Part shown: positions 1 through 40,095 of the stretch, one piece after another
Numbering within the stretch: position 1 is the stretch's first letter
Layout: each line of letters opens with the position of its first letter
Virus record (IMG/VR): IMGVR_UViG_2740892121_000006
Span: 1-40,095 of that record
Length of the DNA stretch: 40,095 bases
Strand: one strand, 5' to 3'
Source: a virus
Lineage: Duplodnaviria; Heunggongvirae; Uroviricota; Caudoviricetes
The notes under the pieces: generated by a model
Seen by the model: only the letters and a program-made list of their open reading frames with translations
Databases searched by the model: none
What the model was told of the DNA's origin: nothing
Position numbers and translations under genes: made by a program

Positions 1-516
1 ATGAAATTTAAAAAATGTCTTCTGCCTGTGGCAATGTTAGCGTCATTCACTCTGGCAGGATGCCAGTCAAATGCTGATGATCATGCCGCCGATGTTTATC
101 AAACCGATCAACTGAATACCAAACAAGAAACTAAAACCGTTAATATTATTTCCATTCTTCCCGCAAAAGTTGCCGTAGACAACGCCCAAAATAAACGGAA
201 CGCACAAGCCTTCGGCGCGCTTATTGGCGCTGTCGCTGGCGGTGTTATCGGCCACAACGTCGGGTCTGGCAGCAATTCCGGAACGACGGCAGGTGCAGTT
301 GGCGGCGGAGCTGTAGGCGCGGCAGCGGGTTCTATGGTGAATGATAAAACCTTAGTGGAAGGTGTTTCTTTAACATATAAGGAAGGCACCAAAGTGTATA
401 CCTCCACCCAAGTGGGTAAAGAGTGCCAGTTTACGACAGGTTTAGCCGTTGTTATTACCACGACGTATAACGAAACGCGTATTCAGCCAAATACCAAATG
501 TCCTGAAAAGAGCTAA
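1..516 (+). CDS. SlyB/PCP-family glycine-zipper outer membrane lipoprotein
   Basis: Signal peptide with lipobox LAGC; Gly/Ala-rich zipper GALIGAVAGGVIG...GAVGGGAVGAAAG; ATG at 1, TAA at 514-516. Confidence 0.6.
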   Translation: MKFKKCLLPVAMLASFTLAGCQSNADDHAADVYQTDQLNTKQETKTVNIISILPAKVAVDNAQNKRNAQAFGALIGAVAGGVIGHNVGSGSNSGTTAGAVGGGAVGAAAGSMVNDKTLVEGVSLTYKEGTKVYTSTQVGKECQFTTGLAVVITTTYNETRIQPNTKCPEKS

Positions 517-531
517 TAATCAGGAGGAGTC

Positions 532-1071
532 ATGAAGAAAGTTTTTCTTTGCGCCATCTTAGCCTCCTTAAGCTATCCGGCTATCGCCTCATCATTGCAG
601 GATCAACTCTCGGCTGTCGCAGAAGCGGAACAGCAAGGTAAAAATGAAGAGCAAAGGCAGCATGACGAATGGGTCGCGGAGCGCAACAGGGAAATCCAGC
701 AAGAGAAGCAACGTCGCGCAAACGCCCAGGCCGCGGCTAATAAAAGAGCGGCAACGGCAGCAGCGAATAAGAAAGCTCGTCAGGATAAACTGGACGCCGA
801 AGCCACTGCGGACAAAAAACGCGATCAAAGTTATGAAGATGAGCTACGTAGCTTAGAGATTCAGAAACAAAAACTGGCGCTGGCGAAAGAAGAAGCCCGC
901 GTTAAGCGCGAAAACGAATTTATCGATCAGGAACTGAAGCACAAAGCTGCGCAAACCGATGTGGTGCAATCTGAAGCTGACGCAAACAGAAATATGACTG
1001 AAGGCGGTCGCGATCTGATGAAAAGCGTGGGTAAAGCAGAAGAGAATAAATCAGATAGCTGGTTTAACTAA
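532..1071 (+). CDS. Secreted, highly charged coiled-coil protein of unknown function
   Basis: N-terminal signal peptide (AIASS), Lys/Glu/Ala-rich repeats; SD AGGAGG 8 nt upstream of ATG. Confidence 0.5.
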   Translation: MKKVFLCAILASLSYPAIASSLQDQLSAVAEAEQQGKNEEQRQHDEWVAERNREIQQEKQRRANAQAAANKRAATAAANKKARQDKLDAEATADKKRDQSYEDELRSLEIQKQKLALAKEEARVKRENEFIDQELKHKAAQTDVVQSEADANRNMTEGGRDLMKSVGKAEENKSDSWFN

Positions 1072-1110
1072 ACGATGTTAGTAACTTCAAACCTATAATT
1101 CTTTAGGATA

Positions 1111-1140
1111 AAAAACCCTCTGTAGTAACAGAGGGTTTTG
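1111..1140. terminator. Bidirectional rho-independent terminator
   Basis: A-run, stem CCCTCTGT / ACAGAGGG (1116-1135) with 4-nt loop, then TTTT. Confidence 0.6.
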
Positions 1141-1265
1141 TTCATTCATAGTGCAGGGTCAAATCATTCCCACTCAATTATTTACGATACACATAAACAA
1201 TTGACTGATAACAACTTTCTTCCAAATGATTTTCACCGTACCGTTTTATATACCGTCACCGGAAA

Positions 1266-1763
1266 TCAGTGCCACGATTTTTGCTTCTTCAGTGAATCGT
1301 ATTGCTGTTCGCAGGATTCTCCTGCAATCCGATACTTTTCAGCCTCAGCTGCTGTTGCGTTGTAAACTCGGTTGCTTTCTTCAAGCATGTCGGCGAGCAC
1401 ACCGATGACCTTGCTGGCTGGCGTGCCAGTGGGGAAAGATCCGGTATAGTGTTCGGCGAGTCGCTTGGTTTTGTCAAGCTCGGCGCGCAGGCTGTCAGCA
1501 GCGGCATTAGCATGCTCAGCATCAACACGCGCCACATCGATACGGGACTGTGCTTCACGTTCAATTTGTGTTTTCTCCTGATCACGTTGTGACCTGGCCT
1601 TATCATCAGCCTGTTTCTGATCTTCCTGTGCCTGCGCATACCCGGCGTCGTACTGACGACTGCCGTGTGCATTCCAGGCTACAACTCCTGATATGACCAG
1701 AACAGCAAGCATCGCCATGATAACCAACTGTTTCCAGTATGCTTTTGCGAATGCCCAGATCAT
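1266..1763 (-). CDS. Rz: Rz-like i-spanin
   Basis: N-terminal TM helix then charged coiled-coil; follows endolysin with ATGA overlap; contains embedded out-of-frame lipoprotein ORF. Confidence 0.7.
   Translation of the reverse strand: MIWAFAKAYWKQLVIMAMLAVLVISGVVAWNAHGSRQYDAGYAQAQEDQKQADDKARSQRDQEKTQIEREAQSRIDVARVDAEHANAAADSLRAELDKTKRLAEHYTGSFPTGTPASKVIGVLADMLEESNRVYNATAAEAEKYRIAGESCEQQYDSLKKQKSWH
1289..1537 (-). CDS. Rz1: Rz1-like o-spanin (embedded lipoprotein)
   Basis: Alternate frame wholly inside Rz; internal Met gives MWRVLMLSMLMPLLTAC with lipobox LTAC and Pro-rich mature part; start among Met 1537/1522/1513 uncertain. Confidence 0.5.
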   Translation of the reverse strand: MWRVLMLSMLMPLLTACAPSLTKPSDSPNTIPDLSPLARQPARSSVCSPTCLKKATEFTTQQQLRLKSIGLQENPANSNTIH

Positions 1764-2389
1764 ACCGCCAGCACCTTACTGGCAGTGATGTACCGCGCGC
1801 GCCGGTCGTCGATGCCGTTCCGGCCACCATTGATAATCAGAGTTACACGTGCAATATCGCCGGTATACTTCATGCATCCTTTGCTGGCAAAGAACCACGC
1901 CGCGCTACGAGCCGCGTATTCGTCCTGCGCCAGCAGTTCAGGACTCTCCAGCAGGTCAACCTTAAGACCGTTTCCACAGTCACGATAGTTATTCAAACCG
2001 GTAATCTGGATAAGTCCGCGACCACGGTAATTCCAGCCATCACCAGAGGCATTGTTACCCATGCGTTTGCTGTACACCAGATTTGCGATCGCGCGCTGGC
2101 GCTCAAGTGGCAATGGTGGCTCACCAGCACGGCGGCCCAGTGCGTTAGCCTGTCCCTGGGTGAGACGCCCAGCCCGAACGAAGTTAGCCAGTCCGGTGAC
2201 GCTGTAGTTGAAATTTTCCTGCAACCGGTTGAAGCCACCAGACTCATGCCCGACCTGAGCAATAAACATTGCCTGATCTTCGGGTTTGCTGATACCAAAC
2301 TCTTTCATCGCAGAAGTTATATGCGAGAACCAGCGAGCGGCCAGCGCCTCGCTAATACCAGCAGCTCGCTGGAATTGTTTAATCTCCAT
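1760..2389 (-). CDS. Endolysin, glycoside hydrolase family 19-like (phage lysozyme)
   Basis: Motifs AQVGHESGGF and NYRGRGLIQITG typical of GH19 chitinase-like lysozymes; start moved to MEIKQ (ATG 2389) with SD GAGGT; track ORF extends to 2620. Confidence 0.75.
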   Translation of the reverse strand: MEIKQFQRAAGISEALAARWFSHITSAMKEFGISKPEDQAMFIAQVGHESGGFNRLQENFNYSVTGLANFVRAGRLTQGQANALGRRAGEPPLPLERQRAIANLVYSKRMGNNASGDGWNYRGRGLIQITGLNNYRDCGNGLKVDLLESPELLAQDEYAARSAAWFFASKGCMKYTGDIARVTLIINGGRNGIDDRRARYITASKVLAV

Positions 2390-2687
2390 GTTTAGACCTC
2401 GATATTTTGAAAATATGAACAACGTTACCGCGTGTTTTAATAACCGCGGCAAGCATGACAGCGTTGATAATGACCTCAGATAAATCCACAGCCATTGGCG
2501 TGCGTAACCAGATTGCATAGACGACACGAACAGGAATACTTGCCGCAGCAACAATAAGGAAATAAGCAAGCCACCCTCCCCATCTTCGATGTTGAGAGCC
2601 GTTACGCCGGAATGTGACAACGCGAATTGCTATGCCAGTACAAATAACTGCATTGGTGATAAGCAAAAAAAACTCATGCGTTACCAT
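2379..2687 (-). CDS. Small membrane protein, holin/antiholin candidate
   Basis: 102 aa, about 3 predicted TM segments, SD GGGGAG upstream, immediately 5' of endolysin with 11-nt overlap. Confidence 0.5.
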   Translation of the reverse strand: MVTHEFFLLITNAVICTGIAIRVVTFRRNGSQHRRWGGWLAYFLIVAAASIPVRVVYAIWLRTPMAVDLSEVIINAVMLAAVIKTRGNVVHIFKISRSKHGD

Positions 2688-3078
2688 CGTCTTTTCTCCC
2701 CGGAATTAACTCGCGTGGATTATCGGAACGGTGATAGAGCCAGATGCCAATACGCACGGCGACAATTGCTGACACGAATGCGCCTGCAGAGAAAACAATC
2801 CCTTTTTCAAAAGAGTCCTGCGTGATGGTAGGGATCAGGCTGGCTATGCCGATAAGAATTGATGCTGCTGGTTTGTAAAAGAGAAGGCCGCAAAGAAAGC
2901 TGAGCATCGACAGGAGCACCCGGCGACGGATGGGGTACTCTACTGCAGAGGTAACAAAAATTACCGCCCCAGCCAAAGCCCCTAAAGCAACCTCCGGAGG
3001 GACACCTGCAATAACCGCAGCAAGAGAACTAACACTAAGCCACTGATTTGAAGTTTCATTGGTTAGTTGGAATGACAT
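2674..3078 (-). CDS. Membrane protein, holin-like (first gene of lysis cassette)
   Basis: 134 aa, 3-4 hydrophobic helices; overlaps next gene by 14 nt. Confidence 0.45.
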   Translation of the reverse strand: MSFQLTNETSNQWLSVSSLAAVIAGVPPEVALGALAGAVIFVTSAVEYPIRRRVLLSMLSFLCGLLFYKPAASILIGIASLIPTITQDSFEKGIVFSAGAFVSAIVAVRIGIWLYHRSDNPRELIPGRKDDGNA

Positions 3079-3150
3079 AACGAAACCCGTTTATTTGCAA
3101 ACACCCTGCTTCAGGAAAAGTATACCGCGCAACAACACACCATTTACGGT

Positions 3151-5613
3151 TCAATTCCCTGTTAATTGCAAAACTTGCTCTTCCAGCTTTTTAACCCTGC
3201 GTCTCATCATCGCAGATTCCAGAATCAGAGCCTCTTCATAACGGATACCGTAACATTCACCAGCCTCGACGGCTTCGCGTACCAGAACCTTTGTCTGTAT
3301 AAGTGGGTAAACTCCTGCAGAATGCTCTTCTTCCGTCACATCCCTGTATTCTGCCGGGGTCTCATTCCACTTGTCATAACAGATAAATGCCAGTCGTGAC
3401 ACATCTATGCCTTCATTCTGAAATACACTGATAACATGCTGCGCAACTGCACCAAAGTGCCATCTTGCTCCGTCTTTACCTTTCACTTCGATCCTGTCAA
3501 GGTACTGGTATGAAACCCATTCCACTCTTTCCCATGCGTCCAGTATTTTCTCATCAATAACCTCTGGAGCAGTCTTGAAACGCGCATCGGACAGCACCGT
3601 AAACGCTGACTGGGTAAATCCCCCCGACCATGCACGACCAGCCAACCCAAGAGAATAAGTATTCGTTTTCGATGGTGTCATGGCTGAATCAGAAAACTGT
3701 ATATATTCTGAATTTCCAGTAGATATTCGAATATTTCCATTTATTAGCGACATAGTGCCTTTAGTATTATCACTATTGAATAATTTCAATTGCGAACTTA
3801 TACCGCCTCCCACAGCCAGAGATACATCGCCTTCAGCAAGCATTCTGAATTTATCTGCAGAAACAAGCGTCTGGTTAGCAAGGTTAAAATATTTAACCCA
3901 CCATTCAAAACGCCCTGACATAGTCCCAACGTACTGACCAAGCGCAGGGACGTGAACAACATTGCTATTTGTAGTGCCGTCTATACTGGAAATACCAGTC
4001 ACCGCTGATGCAGAACTCAGAATATTATTTCTGTCACCCGGATGTTTAATTTCAACAAAGTTCCTGATACACCCTTCCTCGAAGGTAACCACGCCGGAAG
4101 AACTATACATGGGGAATATTGACGCATAATTACTGCGTGCAGCATCTAAGAAACGAATGGTTGTAGATGTCTGCAGATCTCCTGATTCATTTTTCCCATC
4201 ACACCCAGTCATTAGAATATTACTGGCAATATTATTATTTCCCTGAACGGTGACGCCGTGCGCCTGCTTTGCGTCCGATTCAGAGTAATCAACCAGCACA
4301 TTCGAAATCAGGTTACCAGTCCCCTTGCCAACAACTACTGCGGCGTATTTTGGGTTGTTAGCCATTACACTGCTAATGATATTATTCGTTGGTGCAGTTT
4401 CCGTCTCAGTTCCATTGTAAACAACGTGCTGACACTCTTCACCAATAACATTGCTGACAATGTTATATTTTGCTGCTGTTTTAAGTTCCACTGCACCAAA
4501 CTGAGGATAATTTCTGGCTATCACACCATCAATTAGCGTATTTTGCGATGAATCAAAAAGCACACAACCTGCTTTTTTATTATTTGCGAACCCTAAATAC
4601 TCTCCTCTTATATCTCTAACAATGTAACCTGACGGAATACCATTATTCGGATAAGCGATCAAGCTAAATCCTGTTCCTCGCGTATTTGTAAATCTGATAT
4701 TTTTAACCGATACATCATGGCCACCTGAAAATGACACCTGGTGTCCCTGCACACTATCATCTGATTTATTTCCCATAATTGTTAGCGTACTAAGCATGCC
4801 ACCATCGGGCATGTTAAAAACCAGATGATTACCATCTCTGTCATACTGTTTTATCGTTCCCCCACCTGTTCCGTACAAGCCACAACGTGAAAGAGAAACT
4901 AAAGATGTATTGAATACCCCTTCCGGAACAAAAACACTGCTAAACGAATGTAATGATTTTGTAAAAGCATCCTTGTTATCATTTAAGATTCCATTTTGAG
5001 CTCCAAAATCCTTAATGCTGACACCATCACGCATCTTATCCTGGAACGTTCTGTATACCGCTCCAGAACCATACTGAATAAACCAACCAAAACCACCAAT
5101 AACTCCGGCGATTGCAGCATCGACATAATTACGCATTGAGCGATTATTTACAGCGTCCTGCTCAAGTGATGGATCGGCAAGGTTAGATATTCTGTTTTGC
5201 TTTGCATCGTAATATTTTGCAAGCAAAGATGGTTTCATCAATGCACGTCTGAACCACCCAAAACATCGCTGGATCAGCATCGTCAGGTAGTCAAATGCAT
5301 CCTCATGAACTTCGGGGAAAAATTTTCCCTGATTGCGAAGATCAGTCTCCTGCACCACATCAAGCACACGCTCTATCGTGATTCGCCAGCCAGCAGCAAG
5401 CGGCGACGGAAGAACCACTGCACCGCCACTATAAGTTCCCGCCCCTGTTACCGTATAACCAGCATCCAGCACTAGTTTTGTAACGTTACCGTTAAGGTCA
5501 GACACCTGAACAACCAGGTCGGATTTTTTGAAAATACGGAAGGTATACGGAAATGATGTCGTAACGCCGTTACCTGTGTATTCGTTGTGGTCAACTTCGG
5601 TTGAGACCGTCAT
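3151..5613 (-). CDS. Tailspike / tail fibre with T7-fibre-like N-terminal anchor and C-terminal S74 intramolecular chaperone
   Basis: N-terminus YTGNGVTTSFPYTFRIF resembles phage tail-fibre N-domain; long Gly/Asn/Ser-rich central region (beta-helix-like); C-terminus SDARFK...GARWHFGAVAQHV matches endosialidase-chaperone (peptidase S74) pattern; SD GGAG. Confidence 0.8.
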   Translation of the reverse strand: MTVSTEVDHNEYTGNGVTTSFPYTFRIFKKSDLVVQVSDLNGNVTKLVLDAGYTVTGAGTYSGGAVVLPSPLAAGWRITIERVLDVVQETDLRNQGKFFPEVHEDAFDYLTMLIQRCFGWFRRALMKPSLLAKYYDAKQNRISNLADPSLEQDAVNNRSMRNYVDAAIAGVIGGFGWFIQYGSGAVYRTFQDKMRDGVSIKDFGAQNGILNDNKDAFTKSLHSFSSVFVPEGVFNTSLVSLSRCGLYGTGGGTIKQYDRDGNHLVFNMPDGGMLSTLTIMGNKSDDSVQGHQVSFSGGHDVSVKNIRFTNTRGTGFSLIAYPNNGIPSGYIVRDIRGEYLGFANNKKAGCVLFDSSQNTLIDGVIARNYPQFGAVELKTAAKYNIVSNVIGEECQHVVYNGTETETAPTNNIISSVMANNPKYAAVVVGKGTGNLISNVLVDYSESDAKQAHGVTVQGNNNIASNILMTGCDGKNESGDLQTSTTIRFLDAARSNYASIFPMYSSSGVVTFEEGCIRNFVEIKHPGDRNNILSSASAVTGISSIDGTTNSNVVHVPALGQYVGTMSGRFEWWVKYFNLANQTLVSADKFRMLAEGDVSLAVGGGISSQLKLFNSDNTKGTMSLINGNIRISTGNSEYIQFSDSAMTPSKTNTYSLGLAGRAWSGGFTQSAFTVLSDARFKTAPEVIDEKILDAWERVEWVSYQYLDRIEVKGKDGARWHFGAVAQHVISVFQNEGIDVSRLAFICYDKWNETPAEYRDVTEEEHSAGVYPLIQTKVLVREAVEAGECYGIRYEEALILESAMMRRRVKKLEEQVLQLTGN

Positions 5614-5716
5614 GTTAAATCTCCAGATAGTCGCAGCACCCGTTGCGCCGCATATCTGGTTATTCTATTACCCAAAAAACCATATATGGATAGAAAGACT
5701 GTGAATATGAATAGAT

Positions 5717-5733
5717 ATTACCTTTCAGGTAAT
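5717..5733. promoter_or_regulatory. 17-bp palindrome ATTACC-N5-GGTAAT (candidate repressor operator)
   Basis: ATTACCTTTCAGGTAAT, perfect 6-bp inverted arms; about 75 bp upstream of small ant-like gene. Confidence 0.5.
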
Positions 5734-5769
5734 TTGCAAAACGTGCTGGATAGCAAACAAATTATTTGC

Positions 5770-5789
5770 TACTGTATAAATATACAGTT
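5770..5789. promoter_or_regulatory. LexA box (SOS operator)
   Basis: TACTGTATAAATATACAGTT = CTGT-N8-ACAG with AT-rich core, 18/20 match to TACTGTATATATATACAGTA; ends 6 nt before the first ATG. Confidence 0.7.
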
Positions 5790-5809
5790 ATTGCATGGAG
5801 AAGATTAAG

Positions 5810-6067
5810 ATGCAGCAGTATCACTATCCACTGGAAGAGGGATTTACCGAAAGGATTCACACGCCGGGAGGCGTCAGGTCACTGGTGGAGGGATCGCACT
5901 TGATGAAATTACTCCGGGATCTCGATAAGGATGGATTTAATGTCGATGGCCCACTTGCCGAACTGACTGCACTGATTAACTACGTCACCAGCTCACAGAT
6001 GTCTATGCAGGATCTGCAAACACATCTCGACTATTGTGCCGAACAATTACGAAAGCAAACCACATAA
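5810..6067 (+). CDS. Small antirepressor-like protein (stand-alone copy of Ant C-terminal domain), LexA-controlled
   Basis: About 40 percent identity by eye to the C-terminal 65 aa of the Ant protein at 7534-8226; start at second ATG (SD GGAG 9 nt upstream); track start 5795 also possible. Confidence 0.55.
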   Translation: MQQYHYPLEEGFTERIHTPGGVRSLVEGSHLMKLLRDLDKDGFNVDGPLAELTALINYVTSSQMSMQDLQTHLDYCAEQLRKQTT

Positions 6068-6090
6068 AGAAAAGGCCGCAAGAGCGGCCA
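6068..6090. terminator. Hairpin terminator between convergent genes
   Basis: Stem GGCCGC / GCGGCC (6074-6089) with loop AAGA; A-run on plus side gives T-run for minus-strand transcript ending gene B. Confidence 0.5.
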
Positions 6091-6597
6091 TTAACAGTCG
6101 AAAAATTCTGGGTCCCACAAACTTGCATCGCGCGGCATGGATTCTAACTTTTTCAGCCGCAAAATTCTGTCACACTCGACAACTAATTTTTGCTTCTGCT
6201 CGTCAATTTCTACTGTCTTATGTGCTGGTTCATCCCAATAATCCAGAAGGAAGGCATGGCGTTCAGATGTGACCAGATAAATCACATACACGTCACTGGT
6301 TGGGATCTTTTTATGCTTGTTAGTGGTCTTGTCTTTCTTCCCAGACGCCCAGTTTTTCCAGCATTGTTCCGTACCGCTCTCACCAAACTTGTCAGTATAG
6401 TTTCCGATGTTTACATGAACGTGGCGTATGTGATATTCCAGCATCTCTTTCGGTGGATCCCGAAACAGAGTGTCCTTTCCGAAATCCTTATGATGACCGT
6501 AGCGCCAGTGATCTATGAACGCGTTTTTGATAGGTATTAGCTCAGGGTCCTTCCCAAAAATTCCAGGGTGAACCAACCCCTGGAATTTATTCGGCAT
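6091..6597 (-). CDS. Hypothetical protein (gene B of two-gene moron operon)
   Basis: 168 aa from ATG 6597 (SD AGGAG), start overlaps last codons of gene A by 11 nt; His-rich segments GHHKDFGKD, HIRHVHV; no family recognised; track ORF extends to 6660. Confidence 0.5.
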   Translation of the reverse strand: MPNKFQGLVHPGIFGKDPELIPIKNAFIDHWRYGHHKDFGKDTLFRDPPKEMLEYHIRHVHVNIGNYTDKFGESGTEQCWKNWASGKKDKTTNKHKKIPTSDVYVIYLVTSERHAFLLDYWDEPAHKTVEIDEQKQKLVVECDRILRLKKLESMPRDASLWDPEFFDC

Positions 6598-7114
6598 CGT
6601 CGTAGAGCTCCTGAGCCATATCTTCAGCAGTGCGTGCAAACATCCTGCGCGAGATTGCATGGGATTTCTCTACGGACATCTTTGGGACCTCATGCATAAC
6701 AAGTTGATGAGTTTTCTCATCAACTTGAAGTGGCTTGTATAAACGTTGCCACCTTTCGTTAATTTTATCCTTAAAGCCAGCGAAACCACTTTCCTGACTC
6801 TTGTATCCAAAATGAGATAAAGCCAAATTCCTTTCCATTTCATTCCTAATGTACTCAGCAAGGTTGCAGTGGAATACTTCCCCTTGTTTTTTTAGGCATG
6901 CTTCATGGTCTGTAACACTGTGACGGCTCTCATATAAGTAAATGCGATAGGAATTTTTATTATCCTCTTCTTCATAATTTCTAATCGCATCAGCAGTTGC
7001 CATAGCTGCAGCGTAAGCGGCTGCTTCAATCACCATCTCTTGCTCTTTTTCTTTTTCAGGCCTTTTCAAGGCAAAGCGTCTATGCCTCATCGCTGTAACT
7101 CTCTTCGTGTTCAT
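6587..7114 (-). CDS. Hypothetical protein (gene A of two-gene moron operon)
   Basis: 175 aa from ATG 7114 (G-rich SD); basic N-terminus, largely helical, acidic C-terminus; no family recognised; track start TTG 7126. Confidence 0.5.
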   Translation of the reverse strand: MNTKRVTAMRHRRFALKRPEKEKEQEMVIEAAAYAAAMATADAIRNYEEEDNKNSYRIYLYESRHSVTDHEACLKKQGEVFHCNLAEYIRNEMERNLALSHFGYKSQESGFAGFKDKINERWQRLYKPLQVDEKTHQLVMHEVPKMSVEKSHAISRRMFARTAEDMAQELYDDAE

Positions 7115-7125
7115 GGGCACCCCCA

Positions 7126-7142
7126 ACTACCTTTAGGGTAAA
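7126..7142. promoter_or_regulatory. Degenerate copy of the 17-bp palindrome
   Basis: ACTACCTTTAGGGTAAA, one mismatch per arm; overlaps the translation-initiation region of gene A. Confidence 0.35.
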
Positions 7143-7250
7143 CATTCTATCGAAAGTATACGCTCACTGGCAAAAAAATAGGCAGGTATTTTCTGAAATG
7201 GGATCAATCAAACCACATAGGGTTGAAATAACGTGAGTTATGCATTTATT

Positions 7251-7267
7251 ATTACCTTTACGGTAAA
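7251..7267. promoter_or_regulatory. 17-bp palindrome (candidate operator) upstream of ant
   Basis: ATTACCTTTACGGTAAA; preceded by TTGAAA-N17-TTATTA promoter-like hexamers on plus strand. Confidence 0.45.
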
Positions 7268-7359
7268 TTTACATTGCACTCCTCTTGTGCCATAGTAATC
7301 AGGCACTGGCAAAATCCAGTGCCGGGATTGGTCTCCCGGATTACTACAGAGGCACATAT

Positions 7360-7379
7360 GCCGCATAAGCGGTTTTTTT
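7360..7379 (+). terminator. Intrinsic terminator-like hairpin plus U-run inside the ant leader
   Basis: GCCGC-ATAA-GCGG followed by TTTTTTT; two further hairpins just upstream (7302-7323, 7322-7339). Confidence 0.4.
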
Positions 7380-7533
7380 ATGTGTAAAGCGCACCTATTC
7401 TATGGTGGGCTGTGTGGGGGCACCGAAAGGTGCGCCGGGTTCCTTTGTAGCCGGTAAGACCAACTCTGCACAGTTCACCACCATCTGATTGGTCTCAGCG
7501 GTGGTGATTAACCTAACTACAAAGGTGATCGCC

Positions 7534-8226
7534 ATGAATACCAAACCTTCCATCTTTTCCTTTGAGTCATCCTGCCAGATCCGTATGTTCATGATTGACG
7601 GAGAACCTTGGTTTGTCACCAAAGATGTGTGCAATGCTTTGAATATTGATGTTACACAAGCGAGAAAACTTGATAAAAAAGGCTGGAACAAAAAGGGGCT
7701 GTATTCAATACAGACCCCTGGTGGAATACAAGAACTATCCATCGTTTCAGAATCAGGTCTCTACATCCTTATTCTGCGTTGCAAAGAGGCAATGACAGAG
7801 GGAACGAGAGCATTCAGATTTCTTGAATGGGTTACAGGTGAGGTTCTTCCTCAGATCCGCCGCACCGGAAGTTACATTAAAAACTCGCTCCCGCAGGAAG
7901 AACGCATAAAGATGGTTGCCGACCAGGTAGCCAACGCCACAGCATCAGCAGTGATGCAGGCAATGAAGATAGAGAACAAAACCTACAGTGCCCCACTGAA
8001 GCCCGGCTACCGCAGCCTGATTCACTCGCCGTCTGGTGTTCTCGGCCTGACGGAGAACTCACTGCTGATGAATCTGCTGAACCAGTTACAGGACGACGGG
8101 CACGACGTATCGGGCGCGGCGGCGGAGCTGACCACCATGTTCTGCTACATCGTTGGTGTGAGCAAATGCCTGCGTGATATCCAGACGCACGCGGAGTACA
8201 TCAACGACAAAGCAGGGTTCTTCTGA
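7534..8226 (+). CDS. Antirepressor (Bro-N/AntA-type N-terminal domain plus C-terminal domain)
   Basis: N-terminus IRMFMIDGEPWFVTKDVCNALNI...GLYILILR typical of Bro-N/Ant domain; ATG 7534 with SD AAAGGTGA; track ORF begins at TTG 7489. Confidence 0.7.
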   Translation: MNTKPSIFSFESSCQIRMFMIDGEPWFVTKDVCNALNIDVTQARKLDKKGWNKKGLYSIQTPGGIQELSIVSESGLYILILRCKEAMTEGTRAFRFLEWVTGEVLPQIRRTGSYIKNSLPQEERIKMVADQVANATASAVMQAMKIENKTYSAPLKPGYRSLIHSPSGVLGLTENSLLMNLLNQLQDDGHDVSGAAAELTTMFCYIVGVSKCLRDIQTHAEYINDKAGFF

Positions 8227-8309
8227 CGGAGGCGGCACAGGGATGTGCCTACAATTATCAATAATTGTTTACACTCGTTGCAGTTAAAAGCATTATACTC
8301 ATGTTTAAA

Positions 8310-8326
8310 ATTACCCGATTGGTAAA
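8310..8326. promoter_or_regulatory. 17-bp palindrome (candidate operator)
   Basis: ATTACCCGATTGGTAAA just downstream of a TATACT -10-like hexamer and 20 nt before ATG 8347. Confidence 0.45.
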
Positions 8327-8346
8327 GTCGATTGGTTGAGGTTCAT

Positions 8347-8673
8347 ATGAGCAGAAGATATGTCAAGGAGCTGGCTATAGAGTCTGGCACCCCTTTGGGT
8401 ATCGTTCCTGGCTCCAACTATGCCAAGGCTTTAAACCGAGACTCTGTCGTCAAAGTTATATCAAGAGACATGAATATGGTCGGAGACGATCTCAGACGGT
8501 CAGAAAATCGTGTTTATGCTGAATATATAGTAAAGAACGGAAAAAAAATTGCAGCGCCTGCTGGCGGAAAATGGGCAATAGTGACAGGGAAAAACTCAAA
8601 TGCAAGAGGAAAACCAGAAGCTAAAGGAATGTCCTTCGACAAATATGCAAAAATCTATTGGGCAACCAAGTGA
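8347..8673 (+). CDS. Hypothetical protein (moron operon, first gene)
   Basis: 108 aa from ATG 8347 with SD GAGGT; basic, no recognised motif. Confidence 0.45.
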   Translation: MSRRYVKELAIESGTPLGIVPGSNYAKALNRDSVVKVISRDMNMVGDDLRRSENRVYAEYIVKNGKKIAAPAGGKWAIVTGKNSNARGKPEAKGMSFDKYAKIYWATK

Positions 8674-9148
8674 TAACGAAGAAACTGAGTTCGAGGAAGT
8701 TGAGGAAGGGCTAAGTAACGAGATCATTCAACACCCAGATGCCTTCACAAGAGTTCTTGATCGCCCTGAAATTCAGGAGATAGTTGTCGCTCACCATGCG
8801 TTTCAGGGTCCGCTTCCTCCCCCCTATCTGCTTCGCGGGTATCAGGATATTTTACCTGATGCCCCCGAACGCATCTTCCAGCTGACGGAGAAGGAGTTTG
8901 CTCACCGCCAGAAAATGGAGGAAAAGGCACTTGACGGGGCTATTAATAGAGATAAACGTGGGCAGTGGTTTGGCCTGAGTGCAACTATTTTTACAGTAGC
9001 TTGTGCAACATTATTAGGTTTAACAGGTCATGAAGTTCTAGCTGGCACAGTGATCGGTACAGTTGTTGCAGTGGCTGGTATTTTCGTTCTTAGACAAAAA
9101 CCAAGCATCAAGAAGAAATCTGAAGACAACAAACCTGAAGAAAAGTAA
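8600..9148 (+). CDS. Membrane protein, acidic N-terminal domain plus two C-terminal TM helices (DUF2335-like by recollection)
   Basis: C-terminal hydrophobic helices FGLSATIFTVACATLLGL and TVIGTVVAVAGIFVL; start ambiguous (ATG 8600 or 8645); overlaps upstream gene. Confidence 0.45.
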   Translation: MQEENQKLKECPSTNMQKSIGQPSDNEETEFEEVEEGLSNEIIQHPDAFTRVLDRPEIQEIVVAHHAFQGPLPPPYLLRGYQDILPDAPERIFQLTEKEFAHRQKMEEKALDGAINRDKRGQWFGLSATIFTVACATLLGLTGHEVLAGTVIGTVVAVAGIFVLRQKPSIKKKSEDNKPEEK

Positions 9149-9169
9149 GCCCGCGCTGCGGGCTTTTTT
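9149..9169 (+). terminator. Rho-independent terminator
   Basis: GCCCGC-GCT-GCGGGC then TTTTTT directly after the TAA of 8600-9148. Confidence 0.65.
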
Positions 9170-9241
9170 GTGGACGAAACAAAAGTCAGTGCTACACTCA
9201 TTAACGCCACATTGAGGTGGCTTATAGATGGAAATTTCACA

Positions 9242-9403
9242 ATGAAAAAAGCATTTGCTGCACTGTTCGTTTTGTTGTCTCTGGTAGCTTCAACTCAGGC
9301 CTTTGCCGGTCGTTGTCAGCACGACAGCGACACTGCTGCTGACGGCTCCCGCTGCGGTGGGCGTTCTGCGGATTCCCGCCCGGGCGGCGGTGGCATTCGT
9401 TAA
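9242..9403 (+). CDS. Small secreted peptide (about 53 aa)
   Basis: MKKAFAALFVLLSLVASTQAFA signal peptide followed by Cys/Gly/Asp-rich 30 aa; ATG 9242 inside longer GTG-initiated track ORF. Confidence 0.4.
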   Translation: MKKAFAALFVLLSLVASTQAFAGRCQHDSDTAADGSRCGGRSADSRPGGGGIR

Positions 9404-9425
9404 AAACAAGGCCGCGAAAGCGGCC
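9404..9425 (-). terminator. Hairpin terminator for minus-strand gene 9440-9889
   Basis: GGCCGC-GAAA-GCGGCC (9410-9425); plus-strand A-run TAAAAACAA gives the T-run for the minus-strand transcript. Confidence 0.45.
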
Positions 9426-9426
9426 T

Positions 9427-9438
9427 GTGACATGTCAC
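9427..9438. repeat. 12-bp perfect palindrome GTGACATGTCAC (copy 1)
   Basis: Identical 12-mer recurs at 29024-29035; related GGCATGTCAC at about 26759. Confidence 0.5.
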
Positions 9439-9439
9439 G

Positions 9440-9889
9440 CTACTTGCGAAATCTTTCTTTACCCTTCCAGCCAGTAGATGTTAGTTCAGGATGAATGGTT
9501 CCCAATATAAAGCCAACCATAGCGGAGCGAGGATCTTCTATTTTATCCGTTAATTCTTCGGCATAACTCACAGGCAACCAAGCAACAAGATCACCAATCC
9601 TCAGCTTTGGTCCTTTGCTGTAAGATGAATCGGCAATAACAAAAAATCCACCATCAGCTGAGCACACCTTCAGCATTGCCCTTTGTCTTCCAGAATCTAG
9701 CAAAACTGGCTGTTCCCCACTTGGACCAGGTATGATGATGGCTGGCATTGGTTTATTGGCTGAAAGGCTTGTGTCAAGATACTTACACGCATACTCAAAA
9801 GCTGAAAAGTTATCCTTAAAGATAAGAGGTTGAATTTTATTGCTAACCTCCTTACCACCGATTAATCTGTTGATCATCTTCTTGAACAT
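9440..9889 (-). CDS. Hypothetical protein
   Basis: 149 aa from ATG 9889 with SD AGGTGA; track start is GTG 9898; no family recognised. Confidence 0.45.
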   Translation of the reverse strand: MFKKMINRLIGGKEVSNKIQPLIFKDNFSAFEYACKYLDTSLSANKPMPAIIIPGPSGEQPVLLDSGRQRAMLKVCSADGGFFVIADSSYSKGPKLRIGDLVAWLPVSYAEELTDKIEDPRSAMVGFILGTIHPELTSTGWKGKERFRK

Positions 9890-9901
9890 AAAGGTCACCT
9901 A

Positions 9902-10342
9902 ATGATTAAGCCGATGCACGCTATTACAGCTACCGTTTTGTTTATCCTACCAATTTTTTCGTTTGCAAACGACATATGTTTTAAGAATTTAATAAATGAG
10001 GATATGTGTGCACATGCAAACAAAATTGCATCAGAAGCAGGAAAGTCACTTCCCATAAAATTGAATGATAATATGTCTATTGTTTCAATAAATGCAATAC
10101 TAAACAAACTTTTAGTTGTAGCGCATCTTAATTACAACAACAGCTATTTATCAAAAGTTTATAACGGTGATGTAACCTTAGAAAATAAATTAAAGAGTGT
10201 AATGCGAAATTATTCAAAATCGAGCATTTGCTCCAACAGGCAAATGAAAGCATTTATTCACCTTGGCGGAGAGATTGAATATAGGTATGTATTTAGTGAT
10301 GGCAATATATTTGATACATACGCCATCACTAATTGTGAATAG
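9902..10342 (+). CDS. Secreted Cys-containing protein of unknown function (AT-rich moron)
   Basis: Signal peptide ending FSFA; 4 Cys; markedly AT-rich coding sequence; SD AAGGT; start only 13 bp from the divergent start at 9889. Confidence 0.45.
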   Translation: MIKPMHAITATVLFILPIFSFANDICFKNLINEDMCAHANKIASEAGKSLPIKLNDNMSIVSINAILNKLLVVAHLNYNNSYLSKVYNGDVTLENKLKSVMRNYSKSSICSNRQMKAFIHLGGEIEYRYVFSDGNIFDTYAITNCE

Positions 10343-13300
10343 CTATTTCATCTGCTCTTCAACTTTATTTAGTAACGGTGATATCGCCCACAGGTTCTGA
10401 AAAGGTAGCATTTTACGGACCGCGTGGGTTTGCTGGCTGTCAAATTCTCCGTTAAGTACACCATTCGCAACCGTCGCGGCATCACCGCCAAGATCAAAGG
10501 TAGGACCAAGTAAAGCACCAATAGCATTACGACTCTGAAACCTTGATACCGGAGGCGCACCAAACATCGCGCCAAGACCAAACCTACCGCCGCTTATGTT
10601 CTCAACGGTATTCAGCGGCTCAGAGAGCCAGCCAAGCATTCCGCCCCGGTCGATCCCCTCTTTCACAAGGTTATTCCAGCTGTAGTCGATATCGCGACCG
10701 CTTAACTTCTGTTTCATCATATAGACCATTGAGCCAAGCGCAATCGTGCCAAGCGCACCAAGATAGAATGCAGCATCGCCCTGCTGGATACCAGATACTA
10801 GCACCCTGTTATGCTGTGCGAAGATAAACGTTTTGAACTGCGTGATCATCTTCCAGCCTTCTTTACTAAAAAACAGCGGTGTATCACCTACGCCAGGCGT
10901 TACAATCACTGAGTCTACATCTTTCAGCACTGCAGACTGGAAAATCTCTCTAGCGAAACGGTCATCCCACAGATGACTATGCCCGGTTAACAGCCCGTCC
11001 ATATCCTCTCCGTGCTTCCCGAATTGCTCCCCGATTCGGCGCAGAACATCTTCATTGATGCCGACCTGTGCCATCTTCCGCATTTCACTTTTGGAGAGCG
11101 TGCCACCAGCAGAAACTTGGCGAGCCGCGTCAAGTATCCTCGACTGCACTATCATCCCGGACCATGATTTAAGTGCGCTGTTCCACTGATTCATCAGCGT
11201 CCAGTTACCGAATTTCTGCGTCATCCAGTTCAGACCTCGCTCAGCGGCGCTTCTCCGGCTATAGGGGTCAGTAAGATCCGCTATAGCCTTTGTACGCGTA
11301 GACAGGACATAATCAAGCCCAACGGCCATTTCTCGCAAATCCCTGGTTGCAATTTTCACTGAGTCCATATTTTTAAGCATGCTTACCATTGGTCCGAGAG
11401 ATTTTCTCAGGCCATGCTGCATCATCGGTCGCATCAGATCAGTTGCAGCGGAGACAGTCATTCCACCAAGCAAACGGAGGAAGTTAATATTCCTAGCAAC
11501 TCGCCCGGCACGAACAAAGAAACTGCGTGGATCTTGAGGTGCACCGTAAGTACCAAGCAGTCGATCACGCATAGCCGTAATATCCCTAATATCAGCCTCC
11601 CGTTGCTTCTCAAGAACTGCACGTCGTTTAGGTGTTTTAGCCTCTTTTATTAGCCGGGTATATTCCTCACTAACCTGACGGATTTGCTCCCCCATATCTT
11701 TACGGCCAAACTGCGCAGTCAGCTCAATTTCTGGTGCCACCTGCCGGAGATAACTTTCCATGATGTAGTTAACATCTGATTCAAGAAAATCTTCTATACG
11801 CTCATCAGGAATAAGCAGCGTTCTGCTTTTAGTGAAACCAGCCCGACCAACGAGTTTCTCTGGGATAATATCGGCTGGTACAAGCCCGGAAGGTGCGCCT
11901 ATTATTTTATTCACGATCTCGTCAGCAGCGTCCTCTGCTTCCTCTCGGGATAGAGGCTCCATCTGCTTCAGTGCTCGTTCGCGGCTTGCATTCAGCCTTG
12001 TGGTTGAATTTGCCCGTTTTTGCAGTCGGCGAAGCTCAGAACGATATTTCCGTGGATTATCCAGCAACTCCATATGGCGCTGATAGACAGGAAGCTCACT
12101 CTTTGCCTGCGCTATATCATCAAGGCGTGTTTTAAGGTCAGAGCTTTCTTTCATCATTCTTGCCTGAAGTTTTTCTGATGAAGTCTCGGCCAACTCTTTT
12201 TCTATTCTTGTAAGACGCGCCTGTGTGTCAGTCTCCTGAGATATAAGCTTATTTCGTTTATCCAGTTCTTCCATGAGTAGAATTTTTTTACCAGACCATT
12301 TCTCCGCTTCAGCGATTTCACTAGCGAGAGCATCAGCGCGCGGTGCCGATTCCTCTGCAGTTTTTAGCAATGAATTTATCCTTTCAATTCGCTGACCTGC
12401 TTTGTCAGCACCTTTGGCACTAATCCCTTGTATCCAGTTGGCAATTCGCCCTCTGAATTCAGTGCGGTCGGAAAGTATCTTATCGAACTTATAAATGCGG
12501 GGAAGATAACTTTTCGCCGTCACGACATCGATATCCTCAGGAAGGATCCCCAGTTCCTGCATACGGGCTTTTGTGGTCTCGAAAATGGGGCGGATTCTGG
12601 CGGCTGCTTGTGAAACCTCAGGAATATCACTCTGATCACCACGGCGCATAGCCATGCCAACAGCTTCATTGAAATCAATAAAGTTCATCCTCTTCACGCC
12701 GCGGGCGCTAACAGATTTGCTGTACTGCTGGTAAGCATCACGAGTGGCTTCCATCTGCTTATAAAGCATGGCGTCGTATTGCTTAATCTTAGTCTCGACT
12801 GCCGTAAACGTAGCCAACCCCTCATCATTTTTGGCGAAGAAATAGTTATTTTCGGCAAGCTGCTGGTTAATCTGACGGGAGACAAGAGATGGTGATTGAG
12901 CCAAGCGGCCAGCAGGAGTGACACTCAACGTTTTGTTAGCAAGTCCAAGTCCAGCGAGCTGTTCCTGATCGAGTGTGGTATTGAAAACCTGAGCTGCACC
13001 AATGCTTTGAGGAGAATCCATACCTCGCAAATGATTACCTACTGAGTTAACCACTGCCTCGCGCGCGCTAGGTCCAGCAAGTAGCTGTGCACCAGCACCA
13101 AGGATCCCACCAACGAGAGCATCAACAACAACGTTCGATACGCTCTCCATCGGTGAGCGAGCTTCCTGAGTGGCCTGTAATGCGGCTTCTGATACTCCCC
13201 CACCAGCAGCATTCGCCAGGGCAAAACGCCCTGCCGTCTCAGCAATACTTCCTCCACGCGCTACCGCCCCTACAGGGATAAACATTGCAGCCACATTAAC

Positions 13301-13732
13301 CGGGTCTATCATTCCCATTGCTAAGCTTGAAATAGTACCAGCACCACCCATTTCAGATAGATATTCTCTATCTGTTCTTTGCTTATCGATTCGATGTTTA
13401 ATTGCCATTGTTTCTTCATGCGAACCGGAGTTGATAAACGAATCTGCAAAATCTTCATAGCCTTTAATATCTGCTGCATCGTTATCAAATGGGTTATATC
13501 CTTCAACCCTGTCAAACTGACTGAAAGGAGCACTGGCAATAAAGCTACCCAGCGTGTTATCTATACGAAATGCTGCTTGTCTAGACCTTTGAACGCGTTG
13601 ATCACTGGTAAATGGGTTCACAGCAGAAAGCAAAGAAGGTGTTTCCATATAGAAATTACTGTCATCAGGTGCTGCTATTTGCTGAATATCCTCGCCAAGC
13701 AACTCTTTAGGATCCTGTTCATATATCGGCAT
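10343..13732 (-). CDS. Large internal virion / ejection protein (1129 aa)
   Basis: Gly/Ala-rich N-terminal region, long central coiled-coil (residues about 450-620); position equals T7 gp16 slot. Confidence 0.45.
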   Translation of the reverse strand: MPIYEQDPKELLGEDIQQIAAPDDSNFYMETPSLLSAVNPFTSDQRVQRSRQAAFRIDNTLGSFIASAPFSQFDRVEGYNPFDNDAADIKGYEDFADSFINSGSHEETMAIKHRIDKQRTDREYLSEMGGAGTISSLAMGMIDPVNVAAMFIPVGAVARGGSIAETAGRFALANAAGGGVSEAALQATQEARSPMESVSNVVVDALVGGILGAGAQLLAGPSAREAVVNSVGNHLRGMDSPQSIGAAQVFNTTLDQEQLAGLGLANKTLSVTPAGRLAQSPSLVSRQINQQLAENNYFFAKNDEGLATFTAVETKIKQYDAMLYKQMEATRDAYQQYSKSVSARGVKRMNFIDFNEAVGMAMRRGDQSDIPEVSQAAARIRPIFETTKARMQELGILPEDIDVVTAKSYLPRIYKFDKILSDRTEFRGRIANWIQGISAKGADKAGQRIERINSLLKTAEESAPRADALASEIAEAEKWSGKKILLMEELDKRNKLISQETDTQARLTRIEKELAETSSEKLQARMMKESSDLKTRLDDIAQAKSELPVYQRHMELLDNPRKYRSELRRLQKRANSTTRLNASRERALKQMEPLSREEAEDAADEIVNKIIGAPSGLVPADIIPEKLVGRAGFTKSRTLLIPDERIEDFLESDVNYIMESYLRQVAPEIELTAQFGRKDMGEQIRQVSEEYTRLIKEAKTPKRRAVLEKQREADIRDITAMRDRLLGTYGAPQDPRSFFVRAGRVARNINFLRLLGGMTVSAATDLMRPMMQHGLRKSLGPMVSMLKNMDSVKIATRDLREMAVGLDYVLSTRTKAIADLTDPYSRRSAAERGLNWMTQKFGNWTLMNQWNSALKSWSGMIVQSRILDAARQVSAGGTLSKSEMRKMAQVGINEDVLRRIGEQFGKHGEDMDGLLTGHSHLWDDRFAREIFQSAVLKDVDSVIVTPGVGDTPLFFSKEGWKMITQFKTFIFAQHNRVLVSGIQQGDAAFYLGALGTIALGSMVYMMKQKLSGRDIDYSWNNLVKEGIDRGGMLGWLSEPLNTVENISGGRFGLGAMFGAPPVSRFQSRNAIGALLGPTFDLGGDAATVANGVLNGEFDSQQTHAVRKMLPFQNLWAISPLLNKVEEQMK

Positions 13733-16479
13733 TATTTGCCCCCTGCGTATATATTGCTCGGAAGGTAATTGGCTGAACCATAACCGAATGGTTTGGTCAG
13801 ATCTGGAGGAGTATATCCATCTTTATTGCTGAACTGCGGCAGCGGATTGCCTTCTCTCCGCACTCTAGCCTCATCAACACGCTGTTGCTGGAACTGAATG
13901 GTTTGCCTGTACATTGGAGATGTCAGCTGATCCGGCTTGAAACGAACAGGGAGACCATTTTCTCCAATATAATTTCTCGGTTCTATCGCTCCGTTTGCGT
14001 CAGGCTGTAAAACCATAACAGCATAACTCCTATCCCTTGCCGTAAGGCCATCAGAAACAAGTATTAAGTCCGTATCACTGCGAGGACCGCCAAAGGATTT
14101 TGATTTAAGCTCGCGTTTTTCCTGCTCCCACTGCCCCTGTATCCAGTTACCAGCACCATTATTTACTCCGTACAATGCCTCAGGTGCATACTTCATAACC
14201 TCTGCTTTGCCATTAACCGTAGAAACTCCCCAGGTGGTTCTGATCATGGCATTGGTCATTTTCTCAGCCTGTTCTGCATCGCCACCTGTCTGTACAAAGT
14301 TAGCATCGTAAATTGTCTGGTAATCTCGCTGATAGGCCGCATTTGATTTTCCTGGATCGGTAATATCCGGAGACCACGAACCAAAGGAAGTCAGACTGCT
14401 GGCGTTATTTTGTGCAGCAGTTGCCCTCGCCGCGACATATTTTTTGTCTCGCATGGCAGTGGAAAGCATCTGTTTCATTCGGTCATCCTGTTGGAACACC
14501 TGGCTGTAAGCCATATCAACAGCCTTATCCTCCGGCACGCCAGCGCGGGAATAATCGTAAACCTTGCCGTAAAATGCCATCGTACTTTTATCAAGTGTTG
14601 CCGCTGCCGCCGGATTATTATCGAATAACTGACCGTAGAATTTTGCCATCGGGACAACCAGCGCAGGATCTCTTGATGTTGCTCCACTGTTAAGCATTGT
14701 TTTAACCTGAGTTGGTATCATGCCGCTTTTAGTTGTGACGGTGACCAGTGTATTGATGCTCTGCGGATCAGATATGGAAAACGAAGGCGCGATATCCTGC
14801 GCGAAATAACGGTCTACCGCTGCCTGATTGTTTTTGTCGTTCGGGTCCAGCGGGAAGTTATTTTGCATTGAAGACACGAACCTGTTTCTTCCCTGCTGAA
14901 TCTCCCACTCCCTATCCATCTCTTTAAATTTGGCCTGCATTTTCTCCCAGCGTTGCTGGTTAGCTGCAAATCCAGGAGCGTTTGGATCCTGTGGACGTAA
15001 ACGTTCAAGAATGTCTTGTCGTCCTTCTGGAGTGAGGTCTTTAGCGGCACCAATGACACCTCCATATTGTATCTGCGCCTGCATATCCTTCCACTTCATA
15101 GCGCCAATGCGCGGACCATTGGCCCGGATAAAATCGTCCTCAGAAGGTAACTTCTCAGGTTTCAATCCTTCATCAAGGGCTGAATATGCATCTTTAACTA
15201 CGGTGCTAAGCTGGTCCGCATACTGCTGGCGGTACTGATTTCTCAGCTCATTAGCCTGCCTCAATGCCTGTATTTGCATTTGAGGGCTCATAGCATCAAA
15301 TGCCGCATTGCCTGTATAACGCTTAGGTGAATCAAGGTTAGTTAGACCAAGGGCTGCCGAGATACCAGTTTCAAGCTGTTCGGTGCTATAAGGCATACTG
15401 CCATTTTCGTGTTTAATAATCCCAGCACATAAAGCAGCTAGTGTCTTTGGGTTAGAGATATCAAGCTGATCATTCTCCCCAACACCAAGCTCACCACACA
15501 ATGCCCTAATATAAGCATCAGTATTATTACCATCACTAGCCGGAGCATAGCGATTAACAATCTCGCTAACGGTGTCATAGCCTTGACGCTGGTAAGACAA
15601 CATATTTTTACCCAACGCGCGGATTCCATGCTCAGGGGTAGCAAACGTTGCAAAACGTCCATCGCTACCGATCTGACCTTCCCACGGGTTAGATTTGCTC
15701 GCTTCAATATTACCAGGGTTATTATTACGTAAACCACGAGCATCCAATGAATTACCATGTGATATTGCACGACTCACACCATCAAGATCCCCTGGCTCTC
15801 CATTAACCTGAAGAAACTCGTTGTATTTTTGAGCGATATTTCCTATCCATGCTTGCTGCCCCATTTGTTCCTTGAGCTGAGTTTTCTGCTGAACACGCCA
15901 CTCATCAGGAAGCCCATGCGCATCAGCGTATTGATCAATAGATTCAAATCGCTGCTTGGCTAAATCGACAAATGCTTGGTTATCGCTATATAGCCCCGCA
16001 GACTGAGTGACAGCCAATGCATTTCCTGACAAATACGTTTGATCTTGGAATTGCTGAAACTGCCCAACTTCATATCGACGTGCCTGATTGTAATAAGACT
16101 GCATAGACTGCTGGAGTTGAAAGGATAATTTATTCCTTTCCTCACTTTCAGGAATTGAACCTAATAATGCCTGAGCCCTTTCCTGCATATTTTTCATAAC
16201 AGCGTCACTCTGACCAAGAGCGTTTTTACCCTGTTTAGAAATCAGCCCACTTTCAGGGTTGTTAATCTGGTCATCTGCAAATTGGTTAAATTGCAGTAAC
16301 GCCTCCTGGGCCATAGCAACATTCGCTTTCTGCCTGGCTTCACCATATGCCACCGCATACTGATCTGCGACATTCGCCAGCACCTGACCTGCTTGAGGAA
16401 CATCGAAGATCTGAAAACCACCGGTTTGCACACCACGACTTTGCACCTGACGTCCGGATGTAGTAGGAACAACAGGCAT
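13732..16479 (-). CDS. Internal virion protein with putative cell-wall hydrolase-like motif region (915 aa)
   Basis: Conserved-looking block RGLRNNNPGNIE...GRFATFATPEHGIRALGKNM; ATGA overlap with downstream gene; position equals T7 gp15 slot. Confidence 0.45.
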   Translation of the reverse strand: MPVVPTTSGRQVQSRGVQTGGFQIFDVPQAGQVLANVADQYAVAYGEARQKANVAMAQEALLQFNQFADDQINNPESGLISKQGKNALGQSDAVMKNMQERAQALLGSIPESEERNKLSFQLQQSMQSYYNQARRYEVGQFQQFQDQTYLSGNALAVTQSAGLYSDNQAFVDLAKQRFESIDQYADAHGLPDEWRVQQKTQLKEQMGQQAWIGNIAQKYNEFLQVNGEPGDLDGVSRAISHGNSLDARGLRNNNPGNIEASKSNPWEGQIGSDGRFATFATPEHGIRALGKNMLSYQRQGYDTVSEIVNRYAPASDGNNTDAYIRALCGELGVGENDQLDISNPKTLAALCAGIIKHENGSMPYSTEQLETGISAALGLTNLDSPKRYTGNAAFDAMSPQMQIQALRQANELRNQYRQQYADQLSTVVKDAYSALDEGLKPEKLPSEDDFIRANGPRIGAMKWKDMQAQIQYGGVIGAAKDLTPEGRQDILERLRPQDPNAPGFAANQQRWEKMQAKFKEMDREWEIQQGRNRFVSSMQNNFPLDPNDKNNQAAVDRYFAQDIAPSFSISDPQSINTLVTVTTKSGMIPTQVKTMLNSGATSRDPALVVPMAKFYGQLFDNNPAAAATLDKSTMAFYGKVYDYSRAGVPEDKAVDMAYSQVFQQDDRMKQMLSTAMRDKKYVAARATAAQNNASSLTSFGSWSPDITDPGKSNAAYQRDYQTIYDANFVQTGGDAEQAEKMTNAMIRTTWGVSTVNGKAEVMKYAPEALYGVNNGAGNWIQGQWEQEKRELKSKSFGGPRSDTDLILVSDGLTARDRSYAVMVLQPDANGAIEPRNYIGENGLPVRFKPDQLTSPMYRQTIQFQQQRVDEARVRREGNPLPQFSNKDGYTPPDLTKPFGYGSANYLPSNIYAGGK

Positions 16480-17054
16480 CAGTAACCTCCTATTTTGAAT
16501 CGGGAGTCAGAATTCATAAAACCTGAGTTAGATAACATTGGCGTCCCACCACTAGATGTACTTCCTTTAGAGAACGGACTCCACGTCCCACCAAACATCT
16601 GGTACGCACCGTATGCCTTCAGAGGCGCAGTGAGCAATGTTGTTGCTGCTCCCACATTCCCCTGTTTACGGGCTGAACTGGCTTCTGCTTTATAGTTGGC
16701 AGCCTGAACCTGATAACCGTAAGCCTCGCGTTGCGCGTTATTCACCGTCGTCAGAGAATCAAGAGCGCCAAACTGGGCAGTGTCGCCAAATATATCCAGC
16801 GCGTTACCTGTAGATAAATCAGCGCCGGTAGCCCCCATTGTCGCCGCCTGTGTACCAAGCCGCTGTCGGGTCTCTCTGCGCCGTTGCTCAGCTTCAGCGT
16901 TACCTCTGTTTATTGCATCATTTGCCTGAGCTGTGGCTATATCTGCGTTCGCTTCTGCAACCTTCGAGGCATACTTTCCCTGTTGGTACTGGGTGTATGC
17001 CTGAATGCCACTCATGGCGAGCATTGCGCCACCAGCAATAACCGGATCGCACAT
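16479..17054 (-). CDS. Internal virion protein (191 aa)
   Basis: Ala/Gly/Gln-rich, overlapping stop/start with neighbours; structural-operon context. Confidence 0.4.
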   Translation of the reverse strand: MCDPVIAGGAMLAMSGIQAYTQYQQGKYASKVAEANADIATAQANDAINRGNAEAEQRRRETRQRLGTQAATMGATGADLSTGNALDIFGDTAQFGALDSLTTVNNAQREAYGYQVQAANYKAEASSARKQGNVGAATTLLTAPLKAYGAYQMFGGTWSPFSKGSTSSGGTPMLSNSGFMNSDSRFKIGGY

Positions 17055-17518
17055 TATTTTCTCTCCATGTGAAATCTGTGGAAATTAAGACCAAGAGCAC
17101 CATAAGGCGCGGCTTCTTCAAGCCTGAATCCAAGCCAGTGCAGCCATGCTTTGGCAACATGGTTTCGCTCGTCGACATAGTTTTCCAGGCGCGGATAAAC
17201 TGCCAGCATCTGCTGCAATACAGGGCGGCAGTGGCGCAGAAATGTCTTCTGATATTTTTCAATACGGCTGGTCCCGACCAGCCATGGCGTACCATTGCCA
17301 CCGATCATTGACGCCGGAGATACACCAAACATGGTTACCAGCTCTCCGTTCGCGAACCCTGACCAGGCCATAGTCGCAGTGCGCAGACCAACACGCAGCG
17401 CATCTTCGGTAGTCATCAGCGATACCGCATACAGTTCGTCAATATCAGCCTGACGAACATCCGGCAAAATCATCTGAAGATGCTCTTCGGTAGCGGGAAT
17501 AATTCGAACATCGATCAT
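17054..17518 (-). CDS. Virion-associated protein (154 aa)
   Basis: Operon context between tail tube gene and internal proteins; ATGA-type coupling. Confidence 0.4.
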   Translation of the reverse strand: MIDVRIIPATEEHLQMILPDVRQADIDELYAVSLMTTEDALRVGLRTATMAWSGFANGELVTMFGVSPASMIGGNGTPWLVGTSRIEKYQKTFLRHCRPVLQQMLAVYPRLENYVDERNHVAKAWLHWLGFRLEEAAPYGALGLNFHRFHMERK

Positions 17519-19989
17519 CAGAATCCCCCAACAGTAAGGCGAGGAATAACGGCAAGAACAGACAGCGGCAACGGGTCAAGCTGACGGATTTTTACACGTC
17601 CGTTTTTGCCCCAGTTACTGTCCAGTTTCACTTCTACTTTTCCGGTAGCATCATCAACAGGATCATCGTAGAACTCGAATTCACGCTGTGGATATTCGTA
17701 CCATTTACCGCCGGGCGTAGTCGCCCAGATGCCGCGGCTGGCATTCACAACCAGAGTAACGGACGGGATCACCTGTTTTTTGTCCAGCAGCGTTTCCTGT
17801 CCGTTAATGTTGATATCCAGTGTTTCGAATTCAGCAGTTATTGGCAGGCCGATGTGCACTACAGCCCCCGGAGATTCCAGTGTGACGGCACCTCCGGAAA
17901 CAACTTTCTGTGGCTCAACATTCGCATCAGAAAGAATGTTTACGGTCTGGCCTTCAAGATGAGACAGGCCTCCAAATGTCCGGCGCGCCATCTGCCAGTT
18001 CGTGGTGGCCACATTCCTGAGGGATGGCGGGACGTTCCTGTTAGCACGAACCACTACAGCGGTATTGCTGGTTACAGAAATAATGTCGCAACGTAATTCT
18101 TTTGACACTTCATCGCCAGTATCAGGATCAGTTCCGGTATAAGGGAACTGTAGTTGCGCGCCGACATCACTACTGGTGAAGTACGCACCACCAGAAACAC
18201 TGATTGTATATTCCGCATGGTAATCCCATTCACCAGAACCACCAGTGATGGTCATCGTTCTGTCAGACGTATTTCTTCCATCATAGCTAAGGCCAGAATC
18301 AACAAAGAAAGCATCTTCATCGCTGGTAAATAAACGGCTGGACAGTCGCTCGATGTATCTCACTGTTTGCCCGTTAACGGTTCGGTTAACGACGAAATAC
18401 ACCGCATCTTCATTGCCTTCGCTGATACTGCATGTGCTTTCATATTTTCCGGTACTGGATTGTGGTGCCCATGCAAAAACCTGCTGATCACGCAAATAGG
18501 TCATCACCAGTAATTTACCGTCATCACGAATGCAGAAGGCACTGGAGTAAGGGACAATCGAGAAGCACCAGTCAACAATGCTGTGCTTCTGAAAAAGATG
18601 ATTGGCAAGGATGGTCAGGTCGTTCCCCTGATAGCCGTCAACATCGAATGAGTAGGCCAGATCACGGACAACACTGCCTTTCTCCTGGACGAACAGAGCA
18701 ATATTCGCCACGGCAATTGGTGGGACATTGCTCGAGCCATTTGATCCCTGAGAGCTGAATGCAAATGATGATGGGGTTAACACTTTGTTCTGGTCGCCGG
18801 TGATGACGTACTCACCTCCGGAAGTCAGTGCCACCAGCGAACCGACATCAATCAGGTGGCGGATCTCATTAACCTGACGCCCGGCATAGGTGTAGATAAT
18901 TCTGTCGTCATCCTGCGTAGGATTGCTTTTGCCAAAATCCTTATAATCCCCGGTACGGCTGGCCCAGATAGTCTGAGGGAACGCAGTCGATGCGGCGAAG
19001 TAAAGACGTTGTTGATAATAAACAACAGTGCCAGGATAACCATTAACACTGTTCCAGGCATATTTAGCCCATTTATAGCTGGCATTATCCTCGCCAACTA
19101 CCTGCGAAGGGATATAGGAAATCACCTCGGCAGTTGCAGTAGTTCCATTTGCAGCAGTGATACGGGCAATGCCAAAACCACTGTGCAGATATTCCCACTC
19201 AATGCCAGTATCATCATCACCGGATCCGCCCCAGCCATCCCATGATGTGCCTTCTGTATGCGAAGGGCGCAAAGTACCTGTTTTGCCTGCTGTAACGGCG
19301 CGATAGTAGTTACTGTCTGCACGGCGAATATCGCCAATCGACGTACTCTTACTGGTTTCCCATACCGGCACAGAATCCACTGCAGGCTGTTCCAGATAGA
19401 ACAATTTGCCTACCTGCTCCGCGCCAAAAATAGAGGCGCTTGCCGTTAACGTAATTGTCCCAGTGCTGGCGCTGGCATAAACCGTCACTGACTCGTCAAT
19501 ATTGATATCTTCAAATGGCCCGTTCTTCGTTATCACATCAACCAGTTGCCAGTTGTCATGAGCATATCGGCGCAACTCTTTCGGCGGGTATGCCGGGTGA
19601 ACCAGCGTAAGCACGTCGGCGCTTTGCGTGAATTTAATTCGGAACAGATCGGCTTCAGTATATGGCGTGGCAATTTCATAAATAACATTGCTACTGTTCA
19701 GCACCAACGCACCATCTTTGATAACGCGCATGTACTGGTGTCCGAACTCCAGAGCATAGGTCTGAACCGTCGAGAACTGGAACGGGATCAGGCGGCATTT
19801 CCGATTTGGGTATTTGGCGGCACCGACAAAACGCGTACCAGGTCGATTCTCAACGCCGCCATACTGCCGCACGATAAAGTTATCGCACTTGCGCAATGCC
19901 ACCTGGTACTTCGCCATGTCAATACGCCCGTACAACGACGGTCCAATCTCACCACCGGCAAAGCTGGGCTGGATCCAACTGATAGCCAT
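17518..19989 (-). CDS. Tail tubular protein B-like (nozzle), 823 aa
   Basis: Size and position match podovirus tail tube B; follows a 201-aa tube A-like gene. Confidence 0.45.
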   Translation of the reverse strand: MAISWIQPSFAGGEIGPSLYGRIDMAKYQVALRKCDNFIVRQYGGVENRPGTRFVGAAKYPNRKCRLIPFQFSTVQTYALEFGHQYMRVIKDGALVLNSSNVIYEIATPYTEADLFRIKFTQSADVLTLVHPAYPPKELRRYAHDNWQLVDVITKNGPFEDINIDESVTVYASASTGTITLTASASIFGAEQVGKLFYLEQPAVDSVPVWETSKSTSIGDIRRADSNYYRAVTAGKTGTLRPSHTEGTSWDGWGGSGDDDTGIEWEYLHSGFGIARITAANGTTATAEVISYIPSQVVGEDNASYKWAKYAWNSVNGYPGTVVYYQQRLYFAASTAFPQTIWASRTGDYKDFGKSNPTQDDDRIIYTYAGRQVNEIRHLIDVGSLVALTSGGEYVITGDQNKVLTPSSFAFSSQGSNGSSNVPPIAVANIALFVQEKGSVVRDLAYSFDVDGYQGNDLTILANHLFQKHSIVDWCFSIVPYSSAFCIRDDGKLLVMTYLRDQQVFAWAPQSSTGKYESTCSISEGNEDAVYFVVNRTVNGQTVRYIERLSSRLFTSDEDAFFVDSGLSYDGRNTSDRTMTITGGSGEWDYHAEYTISVSGGAYFTSSDVGAQLQFPYTGTDPDTGDEVSKELRCDIISVTSNTAVVVRANRNVPPSLRNVATTNWQMARRTFGGLSHLEGQTVNILSDANVEPQKVVSGGAVTLESPGAVVHIGLPITAEFETLDININGQETLLDKKQVIPSVTLVVNASRGIWATTPGGKWYEYPQREFEFYDDPVDDATGKVEVKLDSNWGKNGRVKIRQLDPLPLSVLAVIPRLTVGGF

Positions 19990-20594
19990 CAGGACAACCT
20001 CGCAATGGTAAACTCATCAACCGGTGGCTGTGGTTCCTGTGATTCATTCTGGCTATGCGAGCCAGCACTAAGAATCACGCGATTGTACATATTGAGGGCA
20101 AACGTACCGAGGTCTGCATTCCCAGTCAGCGCCATGTTAATAGCTGCCGCAAGACGCCAGGCCAACGCCTCCATAAAAATGGCATCAAACATGTTCACAT
20201 CTGTAACGCGAGAGACATACTTGAGCCATGCCTGAGGCTGGTCTGTATAGATCAACTTTCCTGTTCCGTTGGTGTCTGCACCAACTTCGTACTGAACGCG
20301 CATTGCTGCTGTTGGATTGCGTACACCAGGAAGCATAATTTCAGTAATGCGCAGACAATCGGACGGGTACTGATACGCATATTCCCAGTCAGGCGGTGGA
20401 TTGCTCGTATCTGCAAGCGCCACGCGTTTAGTAGCAAAGTTCCAGTCAAAATCAGAAAGCACAGCATCACGGCAGGCTTCAAAGTGCAGCGAACATTCCC
20501 CCGCTTCCTTGCTGGCTTCCGTCAGGCTGTTAATGCTGCGGCTATTGCCAATATTGGACAGCGCACGATTGCAGATCTCTACTACAGAGGCCAT
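19989..20594 (-). CDS. Tail tubular protein A-like / adaptor (201 aa)
   Basis: Size and position analogous to T7 gp11; overlapping stop/start. Confidence 0.4.
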   Translation of the reverse strand: MASVVEICNRALSNIGNSRSINSLTEASKEAGECSLHFEACRDAVLSDFDWNFATKRVALADTSNPPPDWEYAYQYPSDCLRITEIMLPGVRNPTAAMRVQYEVGADTNGTGKLIYTDQPQAWLKYVSRVTDVNMFDAIFMEALAWRLAAAINMALTGNADLGTFALNMYNRVILSAGSHSQNESQEPQPPVDEFTIARLS

Positions 20595-20923
20595 TACTCA
20601 CCCCCATTGCCGTACAGAGTTTCAGCCGCTGATTTTTCTACATCCCCGGAAACAGGAGCGATCGCCATATCAGTGATCTGCAGATCGGCGCTACGATTAA
20701 CACCATCGTCAGTTTCTCTGGCAGACAGGCCTCGAATAACAGCCTTTGCAGTTATCATCACTTCTGTTCCGACGCCCTGAGGTTGCGCCTTCAGCTTATT
20801 CAATGTGTCGTTATTAAGAGTGATGCACAGCCCCCACGGGTATTCATCGCGAGTTCTGGTTTCTCCGCTCTCATCCTGGTAGCTGTCAGTGCCGGTTTTG
20901 AGGTTTACGAGTTCCATATACAC
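20594..20923 (-). CDS. Small head-tail joining or head-completion protein (109 aa)
   Basis: Position between capsid-proximal genes and tail tube genes. Confidence 0.35.
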   Translation of the reverse strand: MYMELVNLKTGTDSYQDESGETRTRDEYPWGLCITLNNDTLNKLKAQPQGVGTEVMITAKAVIRGLSARETDDGVNRSADLQITDMAIAPVSGDVEKSAAETLYGNGGE

Positions 20924-20967
20924 TCCTGCAATAAAGGGGCCGAAGCCCCTTGTCTGATCCGCGAGGC

Positions 20968-21303
20968 TTACACGCCCAGTTCTTTACGCTTATCTGCGAT
21001 CTTCTCGCGGAGCGTTTCGGCTTTGACTTTATGGTGTGGCTTCTCGTTAAAGAGCAATTCGTACTCTTCACGGAGCTTATCCAGTTCACCATCATCTGAC
21101 ACATCGTTGATGATTTTGGTGCTGGTTGCTGCCATTGACACCTTTCCTGCAACTTTTGCTTTTGCCTGTCTGGCTGCATCGTTAACAGGTTCCAGTGCGC
21201 TACCAGGCTCACCTTCGTATTCGATTTCTGCCCCCTCCGGCCACAGAGTGTTATGGATATGAGAGAGGCGCAAAACGCGGTATCTTGGTTTCTCACCTGA
21301 CAT
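20968..21303 (-). CDS. Hypothetical structural-module protein (111 aa)
   Basis: ATG 21303 with SD AAGGTGA; track start GTG 21312. Confidence 0.4.
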   Translation of the reverse strand: MSGEKPRYRVLRLSHIHNTLWPEGAEIEYEGEPGSALEPVNDAARQAKAKVAGKVSMAATSTKIINDVSDDGELDKLREEYELLFNEKPHHKVKAETLREKIADKRKELGV

Positions 21304-21313
21304 CGATATCACC

Positions 21314-21751
21314 TTAACCAGTTACTTTTGAGCGGATCGGATACGGCGTATTGGCATCAACATCAAGACTGATACCAGCAGTGAATTCGCCAGCCGTTAG
21401 TGGGCCAGTTGCGACGGAGTAGTTAACACGCAGATATCGCTGAACACCGGCAGGCACCTTTGCAGAAACAACTCGTTTACCTGCTGTCAGGGCGGTCTTT
21501 GCCAGTGCGCCACTATCATAAATAGTGGTCCATGAGCTGTTATTCTCACTCGTCTGCAACTGGATGTTTACAGTTGCATCACCGCTTGCCGCGGCGGCTG
21601 TGTTAACCAGCGCCCAAAACTCAAGCGGGTAACCCACGCCGATATCACGACGTTTTCCGTCAATTGGACCGAGATCGATTACGTCAGTAGAAGCCGCGGT
21701 ATTCGTAACCGCCTGAGCTTCGGAGAACATCAACAGTTTGTCGGTGATCAT
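21314..21751 (-). CDS. Possible capsid decoration / Ig-like protein (145 aa)
   Basis: Ser/Thr/Ala/Val-rich beta-type composition, immediately after major capsid gene and a stem-loop. Confidence 0.35.
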   Translation of the reverse strand: MITDKLLMFSEAQAVTNTAASTDVIDLGPIDGKRRDIGVGYPLEFWALVNTAAAASGDATVNIQLQTSENNSSWTTIYDSGALAKTALTAGKRVVSAKVPAGVQRYLRVNYSVATGPLTAGEFTAGISLDVDANTPYPIRSKVTG

Positions 21752-21802
21752 CTTCTTTCTCCATTAGTGGGTCTGTTACGACCCACAGGTTAATAACAGG
21801 CG

Positions 21803-22795
21803 TTACACCACGCGGGCTTCTGTTTCCAGAAGCGCATCAGTTTCACGGATTGGTACACCACGGAATGAAGTCCACCACTCGCCTTCTGTCTCTTTTACGC
21901 TGATCGCCAGAGATGTTTTCTCCAGAGATTGCAGATCAAGAGCCTGGCCTACAGTGCGGTTCATGTAGAACACCGGGCGACCCATGCCACGATTTGGAAT
22001 GCGATGCAGTGCTTTAACCATCAACTTCGCAATATTTGCGGCAGAGGAAGGTTCTGAAAGATTGCTGACATCGATGTTTGCAATGCGAACAACATAACGC
22101 CAGTCACGCAGAGCAAGTCCGTTGTCCCATTTGTAATGGGTACGGTAGCCTTCGTACTTGCCGCCATTCGCATCTTCCAGTGTCACCTGGCCTTTATCTT
22201 CCATCTGGATGCCAGCCTTCTGCCCTTTCGGGAAGATGCCATGCACGGTGTTTTCGCCCCAAACCACTAACCAGATTGAGGTGTTATCTGTACCCGTGCC
22301 ACCAGCATCAATGATGTTCTGAGCATTACCCGCAGACAGGCTGGAATAGCGGGAGGACAGTCCCATAAACTGCTGAGGGTTAACGCTGGAATCACCATAA
22401 AACAGTGTCTGCGCCATCTGCTGATTCATCGCTTCAATAAATGCGCGGTCTTCAGACAGGCGGAATTCGGCGGTATTACCGTTCAGATCAGCCAGTGACT
22501 TATCGACTTCAGCATAGGTTTCCAGCATGCCAACGGAATCGGTGACCTGCACTGTGGTTGATTTGCTTGGCTGTACACCATAGTTCAGCAAACGCCAGGT
22601 AGCTGAAGGTAAACCAGAACGAATGGTGGTTCGGTGTCCGGTAGGAAGGTTCCCTTCGACAAAAGGCATATCCTGAAGGATCGGGTTAGTTTGACCGAGA
22701 AGCTCGATAATCTTATCGACTTTCCCGTTTGGATCGACGCGCTTACCCCAGTCAGCCAGCGTTAGCGCAGTTAAGCCTTTAACAGCCATTGTCAT
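21803..22795 (-). CDS. Major capsid protein
   Basis: 330 aa, directly downstream of scaffold gene; size typical of podovirus HK97-fold coat proteins. Confidence 0.65.
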   Translation of the reverse strand: MTMAVKGLTALTLADWGKRVDPNGKVDKIIELLGQTNPILQDMPFVEGNLPTGHRTTIRSGLPSATWRLLNYGVQPSKSTTVQVTDSVGMLETYAEVDKSLADLNGNTAEFRLSEDRAFIEAMNQQMAQTLFYGDSSVNPQQFMGLSSRYSSLSAGNAQNIIDAGGTGTDNTSIWLVVWGENTVHGIFPKGQKAGIQMEDKGQVTLEDANGGKYEGYRTHYKWDNGLALRDWRYVVRIANIDVSNLSEPSSAANIAKLMVKALHRIPNRGMGRPVFYMNRTVGQALDLQSLEKTSLAISVKETEGEWWTSFRGVPIRETDALLETEARVV

Positions 22796-22803
22796 TTCCT
22801 CTC

Positions 22804-23499
22804 TTATTTGCCATAGAGCACTTCGGCCGCACTACGCTGGCCTTCATTACCACCGGTGACCATGCCATCTTCAGACATCGCCTTTCCGATTTTCACGAAC
22901 GTTTTGACCAGATCAGGGTGATTACCCAGCCCGGTGGTGTTCAGATATTCTTTGAGTTCAGGTGTCCCGAACTGGTCAAGCGCACGCTGTGCGGCGCTAA
23001 GGTTAGAAATCAACTTGTCGCCACCGATTTCTTTGTCAGCTTTTACATCCGCAGCCCACTGCTCGGTTGTTTTCTGCCAGGCTTCTGCCTGGCGCTGCTG
23101 AACACCTGCCAGAATCTTCGGATAAGCATCAACCAGCTTTTGCGCTTGCTCGTTGGTCAGGTTTAGTTCTCGCGCCACCGGCTCGAATTCCTTCAACGCT
23201 TCTGTATCCAGCTCTACGCCTTCGGCAGCCTGAAACTCGTACTTCTCCGGCGCACCCTCCGGTTTATCGCCGCCCTTTTTTTCATCCTGCTTATCGTTTT
23301 CAGGCTTTTTGTCATCAGCAGGTTTATCGCCATCAGCAACAGGTTGTGGCTTATCACCTTCCTGTTGTGATGGTTCACCAACTGGAGCAGGGGTATCACC
23401 TGCAGGCGCTGACGGTTCTGACGCAGCCGGAGCTGCTCCACCATCGACTGGTTGCTCATTGCAAAGACGGCGATACAGCAAACGCTCAAATAAATTCAT
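22804..23499 (-). CDS. Scaffolding protein
   Basis: Pro/Ala/Asp/Lys-rich low-complexity N-terminal half, helical C-terminal half; between portal and capsid; ATG 23499 with SD AGGAG. Confidence 0.6.
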   Translation of the reverse strand: MNLFERLLYRRLCNEQPVDGGAAPAASEPSAPAGDTPAPVGEPSQQEGDKPQPVADGDKPADDKKPENDKQDEKKGGDKPEGAPEKYEFQAAEGVELDTEALKEFEPVARELNLTNEQAQKLVDAYPKILAGVQQRQAEAWQKTTEQWAADVKADKEIGGDKLISNLSAAQRALDQFGTPELKEYLNTTGLGNHPDLVKTFVKIGKAMSEDGMVTGGNEGQRSAAEVLYGK

Positions 23500-23501
23500 G
23501 A

Positions 23502-23798
23502 TCACTCCTGTTCACTGGCCTCTTTGGCCATCTTCAAATACTGTTCAGGGCAATGCGCCATAACGCGCTGAAACAGTTCCAGCGCCAGATTGCGTTGCCC
23601 CTCATTAAATGCCATTGCCATAGCGTCCATCGGTGAGATAGCGGAAAACACACGGCCTTTCTCCAGCACCGACCAGACAACGCGACGCCCCTGTTCACTG
23701 CTCATGACAAAGCGAATGTCATCAATTTCACGCTGCGCCATGTCACGTTGCTTACGGGCGTTTTCTTCTTTCAGTTGATCGTCTTCGTAATCAGTCAT
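23502..23798 (-). CDS. Small acidic protein (98 aa), head-assembly context
   Basis: ATGA overlap with portal stop; coiled-coil-like charged sequence. Confidence 0.45.
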   Translation of the reverse strand: MTDYEDDQLKEENARKQRDMAQREIDDIRFVMSSEQGRRVVWSVLEKGRVFSAISPMDAMAMAFNEGQRNLALELFQRVMAHCPEQYLKMAKEASEQE

Positions 23799-25474
23799 TG
23801 TGATTGCCCACCCTGACCACTAACTGCATTCGCCATAGCTGACAAAACACTCGGATCCGAAGTTTTAGCTTCGCTTAGCGTCTTGGCGCCCTGTGCCGCC
23901 GCCATCCCCATCGCCATCATTTGTTGCTGCTGTTGCTGCTGTGCCCGTTGCTGGCGAGCCTGCTCAACCTGTTCCTGCGGAACAATGACGGTTGGAGACA
24001 CTCCGGACATATCAGCGAATGCATCGATCGCCTGATCAACGTTGAGTTTGTCGAGAGCTTCTGGTTTCGCTTGCGCAAGTTGACCAATGAAGTTGACCGT
24101 AGACGCCAGACTGGACAGGCCGATAGACTTCTGCGCCTGAGCCATGACGGAAATGTATTCGACCTTCAGGGGCATACCTTCCATCACGTCTGGCGGTGGC
24201 GGCAGCATGTTTTTACGCACCATCATTGAGAAAGCGCGGTCAATGAGAGGATTAAGACATTCGTCGTTCAGACGCTCCAGAACCGGCCCCAACATCAGAA
24301 GTTTTTCTTCTTTCATTTCGATCACTGCTTCAACAGGCATCGAGCGGGTATTGATGTTCTGCAACATCATGAACAGATCGACAAAGTAGGCGCTGTTAAT
24401 GATTTGACGAGTGTCCTGAATGTCTGCTACCAGATCTGCTGTACTGGGGTTAACCAGATAAGCAGGCCTGAAGCCATCCTGACCAGTAATCTGATCGATA
24501 TACGTGATGTCGCCAGGAAGAAGGGAGGCGCGCTGATTCTTGAGGGAAGTCGGAGCAACCATCGGCGGATTGGTGGCTTTATCAATCAACTGCGACTTGC
24601 GCTTCTGGAGAAGTTGCAATGCCTTAACAGGTCCAAGCGCCAGCATACCCGGGCATGATGATCCATAAACATCTTCGCCATTAACTTCCCAGCGCGGAGC
24701 CATAATTGGAAACTCATCAAATCCGGACTCACGCAACAACTTGTCGTTATCGCCACCAACCTCGTAATAAACCGATTTGAATGGCTTGTTCTTGCTATCC
24801 AGCTTCGATGTATCGCGGTCAATGTTCGGGTAAACCGAATGCATCACGTCAATCCACTTCTCGTAGGTGCCGCTTTCCCACATGCTTTTTACGGATTCGC
24901 TGACGTTATTTAGCCCGAACTCCTGAACAAGCTGACGAACAGTCATAGAGAACTTGCGAAAACAGGTGTCCACACTGCCACGAGGTGAGTTAGCCAGGTA
25001 GTAACTGCCTATCGGGAATGGCATTGTGCGAATGATGTCCTCGTCATCCTCCAGCACCGCCATTGCACCAGTGCTGTATGTGCCGAGGCTTCCGTATAAC
25101 TGCGGAAGAGACTGGTAGAGATTCGACTTATTGAACATATCGTTCATGCGGTTCTGCACCGCCTCGAGCCACAACTTAACAGGACCATAATCCATCATTT
25201 CAGGATCTGGCGTAGCCAGGCGAAACCACGGACGCGCGGGGCTTGTGATGCCTGACATCATGCCGCTGGCGAGAGTGCGCGCCGCCATAGTCCCGGTCGA
25301 ATCAATAATGCGTGTATTGCGTCGATCGTTACGGTTGACCTCAGAAGTCAGAAAGCGGGAACCACGCGGGTTGATGTAATCACTCAACTCGCGCCAGTGC
25401 GGCTCAAACGACTGACGCTCGCTTTCAAGTTGTGCGAACTGTTTGTTCAATCGCTCTTTAGTTGTTTCCGCCAT
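23795..25474 (-). CDS. Portal protein
   Basis: 559 aa; position after terminase and before scaffold; C-terminal Gln/Ala/Gly-rich tail. Confidence 0.7.
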   Translation of the reverse strand: MAETTKERLNKQFAQLESERQSFEPHWRELSDYINPRGSRFLTSEVNRNDRRNTRIIDSTGTMAARTLASGMMSGITSPARPWFRLATPDPEMMDYGPVKLWLEAVQNRMNDMFNKSNLYQSLPQLYGSLGTYSTGAMAVLEDDEDIIRTMPFPIGSYYLANSPRGSVDTCFRKFSMTVRQLVQEFGLNNVSESVKSMWESGTYEKWIDVMHSVYPNIDRDTSKLDSKNKPFKSVYYEVGGDNDKLLRESGFDEFPIMAPRWEVNGEDVYGSSCPGMLALGPVKALQLLQKRKSQLIDKATNPPMVAPTSLKNQRASLLPGDITYIDQITGQDGFRPAYLVNPSTADLVADIQDTRQIINSAYFVDLFMMLQNINTRSMPVEAVIEMKEEKLLMLGPVLERLNDECLNPLIDRAFSMMVRKNMLPPPPDVMEGMPLKVEYISVMAQAQKSIGLSSLASTVNFIGQLAQAKPEALDKLNVDQAIDAFADMSGVSPTVIVPQEQVEQARQQRAQQQQQQQMMAMGMAAAQGAKTLSEAKTSDPSVLSAMANAVSGQGGQSQ

Positions 25475-25488
25475 TTCAATGACTCCGG

Positions 25489-25695
25489 TTACTGACCAAG
25501 CAGCGTTTTACCGCTGGTATTAGCGGTTGATGTGTCGCCCTGAGAACCGGTAAGCAGCGTAGAACTACGACCAGCAGCAGCGCGACGGCGACGTGTTTCT
25601 TCGTCGCGGGCATCAACAACGGCGACATCCTGCTCCTGTGGTGCTGCCTGAACTTCTGGTGTTGCAGGCACTGATGGTGAGCTACCCATGCACAT
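25489..25695 (-). CDS. Small acidic/Pro-rich protein (68 aa)
   Basis: SD GGAG 8 nt upstream of ATG 25695; preferred over overlapping frame 25476-25715 whose translation is Cys/His/Arg-rich. Confidence 0.35.
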   Translation of the reverse strand: MCMGSSPSVPATPEVQAAPQEQDVAVVDARDEETRRRRAAAGRSSTLLTGSQGDTSTANTSGKTLLGQ

Positions 25696-25784
25696 ATCAA
25701 TGACTCCGTACGCAATTAAATTATTACCAATTTAACCACATATGTTTTATTTATCGTAGAAGGTTGACATTTAACGCGCTAATT

Positions 25785-25801
25785 ATTACCTTTCAGGTAA
25801 C
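25785..25801. promoter_or_regulatory. 17-bp palindrome (candidate operator) with TTGACA hexamer upstream
   Basis: ATTACCTTTCAGGTAAC, identical in 16/17 positions including spacer to the site at 5717; TTGACA at 25764-25769; half-site ATTACC at 25723. Confidence 0.45.
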
Positions 25802-26122
25802 TAAAGAGTTCATTCCGGTTACTAACCTGACTGGCTTGTCGTTAAATTGAACAGGTGGAGTGAGCTTTTATTTTGAGCAGTACGGCGTATGGCACATGCG
25901 CCGATAGCGGTCTGGATACGTTTAAGGGGCACCCTCCCTTGCTCGGGCAAACGAACCAGGTAGCCGGAATGTGCAAGTCGAGCGGTTTTATTCCGCGCAC
26001 GGGGATTCACCATCCCGGCGATTCGGTGTGACGCCTCGGAAGAGACGAGGGTACAACGATGAGAGCATTTATGGAGCCGCGACAAAGTGTGGCGCCTTAA
26101 CAGGCTAAGTGCTCTCAGCGTT

Positions 26123-26199
26123 GTGGCATTAGCTCAGTTGGACAGAGCAACCGCCTTCTAAGCGGTTGGTCGCAGGTTCGAATCCTGCATGCCACGCCA
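26123..26199 (+). tRNA. tRNA-Arg (anticodon UCU, reads AGA)
   Basis: Cloverleaf read by eye: acceptor GTGGCAT/ATGCCAC, D-arm AGCTCAGTTGGACAGAGC, anticodon loop CUUCUAA, T-arm GCAGGTTCGAATCCTGC, discriminator G, encoded CCA. Confidence 0.85.
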
Positions 26200-26242
26200 G
26201 AATCACGCCTAAGGACCGTGATGCCAGAAGTTCCAGGGGCTT

Positions 26243-26286
26243 GGCGGTGATGGTTTCCCTTGAAGGACTATCACCGCCCTTTTTAC
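26243..26286 (+). terminator. Rho-independent terminator after tRNA
   Basis: About 10-bp stem GGCGGTGATGG / CTATCACCGCC followed by CTTTTT. Confidence 0.65.
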
Positions 26287-26362
26287 AGCAGGACGCCATT
26301 GCGATGACTTCATGCTGTAAACCAGTACAGCCACGGAAGGCATAACTCATTGCTTCCAGTTC

Positions 26363-26386
26363 GCCCGGTTCGCCGGGCATTTTTTT
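26363..26386 (+). terminator. Terminator-like hairpin abutting the RBS of gene 26398
   Basis: GCCCGG-TTCG-CCGGGC then ATTTTTTT, 11 nt before SD AAGGTGAG. Confidence 0.5.
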
Positions 26387-26397
26387 AAGGTGAGATT

Positions 26398-26754
26398 ATG
26401 AACGACCAGCAAATCGAAAAAGAAATCGTTGAGAAAGGCAAAACCGCTCCGCGAGTTACGCCTCAATATATCGAAAGCATCATTCTTGAAGAGCATTTCT
26501 TTACTGCTTATGACGGCATTCGTGCTGCCAATATGGGCGTTGGCGATTCATGGACAGCGCATAAATCTACAGACCTCCTGACTTTCTGCGTATTGGTACT
26601 GAAGAATGGCTTCACCGTCACCGGAGAGAGTGCCTGTGCAAGTCCGGAAAATTTTGATGCAGAAATTGGTCGGAAGATTGCCCGGCAGAATGCTGTAAAC
26701 AAAATCTGGATGCTCGAAGGTTACTTGCTGAAGCAGAAGTTAAGCGAGCAATAA
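26398..26754 (+). CDS. Conserved small phage protein of unknown function (moron)
   Basis: 118 aa, strong SD AAGGTGAG; opposite strand to flanking terminase/portal genes. Confidence 0.5.
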   Translation: MNDQQIEKEIVEKGKTAPRVTPQYIESIILEEHFFTAYDGIRAANMGVGDSWTAHKSTDLLTFCVLVLKNGFTVTGESACASPENFDAEIGRKIARQNAVNKIWMLEGYLLKQKLSEQ

Positions 26755-26844
26755 CACCGTGGCATGTCACAAACAGCAAGCCTATGAACTGGCTTTGTTT
26801 TATCCTCACCAGAAGATATCAACGACATTATCCCCACCAGCGAA

Positions 26845-28320
26845 TTAAGCATAAGGGTCATAATCCGTTATGGCCCTTCCCTGCTGGCTTTGCTGTCCTG
26901 GTATATTTATGCGTTTCGAGACCGGGAAAGCAAACGTCAGCAGTAGCGCATCGCCTTTACCAGGAGAACGCCCAAGACGCTCTTTGATATCTTCCTTCGG
27001 TTCGATAACGATTTTACCGTCCACACGAACTTTGTACTCTGCCGCAGACAGGTCGTCCGCTGTTTCCTGGTCATCCAGCATGCCGCCCAGCCTCAGCCAT
27101 GTCTTGCATGAGTTGAACATCTCCCCACGCTTGTTGAGCATCTGCGGGTCAGTAGACGCACCACCGAACGGAACAAGTTGCCATGTGCGCCCCCAACCAT
27201 CACCGATTGACTTCAGACCGGTACCGTAACCGAAGTCGATGAACACCGCGTCAGCCTGATACTGGTCTTCAAAGTCAGCGATACGCTTCGCCATAATCAG
27301 ATCGTCGGTAGTCTTGTTGCCAGTCCACAGCACCTTACTGTGTAGCCCCTGCCGCAGGTATATCACCGCGTCATCAACGCCTGAATATGCCGGGTCAACA
27401 CCGATTATCACCGGAGCATGCGCCACCTGCGCAGCGGTTACCACCCGTTTCATTGCCTCATCAGTAAGACCGGTAGGGATAAACTGCAATTCAGATGCAT
27501 CAGGGAATATGCCGCGCACACGGATTTTAACGAAGTCGCTGTCTTCCCCGTAGTCATCGACCCATTTCTGCAACTGCTGTTTGTTAGTGCCTTCCACCGT
27601 CCGGCTGTCAATCTGCGCAGTTTTCCAGCGGTGTTTATATTTGCGGAAACATTCGCGGAAACGCCCGGTGTTACGTGTAGGGTTTCCGAACGCCACCCAG
27701 ATAATCTCAGTGTCTTCGTCCGTAAGCGCACCCTCAGCAACTTCCCACACCAGATCCGCAATGTTCGACGCTTCATCGAATACCACGATGATGCGTTTGC
27801 GCTCGTTGTGTAGTCCGGCGAATGCCTCAGTGTTGTGCTCAGACCAGGGGATTGCGTCAGCTCGCCACCGCTTGTCGTGCCCAGGATCATTGCTGTACAT
27901 CGCGGTAGCGGTACAGGTAAACCAGTCTTTCGTGATAGCAAGGTTCGACCACTTGATAATTTCCGGCCAGGTCTTCGTTCGTAGCTGGTTGTCGGTGTTG
28001 GCGGTCACCACGACCTTACAATCCTCGCAAGTGGACATGCCCCAGTTGATCAGCATTGAGATGAATGCGGATTTACCAATACCGTGACCAGAAGCACGTG
28101 CCAGCATAAGCGGCTGATATCGCGTCTCTGGATTCTGCAGGTGATCACGTATCTCTCGGAACGCATCGGCCTGCCACTGACGTGGACCGGTGGCATGTGC
28201 CAGTTCAGTACCCTCTTCCCCCCACGGGAACGCATAGAGGGCATAGCCAAGCGGATCGTGAGTGAACCCTGCAATATCCTCGATTAACTGCTCTTCAGGA
28301 GATAACGCTGTATCTGTCAC
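26845..28320 (-). CDS. Terminase large subunit
   Basis: ATPase motifs (Walker A-like GHGIGKS, Walker B-like VVFDEASN) and C-terminal nuclease-type acidic motifs (IIGVDPAYSG); overlaps terS stop. Confidence 0.85.
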   Translation of the reverse strand: MTDTALSPEEQLIEDIAGFTHDPLGYALYAFPWGEEGTELAHATGPRQWQADAFREIRDHLQNPETRYQPLMLARASGHGIGKSAFISMLINWGMSTCEDCKVVVTANTDNQLRTKTWPEIIKWSNLAITKDWFTCTATAMYSNDPGHDKRWRADAIPWSEHNTEAFAGLHNERKRIIVVFDEASNIADLVWEVAEGALTDEDTEIIWVAFGNPTRNTGRFRECFRKYKHRWKTAQIDSRTVEGTNKQQLQKWVDDYGEDSDFVKIRVRGIFPDASELQFIPTGLTDEAMKRVVTAAQVAHAPVIIGVDPAYSGVDDAVIYLRQGLHSKVLWTGNKTTDDLIMAKRIADFEDQYQADAVFIDFGYGTGLKSIGDGWGRTWQLVPFGGASTDPQMLNKRGEMFNSCKTWLRLGGMLDDQETADDLSAAEYKVRVDGKIVIEPKEDIKERLGRSPGKGDALLLTFAFPVSKRINIPGQQSQQGRAITDYDPYA

Positions 28321-28910
28321 TGATTACCATCCTGACGTTCTTTGAGTCGCTTCCTGGCTGCTGCTATGCGATCAGCAATTGTCACATTCACATTAACATC
28401 CAGGCGTTCTTTGAACGCATTGACGTCGACGTGCTTACCAATCAGTTCGAGGTTCTTCACCTTGTCAGGCCATTTAATTTTTTTGAGAATTGTCTCTATC
28501 GAATCCTCGTTCATGTTCATGATGGTCGATGACAGATCAAAGCCGCTAAGCGTAGTGCGCCAGATTTTCGGCCACTCTCGGATTGGCTTAAGGCTCCCAT
28601 CGTCGTTGAGGATATCAATCACGTCCATCTGGTCGATCTCCACCAGGCGCATGAGAACGTAATCAGCACTGACGCGCATTCGTTTGTTGCGCTCCTCCAT
28701 CAACTCGGCAATCCGTTTTTGAATGCGTTCATCGCGCATCATGACACTGGCTTTAACTGCCGCTGTATTTGGGGAGAATCCTGCGTTAATCGCTGCCTGA
28801 GTCTGGTTTTCAGGCGTTTTGATGTATGACTGACAATAAGCCTCCTGCATTGCTGTTAGTGGCTTAAATTGCGTTGATTTGCGTTTATAGGTTTTAGGTT
28901 CAGCAGGCAT
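28317..28910 (-). CDS. Terminase small subunit
   Basis: LTAMQEAYCQSYIKTPENQTQAAINAGFSPNTAAVKAS matches the terminase small subunit HTH pattern; ATG 28910 with SD GGTGG; track TTG 28991 extension contains a terminator hairpin. Confidence 0.75.
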   Translation of the reverse strand: MPAEPKTYKRKSTQFKPLTAMQEAYCQSYIKTPENQTQAAINAGFSPNTAAVKASVMMRDERIQKRIAELMEERNKRMRVSADYVLMRLVEIDQMDVIDILNDDGSLKPIREWPKIWRTTLSGFDLSSTIMNMNEDSIETILKKIKWPDKVKNLELIGKHVDVNAFKERLDVNVNVTIADRIAAARKRLKERQDGNQ

Positions 28911-28955
28911 CATAACCACCGTGGTAATAGTTACCGTTGTGGTAATAGTACCATG

Positions 28956-28982
28956 CAAAATAAAGCCGCCATAGTTGGCGGC
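28956..28982 (-). terminator. Rho-independent terminator just upstream of terS
   Basis: Minus strand: GCCGCC-AACTAT-GGCGGC followed by TTTATTTTG. Confidence 0.6.
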
Positions 28983-29023
28983 AGTATTCAAAACCCATCA
29001 AATTCATCATGCATAATCTACTC

Positions 29024-29035
29024 GTGACATGTCAC
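29024..29035. repeat. 12-bp perfect palindrome GTGACATGTCAC (copy 2)
   Basis: Overlaps stop codon of gene 29032-29379, about 110 bp upstream of terS start. Confidence 0.5.
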
Positions 29036-29379
29036 ACTATTAATTTCGTTTCATGCCAGCCTTTAGTCACCCAGCATTGCGAGTCACCATTACACGGGCA
29101 TGAATTAACGGGAACTCTCTCGCCGCACTTACCGCAAAGTTTTCTGCTGATCGATTTTATACGCCCGCGCACACGTGCATCATCCTGGCGGATCAGCAGC
29201 GCGATGTACTCGGCCATTTCATAGGGATCGCGACCAGGGCGCCGGGCGGCGCAGTTCCGCGCCAGCATTTCCTGCTCCTGCTTATCCAGCACCAGTTCAA
29301 TTTTGCGCTCACCGGCGGCGGACTGCCGAGCGCGCTGCGCGGCTTTGCGTTCTGCGGGGGATTTAGCCACGAATCGCAC
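29032..29379 (-). CDS. Basic protein with C-terminal Cys-rich zinc-ribbon-like motif; candidate regulator
   Basis: CGKCGERVPVNSCPCNGDSQC motif; Arg/Ala-rich helical N-terminus; last gene before terminator and terS; start GTG 29379 or 29370. Confidence 0.4.
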   Translation of the reverse strand: MRFVAKSPAERKAAQRARQSAAGERKIELVLDKQEQEMLARNCAARRPGRDPYEMAEYIALLIRQDDARVRGRIKSISRKLCGKCGERVPVNSCPCNGDSQCWVTKGWHETKLIV

Positions 29380-29485
29380 TCCACGCCAGATTGATTAATG
29401 ACTCCCAGGTAATATAAACCCGGATACCAGCAGCCAGGCCGAAACCAATCACCATGGCATAAAGCAGAGCGTTGCACTTGTTCAT
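29363..29485 (-). CDS. Unlisted small hydrophobic peptide (40 aa)
   Basis: MNKCNALLYAMVIGFGLAAGIRVYITWESLINLAWSAIRG; ATG overlaps upstream TGA (ATGA) and its end overlaps the next gene start; below the 60-aa cutoff of the ORF track. Confidence 0.3.
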   Translation of the reverse strand: MNKCNALLYAMVIGFGLAAGIRVYITWESLINLAWSAIRG

Positions 29486-30300
29486 CACTTCACCTCATGC
29501 GGCGATTCTGGTAGAAGCATCCAATTGATTACATCGCATTCAGGTATGCTGATATCATCACCAAGCCACCCTTGACCTTCAGACCAGCATTGCACGTAAT
29601 ACCCGTATTCTGTGTTCACTACGCACCACTGCGCGTCGTTCGGCATTCGCTCACTACAGCTTATCCAACCATCCGGAGTTCCCGGAGAATTGCCATTTAC
29701 CAAGTCAGCTCGAACATATAGCGTGTCATCATGGTGCTGATTGTGGCTGCACCACGTTAATTCGCTTAACTCGCCATCTTCTGGCCATACTCCAGCTGTT
29801 TGCAGCCAGATATGGGCTGGCGCATCCTGGCAAGGTGTATTAACTGGCAACTTGTAAGTTTGGCTTACAGGTTCGGCACCATGAAGCATGGCGCCGCTCC
29901 GCTCTATGCCATCCAGCGCGATTCGCAGTGCCTGAATTGTGGTAGAGCTATCGTTTGGGGCTATTCCATATCGCTCGAATACAGCTAAATGGTTGCGCAT
30001 AATCTCAGGCGTAAGCTCTTTGTAAGCATAAGCAAGAGGCTCTGATGCATTATCCAGCACAACCGACGCAGGCGCGGCAGCATAAACAGGAATAACGTCC
30101 GCTTGCTCTTTATTGCTTTCATCCGTTAAAGCCCAGAATAATTTCCCGGCCGGATGTTTGAAAATATAAGCAACTGGATCTGCTTCCAGCGATGCCAGTG
30201 CAATTTCATAAGCACGGCGCTCAATATTGTCTCGAACGTCCAAGCTGCCTATGCGCTCTTTGATTTCTTTAATCATTTCTTTGTCGGTTAAAGTTGTCAT
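29485..30300 (-). CDS. DUF551-like phage protein
   Basis: C-terminal Trp/Cys-rich module (PDGWISCSERMPNDAQWCVV...) recalled as DUF551-type; ATGA coupling with upstream gene. Confidence 0.45.
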   Translation of the reverse strand: MTTLTDKEMIKEIKERIGSLDVRDNIERRAYEIALASLEADPVAYIFKHPAGKLFWALTDESNKEQADVIPVYAAAPASVVLDNASEPLAYAYKELTPEIMRNHLAVFERYGIAPNDSSTTIQALRIALDGIERSGAMLHGAEPVSQTYKLPVNTPCQDAPAHIWLQTAGVWPEDGELSELTWCSHNQHHDDTLYVRADLVNGNSPGTPDGWISCSERMPNDAQWCVVNTEYGYYVQCWSEGQGWLGDDISIPECDVINWMLLPESPHEVK

Positions 30301-30812
30301 GCCGCGTTTCCTTCTTTCTTATTAACAATTACACCGTCATATATTTCATTAAGGTGTCCTCTTAGCTCCATGCGCCTTAATGCAGATAACATGTAATCGC
30401 ATTCAACCTGCTTATTCCCAGTAAATGGCTTATCGTCAGGATTACCCCAACAGCAATTCCCCTTGGGCCATCCATGTACTTTCCGTACTCTTCCGTTAAC
30501 AACGTGAAGTAATCCCCAGCCGGGAGGTAAATCCTCAACTGAAATAATTCCCGGCTCACTAATAAAGAATCGCCAGTCGCCCATTCCAAGAGACGGATTT
30601 TTACGGAAACGCTTTTTTCTATCTGCCAACAAGTCAGCACGAGAACACTTCGCCTCTATCAAGCATGATGCTGAATTTCTGAATCCCATAGCATCTGGCT
30701 GTTCTCCGGTACTGGTTACAGCTATAAAGCGGTCATGAAAGCAAACCTTGAACCCGTTGCGCTTAAGGAACTTGTACGCAATCTGACAGAGTTCGCGGTG
30801 TGTTAACGCCAT
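30297..30812 (-). CDS. Hypothetical protein, possible PD-(D/E)XK-type nuclease motif
   Basis: D...EAK arrangement (GEQPDAMGF...CLIEAKCS); SD GGAGAG upstream. Confidence 0.4.
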   Translation of the reverse strand: MALTHRELCQIAYKFLKRNGFKVCFHDRFIAVTSTGEQPDAMGFRNSASCLIEAKCSRADLLADRKKRFRKNPSLGMGDWRFFISEPGIISVEDLPPGWGLLHVVNGRVRKVHGWPKGNCCWGNPDDKPFTGNKQVECDYMLSALRRMELRGHLNEIYDGVIVNKKEGNAA

Positions 30813-30813
30813 C

Positions 30814-31026
30814 TCACTCTCCTTTAGTGCGCAGATAACAGTGGTTTTTCCAGCGGTTTTGCACCGCGCTACGCTTATCTTTGACTCCCTCTCTGGCTAT
30901 TCCAGAAAATGAGAACAACACCACACGGCGATTGCTAACTCTCAACCACTGGCTGGGGTAGCAAAGTCTGTATACACGGGAAATTAGCATCTTTGCTTTA
31001 CGATTGTTGGTTGCCATATCGTTCAT
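30814..31026 (-). CDS. Small basic hypothetical protein (70 aa)
   Basis: ORF directly upstream of and coupled to 30297-30812; weak coding character. Confidence 0.3.
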   Translation of the reverse strand: MNDMATNNRKAKMLISRVYRLCYPSQWLRVSNRRVVLFSFSGIAREGVKDKRSAVQNRWKNHCYLRTKGE

Positions 31027-31071
31027 CCTTTGATGCGAATGCCAGCGATAATTGAAGCCTGATAGCTAATT

Positions 31072-31523
31072 TTACTCACAGCCCCCCTGATAATTTCCCT
31101 GATAAAACGCCAGCACGCGCTGCATAACTTCGCTCTTCCTGCACTCGCAACAGATTATGTTCTGACGCCTGTCGTAGCGGCGTATTTCTCCGTCTGGTAA
31201 TGACCAGATAAGGTCAGGATCAACCACAACCGGTTTTTTCACCTTTTCCCTTGATAGTTTTTTGCGGGCGTTTTGCCAGTCTTTACGCGCCTGCTCAGAC
31301 GGGAATAATCCGTAGCCTGAATTGTATACATCACCACTGGCAACCAGCTCTCTGGCAAGAACGCTCAGCAGATATCTTGTCGCACCAGTTGCACTTCCAG
31401 TTGCGTTGCCAAATCGCTGATCAGCTTTGCCACACTGCGCATATCAACGGCACCACATTCTGCTTTCAGTTCCGAAGCCATCTCATGCCCGGCGGCAACT
31501 AACCCTTTGATATTACTTTCCAT
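31072..31523 (-). pseudogene. Apparent frameshifted gene (52-aa ORF followed by overlapping 124-codon frame)
   Basis: ATG 31523 with SD GAGGG gives 52 aa ending TGA 31365; a second protein-like frame runs 31443-31072 with no start codon until GTG 31242; no slippery heptamer seen. Confidence 0.35.
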
Positions 31524-31584
31524 CTTTACCCTCGCTTATCCACATAACTTATTGATTACATTGATAACTAAAAAGATCGTCGAT

Positions 31585-31929
31585 TCAGAACTCTTCGATT
31601 TTCCATCCGCCACCTGCTTTCTTTGGCTTAACAGTTACCCCGATGATTCGGAACGGATATTGATCTGCGGCGACTTTGGTTTTCACCCTGGCGTCGTCGG
31701 TCCAGAAACCTTTCACTTCGTGCAGTTCCATCTCTCCGGTGGCGAGCATCACAGCGAAATCTGGCGTATAGAACGTGTTATCAGCTAACCGCAGCTTGAT
31801 ACCCTCGAATCGATACCAGGCGATTTCCCCTGCACGTTTACGCAGCTCAAGGTGCTGGCAATACGCAGATTCTGTTTTGTTCATCTGGCCTGTTTTGAGT
31901 CGACCAAGAGCCTGTATCTGTTTTCTCAT
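31585..31929 (-). CDS. Small phage protein with PD-(D/E)XK-like motif (VRR-NUC/DUF1064-like)
   Basis: YTPDF...ELHEVKG resembles D..E.K nuclease core; SD AGGGG; palindrome site overlaps its RBS. Confidence 0.45.
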   Translation of the reverse strand: MRKQIQALGRLKTGQMNKTESAYCQHLELRKRAGEIAWYRFEGIKLRLADNTFYTPDFAVMLATGEMELHEVKGFWTDDARVKTKVAADQYPFRIIGVTVKPKKAGGGWKIEEF

Positions 31930-31931
31930 GA

Positions 31932-31948
31932 TTTACCCCTGAGGTAAT
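31932..31948. promoter_or_regulatory. 17-bp palindrome (candidate operator)
   Basis: TTTACCCCTGAGGTAAT; overlaps RBS of gene 31585-31929. Confidence 0.4.
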
Positions 31949-31993
31949 TAAAAACCACATAAGACACGAAATCAATAGAGTTTAGAATATTTT

Positions 31994-32010
31994 ATTACCA
32001 AACAGGTAAT
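31994..32010. promoter_or_regulatory. 17-bp palindrome (candidate operator)
   Basis: ATTACCAAACAGGTAAT, perfect arms; 62 bp from the previous site. Confidence 0.45.
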
Positions 32011-32046
32011 TATCAAGACGTAAAAAAATGCGCTATCGCGCTGGTA

Positions 32047-32823
32047 TTACTTGATAAATCCTGCCGCCTTTCCCCGCCTGTATTCCTCCATCAGCCACTG
32101 CGCCGGTGTTATTCCCCCCAGGGTGGCGGCGTTAGGCATACACCCGAAACTTCGCCCTGGTGGATGGTAAACGTCTCTCCCTGTGTCCGGAGGTGTACTC
32201 ATGGGTTCTGGCTTTGCCTGTATGCTGATCACCGGATCGGGTATCTGCTGTCCGGAAGCCACCTTTTTCGCCCAATCATCGAGCAGCCTGCGCGCGTGTT
32301 TCTCAACCTCAATCTCGCTAAGCTGGCGCTGATACATTGCACGGCGGGTATCACATACGACCCAGTACATAACCGGATGTCGCCACGGGAATCTTTCGGG
32401 ACCACCAGGATATAAACTTTTTTCCTTGCTGTACCGGTGAAACTCCGCCATCACATCGTCAATGGTGACGCCAAGAACCATCTTGCTGTCTTTGCACCAC
32501 TTGATGAATTGCCCAGGCGACGGCCAGAACGGAGATTCACTGGCGCGGGCGTGGCGCATACCAGCGTTAACCTGTTCCATTGTTGTGATCCCATTCTCCA
32601 GAAACGCAAGCATCCATTGCTTACGGAATTCATTAAGTTTGTTCTGCTCCCTTATGGTCGAAACGCTTGCAGGAAATGCAGCCTGTAACTGGACAAATAG
32701 TTCATTGAAAATTCTAGCAACCTGCTCCTTTTTGCCATTGCTGTCACGCCGCTCTTCATGCACAGCAACACCATGCTCACGTAAGCGATCGTACTCATTG
32801 AGAAGTTCTGGAGTTGATTTCAT
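32047..32823 (-). CDS. Replication protein P-like (DnaB helicase loader)
   Basis: Clear similarity to lambda P: FPAS..., QWxLAFxENGITTMEQVNAGMRxAR, PFxPSPGQFxxWC. Confidence 0.8.
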   Translation of the reverse strand: MKSTPELLNEYDRLREHGVAVHEERRDSNGKKEQVARIFNELFVQLQAAFPASVSTIREQNKLNEFRKQWMLAFLENGITTMEQVNAGMRHARASESPFWPSPGQFIKWCKDSKMVLGVTIDDVMAEFHRYSKEKSLYPGGPERFPWRHPVMYWVVCDTRRAMYQRQLSEIEVEKHARRLLDDWAKKVASGQQIPDPVISIQAKPEPMSTPPDTGRDVYHPPGRSFGCMPNAATLGGITPAQWLMEEYRRGKAAGFIK

Positions 32824-33625
32824 CCCACACCCCTTCTATCCAGTCAGTGTTATTCCAGTCAAGCTCATCGCTTTTCCCGGCGTTTTTTGATTTTCCCCTG
32901 ATATGATTTACGTGCCTGGCGAATTTTTGTTCCCACTGAACCTGCGTGAACACTTTGCCCTCAGCCATCCAGTAATCCCGGAATGCAGCAAGTTCAGCAG
33001 GTGTAAATTCCGGTTCCGGCAGGGCCGTTCCCCACAGCGCAGCACGCCGTCGAAAATCCGGCGACGGATGCCAGCCATCGGTCATCGGAAATTTCCCGAT
33101 GGGTTCACTCAGGCCATCCAGAAATTCAGGTTCAGCCACCTGCAACGGCATACCGTTCGCTTCACTGGTCGGAGCACCCTCGCGCACGTGCGCTATGTGT
33201 GGGGTTTTATATATATCTTCCTCTTCCTCTTCCTCTGGTAACTCCTTTTGTAACGCTGTTGGCGTTACTTTTTGCGTTACTCGTTTTCGATGCTCTGCCA
33301 CTCTTCTATTCGTAAGTGCACGTTTTTTCGATGATTCTCCATTATGTCGCTCAAAGTTTGGAAGAATTAGTTTGCCGTCATGATAAGCAAGCCATCCGAC
33401 GCTAATGAGGGCGTCAGCAAATCCTGTAATAAAAGCGAGTCTATCAAGTACTCCTTTTGTAACGCTGCCAGCGTTACCGTCTATTGTTTGCTGGTCAGCC
33501 CATGCCCATATACGAACCAGCTTTCCAAGAACAGCATCTGGATCAATACCCAGAATTTCTGCTATCTGAAAAATTTCAGGTTTATCAGGAGTGATAACTT
33601 CAACCTTAATCCAGCTGCTTGCCAT
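32795..33625 (-). CDS. Replication initiation / replisome organiser protein (lambda O functional analogue, not O-like in sequence)
   Basis: Immediately upstream of and overlapping P-like gene; acidic Glu-rich linker; ATG 33625 with SD GAGGGG. Confidence 0.55.
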   Translation of the reverse strand: MASSWIKVEVITPDKPEIFQIAEILGIDPDAVLGKLVRIWAWADQQTIDGNAGSVTKGVLDRLAFITGFADALISVGWLAYHDGKLILPNFERHNGESSKKRALTNRRVAEHRKRVTQKVTPTALQKELPEEEEEEDIYKTPHIAHVREGAPTSEANGMPLQVAEPEFLDGLSEPIGKFPMTDGWHPSPDFRRRAALWGTALPEPEFTPAELAAFRDYWMAEGKVFTQVQWEQKFARHVNHIRGKSKNAGKSDELDWNNTDWIEGVWDEINSRTSQ

Positions 33626-33818
33626 AGGTTTCCCCTCTTGCACTCTTTAGTGCACAAGCAAATTCATTACGATGGCGGTTGGCGCTATTCATTGCACATT
33701 CAACACATGTTCCGTTCAGAACATACCTTTCAGAGAGATGGCCGTGACGGCACCGCTTTCCTGTGAAATAGCGATTTAACCCGGCTTTTGCGGCCTCCAT
33801 TCTGGTTACTATCTTCAA
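33606..33818 (-). CDS. Small zinc-ribbon protein (cII position)
   Basis: CxxH...CxxC arrangement (KRCRHGH...GTCVECA); TTG start with SD GGGG or internal ATG 33800. Confidence 0.4.
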   Translation of the reverse strand: MKIVTRMEAAKAGLNRYFTGKRCRHGHLSERYVLNGTCVECAMNSANRHRNEFACALKSARGETYGKQLD

Positions 33819-33895
33819 TTTTTCCGCCCCTTTTTGTTATTGATATTGGCTATTTTGCACAATTGGAAAATTTGATCAACCAGATTTGGTTTTTT

Positions 33896-33912
33896 ATTAC
33901 CTTTGAGGTACG
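33896..33912. promoter_or_regulatory. 17-bp palindrome (candidate operator), weaker right arm
   Basis: ATTACCTTTGAGGTACG between terminator after cro and next gene. Confidence 0.35.
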
Positions 33913-33917
33913 AATAG

Positions 33918-33944
33918 ATATGAAAAGACCGCCGGGTGGCGGTC
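33918..33944 (-). terminator. tR1-like rho-independent terminator immediately after cro-like gene
   Basis: Minus strand hairpin GACCGCC-ACCC-GGCGGTC followed by TTTTCATAT. Confidence 0.6.
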
Positions 33945-33966
33945 TACAGAGGGTTGTAGCTGGATA

Positions 33967-34197
33967 TCATGAGTAGAAGAAGTATGCCAGTTCTGCTTTT
34001 GAGCGCAGCCATTGTCTTGTTTTACAGGCTTTAAAAAGCCCATTCATCAATACTTTACCTGGCATTTTGCGCTTACCTGTTAAGTGAGTCTGGATATAGT
34101 GACTCGTCGTTCCGGCTTCCTGTGCGAAGGCTTCACGCTCATCCGGAGTAAGTGCAAGCCAGTGCTTTTTGAAATCGAAATGTCCGTTATCGCTCAT
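33967..34197 (-). CDS. Cro-like DNA-binding protein
   Basis: 76 aa, HTH-like segment, divergent from repressor gene across an operator-bearing 154-bp intergenic region. Confidence 0.6.
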   Translation of the reverse strand: MSDNGHFDFKKHWLALTPDEREAFAQEAGTTSHYIQTHLTGKRKMPGKVLMNGLFKACKTRQWLRSKAELAYFFYS

Positions 34198-34243
34198 AGC
34201 TATTGCCTGATATTTATTTCAGATAATAAATATTCACCCATAA

Positions 34244-34297
34244 GGTAACAAAAATCAAGGATAGTTACCCATGAGGTGCATTTACCTGTTGGGTAAT
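34244..34297. promoter_or_regulatory. Operator cluster in the cI-cro intergenic region
   Basis: TTTACCTGTTGGGTAAT (34281-34297) plus inverted half-sites GGTAAC-N14-GTTACC (34244-34269) overlapping a minus-strand TTGATT-N17-GAATAT promoter-like element. Confidence 0.5.
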
Positions 34298-34351
34298 ATT
34301 GCTTTAAATTGAATCATCTACTGATTCATATATGAGGCGATTTTCCAGAAA

Positions 34352-34936
34352 ATGAAAAGTATCCAGGACGTCCGCAGGCAAAATCTCAACGACTTGATCG
34401 ACCGTGAATTCAATGGTGTTCAGACGCGGATGGCAGAAAAACTTGGAACTCAGGCAAATCTGGTAAACCGCTGGGCTCTTGGCAAGAAGGTTATCGGCGA
34501 CCAGGTTGCGCGAAAAATTGAAGCTGCCGCCAATAAACCACGTAACTGGCTTGATATCGATCGCTCGCTTTCTCAGGAAGGTTTTCAGCCTGTCGGCCCA
34601 AGCGACATTGGTCAGCTGGCGGCTCACAACCTGGAACGCTGGATGAGCGAAAGCCGCGACCTTTCAACTCAGGGAAAACTTCACCGCGCATCCGGCGTCG
34701 CCCAGGTGACAATCAGCCGCCTGTTAAACAATGAGGTCAGTGTTTCCATTTCCACCCTGGAGAATGTTGCATCAGCATTCGGGCGTCACGGCTATGAATT
34801 ACTGATTCACCCGCACGACCCTGCGACCATCAACTATGACCGCTCGCGCTACGCATTGTTACCCGAAACCGAGAAAGCAAAGATCGAAAGTTACATTGAA
34901 TTTGTCATCAACCAGAACGAAAAAAACAAACAATAA
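34352..34936 (+). CDS. CI-like repressor with two tandem HTH (XRE-type) domains, no S24 peptidase domain
   Basis: HTH-like segments at residues about 25-65 and 105-150; no Ala-Gly/Ser-Lys protease signature; divergent from cro-like gene. Confidence 0.65.
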   Translation: MKSIQDVRRQNLNDLIDREFNGVQTRMAEKLGTQANLVNRWALGKKVIGDQVARKIEAAANKPRNWLDIDRSLSQEGFQPVGPSDIGQLAAHNLERWMSESRDLSTQGKLHRASGVAQVTISRLLNNEVSVSISTLENVASAFGRHGYELLIHPHDPATINYDRSRYALLPETEKAKIESYIEFVINQNEKNKQ

Positions 34937-34956
34937 AATCATATTTTTCAGTAAGT

Positions 34957-34980
34957 AAGCCGCCTTCTGGCGGCTTTTTT
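34957..34980 (+). terminator. Rho-independent terminator after repressor gene
   Basis: AAGCCGCC-TTCT-GGCGGCTT followed by TTTT. Confidence 0.7.
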
Positions 34981-34992
34981 ATTGCCTATACT

Positions 34993-35009
34993 ATTACCTA
35001 ATGGGTAAT
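34993..35009. promoter_or_regulatory. 17-bp palindrome (candidate operator) upstream of -35
   Basis: ATTACCTAATGGGTAAT, perfect arms. Confidence 0.5.
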
Positions 35010-35027
35010 TTTTTTAACTCATATCTA

Positions 35028-35056
35028 TTGACATCAAACCAAATACGCATAATTAT
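35028..35056 (+). promoter_or_regulatory. PL-like sigma70 promoter
   Basis: TTGACA (35028-35033), 17-bp spacer, AATTAT (35051-35056); flanked by two palindrome sites. Confidence 0.5.
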
Positions 35057-35071
35057 TACCTCAACGGTAAC
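35055..35071. promoter_or_regulatory. 17-bp palindrome (candidate operator) overlapping -10/+1
   Basis: ATTACCTCAACGGTAAC. Confidence 0.5.
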
Positions 35072-35089
35072 AGACCGAGGTAACAAGTT

Positions 35090-35242
35090 ATGCAGTGGAA
35101 AATCATCAACGGTTGGTACTGCGTTACTGCATGCGGATTCATGAGCTGGAAGTTCCGCACCTTACAGGAAGGCATTAAGTGGGCTTTCGTCAGCAAAGAA
35201 TCTCGCGATGTGGCCAACGATAACGAGATATGGGAGGGCTGA
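35090..35242 (+). CDS. Small ORF (50 aa), first gene after PL-like promoter
   Basis: SD GAGGT 8 nt upstream of ATG; Trp/Cys-rich product MQWKIINGWYCVTACGF...; below ORF-track cutoff. Confidence 0.3.
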   Translation: MQWKIINGWYCVTACGFMSWKFRTLQEGIKWAFVSKESRDVANDNEIWEG

Positions 35243-35244
35243 TA

Positions 35245-35544
35245 ATGAACGTTAATCAGCAGAAAAATCTTCAAAAAATCATGCTGGCATTCGACAAGGA
35301 CTACCGCCTGTCAGAACAGCTATATGACCGACAAGTTGAACTGATCGAGAGCATCCGGCTTCATCAACTGGCCTCAACTTTCGACGCTGTAACAGGTAAA
35401 GGCGTTCGCCAGGAAGTACTGGAGGCCGCTAAAGACAGTCCAGAGTTCGAAGAACTGATGGATTCCTACCGGCGAGAGGCAATGGCAATTATCGCCCGCT
35501 GGGATCTGGCTGATCAGCTTGATGGGCAGAGGGACGCGGCATGA
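35245..35544 (+). CDS. Hypothetical early protein (99 aa)
   Basis: SD GGGAGGG 7 nt upstream of ATG 35245; ATGA coupling to exonuclease gene. Confidence 0.5.
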   Translation: MNVNQQKNLQKIMLAFDKDYRLSEQLYDRQVELIESIRLHQLASTFDAVTGKGVRQEVLEAAKDSPEFEELMDSYRREAMAIIARWDLADQLDGQRDAA

Positions 35545-36362
35545 AACCGGGAATTTATTTCGACATCAGCAACGAAGACTACCACGCCGGTGACGGCGTG
35601 AGTAAGTCGCAACTGGACATGGTTGCCAAGAATCCGGCGCTTCTTAAATGGGTTCAGGCAGCACCAGAAGACGAAGAGAAAAAGTCTGCACTGGATATGG
35701 GAACCGCATTGCACTGTCTGCTTCTGGAGCCTGGAGAGTTCGACAAACGCTTCATTGTTTCACCGAAATTCGAACGTCGGACGAAACAAGGTAAAGCTGA
35801 CGAAGAGGCATTTCTTCGTGATATTGCGGATATGGGGATTTCGGTACTTGATGCAGAGCAGTGGCGGAAACTGGAGCTGATGCGTGATAGCGCAATGGCT
35901 CACCCGGCGGCACGCTGGATGTTGGAAGCACCTGGTTACTGCGAAGCATCAATGTACTGGAACGATGAAGAGACGGGGGAGTTGTGCCGAATTCGTCCAG
36001 ACAAATGGCTGAACGAGCACAACGTGATCGTCGACGTGAAAAAGGTTGCAGATATGGACCGTTTTGCACGCCACATCGAGGAATTCCGCTACCACGTGCA
36101 GGACGCAATGTACCGCGAAGGCGCAATGAGGGTTACTGGTCAGCCGCATGGTTTTTTCTTTCTTGCCGTGAGCGAAAGCATTGATTGTGGTCGGTATCCG
36201 GTACGCGTGTTCGAGCTGGATGCGCAGGATGTCGATGCCGGGCACGCTCTGTTCCGCCGGGATCTGAATACCTATCACGAATGCCGCATCAATGATGAAT
36301 GGGGCGGTGTGGAAATCATTAAACGCCCTGAGTGGGCACGCAAACAGGATATGTACATATGA
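35541..36362 (+). CDS. PD-(D/E)XK exonuclease (RecE/YqaJ-like recombination exonuclease)
   Basis: Acidic/Lys motif RPDKW...VIVDVKKV; immediately upstream of and coupled (ATGA) to RecT. Confidence 0.6.
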   Translation: MKPGIYFDISNEDYHAGDGVSKSQLDMVAKNPALLKWVQAAPEDEEKKSALDMGTALHCLLLEPGEFDKRFIVSPKFERRTKQGKADEEAFLRDIADMGISVLDAEQWRKLELMRDSAMAHPAARWMLEAPGYCEASMYWNDEETGELCRIRPDKWLNEHNVIVDVKKVADMDRFARHIEEFRYHVQDAMYREGAMRVTGQPHGFFFLAVSESIDCGRYPVRVFELDAQDVDAGHALFRRDLNTYHECRINDEWGGVEIIKRPEWARKQDMYI

Positions 36363-37300
36363 GCAACGACATCGCAAACATCAACGCACCAGTAGACACA
36401 GCAATCGCTGGAACTGCTGCAACTATTTTCAGCCCAGACGGCTTGAACCAACTGATGAAATTCGCCGAGGTAATGGCGCAAAGCCGCGTAACGGTACCGG
36501 CGCACCTCGCCGGGAAACCAGCTGATTGCATGGCCGTGGCAATGCAGGCTGCGCAGTGGGGAATGAACCCGTTTGCCGTGGCTCAGAAAACCCATGTTGT
36601 GAACGGCACGCTAGGTTATGAAGCCCAATTAGTAAACGCAGTTATCTCAACGATGTCGCCAACAAAAGATCGCATCAACTACGAGTGGTTCGGGCCGTGG
36701 GAACGCGTGATCGGTAAGTTTGTTGAGAAAACATCCAAAAACGGCAATCCATATATCGCACCAGGCTGGACTCTAAAAGACGAAGAAGGCTGCGGTGTTC
36801 GCGTATGGGCAACCATGAAGGGCGAGGATCAACCTCGAGTGCTTGAGTTAATGCTGTCTCAAGCACAGGTAAGAAACTCCACACTTTGGGCCAGTGATCC
36901 GAAACAACAACTCGCATACCTTGCGACAAAACGCTGGTCTCGCTTGCACTGTCCTGACGTAATCATGGGCGTCTACACCCCTGACGAATTACAGGAAACG
37001 GCACCGCGCGTTGAGCGAGACATTACTCCGCAAACGACCACTGCTGCGGGAATGAACAGTCTGATCAACGCTAAACCAGTGAAAAAGCCTGATGAGCAAA
37101 CGCGTAAAGCGGATAGCCGTGATCCAGAAGAAATGCTGATGGCCTTTACCAGCGCAGCGATGAATTACAGCACTGTCTCCGAACTGGATAAGGCTTACAA
37201 ATACATTGAACAGAAACTTTCAGATGATGACGAACTGCTGGCAAAAGCCACCGACGTTTACAGCGTTCGTCGGGAAGAATTAAACGAAACATCTATGTAA
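36359..37300 (+). CDS. recT: RecT-family single-strand annealing recombinase
   Basis: Characteristic RecT-like core (LGYEAQLVNAVIS..., WASDPKQQLAYLATKRWSRL); paired with exonuclease. Confidence 0.75.
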   Translation: MSNDIANINAPVDTAIAGTAATIFSPDGLNQLMKFAEVMAQSRVTVPAHLAGKPADCMAVAMQAAQWGMNPFAVAQKTHVVNGTLGYEAQLVNAVISTMSPTKDRINYEWFGPWERVIGKFVEKTSKNGNPYIAPGWTLKDEEGCGVRVWATMKGEDQPRVLELMLSQAQVRNSTLWASDPKQQLAYLATKRWSRLHCPDVIMGVYTPDELQETAPRVERDITPQTTTAAGMNSLINAKPVKKPDEQTRKADSRDPEEMLMAFTSAAMNYSTVSELDKAYKYIEQKLSDDDELLAKATDVYSVRREELNETSM

Positions 37301-37349
37301 CCACCACCGCGGCGCCACGCGCGCCGCACTGCAACCAAGAGAGGTATTT

Positions 37350-37598
37350 ATGAAAGGTGCATTAGGTAAGAAGGAACTCCTGGCGGTGGTGCCACTGTCA
37401 TGGAGCACTATCGACCGTATGGAGCGCGCAGGGGAATTTCCTAAACGCTGGTATATCACTGACAAACGCTGCGCATGGAACCGTGACGAAGTTGAGCGTT
37501 GGCTTGATGAACGTCAGGCAGCAAGCCCGGCAGAGTTCCAGGGTAAAAAGCCTCCTGTTCAGCAACGTGTATATCGTCCTGTGAGCAACGCTGCATGA
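37350..37598 (+). CDS. AlpA-family DNA-binding protein / excisionase-like
   Basis: LSWSTIDRMERAGEFPKRWYITDKRCAWNRDEVERWL matches AlpA/Xis-type HTH pattern. Confidence 0.6.
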   Translation: MKGALGKKELLAVVPLSWSTIDRMERAGEFPKRWYITDKRCAWNRDEVERWLDERQAASPAEFQGKKPPVQQRVYRPVSNAA

Positions 37599-37707
37599 GT
37601 GCGCTGCTAAGGCACTGGAGCAAATGGTCAGGATGGTACTTATTCCTGGCCTCTGTTTCAGCATGGCTTTATCTGCTGGCATTAATTTTCAGAGAGGGTT
37701 GGATTAA

Positions 37708-38007
37708 GTGAGAAAGTTAAGCCGACTTGAAAAATATCACATGAACAAGGTTTCAATGCGCCGTCCTTCAAAGGTTATCGCCGTTACTCCTGCGGCGATA
37801 GAGTTCGAAAAACGCGCGATTGAAAGAGAGAAAAAAGGGCAGTTCCGCATTGCCGCCCACCTTTGGCTTCAGTGTATGGATGTTGCTTCTGGTGATGTTG
37901 AGCGTGCAAGGATCGCGGTTCGCAGGGACCAATGTATCACAAAAGGTAACGGCCTTCGCCGTGGAGACTATAGCGGTATAGGATGTTGCGGGGTGGTTTA
38001 TGACTAA
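37708..38007 (+). CDS. Hypothetical protein (99 aa)
   Basis: Track ORF from GTG; alternative ATG starts at 37741/37756; overlaps methyltransferase start. Confidence 0.35.
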   Translation: MRKLSRLEKYHMNKVSMRRPSKVIAVTPAAIEFEKRAIEREKKGQFRIAAHLWLQCMDVASGDVERARIAVRRDQCITKGNGLRRGDYSGIGCCGVVYD

Positions 38008-38650
38008 GAAATACACGCTAATCTATGCAGATCCACCATGGGTATACCGGGACAAAGCCGCAGATGGTAATCGCGGTGCCGGTTTTAAATATCCAGTTAT
38101 GAGTGTGCTGGATATCTGCCGCCTTCCTGTGTGGGATTTGGCCGCTGAAAACTGTCTGTTGGCCATGTGGTGGGTGCCAACACAACCACTCGAAGCACTA
38201 AAAGTTGTTGAAGCCTGGGGATTTCGTCTTATGACCATGAAGGGCTTCACGTGGATAAAATGTGGTAGTCGACAACCAGATAAACTGGTTATGGGTATGG
38301 GACACATGACTCGCGCCAATAGTGAAGATTGCCTGTTTGCGGTAAAGGGAAAACTACCTCCGCGCATTAATGCAGGGATCGTTCAGTCATTTACCGCACC
38401 GCGGCTTGAGCACTCAAGAAAACCAGATGTCGTTCGTGAAAAACTTGTGCAATTGTTAGGCGATGTTTCTCGCATTGAACTGTTCGCCCGCCAGTCGTCT
38501 CATGGCTTCGATGTTTGGGGTAATCAGTGCGAAGACTCGGCAGTGCAACTACACCCTGGATACGCGTTGGATATTGGCGGATTAACAAATGCATTCAGCA
38601 ATTCTCCGCTGTCACCAACAGACAACCAGGGGCGGGAGCGTGCTGCATGA
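38000..38650 (+). CDS. MT-A70 family N6-adenine DNA methyltransferase (orphan)
   Basis: N-terminal catalytic motif YADPPW; no adjacent restriction endonuclease gene. Confidence 0.8.
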   Translation: MTKKYTLIYADPPWVYRDKAADGNRGAGFKYPVMSVLDICRLPVWDLAAENCLLAMWWVPTQPLEALKVVEAWGFRLMTMKGFTWIKCGSRQPDKLVMGMGHMTRANSEDCLFAVKGKLPPRINAGIVQSFTAPRLEHSRKPDVVREKLVQLLGDVSRIELFARQSSHGFDVWGNQCEDSAVQLHPGYALDIGGLTNAFSNSPLSPTDNQGRERAA

Positions 38651-38841
38651 ACATGGCATCACCAGCAGATTTAAGAAAATGCCTTGAAACTGCAAACATG
38701 CTTGCACACAGCGGGATCAGGTTTGTTCCAATTCCCGCTGTCACTGATGCTGAATTTGCAACACTGTCAGCAATATTCGAAAACAAAATTGAATCACTGG
38801 CAGCAGAAGCAGAGATGGAAGAAAATCAGCAGAACTATTAA
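38647..38841 (+). CDS. Small acidic hypothetical protein (64 aa)
   Basis: ATGA overlap with methyltransferase stop; ATG 38647. Confidence 0.4.
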   Translation: MNMASPADLRKCLETANMLAHSGIRFVPIPAVTDAEFATLSAIFENKIESLAAEAEMEENQQNY

Positions 38842-38844
38842 ACG

Positions 38845-40095
38845 TTATTCCCCCGCCATCCACTTCTCAAACTTCGACGGGGAGAACGGAATCAGATCCG
38901 TATGCTCCCCGTTAATCCAGGAATCAATCATATCGGCCCACTGCTGCAACATGTAGGCGCGCTGTCTGGCGTATTCCGCTTTGTTATATACGGCGCGCAC
39001 ACCTTTCTGCTCATGTGCCAGAGCCTTTTCAATCCAGTCTGAAGGATAACCAGCCTCATGCAACAACGTACTGGCTGTACGGCGCATATCGTGTACGGTG
39101 AAGCCCTGAATATGCTCACCATCTTCATTTATTATTTTCACCGTTCTGTCGATCAGAGAGTTCAGCGCGGCATTAGATAATGGCTTCCGGAAATTGTAAC
39201 GACCAGGAACCAGATATTCACTTCCACCAGCGCACATCTGCAACCCAACCAATATATCCTGTGCCTGTTTAGGCAGGTAAATAACGTGCGCCCGGCTTCC
39301 CTTCATGCGGTCTGAAGGAATTGTCCATGTCCATTTTTTAAAATCTATTTCATCCCACGTTGCATTGGTGAATTCGCCTTTACGAACCATAGTGATAAGC
39401 ACCAGCTTTAAAGCCATTTTCATAGTGCCCATAGCACCAATGGCATCCAGCGTGCGGAAGAACAGACCAATTTCTTCTGGTGTCAGTGTTCGCTCTCGTG
39501 GTTTAAATATGGCGATAGACGAAGGTTTAATGTCAGCCGCAGGATTAAACAAACCATGACCACGGTCATTGGCATGACGGTATACGCTGCTGATGATCTC
39601 CCTGGCCTGCACTGCTGTTGCCCGGCCGCCGCGTTCGACAATCCGGTCACACAAATCACGAACCATCGATGTGGTAATTTCAGTCATCATTTTGTTGCCA
39701 AGAACCGGAAGTATGTCACGGTCGATCACCACCTGCTTCATTGCGCGGGTACTGTCAGCCAGGATGACATGTTTCATATAACTGTCGGTATGTACCGCAA
39801 ACGTCTCGGCACCACGAATCTTTTTGATACCGTCACGTTTAGCCGCAGCCGGTGACTGGCCTGCTTTAAGCAGCTTCTTTGCAGCAATCAGTTCTTCTCG
39901 CGCTTCTGCCAGGCTGATACCGTCACGCCCATACTGCCCGATTACCAGTGTTTCGCGGCGACCGTTGATACGGTAGTCATAGCGAAACGAGACCGTGCCT
40001 GACGTAAGCACAGCTACATACAGCCCGTCACGATCGGAGACCTTGTACAGTTTGTCCTGCGGCTTGAGGTTTTTTAATTTTGTATCGGTAAGCAC
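38845..40095 (-). CDS. int: Tyrosine integrase (phage integrase family), 5' end at or beyond window edge
   Basis: N-terminal LTDTKLKNLKP...GLYVAV SAM-like domain, C-terminal catalytic region with HDMRRT and tyrosine-bearing tail; ORF reaches last base of window. Confidence 0.85.
   Translation of the reverse strand: MLTDTKLKNLKPQDKLYKVSDRDGLYVAVLTSGTVSFRYDYRINGRRETLVIGQYGRDGISLAEAREELIAAKKLLKAGQSPAAAKRDGIKKIRGAETFAVHTDSYMKHVILADSTRAMKQVVIDRDILPVLGNKMMTEITTSMVRDLCDRIVERGGRATAVQAREIISSVYRHANDRGHGLFNPAADIKPSSIAIFKPRERTLTPEEIGLFFRTLDAIGAMGTMKMALKLVLITMVRKGEFTNATWDEIDFKKWTWTIPSDRMKGSRAHVIYLPKQAQDILVGLQMCAGGSEYLVPGRYNFRKPLSNAALNSLIDRTVKIINEDGEHIQGFTVHDMRRTASTLLHEAGYPSDWIEKALAHEQKGVRAVYNKAEYARQRAYMLQQWADMIDSWINGEHTDLIPFSPSKFEKWMAGE

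Follow-up and report, generated by a model that had tools for sequence, protein, structure and literature searches.

Two genes that are read away from each other, with start codons 13 nt apart, raise the question of whether they form one system, such as an effector with its control partner, or are independent genes that share a junction, and what either product might do. The locus lies in a 40,095-nt stretch of DNA, referred to here as the window, which is a phiV10/epsilon15-like prophage of E. coli. The gene pair and its junction are as follows.

9440..9889, minus strand: gene A, 149 aa from its ATG, cytoplasmic, phrog_9944 domain family, last gene before the late-operon terminator
9890..9901: head-to-head spacer AAAGGTCACCTA, 12 nt, with both Shine-Dalgarno (SD) elements inside
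9902..10342, plus strand: gene B, 146-aa precursor of a predicted soluble periplasmic protein, AspS-pilotin / PA3611 fold (modelled), phrog_8772
9902..9967, plus strand: signal peptide of gene B, 22 aa, MIKPMHAITATVLFILPIFSFA followed by NDIC, no lipobox (from alignments)

Both genes are taken from the list of open reading frames; for gene A, a start at the in-frame GTG of 9898 would lengthen the product to 152 aa. The 13 nt separate the first bases of the two start codons. The SD element of A, AGGTGA, is the complement of 9895-9900 and lies 5 nt ahead of its ATG, and that of B, AAGG(T), occupies 9891-9895 on the plus strand, 6-7 nt ahead of its ATG. A preliminary description of this DNA had reported the same arrangement, and the PGAP annotation of NCBI agrees with it, as E. 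coli strain 2/0 carries an identical gene pair (WP_000473936.1, 149 aa; WP_000595048.1, 146 aa). It follows from the geometry, as had also been pointed out, that the 5' ends of any A and B transcripts are mutually antisense.

Both reading frames, and not just one of them, show coding conservation. In five diverged cassettes, the identity at codon positions 1 and 2 is 86%, compared with third-position values of 55% in A and 69% in B. Judged from these sequences, purifying selection acts on both genes. The identity between homologous proteins extends down to 57% for A and to 27-30% for B. The spacer is exactly 12 nt long, with the consensus AAAGGYCACCNA, in diverged cassettes with protein identities down to 64-68%. 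The exceptions are 13 nt in locus L058 and 19 nt in Cedecea, where the head-to-head arrangement is kept with a B of 30% identity. An AGGT-N-ACCT palindrome in the spacer was considered as an operator and rejected, as it is not conserved and reads GGCCACC in most cassettes. Third-position conservation is elevated across codons 1-40 of gene A, which could reflect recombination history instead of a promoter.

Together the two genes make up a discrete cassette of 903 bp, bounded by the last internal-virion (ejection) protein gene on one side and by the terminator of the late operon on the other. The features that border it are listed below.

9242..9403, plus strand: gene of a 53-aa secreted peptide ('transmembrane anchored protein'), left flank, outside the cassette
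9401..9426, minus strand: intrinsic terminator, 7-bp GC stem AGGCCGC/GCGGCCU with a U-tract, 14 nt past the stop of A
10343..13732, minus strand: internal virion (ejection) protein gene, 1129 aa, convergent with B, its stop abutting the stop of B

The 1129-aa protein matches phrog_342, 'internal virion protein with endolysin domain', with an E value of 8.5e-235; a 'DUF919' label on it is based on 46 residues only. It is one of three internal virion proteins, of 823, 915 and 1129 aa. The terminator (dG -16.5 kcal/mol, z -2.3) is conserved across about 500 genomes of E. coli, and the homologous stretch of the phiV10 record carries the label 'terminator'. The match to about 500 E. coli prophages is interrupted exactly at 9441-9449 and at 10343. 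Of the 523 genomes with related E. coli prophages, 14 carry the cassette, with E. coli 2/0, DEC9B and SJ2D among the lysogens that have it, and elsewhere the same slot holds alternative cargo genes of 98, 126 and 283 aa. Windowed GC content, a check named in the preliminary description, shows that B is the lowest-GC window of 441 nt within the 40 kb (31.7% in B and 41.8% in A, against 48.4 ± 4.1% in the whole window). Breakpoints, few carriers and the extreme AT content of B together support horizontal acquisition, as suggested earlier. Among 50,697 deposited phage genomes, tblastn found no B and one distant match to A, and an Rfam search of 8800-10800 gave no match. The discrete insertion in otherwise near-identical phage genomes and the deviant base composition are those of a moron. 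As regards its own promoter and terminator, a candidate promoter of B is conserved (discussed below) and A has an intrinsic terminator; a scan found no terminator after B. In the explanation that is tentatively favoured below, A and B would be such an accessory ('moron') cassette in a prophage cargo slot.

The preliminary description had offered two readings of the pair, a mutually exclusive expression switch or an effector with its control partner. The latter would be an obligate two-component system in which the effector is accompanied by a regulator, an immunity protein or an antitoxin. Head-to-head co-occurrence in several diverged lineages would fit such a system, as would the fact that both genes are still present in Klebsiella and in locus L040, where an immI module stands between A and B and is flanked by them. 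However, each gene also occurs without the other. B is found without A in Providencia, Salmonella, Morganella, Symbiopectobacterium, Mesorhizobium and about 15 IMG/VR contigs, and A without B in locus L059 and in 300+ clusters elsewhere. In L058 and L066, A is paired with an unrelated secreted protein, B', in which a B-type signal peptide is kept on an unrelated mature domain; past the signal peptide, B' has no similarity to B or to YghG. The phylogenies of A and B are discordant, and neither protein matched a PADLOC or TA model. Neither a signal peptide nor a TM segment is present in the product of A, and that of B is predicted to be exported, so direct contact between them is unlikely. A and B are separable genes and recombine independently, which argues that they are not an effector and its partner. 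This part of the preliminary description is therefore abandoned, as an obligate system seems highly improbable.

Gene A on its own offers few clues. It matches phrog_9944 with an E value of 1.4e-92, and this is a large, uncharacterised family of cytoplasmic domains, with 13 close homologues of A and 307 representative clusters in an exhaustive HMMER search. Gene A has no match in Pfam, PADLOC, NCBIfam or the PDB, its profile has none among PDB sequences, and the names of the clusters of its distant relatives are uninformative. When A, B and the alternative cargos were compared with Pfam, NCBIfam, PADLOC and PHROGs, only PHROGs of unknown function were matched. Two distant matches to A lie on Burkholderia-group plasmids, and its relatives include TM-anchored and Zeta-toxin-fused forms. 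In an Acinetobacter phage, a distant homologue of A stands directly behind a CI repressor, which argues against A as a purely late gene. A would be best described as an independent cytoplasmic accessory protein.

Separable genes may nevertheless be coupled at the level of transcription, and each of them contains a candidate promoter of the other.

9840..9868, plus strand: candidate promoter of B (P_B), -35 TTGCTA at 9840-9845, 17-nt spacer, -10 TAATCT at 9863-9868
10278..10305, minus strand: candidate A-sense promoter, TTGCCA-16-TATATT, inside B, 388 nt upstream of the ATG of A

P_B is a sigma-70-like site embedded in codons 8-17 of gene A, with its -10 element on the A codons AGA TTA, and its predicted start is near 9875, ~27 nt ahead of the ATG of B. 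It is the top plus-strand site in a PWM scan and the best by minimum score over five collinear cassettes (7.7 bits, against 4.3 for the next site). Its position is identical in 8/8 head-to-head cassettes, including that of Cedecea (TTGCCA-17-TATTCT), and it is absent in 3/3 A genes that are not adjacent to B (L059, L008 and L040, of the A-alone or immI type); the A genes of the immI-type loci are without the N-terminal residues that house it. Against a synonymous-shuffle null, the signal is modest (p 0.009-0.21, and 0.08-0.21 for most cassettes), and P_B is not among the sites listed by a stricter consensus scan. At the sequence level, the conservation of P_B supports a B promoter embedded in A and, with it, antisense coupling.

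The preliminary description had placed each promoter inside the gene of the other. This holds up for B, given the conservation of P_B, but it need not be so for A. Gene A has the orientation of the late operon, and the terminator of that operon comes next, so that read-through is an alternative to a promoter of its own in B. RNA from the A-sense candidate would be antisense to most of B. The candidate is conserved in five B-type cassettes but not in the B' or Cedecea cassettes, and it lies within the most conserved protein segment of B; its status is therefore uncertain. A-sense transcription, from late read-through and/or from a promoter in B, would run antisense through all of B, so the two genes should be anticorrelated, B probably being expressed during lysogeny and shut off once late transcription sets in. 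A mutually exclusive switch between A and B is plausible, and the 12-nt junction may be a compact bidirectional initiation region.

The same junction could be a neutral scar, left when an immI-type module (arc-ant on one side, mnt on the other) was deleted, with A and B uncoupled and served by distant or fortuitous promoters. Relatives with the order A ← ant ← arc, mnt → B do exist, and A and B recombine independently. P_B is individually weak, AT-rich DNA is rich in promoter-like sites, and the number of such sites in the consensus scan is not above that in shuffled sequences. A scar is harder to reconcile with the exact spacer and its two SD elements in diverged cassettes, with the arrangement kept in Cedecea, and with a P_B that is found at its codon position in all eight head-to-head cassettes and is missing from the three non-adjacent A genes, those of the immI-type loci being without the residues that house it. 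Moreover, junction and signal peptide were retained even though the mature domain of B had been swapped. A scar is thus considered distinctly unlikely, and antisense coupling remains the preferred reading of the junction. Co-transcription of A with ant in the immI-type loci was also considered and rejected, since an intrinsic terminator separates the two genes.

The function of B can be approached through its export signal and its fold. The signal peptide is of the n-h-c type and ends in SFA before ND. Ala-22 is invariant in 18 homologues, and all four Cys (26, 36, 110 and 145) are invariant in the homologue alignment, in keeping with the signal peptide and the four Cys noted earlier. There is no lipobox, as N-D-I precedes the first Cys, and most homologues are also without one; the signal peptide is the sole hydrophobic segment. 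B would be exported via this Sec signal peptide without a lipid anchor, and would fold in the periplasm as a disulfide-stabilised alpha/beta domain. The structure model of B is confident (pLDDT 84.9), and a structure-based homology search, as the preliminary description had proposed, returned the secretin pilotin AspS and PA3611 as the best matches. Proteins of this fold have a hydrophobic groove that binds a peptide or a helix of a partner. The model has the AspS-type alpha/beta topology (alpha1, beta1-3, alpha2, alpha3, beta4-5) with an extra helix after beta3, as described for PA3611 (PMC3542185). As in PA3611, an AspS-like fold with this helix is combined with a signal peptide without a lipobox, and the modelled fold of B is of the AspS-pilotin / PA3611 type.

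The sequence relationship is faint. PF16549 (T2SSS_2) gave sub-threshold matches in 2 of the 18 B-family members (E 0.055) and was the only Pfam family matched more than once among them. The window protein itself matched neither PF16549 nor PF12843 at Pfam gathering thresholds, and PF12843 matched none of the 18 members even at E values up to 5. In a global alignment with E. coli YghG (z 3.0; 15% identity), C110/C145 of B align with C94/C131; in V. cholerae AspS, the conserved Cys74-Cys111 disulfide ties alpha2 to the C-terminal element (PMC3542185). The hhalign comparison of the B profile with E. coli YghG was not significant (probability 2.4%), the profile found nothing meaningful among PDB sequences, and Foldseek found no match to BFVD viral models at E<=0.001. 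AspS / YghG (GspS-beta; PF16549) is a lipoprotein encoded in a T2SS operon, whereas B is not lipidated, is encoded in a prophage cargo slot, and adds a predicted N-terminal disulfide pair and the extra helix. PA3611 (PDB 3npd; DUF4146 / PF12843, QSregVF_b) is encoded by a chromosomal Pseudomonas gene, in contrast to the prophage cargo B, and a sequence relationship between them is not detectable in Pfam and PDB sequence searches. Taken by itself, a pilotin fold points to the binding of secretins and not of ejection proteins, which speaks against a role of B in superinfection exclusion.

Temperate podoviruses keep accessory genes beside their ejection-protein genes, and to our knowledge sieA of phage P22 is the only such gene to have been studied. 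B-family genes are convergent with an ejection-type ORF within 100 nt at 32 of 39 distinct loci. The relative in Mesorhizobium has no ejection gene adjoining it, and Zorya-like matches near this homologue were too weak and were set aside. In P22, the gene order is gene 16 → ← sieA ← mnt, then arc → ant → gene 9; in the Klebsiella and L040 loci, it is ejection gene → ← B ← mnt-like, then arc → ant → A, the mnt-like genes matching Mnt with E values of 4e-13 and 1e-8. Like B, P22 sieA converges on the stop of the final ejection-protein gene and is opposite in strand to the late operon, so that late transcription must traverse it in antisense. P22 sieA and the B-family loci of Klebsiella and L040 also share the adjoining mnt/arc-ant module and tailspike gene. 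In the window, mnt and arc are absent and A directly abuts B, and the phage is epsilon15-like where that of sieA is P22-like. In position, the slot of A and B corresponds to the sieA/immI region of P22.

Taken as a whole, the favoured explanation has a probability just short of even: A and B would be a moron cassette with an antisense-coupled junction at the sieA-equivalent position, and B would be expressed from the prophage and work at the cell envelope, where its most likely role is the exclusion of superinfecting phages. Its target may be the periplasmically exposed part of the ejection-protein conduit of an incoming phage, or its transglycosylase. P22 SieA, at the same locus, and T4 Spackle, periplasmic and soluble, would be the functional analogues. 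SieA blocks the ejection-protein conduit and is polytopic in the inner membrane (PMC10883804). B, in contrast, is predicted to be soluble and periplasmic with a cleavable signal peptide; BLASTP of B against SieA types A-C showed no similarity (E 13). Spackle (gp61.3) is a periplasmic inhibitor of the virion lysozyme and so blocks the virion-borne, cell-wall-degrading entry protein of the superinfecting phage (PMC7677548). Like B, which is periplasmic by prediction, it is a small, soluble, signal-peptide-bearing phage protein, and in mechanism it is the nearest precedent for an exclusion factor that is soluble in the periplasm, the functional likeness to B being hypothesised. Spackle, however, is an early gene product of a lytic phage, and B is prophage cargo.

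In a competing explanation, B serves lysogenic conversion and is directed against the machinery of the host cell or against an animal host, not against phages, with A and the junction interpreted as before. B could be a soluble 'decoy pilotin' that alters the targeting of a secretin by occupying its S-domain, the secretin being T2SS GspD-beta or that of a type IV pilus or a filamentous phage, or it could be a released virulence-type protein like PA3611. Its top structural matches are consistent with both versions, as AspS binds the GspD S-domain (PMC3542185; 5zdh complex) and PA3611 is reported to be secreted and to act on epithelial cells (PMC8860233). Genomes of temperate marine viruses are reported to carry PF12843 proteins frequently (PMC8407431), and UTI, bovine and avian E. 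coli are among the carriers of the cassette. However, the lipid anchor, the defining feature of pilotin function, is missing from B, which has no Pfam-level membership of PF16549 or PF12843 and sits at the equivalent of the sieA locus. Its genes occur in prophages of Salmonella, Providencia, Morganella, Cedecea, Klebsiella and Symbiopectobacterium, nearly always joined to an ejection-protein gene whatever the secretion systems of the host. A conversion factor is therefore regarded as somewhat improbable, and with an ordinary conversion gene the finding would stay a routine prophage moron.

Returning to superinfection exclusion, its most specific form is that B represents a new class of exclusion protein, a soluble, non-lipidated 'pilotin mimic'. 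In the periplasm of a lysogen, such a protein would capture an amphipathic C-terminal helix of the ejection proteins of an incoming podovirus in the way that AspS holds the secretin S-domain, and would thereby halt assembly of the trans-envelope DNA conduit. Its expression would be hard-wired to lysogeny because its promoter would lie within a late-strand gene and late transcription would be antisense to it. This specific form is unlikely. The mechanism by which ejection-protein conduits are blocked is not yet clear (PMC10883804), and the B family combines a confidently predicted peptide-binding fold with a sieA-equivalent locus in a different podovirus lineage and an almost invariant link to an ejection gene. 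If B does bind ejection proteins, it would be a case of a pilotin fold taken over for periplasmic gatekeeping against viruses.

The junction is of interest in its own right, as 12 nt together with a candidate promoter in the first codons of the neighbour would make a compact natural example of antisense-coupled expression. Temperate phages have interference modules with convergent or overlapping promoters, and in one of these, Pant/Psar of P22, oppositely oriented transcription units likewise overlap, so that the transcript of one runs antisense to the gene of the other. Here, in contrast, the start codons are separated by 12 nt and the candidate promoter falls within the first 17 codons of the partner.

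The window represents an E. coli prophage, a temperate podovirus of the phiV10/epsilon15 type, with the late operon on its minus strand. This operon encodes three sizeable internal virion proteins, of 823, 915 and 1129 aa, the second of which has a transglycosylase; the tailspike gene lies further along. The 1129-aa protein matches, at E 8.5e-235, the "internal virion protein" family phrog_342. The gene pair and the elements discussed with it are as follows.

9440-9889, minus strand: gene A, an open reading frame from ATG, 149 aa
9902-10342, plus strand: gene B, an open reading frame of 146 aa
14 nt 3' of the A stop: textbook intrinsic terminator; the same element is annotated as a terminator in the phiV10 record
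9840-9868, plus strand (B-sense): P_B, a candidate promoter TTGCTA-17-TAATCT within A codons 8-17; top B-sense site in the window
10305-10278, minus strand: A-sense candidate promoter TTGCCA-16-TATATT; a good site, kept in B-type cassettes

Gene A shares its strand with the late operon, and the B stop directly abuts the stop of the convergent 1129-aa gene. The match with about 500 E. coli genomes breaks off exactly at 9441-9449 and at 10343, and only 14 genomes carry A and B. Elsewhere the slot is filled by genes of 98, 126 or 283 aa that are unrelated to these and all point in the direction of the late operon. The sharp breaks, the few carriers and the other cargos thus identify A and B as a discrete 903-bp cassette; this slot acts as a hot spot for cargo, and the pair is genuine prophage cargo at this known accessory site. 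The breakpoints, carriers and alternative cargos are also consistent with the horizontal acquisition suggested in the preliminary description.

The region from tailspike to ejection gene (5.6-10.3 kb) is mosaic throughout. Two overlapping plus-strand genes at 8332-8673 and 8600-9148, encoding 113 aa and 182 aa (DUF2335 membrane domain), move together; in the related locus L040 (5584-6394) the same gene pair separates B from the ejection gene, and YafO-family toxin genes take its place in E. coli strain 2/0. A 53-aa gene at 9242-9403 (plus) encodes a signal peptide and a Cys/Gly/Asp-rich tail of 30 residues (phrog_14503, "transmembrane anchored protein"), with a weak, sub-threshold match (E 0.021) to the His-Xaa-Ser repeat protein HxsA3. 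At >95% nucleotide identity this gene recurs across about 500 E. coli genomes, spread far beyond its neighbours. The RefSeq label of the 1129-aa protein (10343-13732, minus), "DUF919 family protein", stems from a match over 46 residues with a baculovirus family (E 5e-5); PHROGs assigns the protein over its full length to phrog_342.

The earlier account of a head-to-head pair with a secreted, AT-rich B was correct in every particular. The start codons are 12 nt apart (AAAGGTCACCTA); a Shine-Dalgarno-like AAGG lies in this spacer 6-7 nt 5' of the B ATG, and its opposite strand carries AGGTGA 5 nt 5' of the A ATG. In strain 2/0, NCBI PGAP calls precisely these two genes, both as hypothetical proteins. 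The B product has four cysteines, and its N terminus has the typical form of a Sec signal peptide, MIKPMHAITATVLFILPIFSFA, with the cleavage site before ND. The GC content of B (31.7%) is the minimum among all 441-nt windows of the 40-kb sequence (mean 48.4%, sd 4.1%), far below its surroundings; that of A is 41.8%. Both frames are conserved as coding sequence, so the case named as refuting the pair, with just one conserved ORF, does not hold: across five collinear cassettes, codon positions 1 and 2 are 86% identical, third positions 55% (A) and 69% (B). Homologues of B form nine close and about 20 more distant clusters from Escherichia, Klebsiella, Salmonella, Providencia, Morganella, Cedecea and Symbiopectobacterium, and a Mesorhizobium form shares 28% identity; all four Cys, the signal peptide -1 Ala and an LGGE-x-x-Y motif are invariant.

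The homologues of A include 13 close clusters, and an exhaustive HMMER search extended this widespread family to 307 representative clusters at 50% identity (proteins P0034-P0181). Its cytoplasmic domain of about 130 aa carries the motifs FKD..AFEYACK, LPAIV.D, LKV.S.DGGF and GDLV.W and occurs alone, in tandem (Burkholderia), preceded by N-terminal transmembrane segments or by a zinc ribbon, or joined to a kinase of the Zeta-toxin type. A test of 74 diverse members put every one of them in phrog_9944, a family of unknown function. No relationship to Pfam, PADLOC or PDB entries was found for A, and structure prediction gave no reliable model. A distant homologue (29% identity) in Acinetobacter phage MD-2021a (L068 4896-5387, plus) lies immediately 3' of a CI-type repressor gene, a classic site of lysogen-expressed accessory genes such as lambda rexAB.

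It had also been proposed that the two genes form an effector and its control partner. Searching all fetched loci with HMMs of both families, together with individual locus maps, revealed six configurations.

1: A and B head-to-head, exactly 12 nt apart; proteins diverged to 64-68% identity
2: head-to-head, 19 nt apart, in Cedecea; A 57% and B 30% identical
3: A <- ant <- arc / mnt-like -> B, in Klebsiella and the much more distant IMG/VR lineage L040
4: B without A, in Providencia, Salmonella, Morganella, Symbiopectobacterium, Mesorhizobium and many IMG/VR contigs
5: A without B, straight after a late gene (L059)
6: A head-to-head with B', another secreted protein (L058, L066)

In the third configuration a P22-type immI module separates the genes. 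Nucleotide identities also point to discordant histories: the window and L062 share 66% in A and 82% in B, L060 and L062 88% in A and 73% in B. Only B carries an export signal. Either gene alone, A with B', the discordant histories and the one-sided export do not bear out the proposal; A and B are associated yet separable rather than an obligate pair, and A is treated as an independent accessory gene.

The 147-aa B' (L058 4544-4987 and L066 2545-2988, both minus) retains the signal peptide of B and the junction with A. Its mature domain, with two Cys, is unrelated to B, matches no PHROG and resembles neither B nor E. coli YghG; the recombination breakpoint coincides with the signal-peptide cleavage site. 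The Mesorhizobium relative of B (L020 944-1645, plus), with all four Cys, lies outside any podovirus prophage, beside TM/coiled-coil and OmpA/MotB-like proteins (1843-6455) with weak ZorA/ZorB-like PADLOC matches (E 1e-5 to 1e-3).

The compact overlapping initiation region is a new feature. The spacer reads CAT-AAAGGYCACCNA-ATG, is 12 nt in every E. coli-type cassette and is thus under constraint. Candidate promoters were sought by a position-weight scan for sigma-70-type sites. Ranked by minimum score over five collinear cassettes, P_B came first with 7.7, the next site scoring 4.3; it was also the top site upstream of B, at constant codon position, in all eight head-to-head cassettes (TTGCCA-17-TATTCT in Cedecea). 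No such site was found at this position in the three lineages where A does not adjoin B (L059, Klebsiella, L040), and from immI-type A genes the N-terminal stretch that contains it, residues 2-18, is missing. Third-position identity is raised in the first 40 codons of A (0.66-0.68 vs 0.43-0.55), which recombination history could also have caused; P_B is only moderately strong, with synonymous-shuffle p-values of 0.009-0.21, and a stricter consensus scan did not list it. The A-sense site falls in the most conserved protein segment of B and is not conserved in B' or Cedecea cassettes. Rather than from its own promoter, A may be transcribed by late-operon read-through, as P22 gene 9 is expressed across sieA/immI. 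Whichever promoter serves A, its RNA is antisense to the whole of B, and P_B would lie within the A transcription unit, so mutual interference is to be expected from this layout; this much survives of the suggested expression switch.

A GC-rich hairpin with a T-run lies between ant and A on the A-sense strand in L008, a Klebsiella immI-type locus (4425-4475), and in L040 (3275-3320), and was likened to t_ant before P22 gene 9. Here A would need read-through or antitermination.

The AlphaFold2 model of B, from an 18-sequence alignment, is confident (pLDDT 84.9; >90 over the mature domain). It has an extra helix after beta3, as the AspS paper notes for PA3611, which it describes as a periplasmic non-lipoprotein with a hydrophobic surface groove (PMC3542185). 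PF16549 (T2SSS_2, AspS family) was the sole Pfam family matched more than once among 18 B relatives, in two of them and below threshold (E 0.055). When mature B was aligned globally with E. coli YghG/AspS, z was 3.0 and C110/C145 of B came to lie on C94/C131 of YghG, the conserved pilotin disulfide positions; hhalign of the B profile against YghG was not significant. B has no lipobox. It is therefore best classed not as a pilotin but as a soluble periplasmic protein that belongs to the AspS/PA3611 fold class or resembles it by convergence.

The gene order annotated for P22 is gene 16 (ejection protein) -> <- sieA <- orf59a <- mnt / arc -> ant -> gene 9, and that of the Klebsiella and L040 prophages is ejection gene -> <- B <- mnt-like / arc -> ant -> terminator -> A, which places B in the sieA position. 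Homology of the mnt-like proteins to P22 Mnt is seen at E 4e-13 and 1e-8. In these relatives B follows this lysogen-maintenance repressor gene by 0-11 nt, the strongest available pointer to expression of B from the prophage. Of 39 distinct loci, 32 have B in convergent orientation with an ORF of ~960-1160 codons at most 100 nt away, usually 0-4 nt. What is new is an uncharacterised AT-rich periplasmic family of predicted AspS/PA3611 fold, tied to podovirus ejection genes at a sieA-equivalent locus. SieA of P22 stops DNA injection, with escape mutations in the C-terminal parts of the ejection proteins gp16 and gp20 (PMC10883804). Its sequence has no similarity to that of B. Precedent for a small soluble periplasmic phage protein comes from T4 Spackle, which excludes superinfection by inhibiting a virion-borne lysozyme (PMC7677548). 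From locus, compartment and fold, we infer by analogy that B would bind a periplasmically exposed partner, most likely part of an incoming phage's ejection machinery.

Follow-up and report, generated by a model that had tools for sequence, protein, structure and literature searches.

An apparently undescribed modular RNA of temperate enterobacterial phages upstream of a phage-borne tRNA-Arg(UCU)

Background

The stable RNAs 'species 1 and 2' of phage T4 are co-transcribed with tRNAs and are freed by the tRNA-processing enzymes, and the antisense RNAs C4 of P1 and CI of P4 have an acceptor-like closing stem and are excised by RNase P from a longer transcript. GOLLD and ROOL are RNAs of phages and prophages which contain several pseudoknots, for which a protein partner is not known and which often lie beside tRNAs, the linker of GOLLD sometimes even enclosing them (PMC12286853; PMC5737381). 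Both have models in Rfam, from where the authors of PMC12286853 took their profiles. Finally, putL of phage HK022 directly follows an early promoter under repressor control (PMC9378689).

Here we analyse a stretch of 40,095 nucleotides from a virus of the Caudoviricetes (IMG/VR record IMGVR_UViG_2740892121_000006), referred to as the window. A preliminary description had pointed to a tRNA-Arg(UCU) located in it between the portal and terminase genes and to a structured non-coding region upstream of this tRNA. Comparison with related sequences indicates that the core and the hairpin that make up this upstream region represent one member of a modular RNA family, not described before, that is found in temperate enterobacterial phages.

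Results

The tRNA is present as described: it is found at 26123-26199 on the plus strand (77 nt, with encoded CCA) by ARAGORN, which reads the anticodon TCT, as well as by the Rfam tRNA model RF00005 with 73.3 bits, the gathering score being 29. It is opposite in strand to the flanking portal gene (23795-25474, PF12236) and large terminase gene (26845-28320), both of which are on the minus strand. The unit to which it belongs begins with a predicted sigma-70-type promoter (25764-25792, plus strand) consisting of the -35 hexamer TTGACA (25764-25769), a 17-nt spacer and the -10 hexamer TACCTT (25787-25792), and a consensus promoter scan of the window called no promoter because this -10 fits at three of six positions only. 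As read from the sequence, transcription would start near 25800. The -10 is overlapped by the palindrome TTACCTTTCAGGTAA (25786-25800), the phage repressor operator, and the operator-bearing promoter that had been postulated is borne out by 31 distinct variants of the epsilon15 group, which retain the layout of -35, 17-nt spacer, -10 and operator while the spacer sequence differs. Moreover, the motif TTACC-N5-GGTAA occurs 15 times in the window with at most one mismatch as compared to 0.74 expected copies, and the annotation of epsilon15 lists a repressor binding site at the corresponding position.

The promoter is followed on the plus strand by a leader of about 80 nt (25801-25881), the 3' part of which, when compared with relatives by eye, appears to resemble the 3' half of a hairpin module of the family, by the pseudoknotted core of 176 nt (25882-26057) and by a hairpin module 'A' of 69 nt (26054-26122), which stops exactly where the tRNA begins. 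The non-coding stretch that had been placed at about 25830-26120 is indeed structured and conserved with compensatory changes, but its limits are 25882-26122. Downstream of the tRNA, the 3' trailer (26200-26242) forms a conserved hairpin, AUCACG (26202-07)/CGUGAU (26217-22), which comes after the cargo in the lambdoid and epsilon15-group relatives too. The two intrinsic terminators of the preliminary description, each a G+C-rich hairpin followed by a T run, were both recovered by a terminator scan on the plus strand: T1 (26243-26284; stem 26243-26278 plus CTTTTT) marks where the RNA unit ends and is conserved, homologous terminators being found at this place in further lineages, SfV and mEp460 among them, and T2 (26363-26386) consists of the stem 26363-26378 plus ATTTTTTT. 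The tRNA, the operator with its promoter and the terminators are conventional parts of the locus.

The hairpin-rich segment 26287-26386 had been described along with the region upstream of the tRNA, and in this point the description has to be revised. The region from 26285 to 26397 (plus strand), which comprises a hairpin H1, a GGAAG/CUUCC hairpin, T2 and the ribosome binding site AAGGTGA, is a separate leader that is specific to the epsilon15 group and lies outside the core RNA family. It precedes the sole protein gene of the plus-strand unit (26398-26754, 118 aa), which belongs to the Gp49 family (PF13876, E 1.7e-34; 'Gp49 family protein' in RefSeq). In an alignment of 12 variants both H1 and the T2 stem show compensatory changes, and the leader is kept in epsilon15, where the core is missing.

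The evidence for the core comes from the covariance model R1, from base-pair counts and from its recurrence in other phages, plasmids and genomes. R1 detects it with 144 bits (E 2e-43) as the sole match within the window, and across relatives its length ranges from 154 to 188 nt. Its helices on the plus strand are P1 (25883-87/25899-903), P2 (25911-15/25956-60), the variable hairpin P3, P4 (26002-05/26013-16), a pseudoknot (26008-11/26025-28) and P5 (26034-38/26046-50) with the loop GAAGAGA. Five core helices, one of them the pseudoknot, show compensatory changes in a set of 41 sequences, each less than 96% identical: 97.4% of cells pair in the core helices as compared to 28-46% in slid controls, both partners are changed in 13 core pairs, which none of 500 shuffles equalled, and the pseudoknot CACC/GGUG is AACC/GGUU in four sequences. 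Invariant positions amount to 59 of about 176. The longest invariant blocks, which include a candidate second pseudoknot (25892-97/25969-74, plus strand), offer no covariation signal, and the patterns with which the sequences were gathered had dictated them in part; four copies retrieved by BLAST retain these blocks as well. G-U pairs occur at positions 4:20 in 22 sequences, 30:94 in 41 and 143:157 in 14, and since these would be A-C mismatches on the opposite strand they identify the plus strand as the RNA strand. The orientation of the element also agrees with that of the adjoining cI or ban genes. Folding of the single sequence is uninformative, as it yields similar z values for both strands (-2.4 for plus, -2.8 for minus). 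We regard the base-paired structure, the conservation, the strand and the sequence anatomy of the element as established, and likewise its setting behind an operator-controlled promoter.

The hairpin module closes with the stem CAACGAUGAGAGCAUU/AGUGCUCUCAGCGUUG around a variable tip, which among relatives measures between 31 and 317 nt. It exists in 37 distinct stem versions with coupled changes on both strands, for example GAGAGC/GCUCUC versus AAGAGC/GCUCUU, and in the 37 distinct module versions listed the junction GUU-GUGG is invariant. What comes after the junction is either a tRNA or a tRNA-shaped module, and in most relatives the contents of the slot are tRNA-derived RNAs in which the acceptor-like stems are conserved and the anticodon arms replaced. 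At one locus, L091, a tRNA is still recognised (43.9 bits) in which a 64-nt insert replaces the anticodon arm. The comparison thus reveals a modular slot framed by the conserved core on the 5' side and by the conserved trailer and terminator on the 3' side.

In the window the slot is occupied by what is, as in an ordinary phage-borne tRNA-Arg(UCU), a standard argU-like tRNA (86% identity to the host tRNA-Arg over positions 7-77). It departs from such a tRNA in its acceptor stem, which differs from that of the host and has GUGG in common with the tRNA-shaped modules that replace the tRNA in relatives. A check of the use of the codon it reads, as had been suggested, gave 6.8 AGA per 1000 codons in the phage, which is 11.6% of its Arg codons and about three times the usage in E. 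coli K-12 (about 2 per 1000). AGA is concentrated in the tail genes, with 13 codons in the ORF 3151-5613 alone, and there are none in the portal and terminase genes.

Copies with 70-83% identity to the element at 25882-26122 are found in lambdoid, P1-like and epsilon15-like phages. The lambdoid carriers include mEp460, cdtI and Stx2c phages, and further carriers are phages of the P1/P7/D6 type, SPN1S and Klebsiella phages. In addition, the element occurs in 590 plasmid records and in about a third of the complete E. coli genomes (1844 of 5426), where no annotated feature covers it among the matches listed, and species-representative genomes contain 23 stretches with it, all but one from enterobacterial genera. 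A distant search of the E. coli genomes retrieved the element itself only and no host homologue of the core. At 139 sampled loci a tRNA is lacking in 92 cases. A tRNA-Arg(UCU) follows the hairpin module in 27, and in 18 the core is preceded by a tRNA; the latter arrangement is that of the P1-like phages, and in some lambdoid phages the terminator of a convergent gene stands directly after the core and cargo is absent. Since most sampled copies are without a tRNA, the element constitutes a family that is independent of it. The preliminary suspicion of a structured RNA is thus upheld by the covariation, whereas its definition through the tRNA is not.

As judged from the sequence context, the element appears to lie in a repressor-controlled early transcript in every lineage. 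In mEp460 it is found directly downstream of a promoter with two exact copies of the cI-cro type of operator, and in P7 inside the C1-controlled ban operon. In epsilon15 most of the core has been lost, so the core is dispensable for this phage, and SfV has the downstream modules and T1 and no core. Clustering of the ORFs from about 3.5 kb upstream to 4 kb downstream of the 139 loci revealed no shared partner protein, the neighbouring proteins being lineage-specific only.

When the 4227 families of Rfam 15 were searched at the gathering score and at E values up to 10, none matched 25882-26122, the top noise at the locus being 15.7 bits for a snoRNA model from nematodes, on the opposite strand, and the copy in mEp460 likewise matched no family. 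Over the window and the relatives Rfam reports tRNA, C4 and isrK only, with the C4 RNA of the window located elsewhere, at 7398-7485. Specifically, the GOLLD and ROOL models do not match the locus or the relatives scanned, nor do the C4, c4-2 and c4-a1b1 models match the locus or the modules of mEp460. A description of the core RNA was not found in the open-access literature either, which was also searched with conserved sequence strings. As far as these searches reach, the core matches no described RNA family. An empty Rfam search had initially been named as part of a refuting test, and for the core stretch the result was indeed empty, yet this is a misleading test because covariation shows a real structure despite the lack of a match.

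Discussion

Taken together, the reading that in our view best accounts for the locus, and that we believe about as much as we doubt it, is that of an early unit of the phiV10/epsilon15 type which would combine an undescribed modular RNA with a tRNA as its cargo, the two being separated by RNase P and the core acting in trans. As to the limits of the transcript, its processing by RNase P, the stability of the RNA and its action in trans, we infer the following course of events. In the lysogen, the phage repressor bound to the operator over the -10 would silence the sigma-70 promoter. Once relieved, the promoter would give rise to a transcript of about 485 nt that comprises the leader of about 80 nt, the 176-nt core, the 69-nt hairpin, the tRNA, the trailer hairpin and T1. 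RNase P would then cleave at the 5' end of the tRNA, with a U at -1 and a G at +1, which would set free the tRNA together with a structured RNA that measures about 320 nt and whose 3' end is fixed. The tRNA-Arg(UCU) would aid the decoding of AGA, a codon used heavily in the phage tail genes, while the core would be a stable RNA that targets, in trans, some macromolecule of the host or the phage soon after derepression.

But does the core really act in trans? In every lineage it lies in cis, upstream of co-oriented genes, and outside the P1 group terminators separate it from these genes, an arrangement that a cis-acting role fits equally well. The chief rival of the trans-acting stable RNA that we favour is a cis-acting antiterminator that resembles HK022 put in its action and is not related to it, in which the nascent core would alter RNA polymerase or termination such that early transcription passes T1 and T2 in the window, or T1 and additional terminators in the lambdoid relatives, and arrives at the genes beyond them. 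In the lambdoid relatives the core comes first after a promoter that is controlled by the repressor and lies downstream of cI, the place taken by putL (PMC9378689). Terminators stand between the core and the co-oriented early genes in the window, in mEp460 and at another locus, L075, where a convergent gene and its terminator are interposed, and T2 adjoins the ribosome binding site of the Gp49-family gene. In addition, the first operon ORFs of mEp460, SfV and L075, the three that were tested, have no Pfam match, so that no N-type antiterminator is recognised in them. Then again, each phage has one copy only and none for the rightward operon, and R1 finds no core homologue over the whole HK022 genome (best score 7 bits, E 0.31). 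SfV possesses the downstream modules and T1, and epsilon15 T2 and the gene, without the core, whereas the core of P7 has no terminator after it, and in the window read-through would serve a single gene of 118 aa before becoming antisense to the terminase gene. We consider a cis-acting leader rather unlikely.

Along the lines of the trans reading, the core and its tRNA or tRNA-shaped cargo might also serve as a decoy against host defence, which would titrate or block a nuclease or sensor of the host directed at tRNAs or at phage RNA. This would be in keeping with an early, repressor-controlled expression as suggested by the operators and the promoter layout, with a tRNA-derived cargo that keeps its acceptor-like stems and has its anticodon arms replaced, and with a distribution over unrelated phages resembling that of an accessory gene. 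However, the idea is drawn from context, a defence system or target linked to the element was not found, and what the tRNA-shaped modules lack is precisely the anticodon arm, which anticodon nucleases usually attack. We regard such a decoy as improbable.

That the stretch is a plain 5' leader, a spacer for transcription and processing of the tRNA with no function of its own, would agree with its abutting the tRNA and being co-transcribed with it. This is very improbable, given that two thirds of the sampled loci (92 of 139) have the core without any tRNA and some phages have it without cargo altogether, that the invariant positions and the covariation in five helices call for more than a spacer, and that the conservation of the tRNA-less copies speaks against decaying remnants. 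Least credible of all is a small protein gene, such as the 87-aa ORF at 25822-26085 on the minus strand, or a DNA binding or recombination site: hypothetical ORFs that overlap the unit are indeed annotated in phiV10, as are ORFs overlapping the core in mEp460, and a similar minus-strand ORF is found again in 82 loci, but in agreement with the preliminary description, which saw no coding ORF here, no frame is open throughout the 41 representatives (five have none), the indels of the core are not multiples of three, and compensatory changes in the helices along with G-U tolerance on one strand indicate RNA rather than protein or double-stranded DNA.

Some narrower candidates were considered as well. 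A nut-like reading with boxA and boxB was suggested by UGCUCUUU in the 3' strand of the hairpin module and by the GAAGA-containing loop of P5; we set it aside because this strand of the module is paired and covarying, with the motif lost in other versions, and because no N-type protein is recognised. A T-box-like reading, in which AGA in the P5 loop and UGGC would meet the 3' end of the tRNA, is a lead only, since it is based on motifs of 3-4 nt. For a riboswitch, the distance between core and T1 is 200-600 nt and no alternative pairing was seen. A convincing complement that would make the P2 loop antisense to a target is absent within the window.

Returning to the favoured trans-acting core, it is tempting to extend it to an RNA 'carrier' in which the pseudoknotted core, made at the very start of derepression and acting without a protein dedicated to it, would present a swappable tRNA or tRNA-derived cargo and act on transcription, translation or tRNA surveillance of the host in all three lineages. 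We put this forward tentatively, as possible rather than probable. Such a carrier may work either as an antiterminator that consists of RNA alone and has no relation to put, or as a decoy or assembly linked to tRNA.

If our reading is correct, P1, the lambdoid Stx-converting phages and the relatives of epsilon15 and phiV10, which belong to a group of phages studied as intensively as few others, have in common a structured RNA that has escaped annotation, that is carried by roughly one third of the complete E. coli genomes and in whose place several records put hypothetical ORFs. It could explain how early terminators are read through in lambdoid phages without a recognised N-type gene, and it might provide an E. 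coli model for tRNA-linked ornate phage RNAs such as GOLLD and ROOL. The question is accessible in standard systems, namely inducible P1 and lambdoid lysogens, mutants of RNase P and RNA polymerase, and compensatory mutants as suggested by the alignment.

How, then, does the element compare with the described systems? Like HK022 putL, the core directly follows a repressor-controlled early promoter and precedes terminators in the window and in mEp460. Different from put, which is about 70 nt long, consists of two stem-loops and comes in L and R copies, it measures about 176 nt, is pseudoknotted and is single-copy, with one copy detected by R1 in the window and one place per phage record. The tRNA-shaped modules of the core family look like C4 and CI in their closing stem (GUGGUGA...UCACCAC). 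The 'species 1 and 2' RNAs of T4 are stable and linked to tRNA genes, as the RNA of the window would be, although T4 is an unrelated virulent phage without repressor control. GOLLD and ROOL are large RNAs of more than about 500 nt. Here the core has about 176 nt, the structured RNA of the window about 240-320 nt and its whole unit less than 500 nt, while some relatives exceed 600 nt of modules; the hosts are Enterobacteriaceae. Like these RNAs, however, the core unit is borne by phages and prophages, lies by tRNAs and is pseudoknotted, and it holds a tRNA or a tRNA-derived RNA inside the unit.

Results

The window is an E. coli prophage of the phiV10/epsilon15 type (genus Uetakevirus). Over the 921 bases surrounding its tRNA-Arg locus it matches a prophage of E. 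coli SCU-387 at 100% identity, and phiV10, TL-2011b and their relatives at 98-99%. The RNA unit occupies the gap between the portal gene (23795-25474, minus strand, PF12236) with the small gene upstream of it (25489-25695, minus strand) on one side and the large terminase gene (26845-28320, minus strand) on the other. Hypothetical ORFs annotated over the RNA unit or tRNA, namely PhiV10p04 in public records (window 26129-26380, minus strand), gp37 and gp36 of mEp460 (locus L004, 2943-3311 and 3353-3496) and gp54 of Tyrion (locus L154, 1601-1762), are probably not genes.

The structure of the core, the RNA at 25882-26057 (plus strand), was written from the covarying columns of an alignment of 41 copies, each less than 96% identical to the others. 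Standard pairs are formed in 97.4% of the cells and both sides change in 13 of 29 pairs; none of 500 shuffles equalled the real alignment in the number of paired cells, in the number of pairs or of cells with two-sided changes, or in covariation score, and sliding the partners by 1-3 columns lowered pairing to 28-46%. Support extends to P1, P4, P5, the basal part of P2 and a pseudoknot of the P4 loop (CACC) with a downstream GGUG, which switches to AACC/GGUU in four sequences. In P3 and at the P2 tip, both length and sequence are freely variable. A candidate second pseudoknot would join the P1 loop GCACAU to AUGUGC with perfect complementarity; its columns are invariant and hence give no covariation signal, and this invariance stems partly from the search patterns. 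Four copies that BLAST picked up by their 3' halves keep the P1 loop motif as well. Since the frequent G-U pairs would become A-C mismatches if read on the other strand, the RNA is that of the plus strand. No reading frame was found to survive across the family, in agreement with the preliminary description, which saw no coding ORF in the upstream stretch. The covariance model of the core finds this one copy only in the window (144 bits, E 2e-43, a rough value because calibration was shortened; next best 9 bits).

A BLAST search for distant relatives with 25800-26125 as the query matched its last ~245 nt, with identities of 70-83%, in phages that are not related to that of the window: lambdoid phages (mEp460, cdtI, Stx2c-converting phages, Ayreon, 2H10), P1/P7/D6-type phages, SPN1S-type Salmonella phages and Klebsiella phages. 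The same RNA element is carried by 590 plasmid records. Taken alone, the core occurs in 1844 of the 5426 complete E. coli genomes, in up to 4 copies per genome and with no annotated feature under it among the matches listed. A one-genome-per-species scan placed it in 23 stretches, of which only one, a 1.7-kb contig with the label Bacillota, is not from an enterobacterial genus. From pattern scans and BLAST hits 139 full copies were taken for study, a sample in which copies retaining both motifs of the pattern scans are over-represented. The stretch upstream of the tRNA, previously regarded as a structured and possibly processed leader, is structured, as its covariation indicates, but it is an RNA family present in unrelated phages rather than a mere leader.

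On the 3' side of P5 the family continues with ACAAC, then with module A (26054-26122), a long hairpin whose stem changes on both strands together (GAGAGC/GCUCUC, AAGAGC/GCUCUU, AAAGCGC/GCGCUU) and whose tip measures 31 to 317 nt. It ends at a constant junction, GUU|GUGG, after which a cargo slot begins; U at -1 and G at +1 of 26122/26123 are found in the 37 distinct module-A versions examined. The slot holds tRNA-Arg(UCU) in 27 of the 139 loci, in the window at 26123-26199 (plus strand), where ARAGORN and Rfam agree on the tRNA first noticed from the sequence alone. At most other loci the slot is filled by a tRNA-shaped RNA, in which an acceptor-like stem, GUGGUGA...UCACCAC, is combined with a variable middle and with two flanking hairpins whose loops are complementary (GCUGAU/AUCAGC). 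At locus L091 (1077-1203, minus strand) the slot contains a 127-nt 'tRNA' (43.9 bits) whose acceptor, D and T arms are normal but whose anticodon arm is replaced by a 64-nt insert; because it still scores as a tRNA, the slot modules are tRNA-derived. A conserved trailer hairpin (26202-26222, plus strand) and the terminator T1 (hairpin 26243-26278, then CTTTTT, plus strand) end the unit in lambdoid and epsilon15-group contexts alike.

The phage tRNA is argU-like, with 86% identity over positions 7-77 to a host tRNA-Arg present in all 5426 genomes. Its acceptor stem, GUGGCAU/AUGCCAC (26123-26129/26190-26196), differs from that of the host tRNA, and the GUGG is common to the tRNA-shaped modules that replace it in relatives. 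E. coli K-12 uses AGA at about 2 per 1000 codons; in 37 long ORFs of the window it makes up 6.8 per 1000 codons and 11.6% of Arg codons. Its use by the late genes, a point raised in the preliminary description, is high in tail genes (13 AGA among 38 Arg codons in ORF 3151-5613) and zero in the portal gene, the terminase gene and the genes at 21314-23505. AGA and AGG are concentrated in the long tail or injection-type ORFs 3151-5613 and 10343-16479 (both minus strand). For the tRNA itself the usual explanation is reasonable: it would supplement decoding of a rare codon in late genes.

The promoter of the unit (TTGACA 25764-25769, 17 nt, TACCTT 25787-25792, plus strand) is absent from the consensus scan output because its -10 is weak. 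The expected operator-bearing promoter is nevertheless there: -35, spacing and -10 are kept in 31 distinct relatives, the spacer sequence varies, and a palindrome, ATTACC-N5-GGTAA, overlaps the -10 in every one of them. With up to 1 mismatch, TTACC-N5-GGTAA occurs 15 times in the window vs 0.74 expected (at 5486, 5718, 7127, 7252, 8311, 25786, 28913, 28931, 31933, 31995, 33897, 34234, 34282, 34994 and 35056), and in epsilon15 the equivalent site is annotated as a repressor binding site. Together these features place the unit under direct repressor control, so that it should be silent in the lysogen and on at derepression. A single repressor seems to govern many scattered promoters in the window, as C1 does in P1. 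One operator pair (28913-28945) sits at the start of the small terminase gene. Two further copies (7127-7141 and 7252-7266) accompany an isrK RNA (74.7 bits) directly before a C4 antisense RNA (78.6 bits) at 7303-7485 (plus strand), a pair that is a P1-type immunity (immI-like) module within an epsilon15-type prophage; mEp460 has an isrK/C4 pair ~2 kb from its core (L004 706-894).

Around the sampled loci no protein common to all core contexts was found among the ORFs; what the contexts share, to judge from promoters and operators, is a position within a predicted repressor-controlled early transcript. In mEp460 a promoter (TTGCAT, 17 nt, TATCTT) past the cI terminator, at the position of the leftward early promoter, precedes the core by ~50 nt; this promoter carries, in two exact copies, the operator type TTGC-N7-GCAA that also occurs between cI and cro, and the cI product is a typical HTH + S24 peptidase repressor. 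P1-like phages have the core only, 17 nt past a tRNA and ~100 nt ahead of ban, and in P7 it belongs to the ban operon, for which the annotation gives a C1-controlled operator. In some lambdoid phages a convergent gene's terminator directly follows the core. SfV (L150 2190-2470) is without the core and retains module A, the tRNA-shaped module and T1 in its early-left leader. In epsilon15 (L002 3028-3131) only the first ~55 nt of the core are left, joined to the 3' half of T1, so that module A, the tRNA and the bulk of the core appear to have been lost; the break is at UUCCCUUGAUGCU, which its relative SPN9TCW has in the P2 loop and again in the T1 loop, and the apparent deletion spans the stretch between these two copies.

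Several side features were seen at these loci. The SfV leader also has a small pseudoknot-like hairpin (ACCACCGAGCCUGAAGUGGUGAAAAGACAGGCA), which precedes the core in two other sampled loci (L028 and L083). In mEp460 (L004 ~3437-3520) a ~20 bp inverted repeat, ACAAAACAGAGAAGAGCA...GTTCTTCTCTGTTTTGT, follows T1 ahead of the first early-left gene and may be a processing site. In Klebsiella phage SopranoGao (Lastavirus) a full core copy (L152 1438-1603, 116 bits) follows the lysis genes near a genome end, a fourth, different context.

The terminator scan also recovered the second of the two intrinsic terminators proposed earlier, T2 (hairpin 26363-26378, then ATTTTTTT, plus strand). The segment 26285-26397 is conserved only in the epsilon15 group, epsilon15 included. 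It is indeed hairpin-rich, with compensatory changes in a 12-variant alignment that support hairpin H1 and the T2 stem; a GGAAG/CUUCC hairpin stands just ahead of T2 and is followed by the ribosome binding site of the Gp49-family gene (PF13876). We read it as a lineage-specific leader of that gene, outside the widespread RNA.

Discussion

The locus combines an operator-controlled promoter, a conserved plus-strand pseudoknotted RNA, a slot for a tRNA or tRNA-derived module and a conserved terminator. From this layout the primary transcript would run for ~485 nt, from ~25800 to 26284, and RNase P would cut it at 26122/26123 into a structured RNA of ~320 nt and a free tRNA. What would such an RNA do? 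Several features of the core point to a function of its own: it has spread independently, occurs in copies without a tRNA, and combines many invariant unpaired positions with peripheral hairpins that vary. We rank this explanation first, with the RNA acting in trans, and give it about an even chance. The main rival, that the core is a cis-acting antiterminator, draws on its putL position in lambdoid relatives, where early genes in the same orientation lie beyond terminators and no N-type protein was recognised; however, each phage has a single core copy, the covariance model has no match in HK022, and SfV and epsilon15 retain terminators without the core, and we consider this rival unlikely. 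An early anti-defence decoy, a more specific version of the trans-acting reading suggested by genomic context, appears more doubtful still.

Rfam 15 has no match to the core RNA and the open-access literature searched no description of it; it is undescribed within these two sources, and the subscription literature may differ. On the features compared it belongs to none of GOLLD, ROOL, put or C4/CI. Closest by context are GOLLD and ROOL, which are phage-borne, pseudoknotted and beside or enclosing tRNAs (PMC12286853; PMC5737381); their models, however, do not match the core, which is much smaller. HK022 put is closest by position. By processing logic, with the cleavage here a predicted one, the nearest are the P1 C4 and P4 CI RNAs, and a true C4 RNA and an isrK RNA lie elsewhere in the same window.

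Follow-up and report, generated by a model that had tools for sequence, protein, structure and literature searches.

By its sequence, the window (the whole stretch of 40,095 nucleotides that was analyzed) is an epsilon15/phiV10-like prophage whose late genes are read from the minus strand; its gene order agrees with those of phiV10 and epsilon15 (genus Uetakevirus), and a megablast search with positions 28700-29500 matched the Escherichia phages EC.W1-9, phiV10, TL-2011b and others, together with 701 of 5426 complete E. coli genomes. Read along the minus strand, the junction considered here comprises a gene for a Cys-rich protein of 112 or 115 residues (the zinc protein), a 12-bp palindrome, a 41-nt spacer, a hairpin, a repeat-like block, and the terminase genes terS and terL. 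The related IMG/VR loci with which it is compared (78-79) were chosen by the zinc protein alone. An Rfam scan at gathering thresholds found no RNA family at the junction, the matches in the window being C4, isrK and tRNA, all elsewhere; the ZX5 paper contains nothing on the junction between the zinc-finger gene and terS.

The terminator and the start of terS

The hairpin (28957..28982, minus strand) has the makings of an intrinsic terminator at the end of the early-right operon. Its stem, GCCGCCA/TGGCGGC at 28982..28965, consists of 7 bp, six of them G-C pairs, closed by the 4-nt loop ACTA; it is followed by the tail TTTATTTT, which ends at 28957 and forms a U tail in seven of eight positions, and the folding energy of the hairpin is -13.8 kcal/mol. 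We thus find a transcription unit closed by a G+C-rich hairpin with a U-rich tract directly behind it, after what appears to be the last early gene. Between 9.1 and 29.05 kb, the minus-strand hairpins of top strength (7 pairs, 6 G-C, loop of 4) are this one (28982..28957) and one at 9426..9409, with a third comparable match at 9165..9147. The exact hairpin recurs in 75 of the 78 related loci; its stem is almost invariant and, as the single change seen, from A to G, retains a wobble pair, covariation is uninformative. In other genera, unrelated, non-homologous hairpins with T tracts occupy the same position after the zinc-finger gene. The epsilon15 record annotates a rho-independent terminator at 39646-39672, between gp49 and terS, and the phiV10 record a terminator at its end. 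The strong minus-strand terminator that an earlier, sequence-only reading of the window had placed at 28956-28982 is therefore borne out.

The gene that follows, terS (28317..28910, minus strand), encodes a protein of 197 residues from the Terminase_2 family (Pfam PF03592, E 1e-29). For its start, two versions are in circulation: PGAP (WP_001090120.1) and the phiV10 record (p01) give a protein of 224 residues from a TTG codon, and epsilon15, Tyrion and EC.W1-9 have the form of 197/198 residues. The N-terminal extension of the longer form (window 28911-28991) crosses the terminator and both of the operators described below. In epsilon15, Tyrion and the Citrobacter relatives, the ATG equivalent to 28910 is the sole start, and in five relatives a stop codon interrupts the frame of the TTG-started extension within 1-13 codons. 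Comparison of the relatives thus indicates that the ATG at 28910 is the true start of terS, as the sequence-only reading had also preferred, and corrects the PGAP and phiV10 forms, which are 27 codons too long.

The palindrome and the phrog_536 protein

The palindrome GTGAC-N2-GTCAC is present in three copies, which in the window and in the Uetakeviruses lie at the 3' ends of transcription units near terminators. Copy 1 (29024..29035; GTGACATGTCAC) overlaps the TGA stop codon (29034..29032) of the zinc protein gene; this overlap, already part of the sequence-only reading, holds up and is conserved across genera. Copy 2 (26759..26770; GTGGCATGTCAC on the plus strand, with one mismatch) lies between two stop codons, that of terL, with a weak hairpin at 26795..26778, and that of a converging insert gene on the plus strand. 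Copy 3 (9427..9438), which is exact, stands 1 nt after the stop of the last gene of the structural operon (9440..9898) and directly before the terminator at 9426..9409. Epsilon15, Tyrion and phiV10 have three copies each, at the same three positions as the window: the equivalent of copy 2 is exact and found at 2262 in phiV10, 2142 in epsilon15 and 2702 in Tyrion, as well as in Citrobacter, Klebsiella and Erwinia prophages, and that of copy 3 at 19493, 19517 and 20377, respectively. A further copy with two mismatches (GCGCCATGTCAC, 23735-23746) lies inside a small gene after the portal gene, at a position where phiV10 has GTGACATGGCAC (at 5306); it could be a coding coincidence or a weak fourth site.

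As a class, 12-bp palindromes occur in the window at chance level (11 against 10.3 expected), and GTGACATGTCAC is the only one that recurs. With GTGAC and GTCAC searched at spacings of 0-8 in five genomes (window, epsilon15, Tyrion, phiV10 and N15), a spacing of 2 was the only one found. Of the 79 IMG/VR loci, 77 have the motif where the zinc-finger gene ends, as do about 21 of the 32 species genomes (Citrobacter to Xenorhabdus), at positions ranging from 3 nt inside the gene to 5 nt past its stop; altogether, the 32 species loci contain 34 copies against 0.18 expected. A 14-mer scan of IMG/VR, whose matches are partly due to chance, served as a basis for gene adjacency only. The half-sites are fixed and the central dinucleotide varies (AT, CT, GT, AC, AG), as expected for a protein-binding site; an RNA hairpin formed by the palindrome was considered and rejected, its folding energy being only -2.9 kcal/mol.

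The association with the gene extends to distant phages. The N15 gp46 gene ends in GTGACTGGTCAC and its homologue in a P2-like Yersinia phage in TTGTGACGCGTCACAA. There are two to three copies per genome in the Uetakeviruses, in N15 and in a Vibrio phage, and at least one, at the stop of the gene, in the P2-like Yersinia phage. In N15, the three copies of GTGACTGGTCAC (28550, 33237, 39269) are located at the gp46 stop, between the stop of gene 33 and a terminator, and inside repA; in the Vibrio phage K308, the stretch examined holds two, one of them 31 nt before terS. In the Proteus and Providencia relatives the motif is 1.0-1.3 kb upstream of the zinc-finger gene, not beside it, and among the four homologues examined with 33-36% identity, only a single one carries it at a distance of up to 1.5 kb. 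The 12-mer GTGACATGTCAC was not found in the text of the searchable literature.

The protein itself (29032..29370, minus strand) combines an N-terminal part resembling ribbon-helix-helix (RHH) proteins with a Cys-rich zinc module and belongs to the family of epsilon15 gp49, phiV10 gp55 and N15 gp46, phrog_536, which PHROGs describes as a 'transcriptional regulator'. Most homologues start at the GTG corresponding to 29370 (112 residues); the mechanically called open reading frame begins at 29379 (115 residues). Homologues occur in N15 (gp46), phiKO2, P2-like Yersinia phages and Vibrio phages. The best fold matches to its high-confidence structure model are RHH proteins, a fold of the form strand-helix-helix that dimerizes into a two-stranded sheet and binds repeats or palindromes; the BFVD library of viral structures yielded a match only to a fragment of the same protein. 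In an alignment of 54 homologues, C79 and C82 are invariant and C99 nearly so, the cysteines being spaced C-x2-C-x10-C-x-C-x5-C. DksA/TraR fingers have the pattern C-x2-C ... C-x2-C after a long helix; membership in this C4 zinc-finger family was rejected, since the profile of the zinc protein matches TraR and YbiI at no better than E 0.05-0.065, the cysteine spacing differs, and the family is absent among the fold matches. Searches of Pfam and NCBIfam, the Q and N families included, returned no match, and an identity as a Q or N antiterminator or as an Ogr-like protein was rejected on this ground. Of the proposal that the zinc protein is a late regulator, the part that survives is the more general one: the RHH-fold model and the PHROGs assignment suggest that it is plausibly a DNA-binding regulator. 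Its role as a late switch is called into question by the lack of a Q or N family match and by N15, which has its own annotated late activator, gp40, beside gp46, so that the family is not the late switch there; the N15 record also annotates, at another place, a promoter that is closely followed by a putative terminator.

The adjacency of palindrome and gene across phages and the RHH-like fold find their simplest reading in a protein and its cognate site, and the palindrome is thus probably the site to which the zinc protein binds as a dimer. The pairing of phrog_536 with GTGAC-N2-GTCAC, and the placement of three copies at operon ends, appear to be undescribed. If functional, the pairing would constitute a compact protein-site system spread across the Uetakeviruses, the telomere phage N15, a P2-like Yersinia phage and a Vibrio phage.

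A different origin of the site has to be weighed, in which the palindrome is bound by a host factor with sites of the type GTGA...TCAC, or is merely a conserved junction for the exchange of mosaic cargo. [quoted passage not shown] The half-sites of the phage palindrome are identical to those of matS, GTGAC[AG]N[TC]GTCAC (PMC3603311, PMC3116907), but the phage site has 12 bp rather than 13, no 13-bp site of matS type was found in the window, and prophages are reported to avoid matS (PMC3603311). Homology of the zinc protein to MatP was also considered and rejected (hhalign against E. coli MatP, probability 0.26); with the 12-bp site, the missing 13-bp site and this value, membership in the MatP/matS system does not hold and the resemblance is only a lead. 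In favor of a junction, the spacer variants A-D cease to resemble one another precisely where the motif has its 3' edge, and all three copies are flanked by variable cargo; against it, twelve bases are too short for efficient homologous exchange, and the variation of the central dinucleotide between fixed half-sites fits poorly. A host site, moreover, would not be expected to lie beside the stop codon of a single protein family in phages of unrelated types, and we consider a host factor or a mere exchange junction unlikely.

The reading of the palindrome as a site for the zinc protein can be taken one step further, into a phage-borne system akin to MatP/matS that marks the ends of transcription units and forms an undescribed layer of genome organization or late-gene control. 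This is speculative and has perhaps an outside chance of being correct; were it so, the system could act on the late operon by bridging or insulating it, or make termination at the neighboring terminators more or less efficient.

As a separate observation, the stretch from the zinc-finger gene to terS is a hot spot of cargo insertion, with the inserts in every case placed immediately behind the palindrome. Some relatives have a 70-residue open reading frame there, others a LexA box with a umuD-like gene, and yet others another small open reading frame; in Xenorhabdus, the insert by eye resembles a HigB/RelE-type toxin gene.

The candidate promoter and operators of terS

Directly after the terminator, at 28945..28953 on the minus strand, lies a candidate extended -10 promoter of the packaging/structural operon, TGgTACTAT, from which transcription is predicted to start near 28938. 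It has the features of such elements, TGn before the hexamer, A at position 2 and T at position 6; a -35 match was not found before terS, so that it is conservation that argues for the promoter. The bases TG-TA-TAT, directly upstream of the first operator, are invariant in 12 divergent aligned relatives, including two umuD-type loci (L091, L095) that have no hairpin between the upstream gene and terS, and TGnTAnTATTACC is present in all 78 loci. At the other operator sites, the consensus does not include these bases. The ATTACC part of the conserved block, however, is an operator half-site as well, which confounds the conservation of the last -10 bases. In Proteus and Providencia relatives, the same place, directly before terS, is taken by TTGAAG-17-CATAAT.

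The repeat-like block resolves into two predicted repressor operators, both on the minus strand. O1 (28930..28946; ATTACCACAACGGTAAC) overlaps the -10 element and the predicted start of transcription; O2 (28912..28928; ATTACCACGGTGGTTAT) overlaps the Shine-Dalgarno sequence GGTGG and an upstream ATG (28913..28911), and ends 2 nt before the ATG of terS. Each has one mismatch to the 17-bp pattern ATTACC-N5-GGTAAT, which with up to two mismatches is matched 17 times in the window against 1.1 expected; the consensus on the terS side is ATTACC-N5-GGTAAY. Two operators precede terS in 75 of 78 relatives, and an operator covers a ribosome-binding site also at 31948..31932. A reading of the block as 'direct repeats' (GGTACTATTACCAC / GGTAACTATTACCAC) forming a pac or TerS site was rejected, these being the two tandem palindromic operators. 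The epsilon15 record lists, as a prediction of its depositors, a 'repressor' binding site TTACCAAAACGGTAAT at 12-27, between the terminator and terS, which is homologous to O1; six further repressor sites in that record, likewise depositors' predictions, share ATTACC-N5-GGTAAT, three of them in the immunity region.

A cognate repressor is encoded in the same genome, as is characteristic of operators of the SPC32H/epsilon15 type: Rep (34352..34936, plus strand) is a homologue of the SPC32H repressor of known structure (5d50, E 4e-42), and predicted operators cluster around its gene at 34281, 34993 and 35055. From these features we infer both the binding of the repressor at O1 and O2 and the activity of the promoter before terS. 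The late-gene strand contains further modules in which a terminator is followed by an operator-bearing promoter, at 33950-33896 after a cro-like gene and at 32040-31932 after the replication genes; the latter has TTGATA, an operator as spacer, and TAAAAT, with a second operator over the ribosome-binding site of the next gene.

The boundary between the early-right and packaging operons

Taken together, we consider it probable that the boundary consists of a terminator and a repressor-gated promoter that operates without antitermination, with the palindrome as a separate element. Early-right transcription would pass through the zinc-finger gene and end at the terminator (28982-28957); the packaging operon would begin from its own promoter just downstream (28953-28945), whose start region and ribosome-binding site are covered by the two operators. 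In the lysogen, the repressor would close this promoter, and the terminator would block transcription that leaks into terS from upstream, whether its source is an inserted accessory gene (a moron) or an early promoter that is imperfectly repressed. Once the repressor is inactivated, the promoter would open, and no antitermination step would be necessary; the palindrome would be a conserved 3' companion of the zinc-finger gene. The extended -10 element and the operators downstream of the hairpin argue for this division of labor, in which the early operon is closed by the terminator and gating falls to the promoter under repressor control, and the occurrence of the same module at about 33.9 kb and 32.0 kb points to a scheme like that of P1, where one repressor holds many transcription units. 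Packaging genes in such phages would then be gated directly by the prophage repressor rather than by antitermination, to the extent that promoter activity and repressor binding are as predicted. Were all promoters released at once, the delay of structural gene expression would need another cause, and an activator could still exist.

As such, the layout of terminator, promoter and operators is ordinary, and the epsilon15 record already lists both the terminator and a repressor site. The junctions between gp49 and terS in epsilon15 and phiV10 (NC_004775, NC_007804) are homologous to that of the window, with the terminator in both records and the repressor site in that of epsilon15; in contrast to the account given here, the palindrome, the second operator and the promoter are unannotated in these records, and the spacer in the window is a deletion remnant. 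The C1 regulon of P1 comprises one repressor, many dispersed operators, and the immI antirepressor module with its C4 RNA, and the late promoters of P1 need the activator Lpa. Like it, the window spreads its operators across many transcription units, and it contains a C4 antisense RNA and isrK; unlike it, its repressor is a helix-turn-helix tetramer of SPC32H type rather than C1, and the promoter of its structural genes appears to carry operators directly.

An alternative would do without a promoter of terS altogether: the hairpin would be a leaky attenuator, the structural genes would be expressed by partial read-through from the early-right operon, and the operators would act only as roadblocks or translational blocks. 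The missing -35 element, the position of O2 over the ribosome-binding site and the upstream ATG, and the two umuD-type loci without a hairpin are all compatible with it, but it does not explain why TG-TA-TAT is invariant outside the operator consensus, it sits poorly with the strength of the hairpin and its U tail, and it is at odds with the good sigma-70 promoter of the Proteus-type relatives at the same place. We therefore regard it as rather improbable.

The sequence-only reading had likened the layout to a late promoter and a terminator that needs antitermination, with the zinc protein as a candidate late regulator. Spelled out, the late promoter would lie between the zinc-finger gene and the hairpin, and its short transcript would end at the hairpin unless the protein, in the manner of lambda Q, made RNA polymerase resistant to termination. 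A likeness to the Q/PR'/tR' arrangement of lambda does exist, in that a gene resembling a regulator ends the early operon and is followed by a terminator and then the late genes; from Escherichia through Proteus, the zinc-finger gene holds this Q-like position as the last early gene, directly before terS. The difference lies in the promoter and the protein: lambda has a promoter between the regulator gene and the terminator, and among the 78 relatives no conserved one is found there, the candidate promoter standing after the terminator instead; and the protein matches no Q antiterminator family in Pfam or NCBIfam, its fold matches being RHH proteins.

The sole sigma-70-like match upstream of the hairpin is GTGACA-18-CATGAT, with a score of 9/12; the region contains 8 such matches against 7.2 expected, no more than chance would give. 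Its '-10', CATGAT, falls within a deletion scar (28988..29014, minus strand), ATG CAT GAT GAA TTT GAT GGG TTT TGA, which consists of the first and last codons of a 70-residue open reading frame; this frame is intact between palindrome and hairpin in 29 of 78 relatives, and the window retains the remnant (the L010 variant served for comparison), the spacing classes among the loci being 125 versus 311-314 nt. Other relatives have an insert with a LexA box and a umuD-like gene, or a shorter unrelated sequence, in place of the spacer, and the '-10' is absent from the spacer variants B, C and D. A promoter confined to a single deletion variant cannot serve the whole group as its late promoter, and a sigma-70 promoter using the palindrome as its -35 element was rejected as not conserved.

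The palindrome does not help this proposal either. It lies at distances from about 70 to about 400 nt from the terS promoter and from 10 to 300 nt from the terminator, and this variability, together with the other copies at operon ends, makes it a poor fit to an activator site or a Q-binding element. Nor would processive antitermination be needed, since no strong minus-strand terminator is predicted inside the structural operon (25.8-9.4 kb). An antitermination gate at the junction is thus not supported by the sequence comparison and appears very improbable: in its favor stand the Q-like position of the gene, the promoter-like match before the hairpin, and a palindrome that adjoins terminators at three sites, and against it the '-10' in a scar, the conserved promoter-like element and operators after the hairpin, the protein outside the Q and N families, the annotated late activator that N15 has of its own, and the position of copy 3, which lies right where the late operon ends and read-through would have no evident target.

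Several further elements of the window carry predicted operators. Rfam identifies isrK (7303-7379) and the C4 antisense RNA (7398-7485) on the plus strand, with predicted operators nearby at 7126, 7251 and 8310; by sequence similarity, 7303-7485 is an antirepressor control module of the immI type, like those of P1, P7 and P22. Between terL and the portal gene, a tRNA gene (26123-26196) and an open reading frame of 118 residues (26398-26754) are inserted on the opposite, plus strand; this moron is bounded by copy 2 of the palindrome and an operator at 25785-25801, which overlaps a promoter-like TTGACA-17-TACCTT on the plus strand. Finally, a sequence resembling a LexA box (ACTGTATAAATATACAGT; 5771-5788, plus strand) stands directly before an open reading frame of 90 residues (5795-6067, plus strand), which may be the SOS-controlled antirepressor known from SPC32H; on the opposite strand, the tailspike gene is preceded by a perfect operator (5717-5733), so that the two arrangements stand back to back.

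Follow-up and report, generated by a model that had tools for sequence, protein, structure and literature searches.

A phiV10/epsilon15-type prophage of Escherichia coli carries an orthologue of the SPC32H repressor that is very probably released by a LexA-controlled antirepressor

How does a phage repressor with two helix-turn-helix (HTH)-like segments and no recognizable autocleavage domain read its operators, and how is it lifted from them when the prophage is induced? We asked this of a 194-aa protein, here called Rep, whose open reading frame (ORF) begins with ATG and lies on the plus strand of a 40,095-nucleotide stretch of viral DNA (Caudoviricetes; IMG/VR record IMGVR_UViG_2740892121_000006). 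We refer to this stretch, at its full length, as the window. The boundaries of the gene in the ORF list (34352..34936) were those given in the initial annotation, which had been made from the sequence alone.

The window is an integrated prophage of the phiV10/epsilon15 type (genus Uetakevirus) of E. coli. It was collinear with phiV10, in reverse orientation, and contained at positions 1162-1178 the attachment core ATTGAGTGGGAATGATT that has been reported for phage vB_EcoP_ZX5 (ZX5). The region around rep was 97-99% identical to phiV10, ZX5, TL-2011b, and several other E. coli phages, and the rep module together with its operators was found in 539 of 5,426 complete E. coli genomes (~10%). Three features define the gene and its immediate surroundings:

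34352..34936, plus strand: rep, lysogeny repressor, 194 aa; identical to phiV10 gp40 and ZX5 ORF21, homologue of SPC32H Rep.
33967..34197, minus strand: cro-position gene, 76 aa, heading the replication-side early operon; matches phrog_35 ("transcriptional repressor") at E = 5.6e-13.
34957..34976, plus strand: intrinsic terminator 3' of rep, with an 8-bp stem containing 6 GC pairs and a T-run; an annotated terminator in phiV10.

rep is divergent from the cro-like gene and the replication genes. On its downstream side the terminator is followed by a PL-like promoter, which drives two small ORFs, a PD-(D/E)XK exonuclease, and RecT. The protein from the cro position gave no informative match in Pfam, and its gene is syntenic with phiV10 p41 and SPC32H_042. 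Because this is the layout around lambda cI, the label "CI-position" given to the gene in the initial annotation is correct.

By tblastn, phiV10 gp40 and ZX5 ORF21 were 100% identical to Rep; homologues from Enterobacter phages were 75-78% identical and those from Klebsiella phages 45%. The repressors of SPN1S, SPC32H, and epsilon15 (gp38; also a Uetakevirus) each showed 42% identity (for SPC32H, 41.8% over 196 aa). A protein search with Rep returned 86 cluster representatives. Most were full-length (~190-200 aa), came from Enterobacteriaceae, and carried both Pfam domains of Rep; 9 of the 86 were shorter fragments of 106-162 aa. rep does not differ materially from phiV10 gp40 or ZX5 ORF21 and represents that gene in a further lysogen of E. 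coli. The GenBank note on phiV10 gp40 already records "two helix-turn-helix motifs (PF01381)" and similarity to the putative repressor epsilon15p38, and the PGAP labels are only "helix-turn-helix domain-containing protein" for rep and "hypothetical" for the small antirepressor described below. When ZX5 ORF21 was overexpressed, free phage was abolished, and transcripts for endolysin and holin fell by 99.99% and 99.97%, respectively (PMC9782041). The earlier description of a 194-aa repressor in the CI position is thus upheld by the ORF itself, by the cI-like gene layout, and by repression of lytic transcription by more than 99.9% with the identical protein. rep is an already known and already annotated immunity repressor of a common prophage family, and its double HTH is not new.

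Searches against proteins of known structure led to the repressor of Salmonella phage SPC32H. In a phmmer search of PDB sequences, residues 1-190 of the 194 in Rep aligned with 5D50_A, which comes from the Rep-Ant complex of SPC32H (E = 4e-42), and 5D4Z, which contains SPC32H Rep 92-198, was matched at E = 4e-20. The same two entries headed the Foldseek comparison of an AlphaFold2 (AF2) model of Rep with the PDB, far above the generic XRE-fold proteins NHTF, SinR, C.BclI, DdrO, and Stl. Rep also sits at the same gene position as its SPC32H counterpart.

We then scored the palindromes around rep as the motif (A)TTACC-N5-GGTAA(T), counted as TTACC-N5-GGTAA with one mismatch allowed. The window held 15 matches against 0.74 expected, and none of 100 shuffled sequences reached that count; strong sites were nearly all intergenic (12 sites). 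The SPC32H genome yielded 18 matches (0.66 expected), with the same TTACC-N5-GGTAA half-sites at syntenic places, and the motif also occurred at syntenic positions in Klebsiella phage BUCT711. The two 17-bp palindromes singled out in the initial annotation, TTTACCTGTTGGGTAAT at 34281-34297 and ATTACCTAATGGGTAAT at 34993-35009, proved to be members of two operator groups that flank rep:

34233..34297, no strand assigned: OR-like cluster in the space that separates rep from the cro-like gene, with three operator 17-mers (motif scan; layout conserved).
34993..35071, plus strand: OL-like region with operators at 34993-35009 and 35055-35071, 62 bp apart, bracketing the PL-like promoter.

The three 17-mers of the OR-like cluster lie at 34233-34249, 34264-34280 (with a weak right half), and 34281-34297. 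SPC32H and BUCT711 likewise have three sites, and in both the two sites nearest rep are again 17 bp apart from centre to centre. The operator at 34233-34249 shares sequence with a minus-strand PR-like promoter (34251..34223). On the other side of rep, the PL-like promoter consists of TTGACA at 35028, a 17-bp spacer, and AATTAT ending at 35056; this -35 hexamer, both OL operators, and their spacing were retained in SPC32H and BUCT711. Alignments of OR and OL from the three phages placed the conservation in the half-sites, in the TTGACA hexamer at -35, and in the spacings. The operator spacers in the window are less A/T-rich than those of SPC32H, and its OL lacks a third operator and a hairpin segment that are present in SPC32H and BUCT711. 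A consensus scan did not find a promoter for rep itself; TTTACC(34281)-17-TTAAAT(34309), conserved in all three phages, may be read as a candidate.

Chance and terminator-like hairpins were considered as sources of the sites and were ruled out by the enrichment, the intergenic location, the overlap with promoter-like hexamers, and the syntenic conservation in two diverged phages. In the recognition helix of Rep (approximately QANLVNRW), residues N36, R40, and W41 were invariant among 32 homologues and were also kept in the Rep proteins of SPC32H and BUCT711. From the position and symmetry of the sites, and from the joint conservation of motif and helix, we infer that Rep reads the TTACC-N5-GGTAA operators.

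Operator pairs 62-63 bp apart were seen at two loci in all three phages: the OL pair and a pair that follows the replication genes (31932 and 31994 in the window). This spacing would fit a single tetramer bridging two palindromes and possibly looping the promoter. Other operator 17-mers in the window, those at 7251, 7126, 8310, and 31994, coincided with the -10/+1 positions of promoter-like hexamers, and Rep may silence many prophage promoters.

What, then, would remove Rep from these sites? The initial annotation had proposed an antirepressor encoded behind a LexA box. Such a gene is present far from rep, next to the tailspike gene:

5810..6067, plus strand: ant, small antirepressor, 85 aa; 89% identity in tblastn with SPC32H Ant (E = 4e-50).
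5772..5787, no strand assigned: LexA box CTGTATAAATATACAG, a perfect CTGT-N8-ACAG, 22 nt upstream of the ant ATG.
5717..5733, no strand assigned: perfect operator 17-mer ATTACCTTTCAGGTAAT in the tailspike-ant intergenic region, just upstream of the ant promoter region; kept in SPC32H.

The small Ant was 99% identical to an unannotated ORF of ZX5, and Pfam gave no informative match to it. The regions upstream of ant in the window and in SPC32H were 84% identical, and both the LexA box (TACTGTAT...TATACAGT) and the operator at 5717-5733 were conserved between them. In SPC32H, ant is reportedly repressed by LexA, and a single base change in the LexA box is said to render Ant constitutive. We infer that LexA controls ant in this phage as well. 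Because Rep is homologous over its full length to SPC32H Rep, and because an Ant with 89% identity lies behind a perfect, conserved LexA box, the antirepressor is, by homology, a strongly supported candidate for the expected induction route of this phage, and the earlier proposal gains support. Between the window and SPC32H, Ant was 89% and Rep 42% identical. The far stronger conservation of Ant than of Rep hints at possible cross-talk among heteroimmune relatives.

A second gene in the window might compete with ant for the role of inducer:

7534..8226, plus strand: Bro-N protein (Pfam Bro-N, E = 2e-13) whose C terminus holds an Ant-like module; a second candidate antirepressor.

Across a stretch of 72 aa, the C terminus of the encoded protein showed 43% identity to the small Ant. 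The protein as a whole was 80% identical to ZX5 ORF4, annotated as "anti-repressor," with near identity in the C-terminal half. Overexpression of ZX5 ORF4 lowered lysogeny, reduced the prophage titre from 1e9 to 1e6, and cut rep mRNA by 75%; that study, which worked by overexpression and is the only one on a protein identical to Rep, assigned the term "anti-repressor" to the Bro-N protein and not to the small Ant (PMC9782041). From these effects and from the Ant-like module it could be argued that the fusion is the dominant inducer and that the small Ant is auxiliary or acts on other prophages. However, no LexA box was found upstream of the fusion gene. Operator 17-mers lie upstream of it at 7126-7142 and 7251-7267, and a promoter-like site at 7223-7252 adjoins the latter, so the fusion would be made only once Rep had already been lifted, which argues for a reinforcing rather than a triggering role. 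In SPC32H, moreover, it is the small Ant that has been tied experimentally to the SOS response. We regard a dominant role for the fusion as improbable; the protein may instead be a Rep-repressed, reinforcing antirepressor. When annotations were compared, neither a Bro-N protein nor a further antirepressor was labelled in the SPC32H record.

The AF2 model of Rep, built from 32 homologues (mean pLDDT, 78), was helical throughout. One bundle spans aa 4-59 and a second aa 83-151, the linker between them is disordered (aa 73-83; pLDDT < 50), and a low-confidence stretch at aa 157-162 precedes a long terminal helix at aa 172-193. In Pfam, HTH_3 matched Rep above its gathering score (E = 1.2e-9) in two stretches, the better at aa 106-147, and a YdaS/Cro-like HTH (YdaS_toxin) matched aa 21-61 at E = 3e-4, its 21 bits lying under the 30-bit gathering score. 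PHROG transcriptional-repressor families matched both halves, the N-terminal one covering aa 1-76. Pfam, PHROG, and the model thus agree on the two HTH-like segments described in the initial annotation. We divided Rep as follows:

34352..34561, plus strand: N-terminal DNA-binding domain (DBD), aa 1-70, Cro/YdaS-like HTH (Pfam, PHROG; putative DBD role from the SPC32H literature).
34562..34615, plus strand: flexible linker, aa 71-88 (pLDDT < 50 at aa 73-83).
34616..34807, plus strand: second HTH-like (XRE/HTH_3) fold, aa ~89-152, probable counterpart of the SPC32H middle dimerisation domain (MDD) (Pfam HTH_3; aligns to 5D4Z).
34817..34933, plus strand: C-terminal tail, aa 156-194, probable counterpart of the SPC32H CAD/TetDloop (alignment; role from the literature).

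Identity to SPC32H Rep varied along the chain: 54% in the DNA-binding domain (aa 1-70), 22% in the linker (aa 71-88), 33% in the HTH_3-shaped middle domain (aa 89-155), and 46% in the tail (aa 156-194). The linker was also where the family alignment varied most and held the most indels. Within the tail, Y162 was invariant among the 32 homologues and D163 nearly so (90% or more), and an LP..EK.KI motif was common to Rep and SPC32H Rep. Conserved positions from the end of the middle domain into the tail included F143, G144, Y148, E149, Y162, D163, L170, P171, and K175. Internal duplication was considered as the origin of the two HTH-like halves and was rejected, as BLASTP between them gave no alignment at E <= 100.

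SPC32H Rep is summarised in PMC9986798, which cites Kim et al. 2016, as an N-terminal DBD followed by the MDD and by a C-terminal CAD that both builds the tetramer and binds the antirepressor Ant. In the summaries of PMC9986798 and PMC9638917, the second of which likewise cites Kim et al. 2016, that repressor occupies DNA as a tetramer and binds only weakly as a dimer, and the two DBDs that sit on one palindrome belong to different dimers. Judged by sequence and by the predicted fold, Rep is an orthologue of SPC32H Rep in which the same DBD-linker-MDD-CAD layout is found; the functions of the modules would be those given in the literature. At 42% overall identity (33% in the middle domain), the oligomeric state of Rep and its contacts with Ant are extrapolated from SPC32H.

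A different use of the two folds was suggested in the initial annotation, namely that a repressor with two HTHs could act on the 17-bp palindromes as a monomer, in which case each half would be contacted by one of the tandem HTHs. Proteins of the MarA/AraC type are two-HTH monomers that read DNA with both units. Rep likewise carries two HTH-like folds in one chain, separated by a flexible linker of ~18 aa, and the second fold contains an invariant R123 and a nearly invariant Q118 (32 homologues), which points to some conserved surface function there. However, the operator half-sites are identical inverted repeats, which require a pair of equivalent heads. Between the two Rep domains BLASTP detected no similarity (E <= 100), and their charges differ, with a pI of 10.0 for the N-terminal domain versus a near-neutral 6.6 from aa 89 to the end. 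Two different HTHs matched to two different half-sites, as in the AraC/MarA-like case, were not what we found in Rep and its operators. In the published summaries of SPC32H Rep, moreover, the second fold serves dimerisation; the tetramer is the form that binds DNA, and the dimer binds only weakly. A monomer spanning the palindrome is very improbable on these grounds, and this part of the initial annotation was not sustained.

The same annotation had noted the lack of an S24-like domain and of an Ala-Gly cleavage site, and here it was right. The Pfam search that it called for detected HTH_3 in Rep and no Peptidase_S24, the domain that carries the Ser-Lys dyad, even at E <= 1. Neither Ala-Gly nor Cys-Gly dipeptides occur anywhere in the 194 residues. 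S24 domains are all-beta, and the AF2 model of Rep contains no beta strands. The SPC32H homologue is reportedly not cleaved during the SOS response. Rep is therefore without an S24 protease domain, and cleavage is not expected. That Rep might nonetheless be a lambda-CI/LexA-like repressor undergoing RecA-stimulated self-cleavage at a cryptic site, as its cI-like place in an immunity region of lambdoid style and the habit of most textbook temperate-phage repressors could suggest, was rejected and has next to no chance of being correct, given the missing S24 match, scissile dipeptide, and beta domain, the reportedly uncleaved homologue, and the LexA-boxed Ant gene in the window.

Taking these lines together, Rep is very probably a Uetakevirus lysogeny repressor of three modules that acts as a tetramer on its operators and is released by LexA-gated Ant. 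Our analysis supplied the homology, the domain layout, the lack of an S24 domain, the enriched operator motif, and the Ant gene with its LexA box. That Rep represses, that it binds as a tetramer, and that Ant acts on it would be as described in the literature for identical or homologous proteins. In the proposed mechanism, pairs of N-terminal domains from the Rep tetramer would read the symmetric (A)TTACC-N5-GGTAA(T) operators, the middle domain would serve dimerisation, and the strand-plus-helix tail would make the tetramer and dock the antirepressor. With Rep on the operators at 34233-34297, which cover the PR-like promoter, and on those at 34993-35071, which surround the PL-like promoter, both early operons would stay silent. 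Upon DNA damage, self-cleavage of LexA would free the box at 5772-5787 and allow the small Ant to be made. Ant would then bind the C-terminal part of Rep, break the tetramer, and take Rep off the DNA.

The closest parallel is the SPC32H Rep/Ant switch (5D4Z, 5D50), which shares the LexA box and the upstream operator of ant; relative to it, Rep has diverged strongly, most of all in its middle domain, whereas Ant is nearly unchanged. Lambda CI, P22 C2, and LexA resemble the present system in immunity-region position, divergent promoters, multiple palindromic operators, and a link to SOS. Unlike these proteins, Rep has neither an S24 domain nor a cleavage site, SOS would be sensed through the LexA-controlled antirepressor, and the working unit, by analogy with SPC32H, would be a three-module tetramer. 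The same logic, in which a LexA box governs a small antirepressor that inactivates a non-cleavable repressor, is found in Tum of coliphage 186 and in Gifsy/Fels-2. The antirepressors of those phages are unrelated in sequence to Ant, Pfam scans of Ant gave no match to them, and SPC32H-type Ant has been described as a structurally distinct class. Outside phages, the Rco/Rap system of Bacillus plasmid pLS20 offers a likeness in build: Rco, with a p53-like TetDloop, combines an N-terminal HTH DBD with a C-terminal tetramerisation tail, as Rep would; the Rco tail supports DNA looping, and Rco is counteracted by a protein partner (PMC9986798). Rco differs in lacking a middle dimerisation domain, in belonging to a plasmid conjugation system, and in having a different partner.

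Beyond PL and PR, we tentatively consider a broader reading in which Rep is a genome-wide silencer, its operator pairs form 62-bp micro-loops, the Bro-N/Ant fusion acts as a latch, and related prophages cross-induce; taken jointly, these features are possible but unlikely. Rep would sit on ~12 intergenic operators at promoter-like sites, among them those in the ant/tailspike region and at the Bro-N/Ant fusion promoter. One tetramer may bridge each ~62-bp operator pair (three phages, two loci each) into a promoter micro-loop. The Rep-repressed fusion would supply positive feedback as a latch once the LexA-gated small Ant had fired. Finally, with Ant nearly invariant (89%) and Rep diverged (42%), heteroimmune prophages of Uetakevirus would be able to induce one another.

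These results add little to the general picture of phage immunity, as Rep is the standard repressor of a common family, and structural work on the Salmonella homologue has already explained the mechanism. Their practical value lies in the correct annotation of rep and of the small Ant. With the correct label, such prophages are predicted to be SOS-inducible via LexA and Ant, not via repressor cleavage. The pairing of operators at a conserved distance of ~62 bp, their presence at numerous promoters, and the Ant-like module fused to Bro-N offer a modest lead toward a tetrameric repressor that may organise the whole prophage.

Palindromic 17-mers of the form (A)TTACC-N5-GGTAA(T), the presumed operators of the lysogeny repressor Rep, occur in pairs spaced 62-63 bp start-to-start at two separate loci in each of three diverged Uetakeviruses.

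Operator pairs (17-mers, 62-63 bp start-to-start)
34993-35071 and 31932-32010, window phage
33604/33666 and 35972/36034, Salmonella phage SPC32H
3638/3701 and 724/786, Klebsiella phage BUCT711

The OL pair flanks the PL-like promoter on both sides. Taken together with the conserved spacing, this arrangement suggests that a single Rep tetramer either bridges both sites of a pair or produces a micro-loop. At the other side of rep, the -35 element of a candidate rep promoter falls within the rep-proximal operator, and autoregulation would therefore be possible. A promoter consensus scan did not return this candidate, which is conserved in SPC32H and BUCT711.

34281-34309, candidate rep promoter, TTTACC-17 bp-TTAAAT

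Operator-like 17-mers were also detected far from the immunity region, nearly always in intergenic locations and at positions syntenic with SPC32H sites. Several overlie the -10/+1 region of promoter-like hexamers, and repression by Rep may extend to many of the prophage's promoters.

Operator-like 17-mers outside the immunity region and the promoter-like sites that several overlie
5717, 7126, 7251, 8310, 25785, 28912/28930, 31932/31994, 33896, operator-like 17-mers
7223-7252, 7173-7144, 8284-8311, 32016-31989, promoter-like hexamers with a 17-mer on -10/+1

Such sites flank a segment between ant and a Bro-N gene that looks like a moron-like insertion: a Pfam search of its two ORFs gave no match, nor did megablast of 6068-7261 against phiV10.

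6091..7126, minus strand, two ORFs (189 and 179 aa)
7534..8226, plus strand, Bro-N domain protein with Ant-like C-terminal module

The C-terminal module (~75 aa) of the Bro-N protein is 43% identical to the small antirepressor Ant, and the protein is 80% identical to ORF4 of E. coli phage vB_EcoP_ZX5, named "anti-repressor," whose overexpression lowered lysogeny (PMC9782041). No LexA box was found upstream of the Bro-N gene; its product is a possible second antirepressor, one that Rep would repress.

ZX5 is reported to integrate at the 3' end of guaA (PMC9782041); its att core, ATTGAGTGGGAATGATT, occurs once in the window (1162-1178). The window is thus an integrated prophage with ~1.16 kb of host DNA (1-1161) at its left end; its right end coincides with the integrase gene start codon.

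Ant (5810..6067) shares 89% identity with its SPC32H homologue, whereas Rep (34352..34936), its presumed target, shares only 42%, and 33% in the middle domain. Either a few conserved residues make up the whole contact surface, or Ant modules are exchanged and able to cross-induce heteroimmune relatives.

Follow-up and report, generated by a model that had tools for sequence, protein, structure and literature searches.

The integrase gene at the end of the window (the whole 40,095 nt stretch of viral DNA analysed here) is, with a probability of roughly 95 %, the complete int gene of a phiV10/epsilon15-type prophage of E. coli integrated at guaA, and its GTG start codon occupies the last three bases of the window. 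Coordinates of the integrase, its att core, the neighbouring phage genes and the host flank are collected in Table 1.

Table 1. Features of the window that bear on the integration module; positions are those of the window
Feature	Position	Strand	Basis or remark
Host flank, yfgH	1–516	+	ORFs; RefSeq annotation of collinear EcPF40
Host flank, yfgI	532–1071	+	ORFs; RefSeq annotation of collinear EcPF40
Original guaA terminator hairpin, apparently displaced by the prophage	1112–1139	-	RNA fold -17.8 kcal/mol, z = -5.4
Integrase-distal att core copy AATCATTCCCACTCAAT, prophage/host junction	1162–1178		Exact 17/17 match
Uetakevirus (phiV10/epsilon15-type) prophage body	1179–40095		Second core reached ~190 bp beyond the window end
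Candidate arm-type site ATACCGTCAC (GTGACGGTAT on the int-sense strand)	1250–1259	+	att arm on the lysis-gene side
tRNA-Arg (anticodon TCT)	26123–26199		Between terminase and portal gene blocks, 14 kb from int
AlpA-family small DNA-binding protein, 82 aa, likely excisionase	37350–37598	+	Pfam Phage_AlpA, E = 3e-5
PerC-family transcriptional activator	37708–38007		Beside int, order as in phiV10
MT-A70 adenine methyltransferase	38000–38650		Beside int, order as in phiV10
DUF1382 gene	38647–38841		Directly beside int, order as in phiV10
Integrase, 416 aa, P4-type tyrosine recombinase	38845–40095	-	ORF list, three Pfam domains, RefSeq bounds
Integrase stop codon TAA	38847–38845	-	
Copies of the 9-mer ATACCGTCA	39827–39836, 39917–39926, 39575–39583, 1250–1259		Three within the 5′ half of int
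Candidate integrase-binding 10-mer, RDGI residues 86–89	39827–39836	+	Counterpart of epsilon15 protein_bind 27198–27207
Candidate integrase-binding 10-mer, RDGI residues 56–59	39917–39926	+	Counterpart of epsilon15 protein_bind 27108–27117
GTG start codon of the integrase	40093–40095	-	Last three bases of the window

The initial annotation of this DNA had described an integrase reading frame that reaches position 40095, and this was borne out both by the ORF list, in which a minus-strand ORF of 1251 nt (416 codons plus TAA) touches the last base of the window, and by three Pfam domains in its product. Arm-DNA-bind_3 (PF13356) covers residues 2–87 (E = 4e-20), Phage_int_M (PF22022, E = 3e-11) corresponds to the central core-binding domain and Phage_integrase (PF00589) spans residues 204–375 (E = 5.8e-19, 69 bits, cut-off 27.1), which cover positions 3–170 of the 172 in the profile. 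In the alignment from a PDB search with the full-length protein, R238, H335, R338 and H361 corresponded to R212, H308, R311 and H333 of lambda Int. This alignment stops short of Y370, which was assigned as the probable nucleophile by its spacing, nine residues past H361, Y342 of lambda Int likewise lying past H333; the catalytic Lys is probably K265, which was insecurely aligned. A PDB search with the C-terminal half alone returned only matches to WD40 repeats, which were judged spurious. The protein has the catalytic domain and the residues (R, H-x-x-R and H, with the assigned Tyr) that characterize the tyrosine recombinase superfamily, and its N-terminal Arm-DNA-bind_3 domain and central core-binding domain are those of P4-type (heterobivalent) integrases.

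In the E. coli strain EcPF40, RefSeq annotates a 416 aa tyrosine recombinase (WP_001617201.1) with exactly the bounds of the ORF in the window, and a CDS of 416 aa was called identically by PGAP and by phage annotators (EcPF40, phiV10). The exact 416 aa protein was indexed in 4519 blocks of a public gene-call collection, and the last 1.5 kb of the window was matched in 554 of 5426 complete E. coli genomes (best match 99.9 %). Three matches to the integrase region in the E. coli genome collection were located on plasmids. No promoter was found by a promoter scan 5′ of int.

The integrase of phiV10 (YP_512286.1) is also 416 aa long, also has a GTG start and is identical at 412 of 416 residues (99 %). 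phiV10 and vB_EcoP_ZX5 (integrase ORF12), both belonging to Uetakevirus, share the core, the 190 nt spacing between core and integrase start and the guaA 3′ end as target, and their int genes likewise have DUF1382, MT-A70 methylase, PerC and AlpA genes as neighbours. Apart from the four amino acid substitutions in Int, the integration module did not differ from that of phiV10, whereas the prophage did differ from phiV10 elsewhere, in the tail-fibre/accessory-gene region and partly in the early region. The epsilon15 integrase (NP_848235.1) is collinear over its full length and has the same length, start context, core and spacing, although it shows only 81 % nucleotide and 86.5 % amino acid identity and the host of epsilon15 is Salmonella. 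The three-domain architecture is also that of the P4/CP4-57-type integrases (INT_P4, cd00801), and the CP4-like arm domains 3ju0 and 3jtz in the PDB matched the arm domain with E values of 1e-11 to 1e-12; typical INT_P4 members target tRNA or tmRNA genes, whereas the target of the integrase of the window is a protein-coding gene, at its 3′ end. Lambda integrase has the same heterobivalent tyrosine recombinase mechanism and its R, H, R and H residues could be aligned, but the similarity is weak (E about 3e-4) and both the arm-domain family and the target differ.

Judged from its sequence, the element is a full-length, ordinary Uetakevirus prophage of E. coli. Of its 38,917 bases within the window, 24,585 aligned to phiV10 with a mean identity of 94 %, and identity to phiV10 reached 97 % in each of two blocks, the packaging/structural block (16573–29031) and the int–early block. 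Genes were present for terminase, portal and major capsid proteins, an epsilon15-type capsid staple, a T7 gp14-like core protein, holin, endolysin, spanin, repressor, DnaT-like and P-like replication proteins and RecT, as well as for the MT-A70 methylase, PerC and DUF1382 proteins. The length from core to core was extrapolated to ~39.1 kb, compared with 39,104 bp for phiV10. A different reading is that the element is a decayed remnant whose integrase is intact by chance and whose capacity for excision has been lost, through a damaged proximal core or the loss of essential genes; consistent with this, ~37 % of the prophage body did not align to phiV10, ~6–16 kb is mosaic, and the second core is known here from near-identical genomes and not from the window's own. 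However, the unaligned parts are the usual variable modules of tail-fibre and accessory genes, the full-length int ORF shares 99 % identity with its counterpart in a viable phage, all 17 positions of the core match in the copy at 1162–1178, and the extrapolated length equals that of phiV10. In addition, the close relative EcPF40 is annotated with a full set of structural, lysis and replication genes, and lysogens of ZX5 were spontaneously induced (PMC9782041), so that decay is improbable.

Two accessory regions (about 6068–10342 and 29370–31380) were mosaic and unlike both EcPF40 and phiV10, and their best matches in E. coli carry genes for a YafO-family toxin, DUF2335 and BRO-N/antirepressor proteins. 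No complete E. coli genome covered more than 80 % of the variable region at 5500–12000, and none in the collection agreed with the window throughout. The interval 35541–37300 contains separate, overlapping genes for a PD-(D/E)XK nuclease-like protein (273 aa) and RecT (322 aa); in phiV10 a single RecE-RecT fusion (p37) is annotated.

The start codon was assigned from annotation and sequence context. DNA past position 40095 was read in near-identical genomes, not in the window's own genome; among these, contig L005 had one mismatch to the window in 4251 nt and EcPF40 was 99.95 % identical over the last 8.7 kb. Across the window edge EcPF40 reads ...TATACGGGTGAATT/GTGCTTACC (the slash marking the edge), and the bases directly before the GTG in the window's own genome are expected to be ...GGGTGAATT. 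An in-frame TGA lies two codons 5′ of the GTG (TGA-ATT-GTG) in every related sequence read, comprising EcPF40, the four contigs that encode an identical protein (L004–L007), phiV10, epsilon15, the Enterobacter phage Tyrion and the Salmonella phage PAT1, and a Shine–Dalgarno-like GGGTGA is located just 5′ of the GTG. The arm domain begins at residue 2 of the integrase, which corresponds to position 1 of PF13356 and to residue 3 of PDB 3ju0/3jtz, indicating an N-terminus with no missing part, and the first 20 residues do not vary among relatives with only ~80 % nucleotide identity. The integrase ORF is therefore regarded as complete, with the GTG at 40095–40093 as its start. The true start had initially been placed outside the window; a search for it there, in the near-identical genomes, met the in-frame TGA and gave no upstream extension of the frame. 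The window opens exactly at the ATG of yfgH and closes exactly at the GTG of int; its limits were evidently set by gene boundaries, and this explains the impression that the ORF continued past its end. As GTG is a minority start codon, translation might alternatively begin further inside the frame, for instance at codon 29, where the next GTG in frame is found. This would remove the conserved N-terminus LTDTKLKNLKP, which aligns with PF13356 and with two solved arm domains, and the Shine–Dalgarno-like sequence before the terminal GTG and the invariance of the first 20 residues also speak against it; we consider it very improbable.

Comparison of the two ends of the EcPF40 prophage yielded one 17 bp direct repeat, AATCATTCCCACTCAAT. 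An exact match to it occurs once in the window, where 0.03 would be expected by chance, and is flanked by yfgI and the phage lysis genes; the second copy in EcPF40 overlaps the stop codon of guaA. Read as its reverse complement, ATTGAGTGGGAATGATT, the repeat forms the guaA 3′ end with the stop codon and two further bases, and on the guaA strand the core reads ATT GAG TGG GAA TGA tt (I-E-W-E-stop). The integrase-proximal core is located 191–207 bp past the window end in all near-identical genomes (EcPF40 and the four contigs with an identical integrase), and by extrapolation it would occupy 40286–40302 in the window's own genome. A spacing of 190 nt between core and int start was found in EcPF40, L004–L007, phiV10, epsilon15 and Tyrion; the exact core was absent from the segment of PAT1 that was read, despite its GTG/TGA context. 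Four representative contexts (29 contigs) were read, and in each of them guaA lies 192 bp upstream of int and is followed by guaB.

Both parental sites could be rebuilt. An attB composed of the left flank of the window and guaA with a single core occurs uninterrupted and at 100 % identity in several E. coli genomes, and the rebuilt empty site, annotated as yfgI next to guaA, was contiguous in 4567 of 5426 complete genomes. An attP composed of the two phage-side flanks with a single core was contiguous in free phage genomes, among them phiV10, Tyrion, PAT1, ZX5 and the O157 typing phages. The same 17-mer has been described as the attP/attB core of vB_EcoP_ZX5, located 190 bp from int on its 5′ side and in the guaA 3′ end; junction PCR with Sanger sequencing verified attB, attL and attR of ZX5, and the core was stated to be already proven for phiV10 and epsilon15 (PMC9782041). 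The window has the orthologous Int, the junction core at 1162–1178 and the restored attB and attP of the Uetakevirus guaA module, and the second core 190 bp 5′ of int is present in EcPF40 and in the four contigs with an identical integrase.

Genes for tRNA or tmRNA are common targets of P4-type integrases (PMC9782041), and the initial annotation had placed the att site, often a tRNA or tmRNA 3′ end for this integrase type, just beyond the window, limiting any statement on the insertion locus. The integrase-proximal core does lie outside, as proposed, and the distal copy lies inside the window; likewise, the DNA past the window edge in near-identical genomes contains the anticipated direct repeat, with guaA as the neighbouring gene and no tRNA gene. 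A tRNA/tmRNA scan of the window detected only the phage-internal tRNA-Arg(TCT), which is unrelated to att, and no tRNA was found between int and guaA in any context read, so the guaA 3′ end takes the place of the tRNA or tmRNA 3′ end that is usual for P4-type integrases. As such targeting is a habit of the P4 family and not a defining property, the assignment of the integrase to this family stands. The host genes yfgH and yfgI are those normally found beside guaA in E. coli. Since they, the distal core and the displaced guaA terminator are all inside the window, the window by itself suffices to identify the insertion locus, and its statement need not be limited: on this evidence the prophage is inserted at the guaA 3′ end, with guaA on one side and yfgI on the other. 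The view that the ORF is cut by the window edge, with its start upstream and the phage beside a tRNA or tmRNA gene carrying att, has in its favour that Arm-DNA-bind_3 integrases commonly use such genes and that the ORF does touch the last base, but the TGA two codons 5′ of the GTG in every related sequence, the alignment of the arm domain from residue 2, the position of guaA next to int in every context and the identity of the core with the guaA 3′ end make it highly unlikely and, for all close relatives, count as having already refuted it.

The insertion would also affect transcription signals around guaA. The host terminator hairpin, AACCCTCTGT-TACT-ACAGAGGGTTTTT, which is located directly 3′ of guaA in empty-site genomes, is found in the window beside yfgI. 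The phage arm that lies downstream of guaA carries the hairpin AACCCTCTGT-TTTT-ACAGAGGGTTTTT (-16.2 kcal/mol, z about -5.4; L002 45679–45702, outside the window), whose 10 bp stems and T tract are identical to those of the host. A consensus terminator scan of 1000–1400 missed the host hairpin, which was clear on folding, because its A/T-extended stem absorbs the T tract. The phage thus appears to substitute its own terminator for the displaced guaA terminator, the original being left beside yfgI.

Repeated motifs around attP are candidates for binding by the integrase arm domain. The window contains four copies of the 9-mer ATACCGTCA, against 0.16 expected, all of them near attP. Each of the five phages compared has the 10-mer GTGACGGTAT at -287, -65, +170 and +260 from the int start, the copy at -65 falling outside the window, and inverted 9-mers are located at about -36 and +512. 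The site on the lysis-gene side belongs to repeat families D2, I4 and I5 in the phiV10 attP, its motif is enriched in the window and its position is conserved in five phages; the epsilon15 equivalent (26651–26660) is annotated as protein_bind ‘integrase’. epsilon15 has the 10-mers at the same four positions, and its RefSeq record already flags four direct copies as predicted integrase binding sites. Two of the 9-mer copies in int form part of an exact 12-mer, CGTGACGGTATC; the RDGI peptide that it encodes appears twice, within and just past the arm-binding domain. At the two RDGI sites, three relatives of ~80 % nucleotide identity had identical codons for D, G and I (18 of 18 codon comparisons), whereas elsewhere in int only 55–59 % of positions with the same amino acid had identical codons. 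No experimental test of the GTGACGGTAT sites was found. That the conserved 10-mers are real binding sites of the arm domain, two of them inside the 5′ part of int (+170 and +260), is a tentative proposal that we hold to be possible though rather doubtful; if they are real, the attP/regulatory region would reach ~470 bp from the core into int, implying autoregulation or an unusually long arm.

A candidate for the directionality of recombination is the AlpA-family protein encoded at 37350–37598, whose match to Phage_AlpA passes the curated cut-off. Its positional homologue in epsilon15, the AlpA-type gp33, is annotated as ‘excisionase and transcriptional regulator’, and p36 of phiV10 is annotated as AlpA family, which makes it likely that the protein is the excisionase (recombination directionality factor).

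In the mechanism that we propose, the N-terminal domain of the integrase is predicted to bind the repeated GTGACGGTAT sites around attP, whilst the core-binding and catalytic domains would exchange strands within the 17 bp ATTGAGTGGGAATGATT common to attP and the guaA 3′ end; actual integration at this core is known from the literature on related phages. The phage would be inserted between guaA and yfgI, and guaA would keep its reading frame, since its last five codons and stop are part of the core. The phage-borne near-copy of the guaA terminator would end up downstream of guaA, and excision would probably require the AlpA-family protein.

The module is ordinary and already known, being the integration module of phiV10, epsilon15 and ZX5. 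As the int gene is complete and both the boundaries of the prophage and its locus can be stated with confidence, the earlier caveat on the insertion locus can be dropped; beyond correct annotation this matters little. The case illustrates that the target of a P4-type integrase need not be a tRNA gene and that windows can end exactly at start codons. The resistance island GIsul2 also has a tyrosine recombinase with an adjoining alpA and inserts at the guaA 3′ end, but it is not a phage, and its arm structure differs, with three att sites. Its 8 bp crossover site, GAGTGGGA, falls inside the same 17 bp core, which points to the guaA 3′ end as a shared hotspot. About 859 of the 5426 complete E. 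coli genomes were without a contiguous yfgI–guaA empty site and only 554 carry the integrase of the window; other elements therefore probably also use the guaA/yfgI site, and the hotspot is of mild interest for the cataloguing of integration sites.
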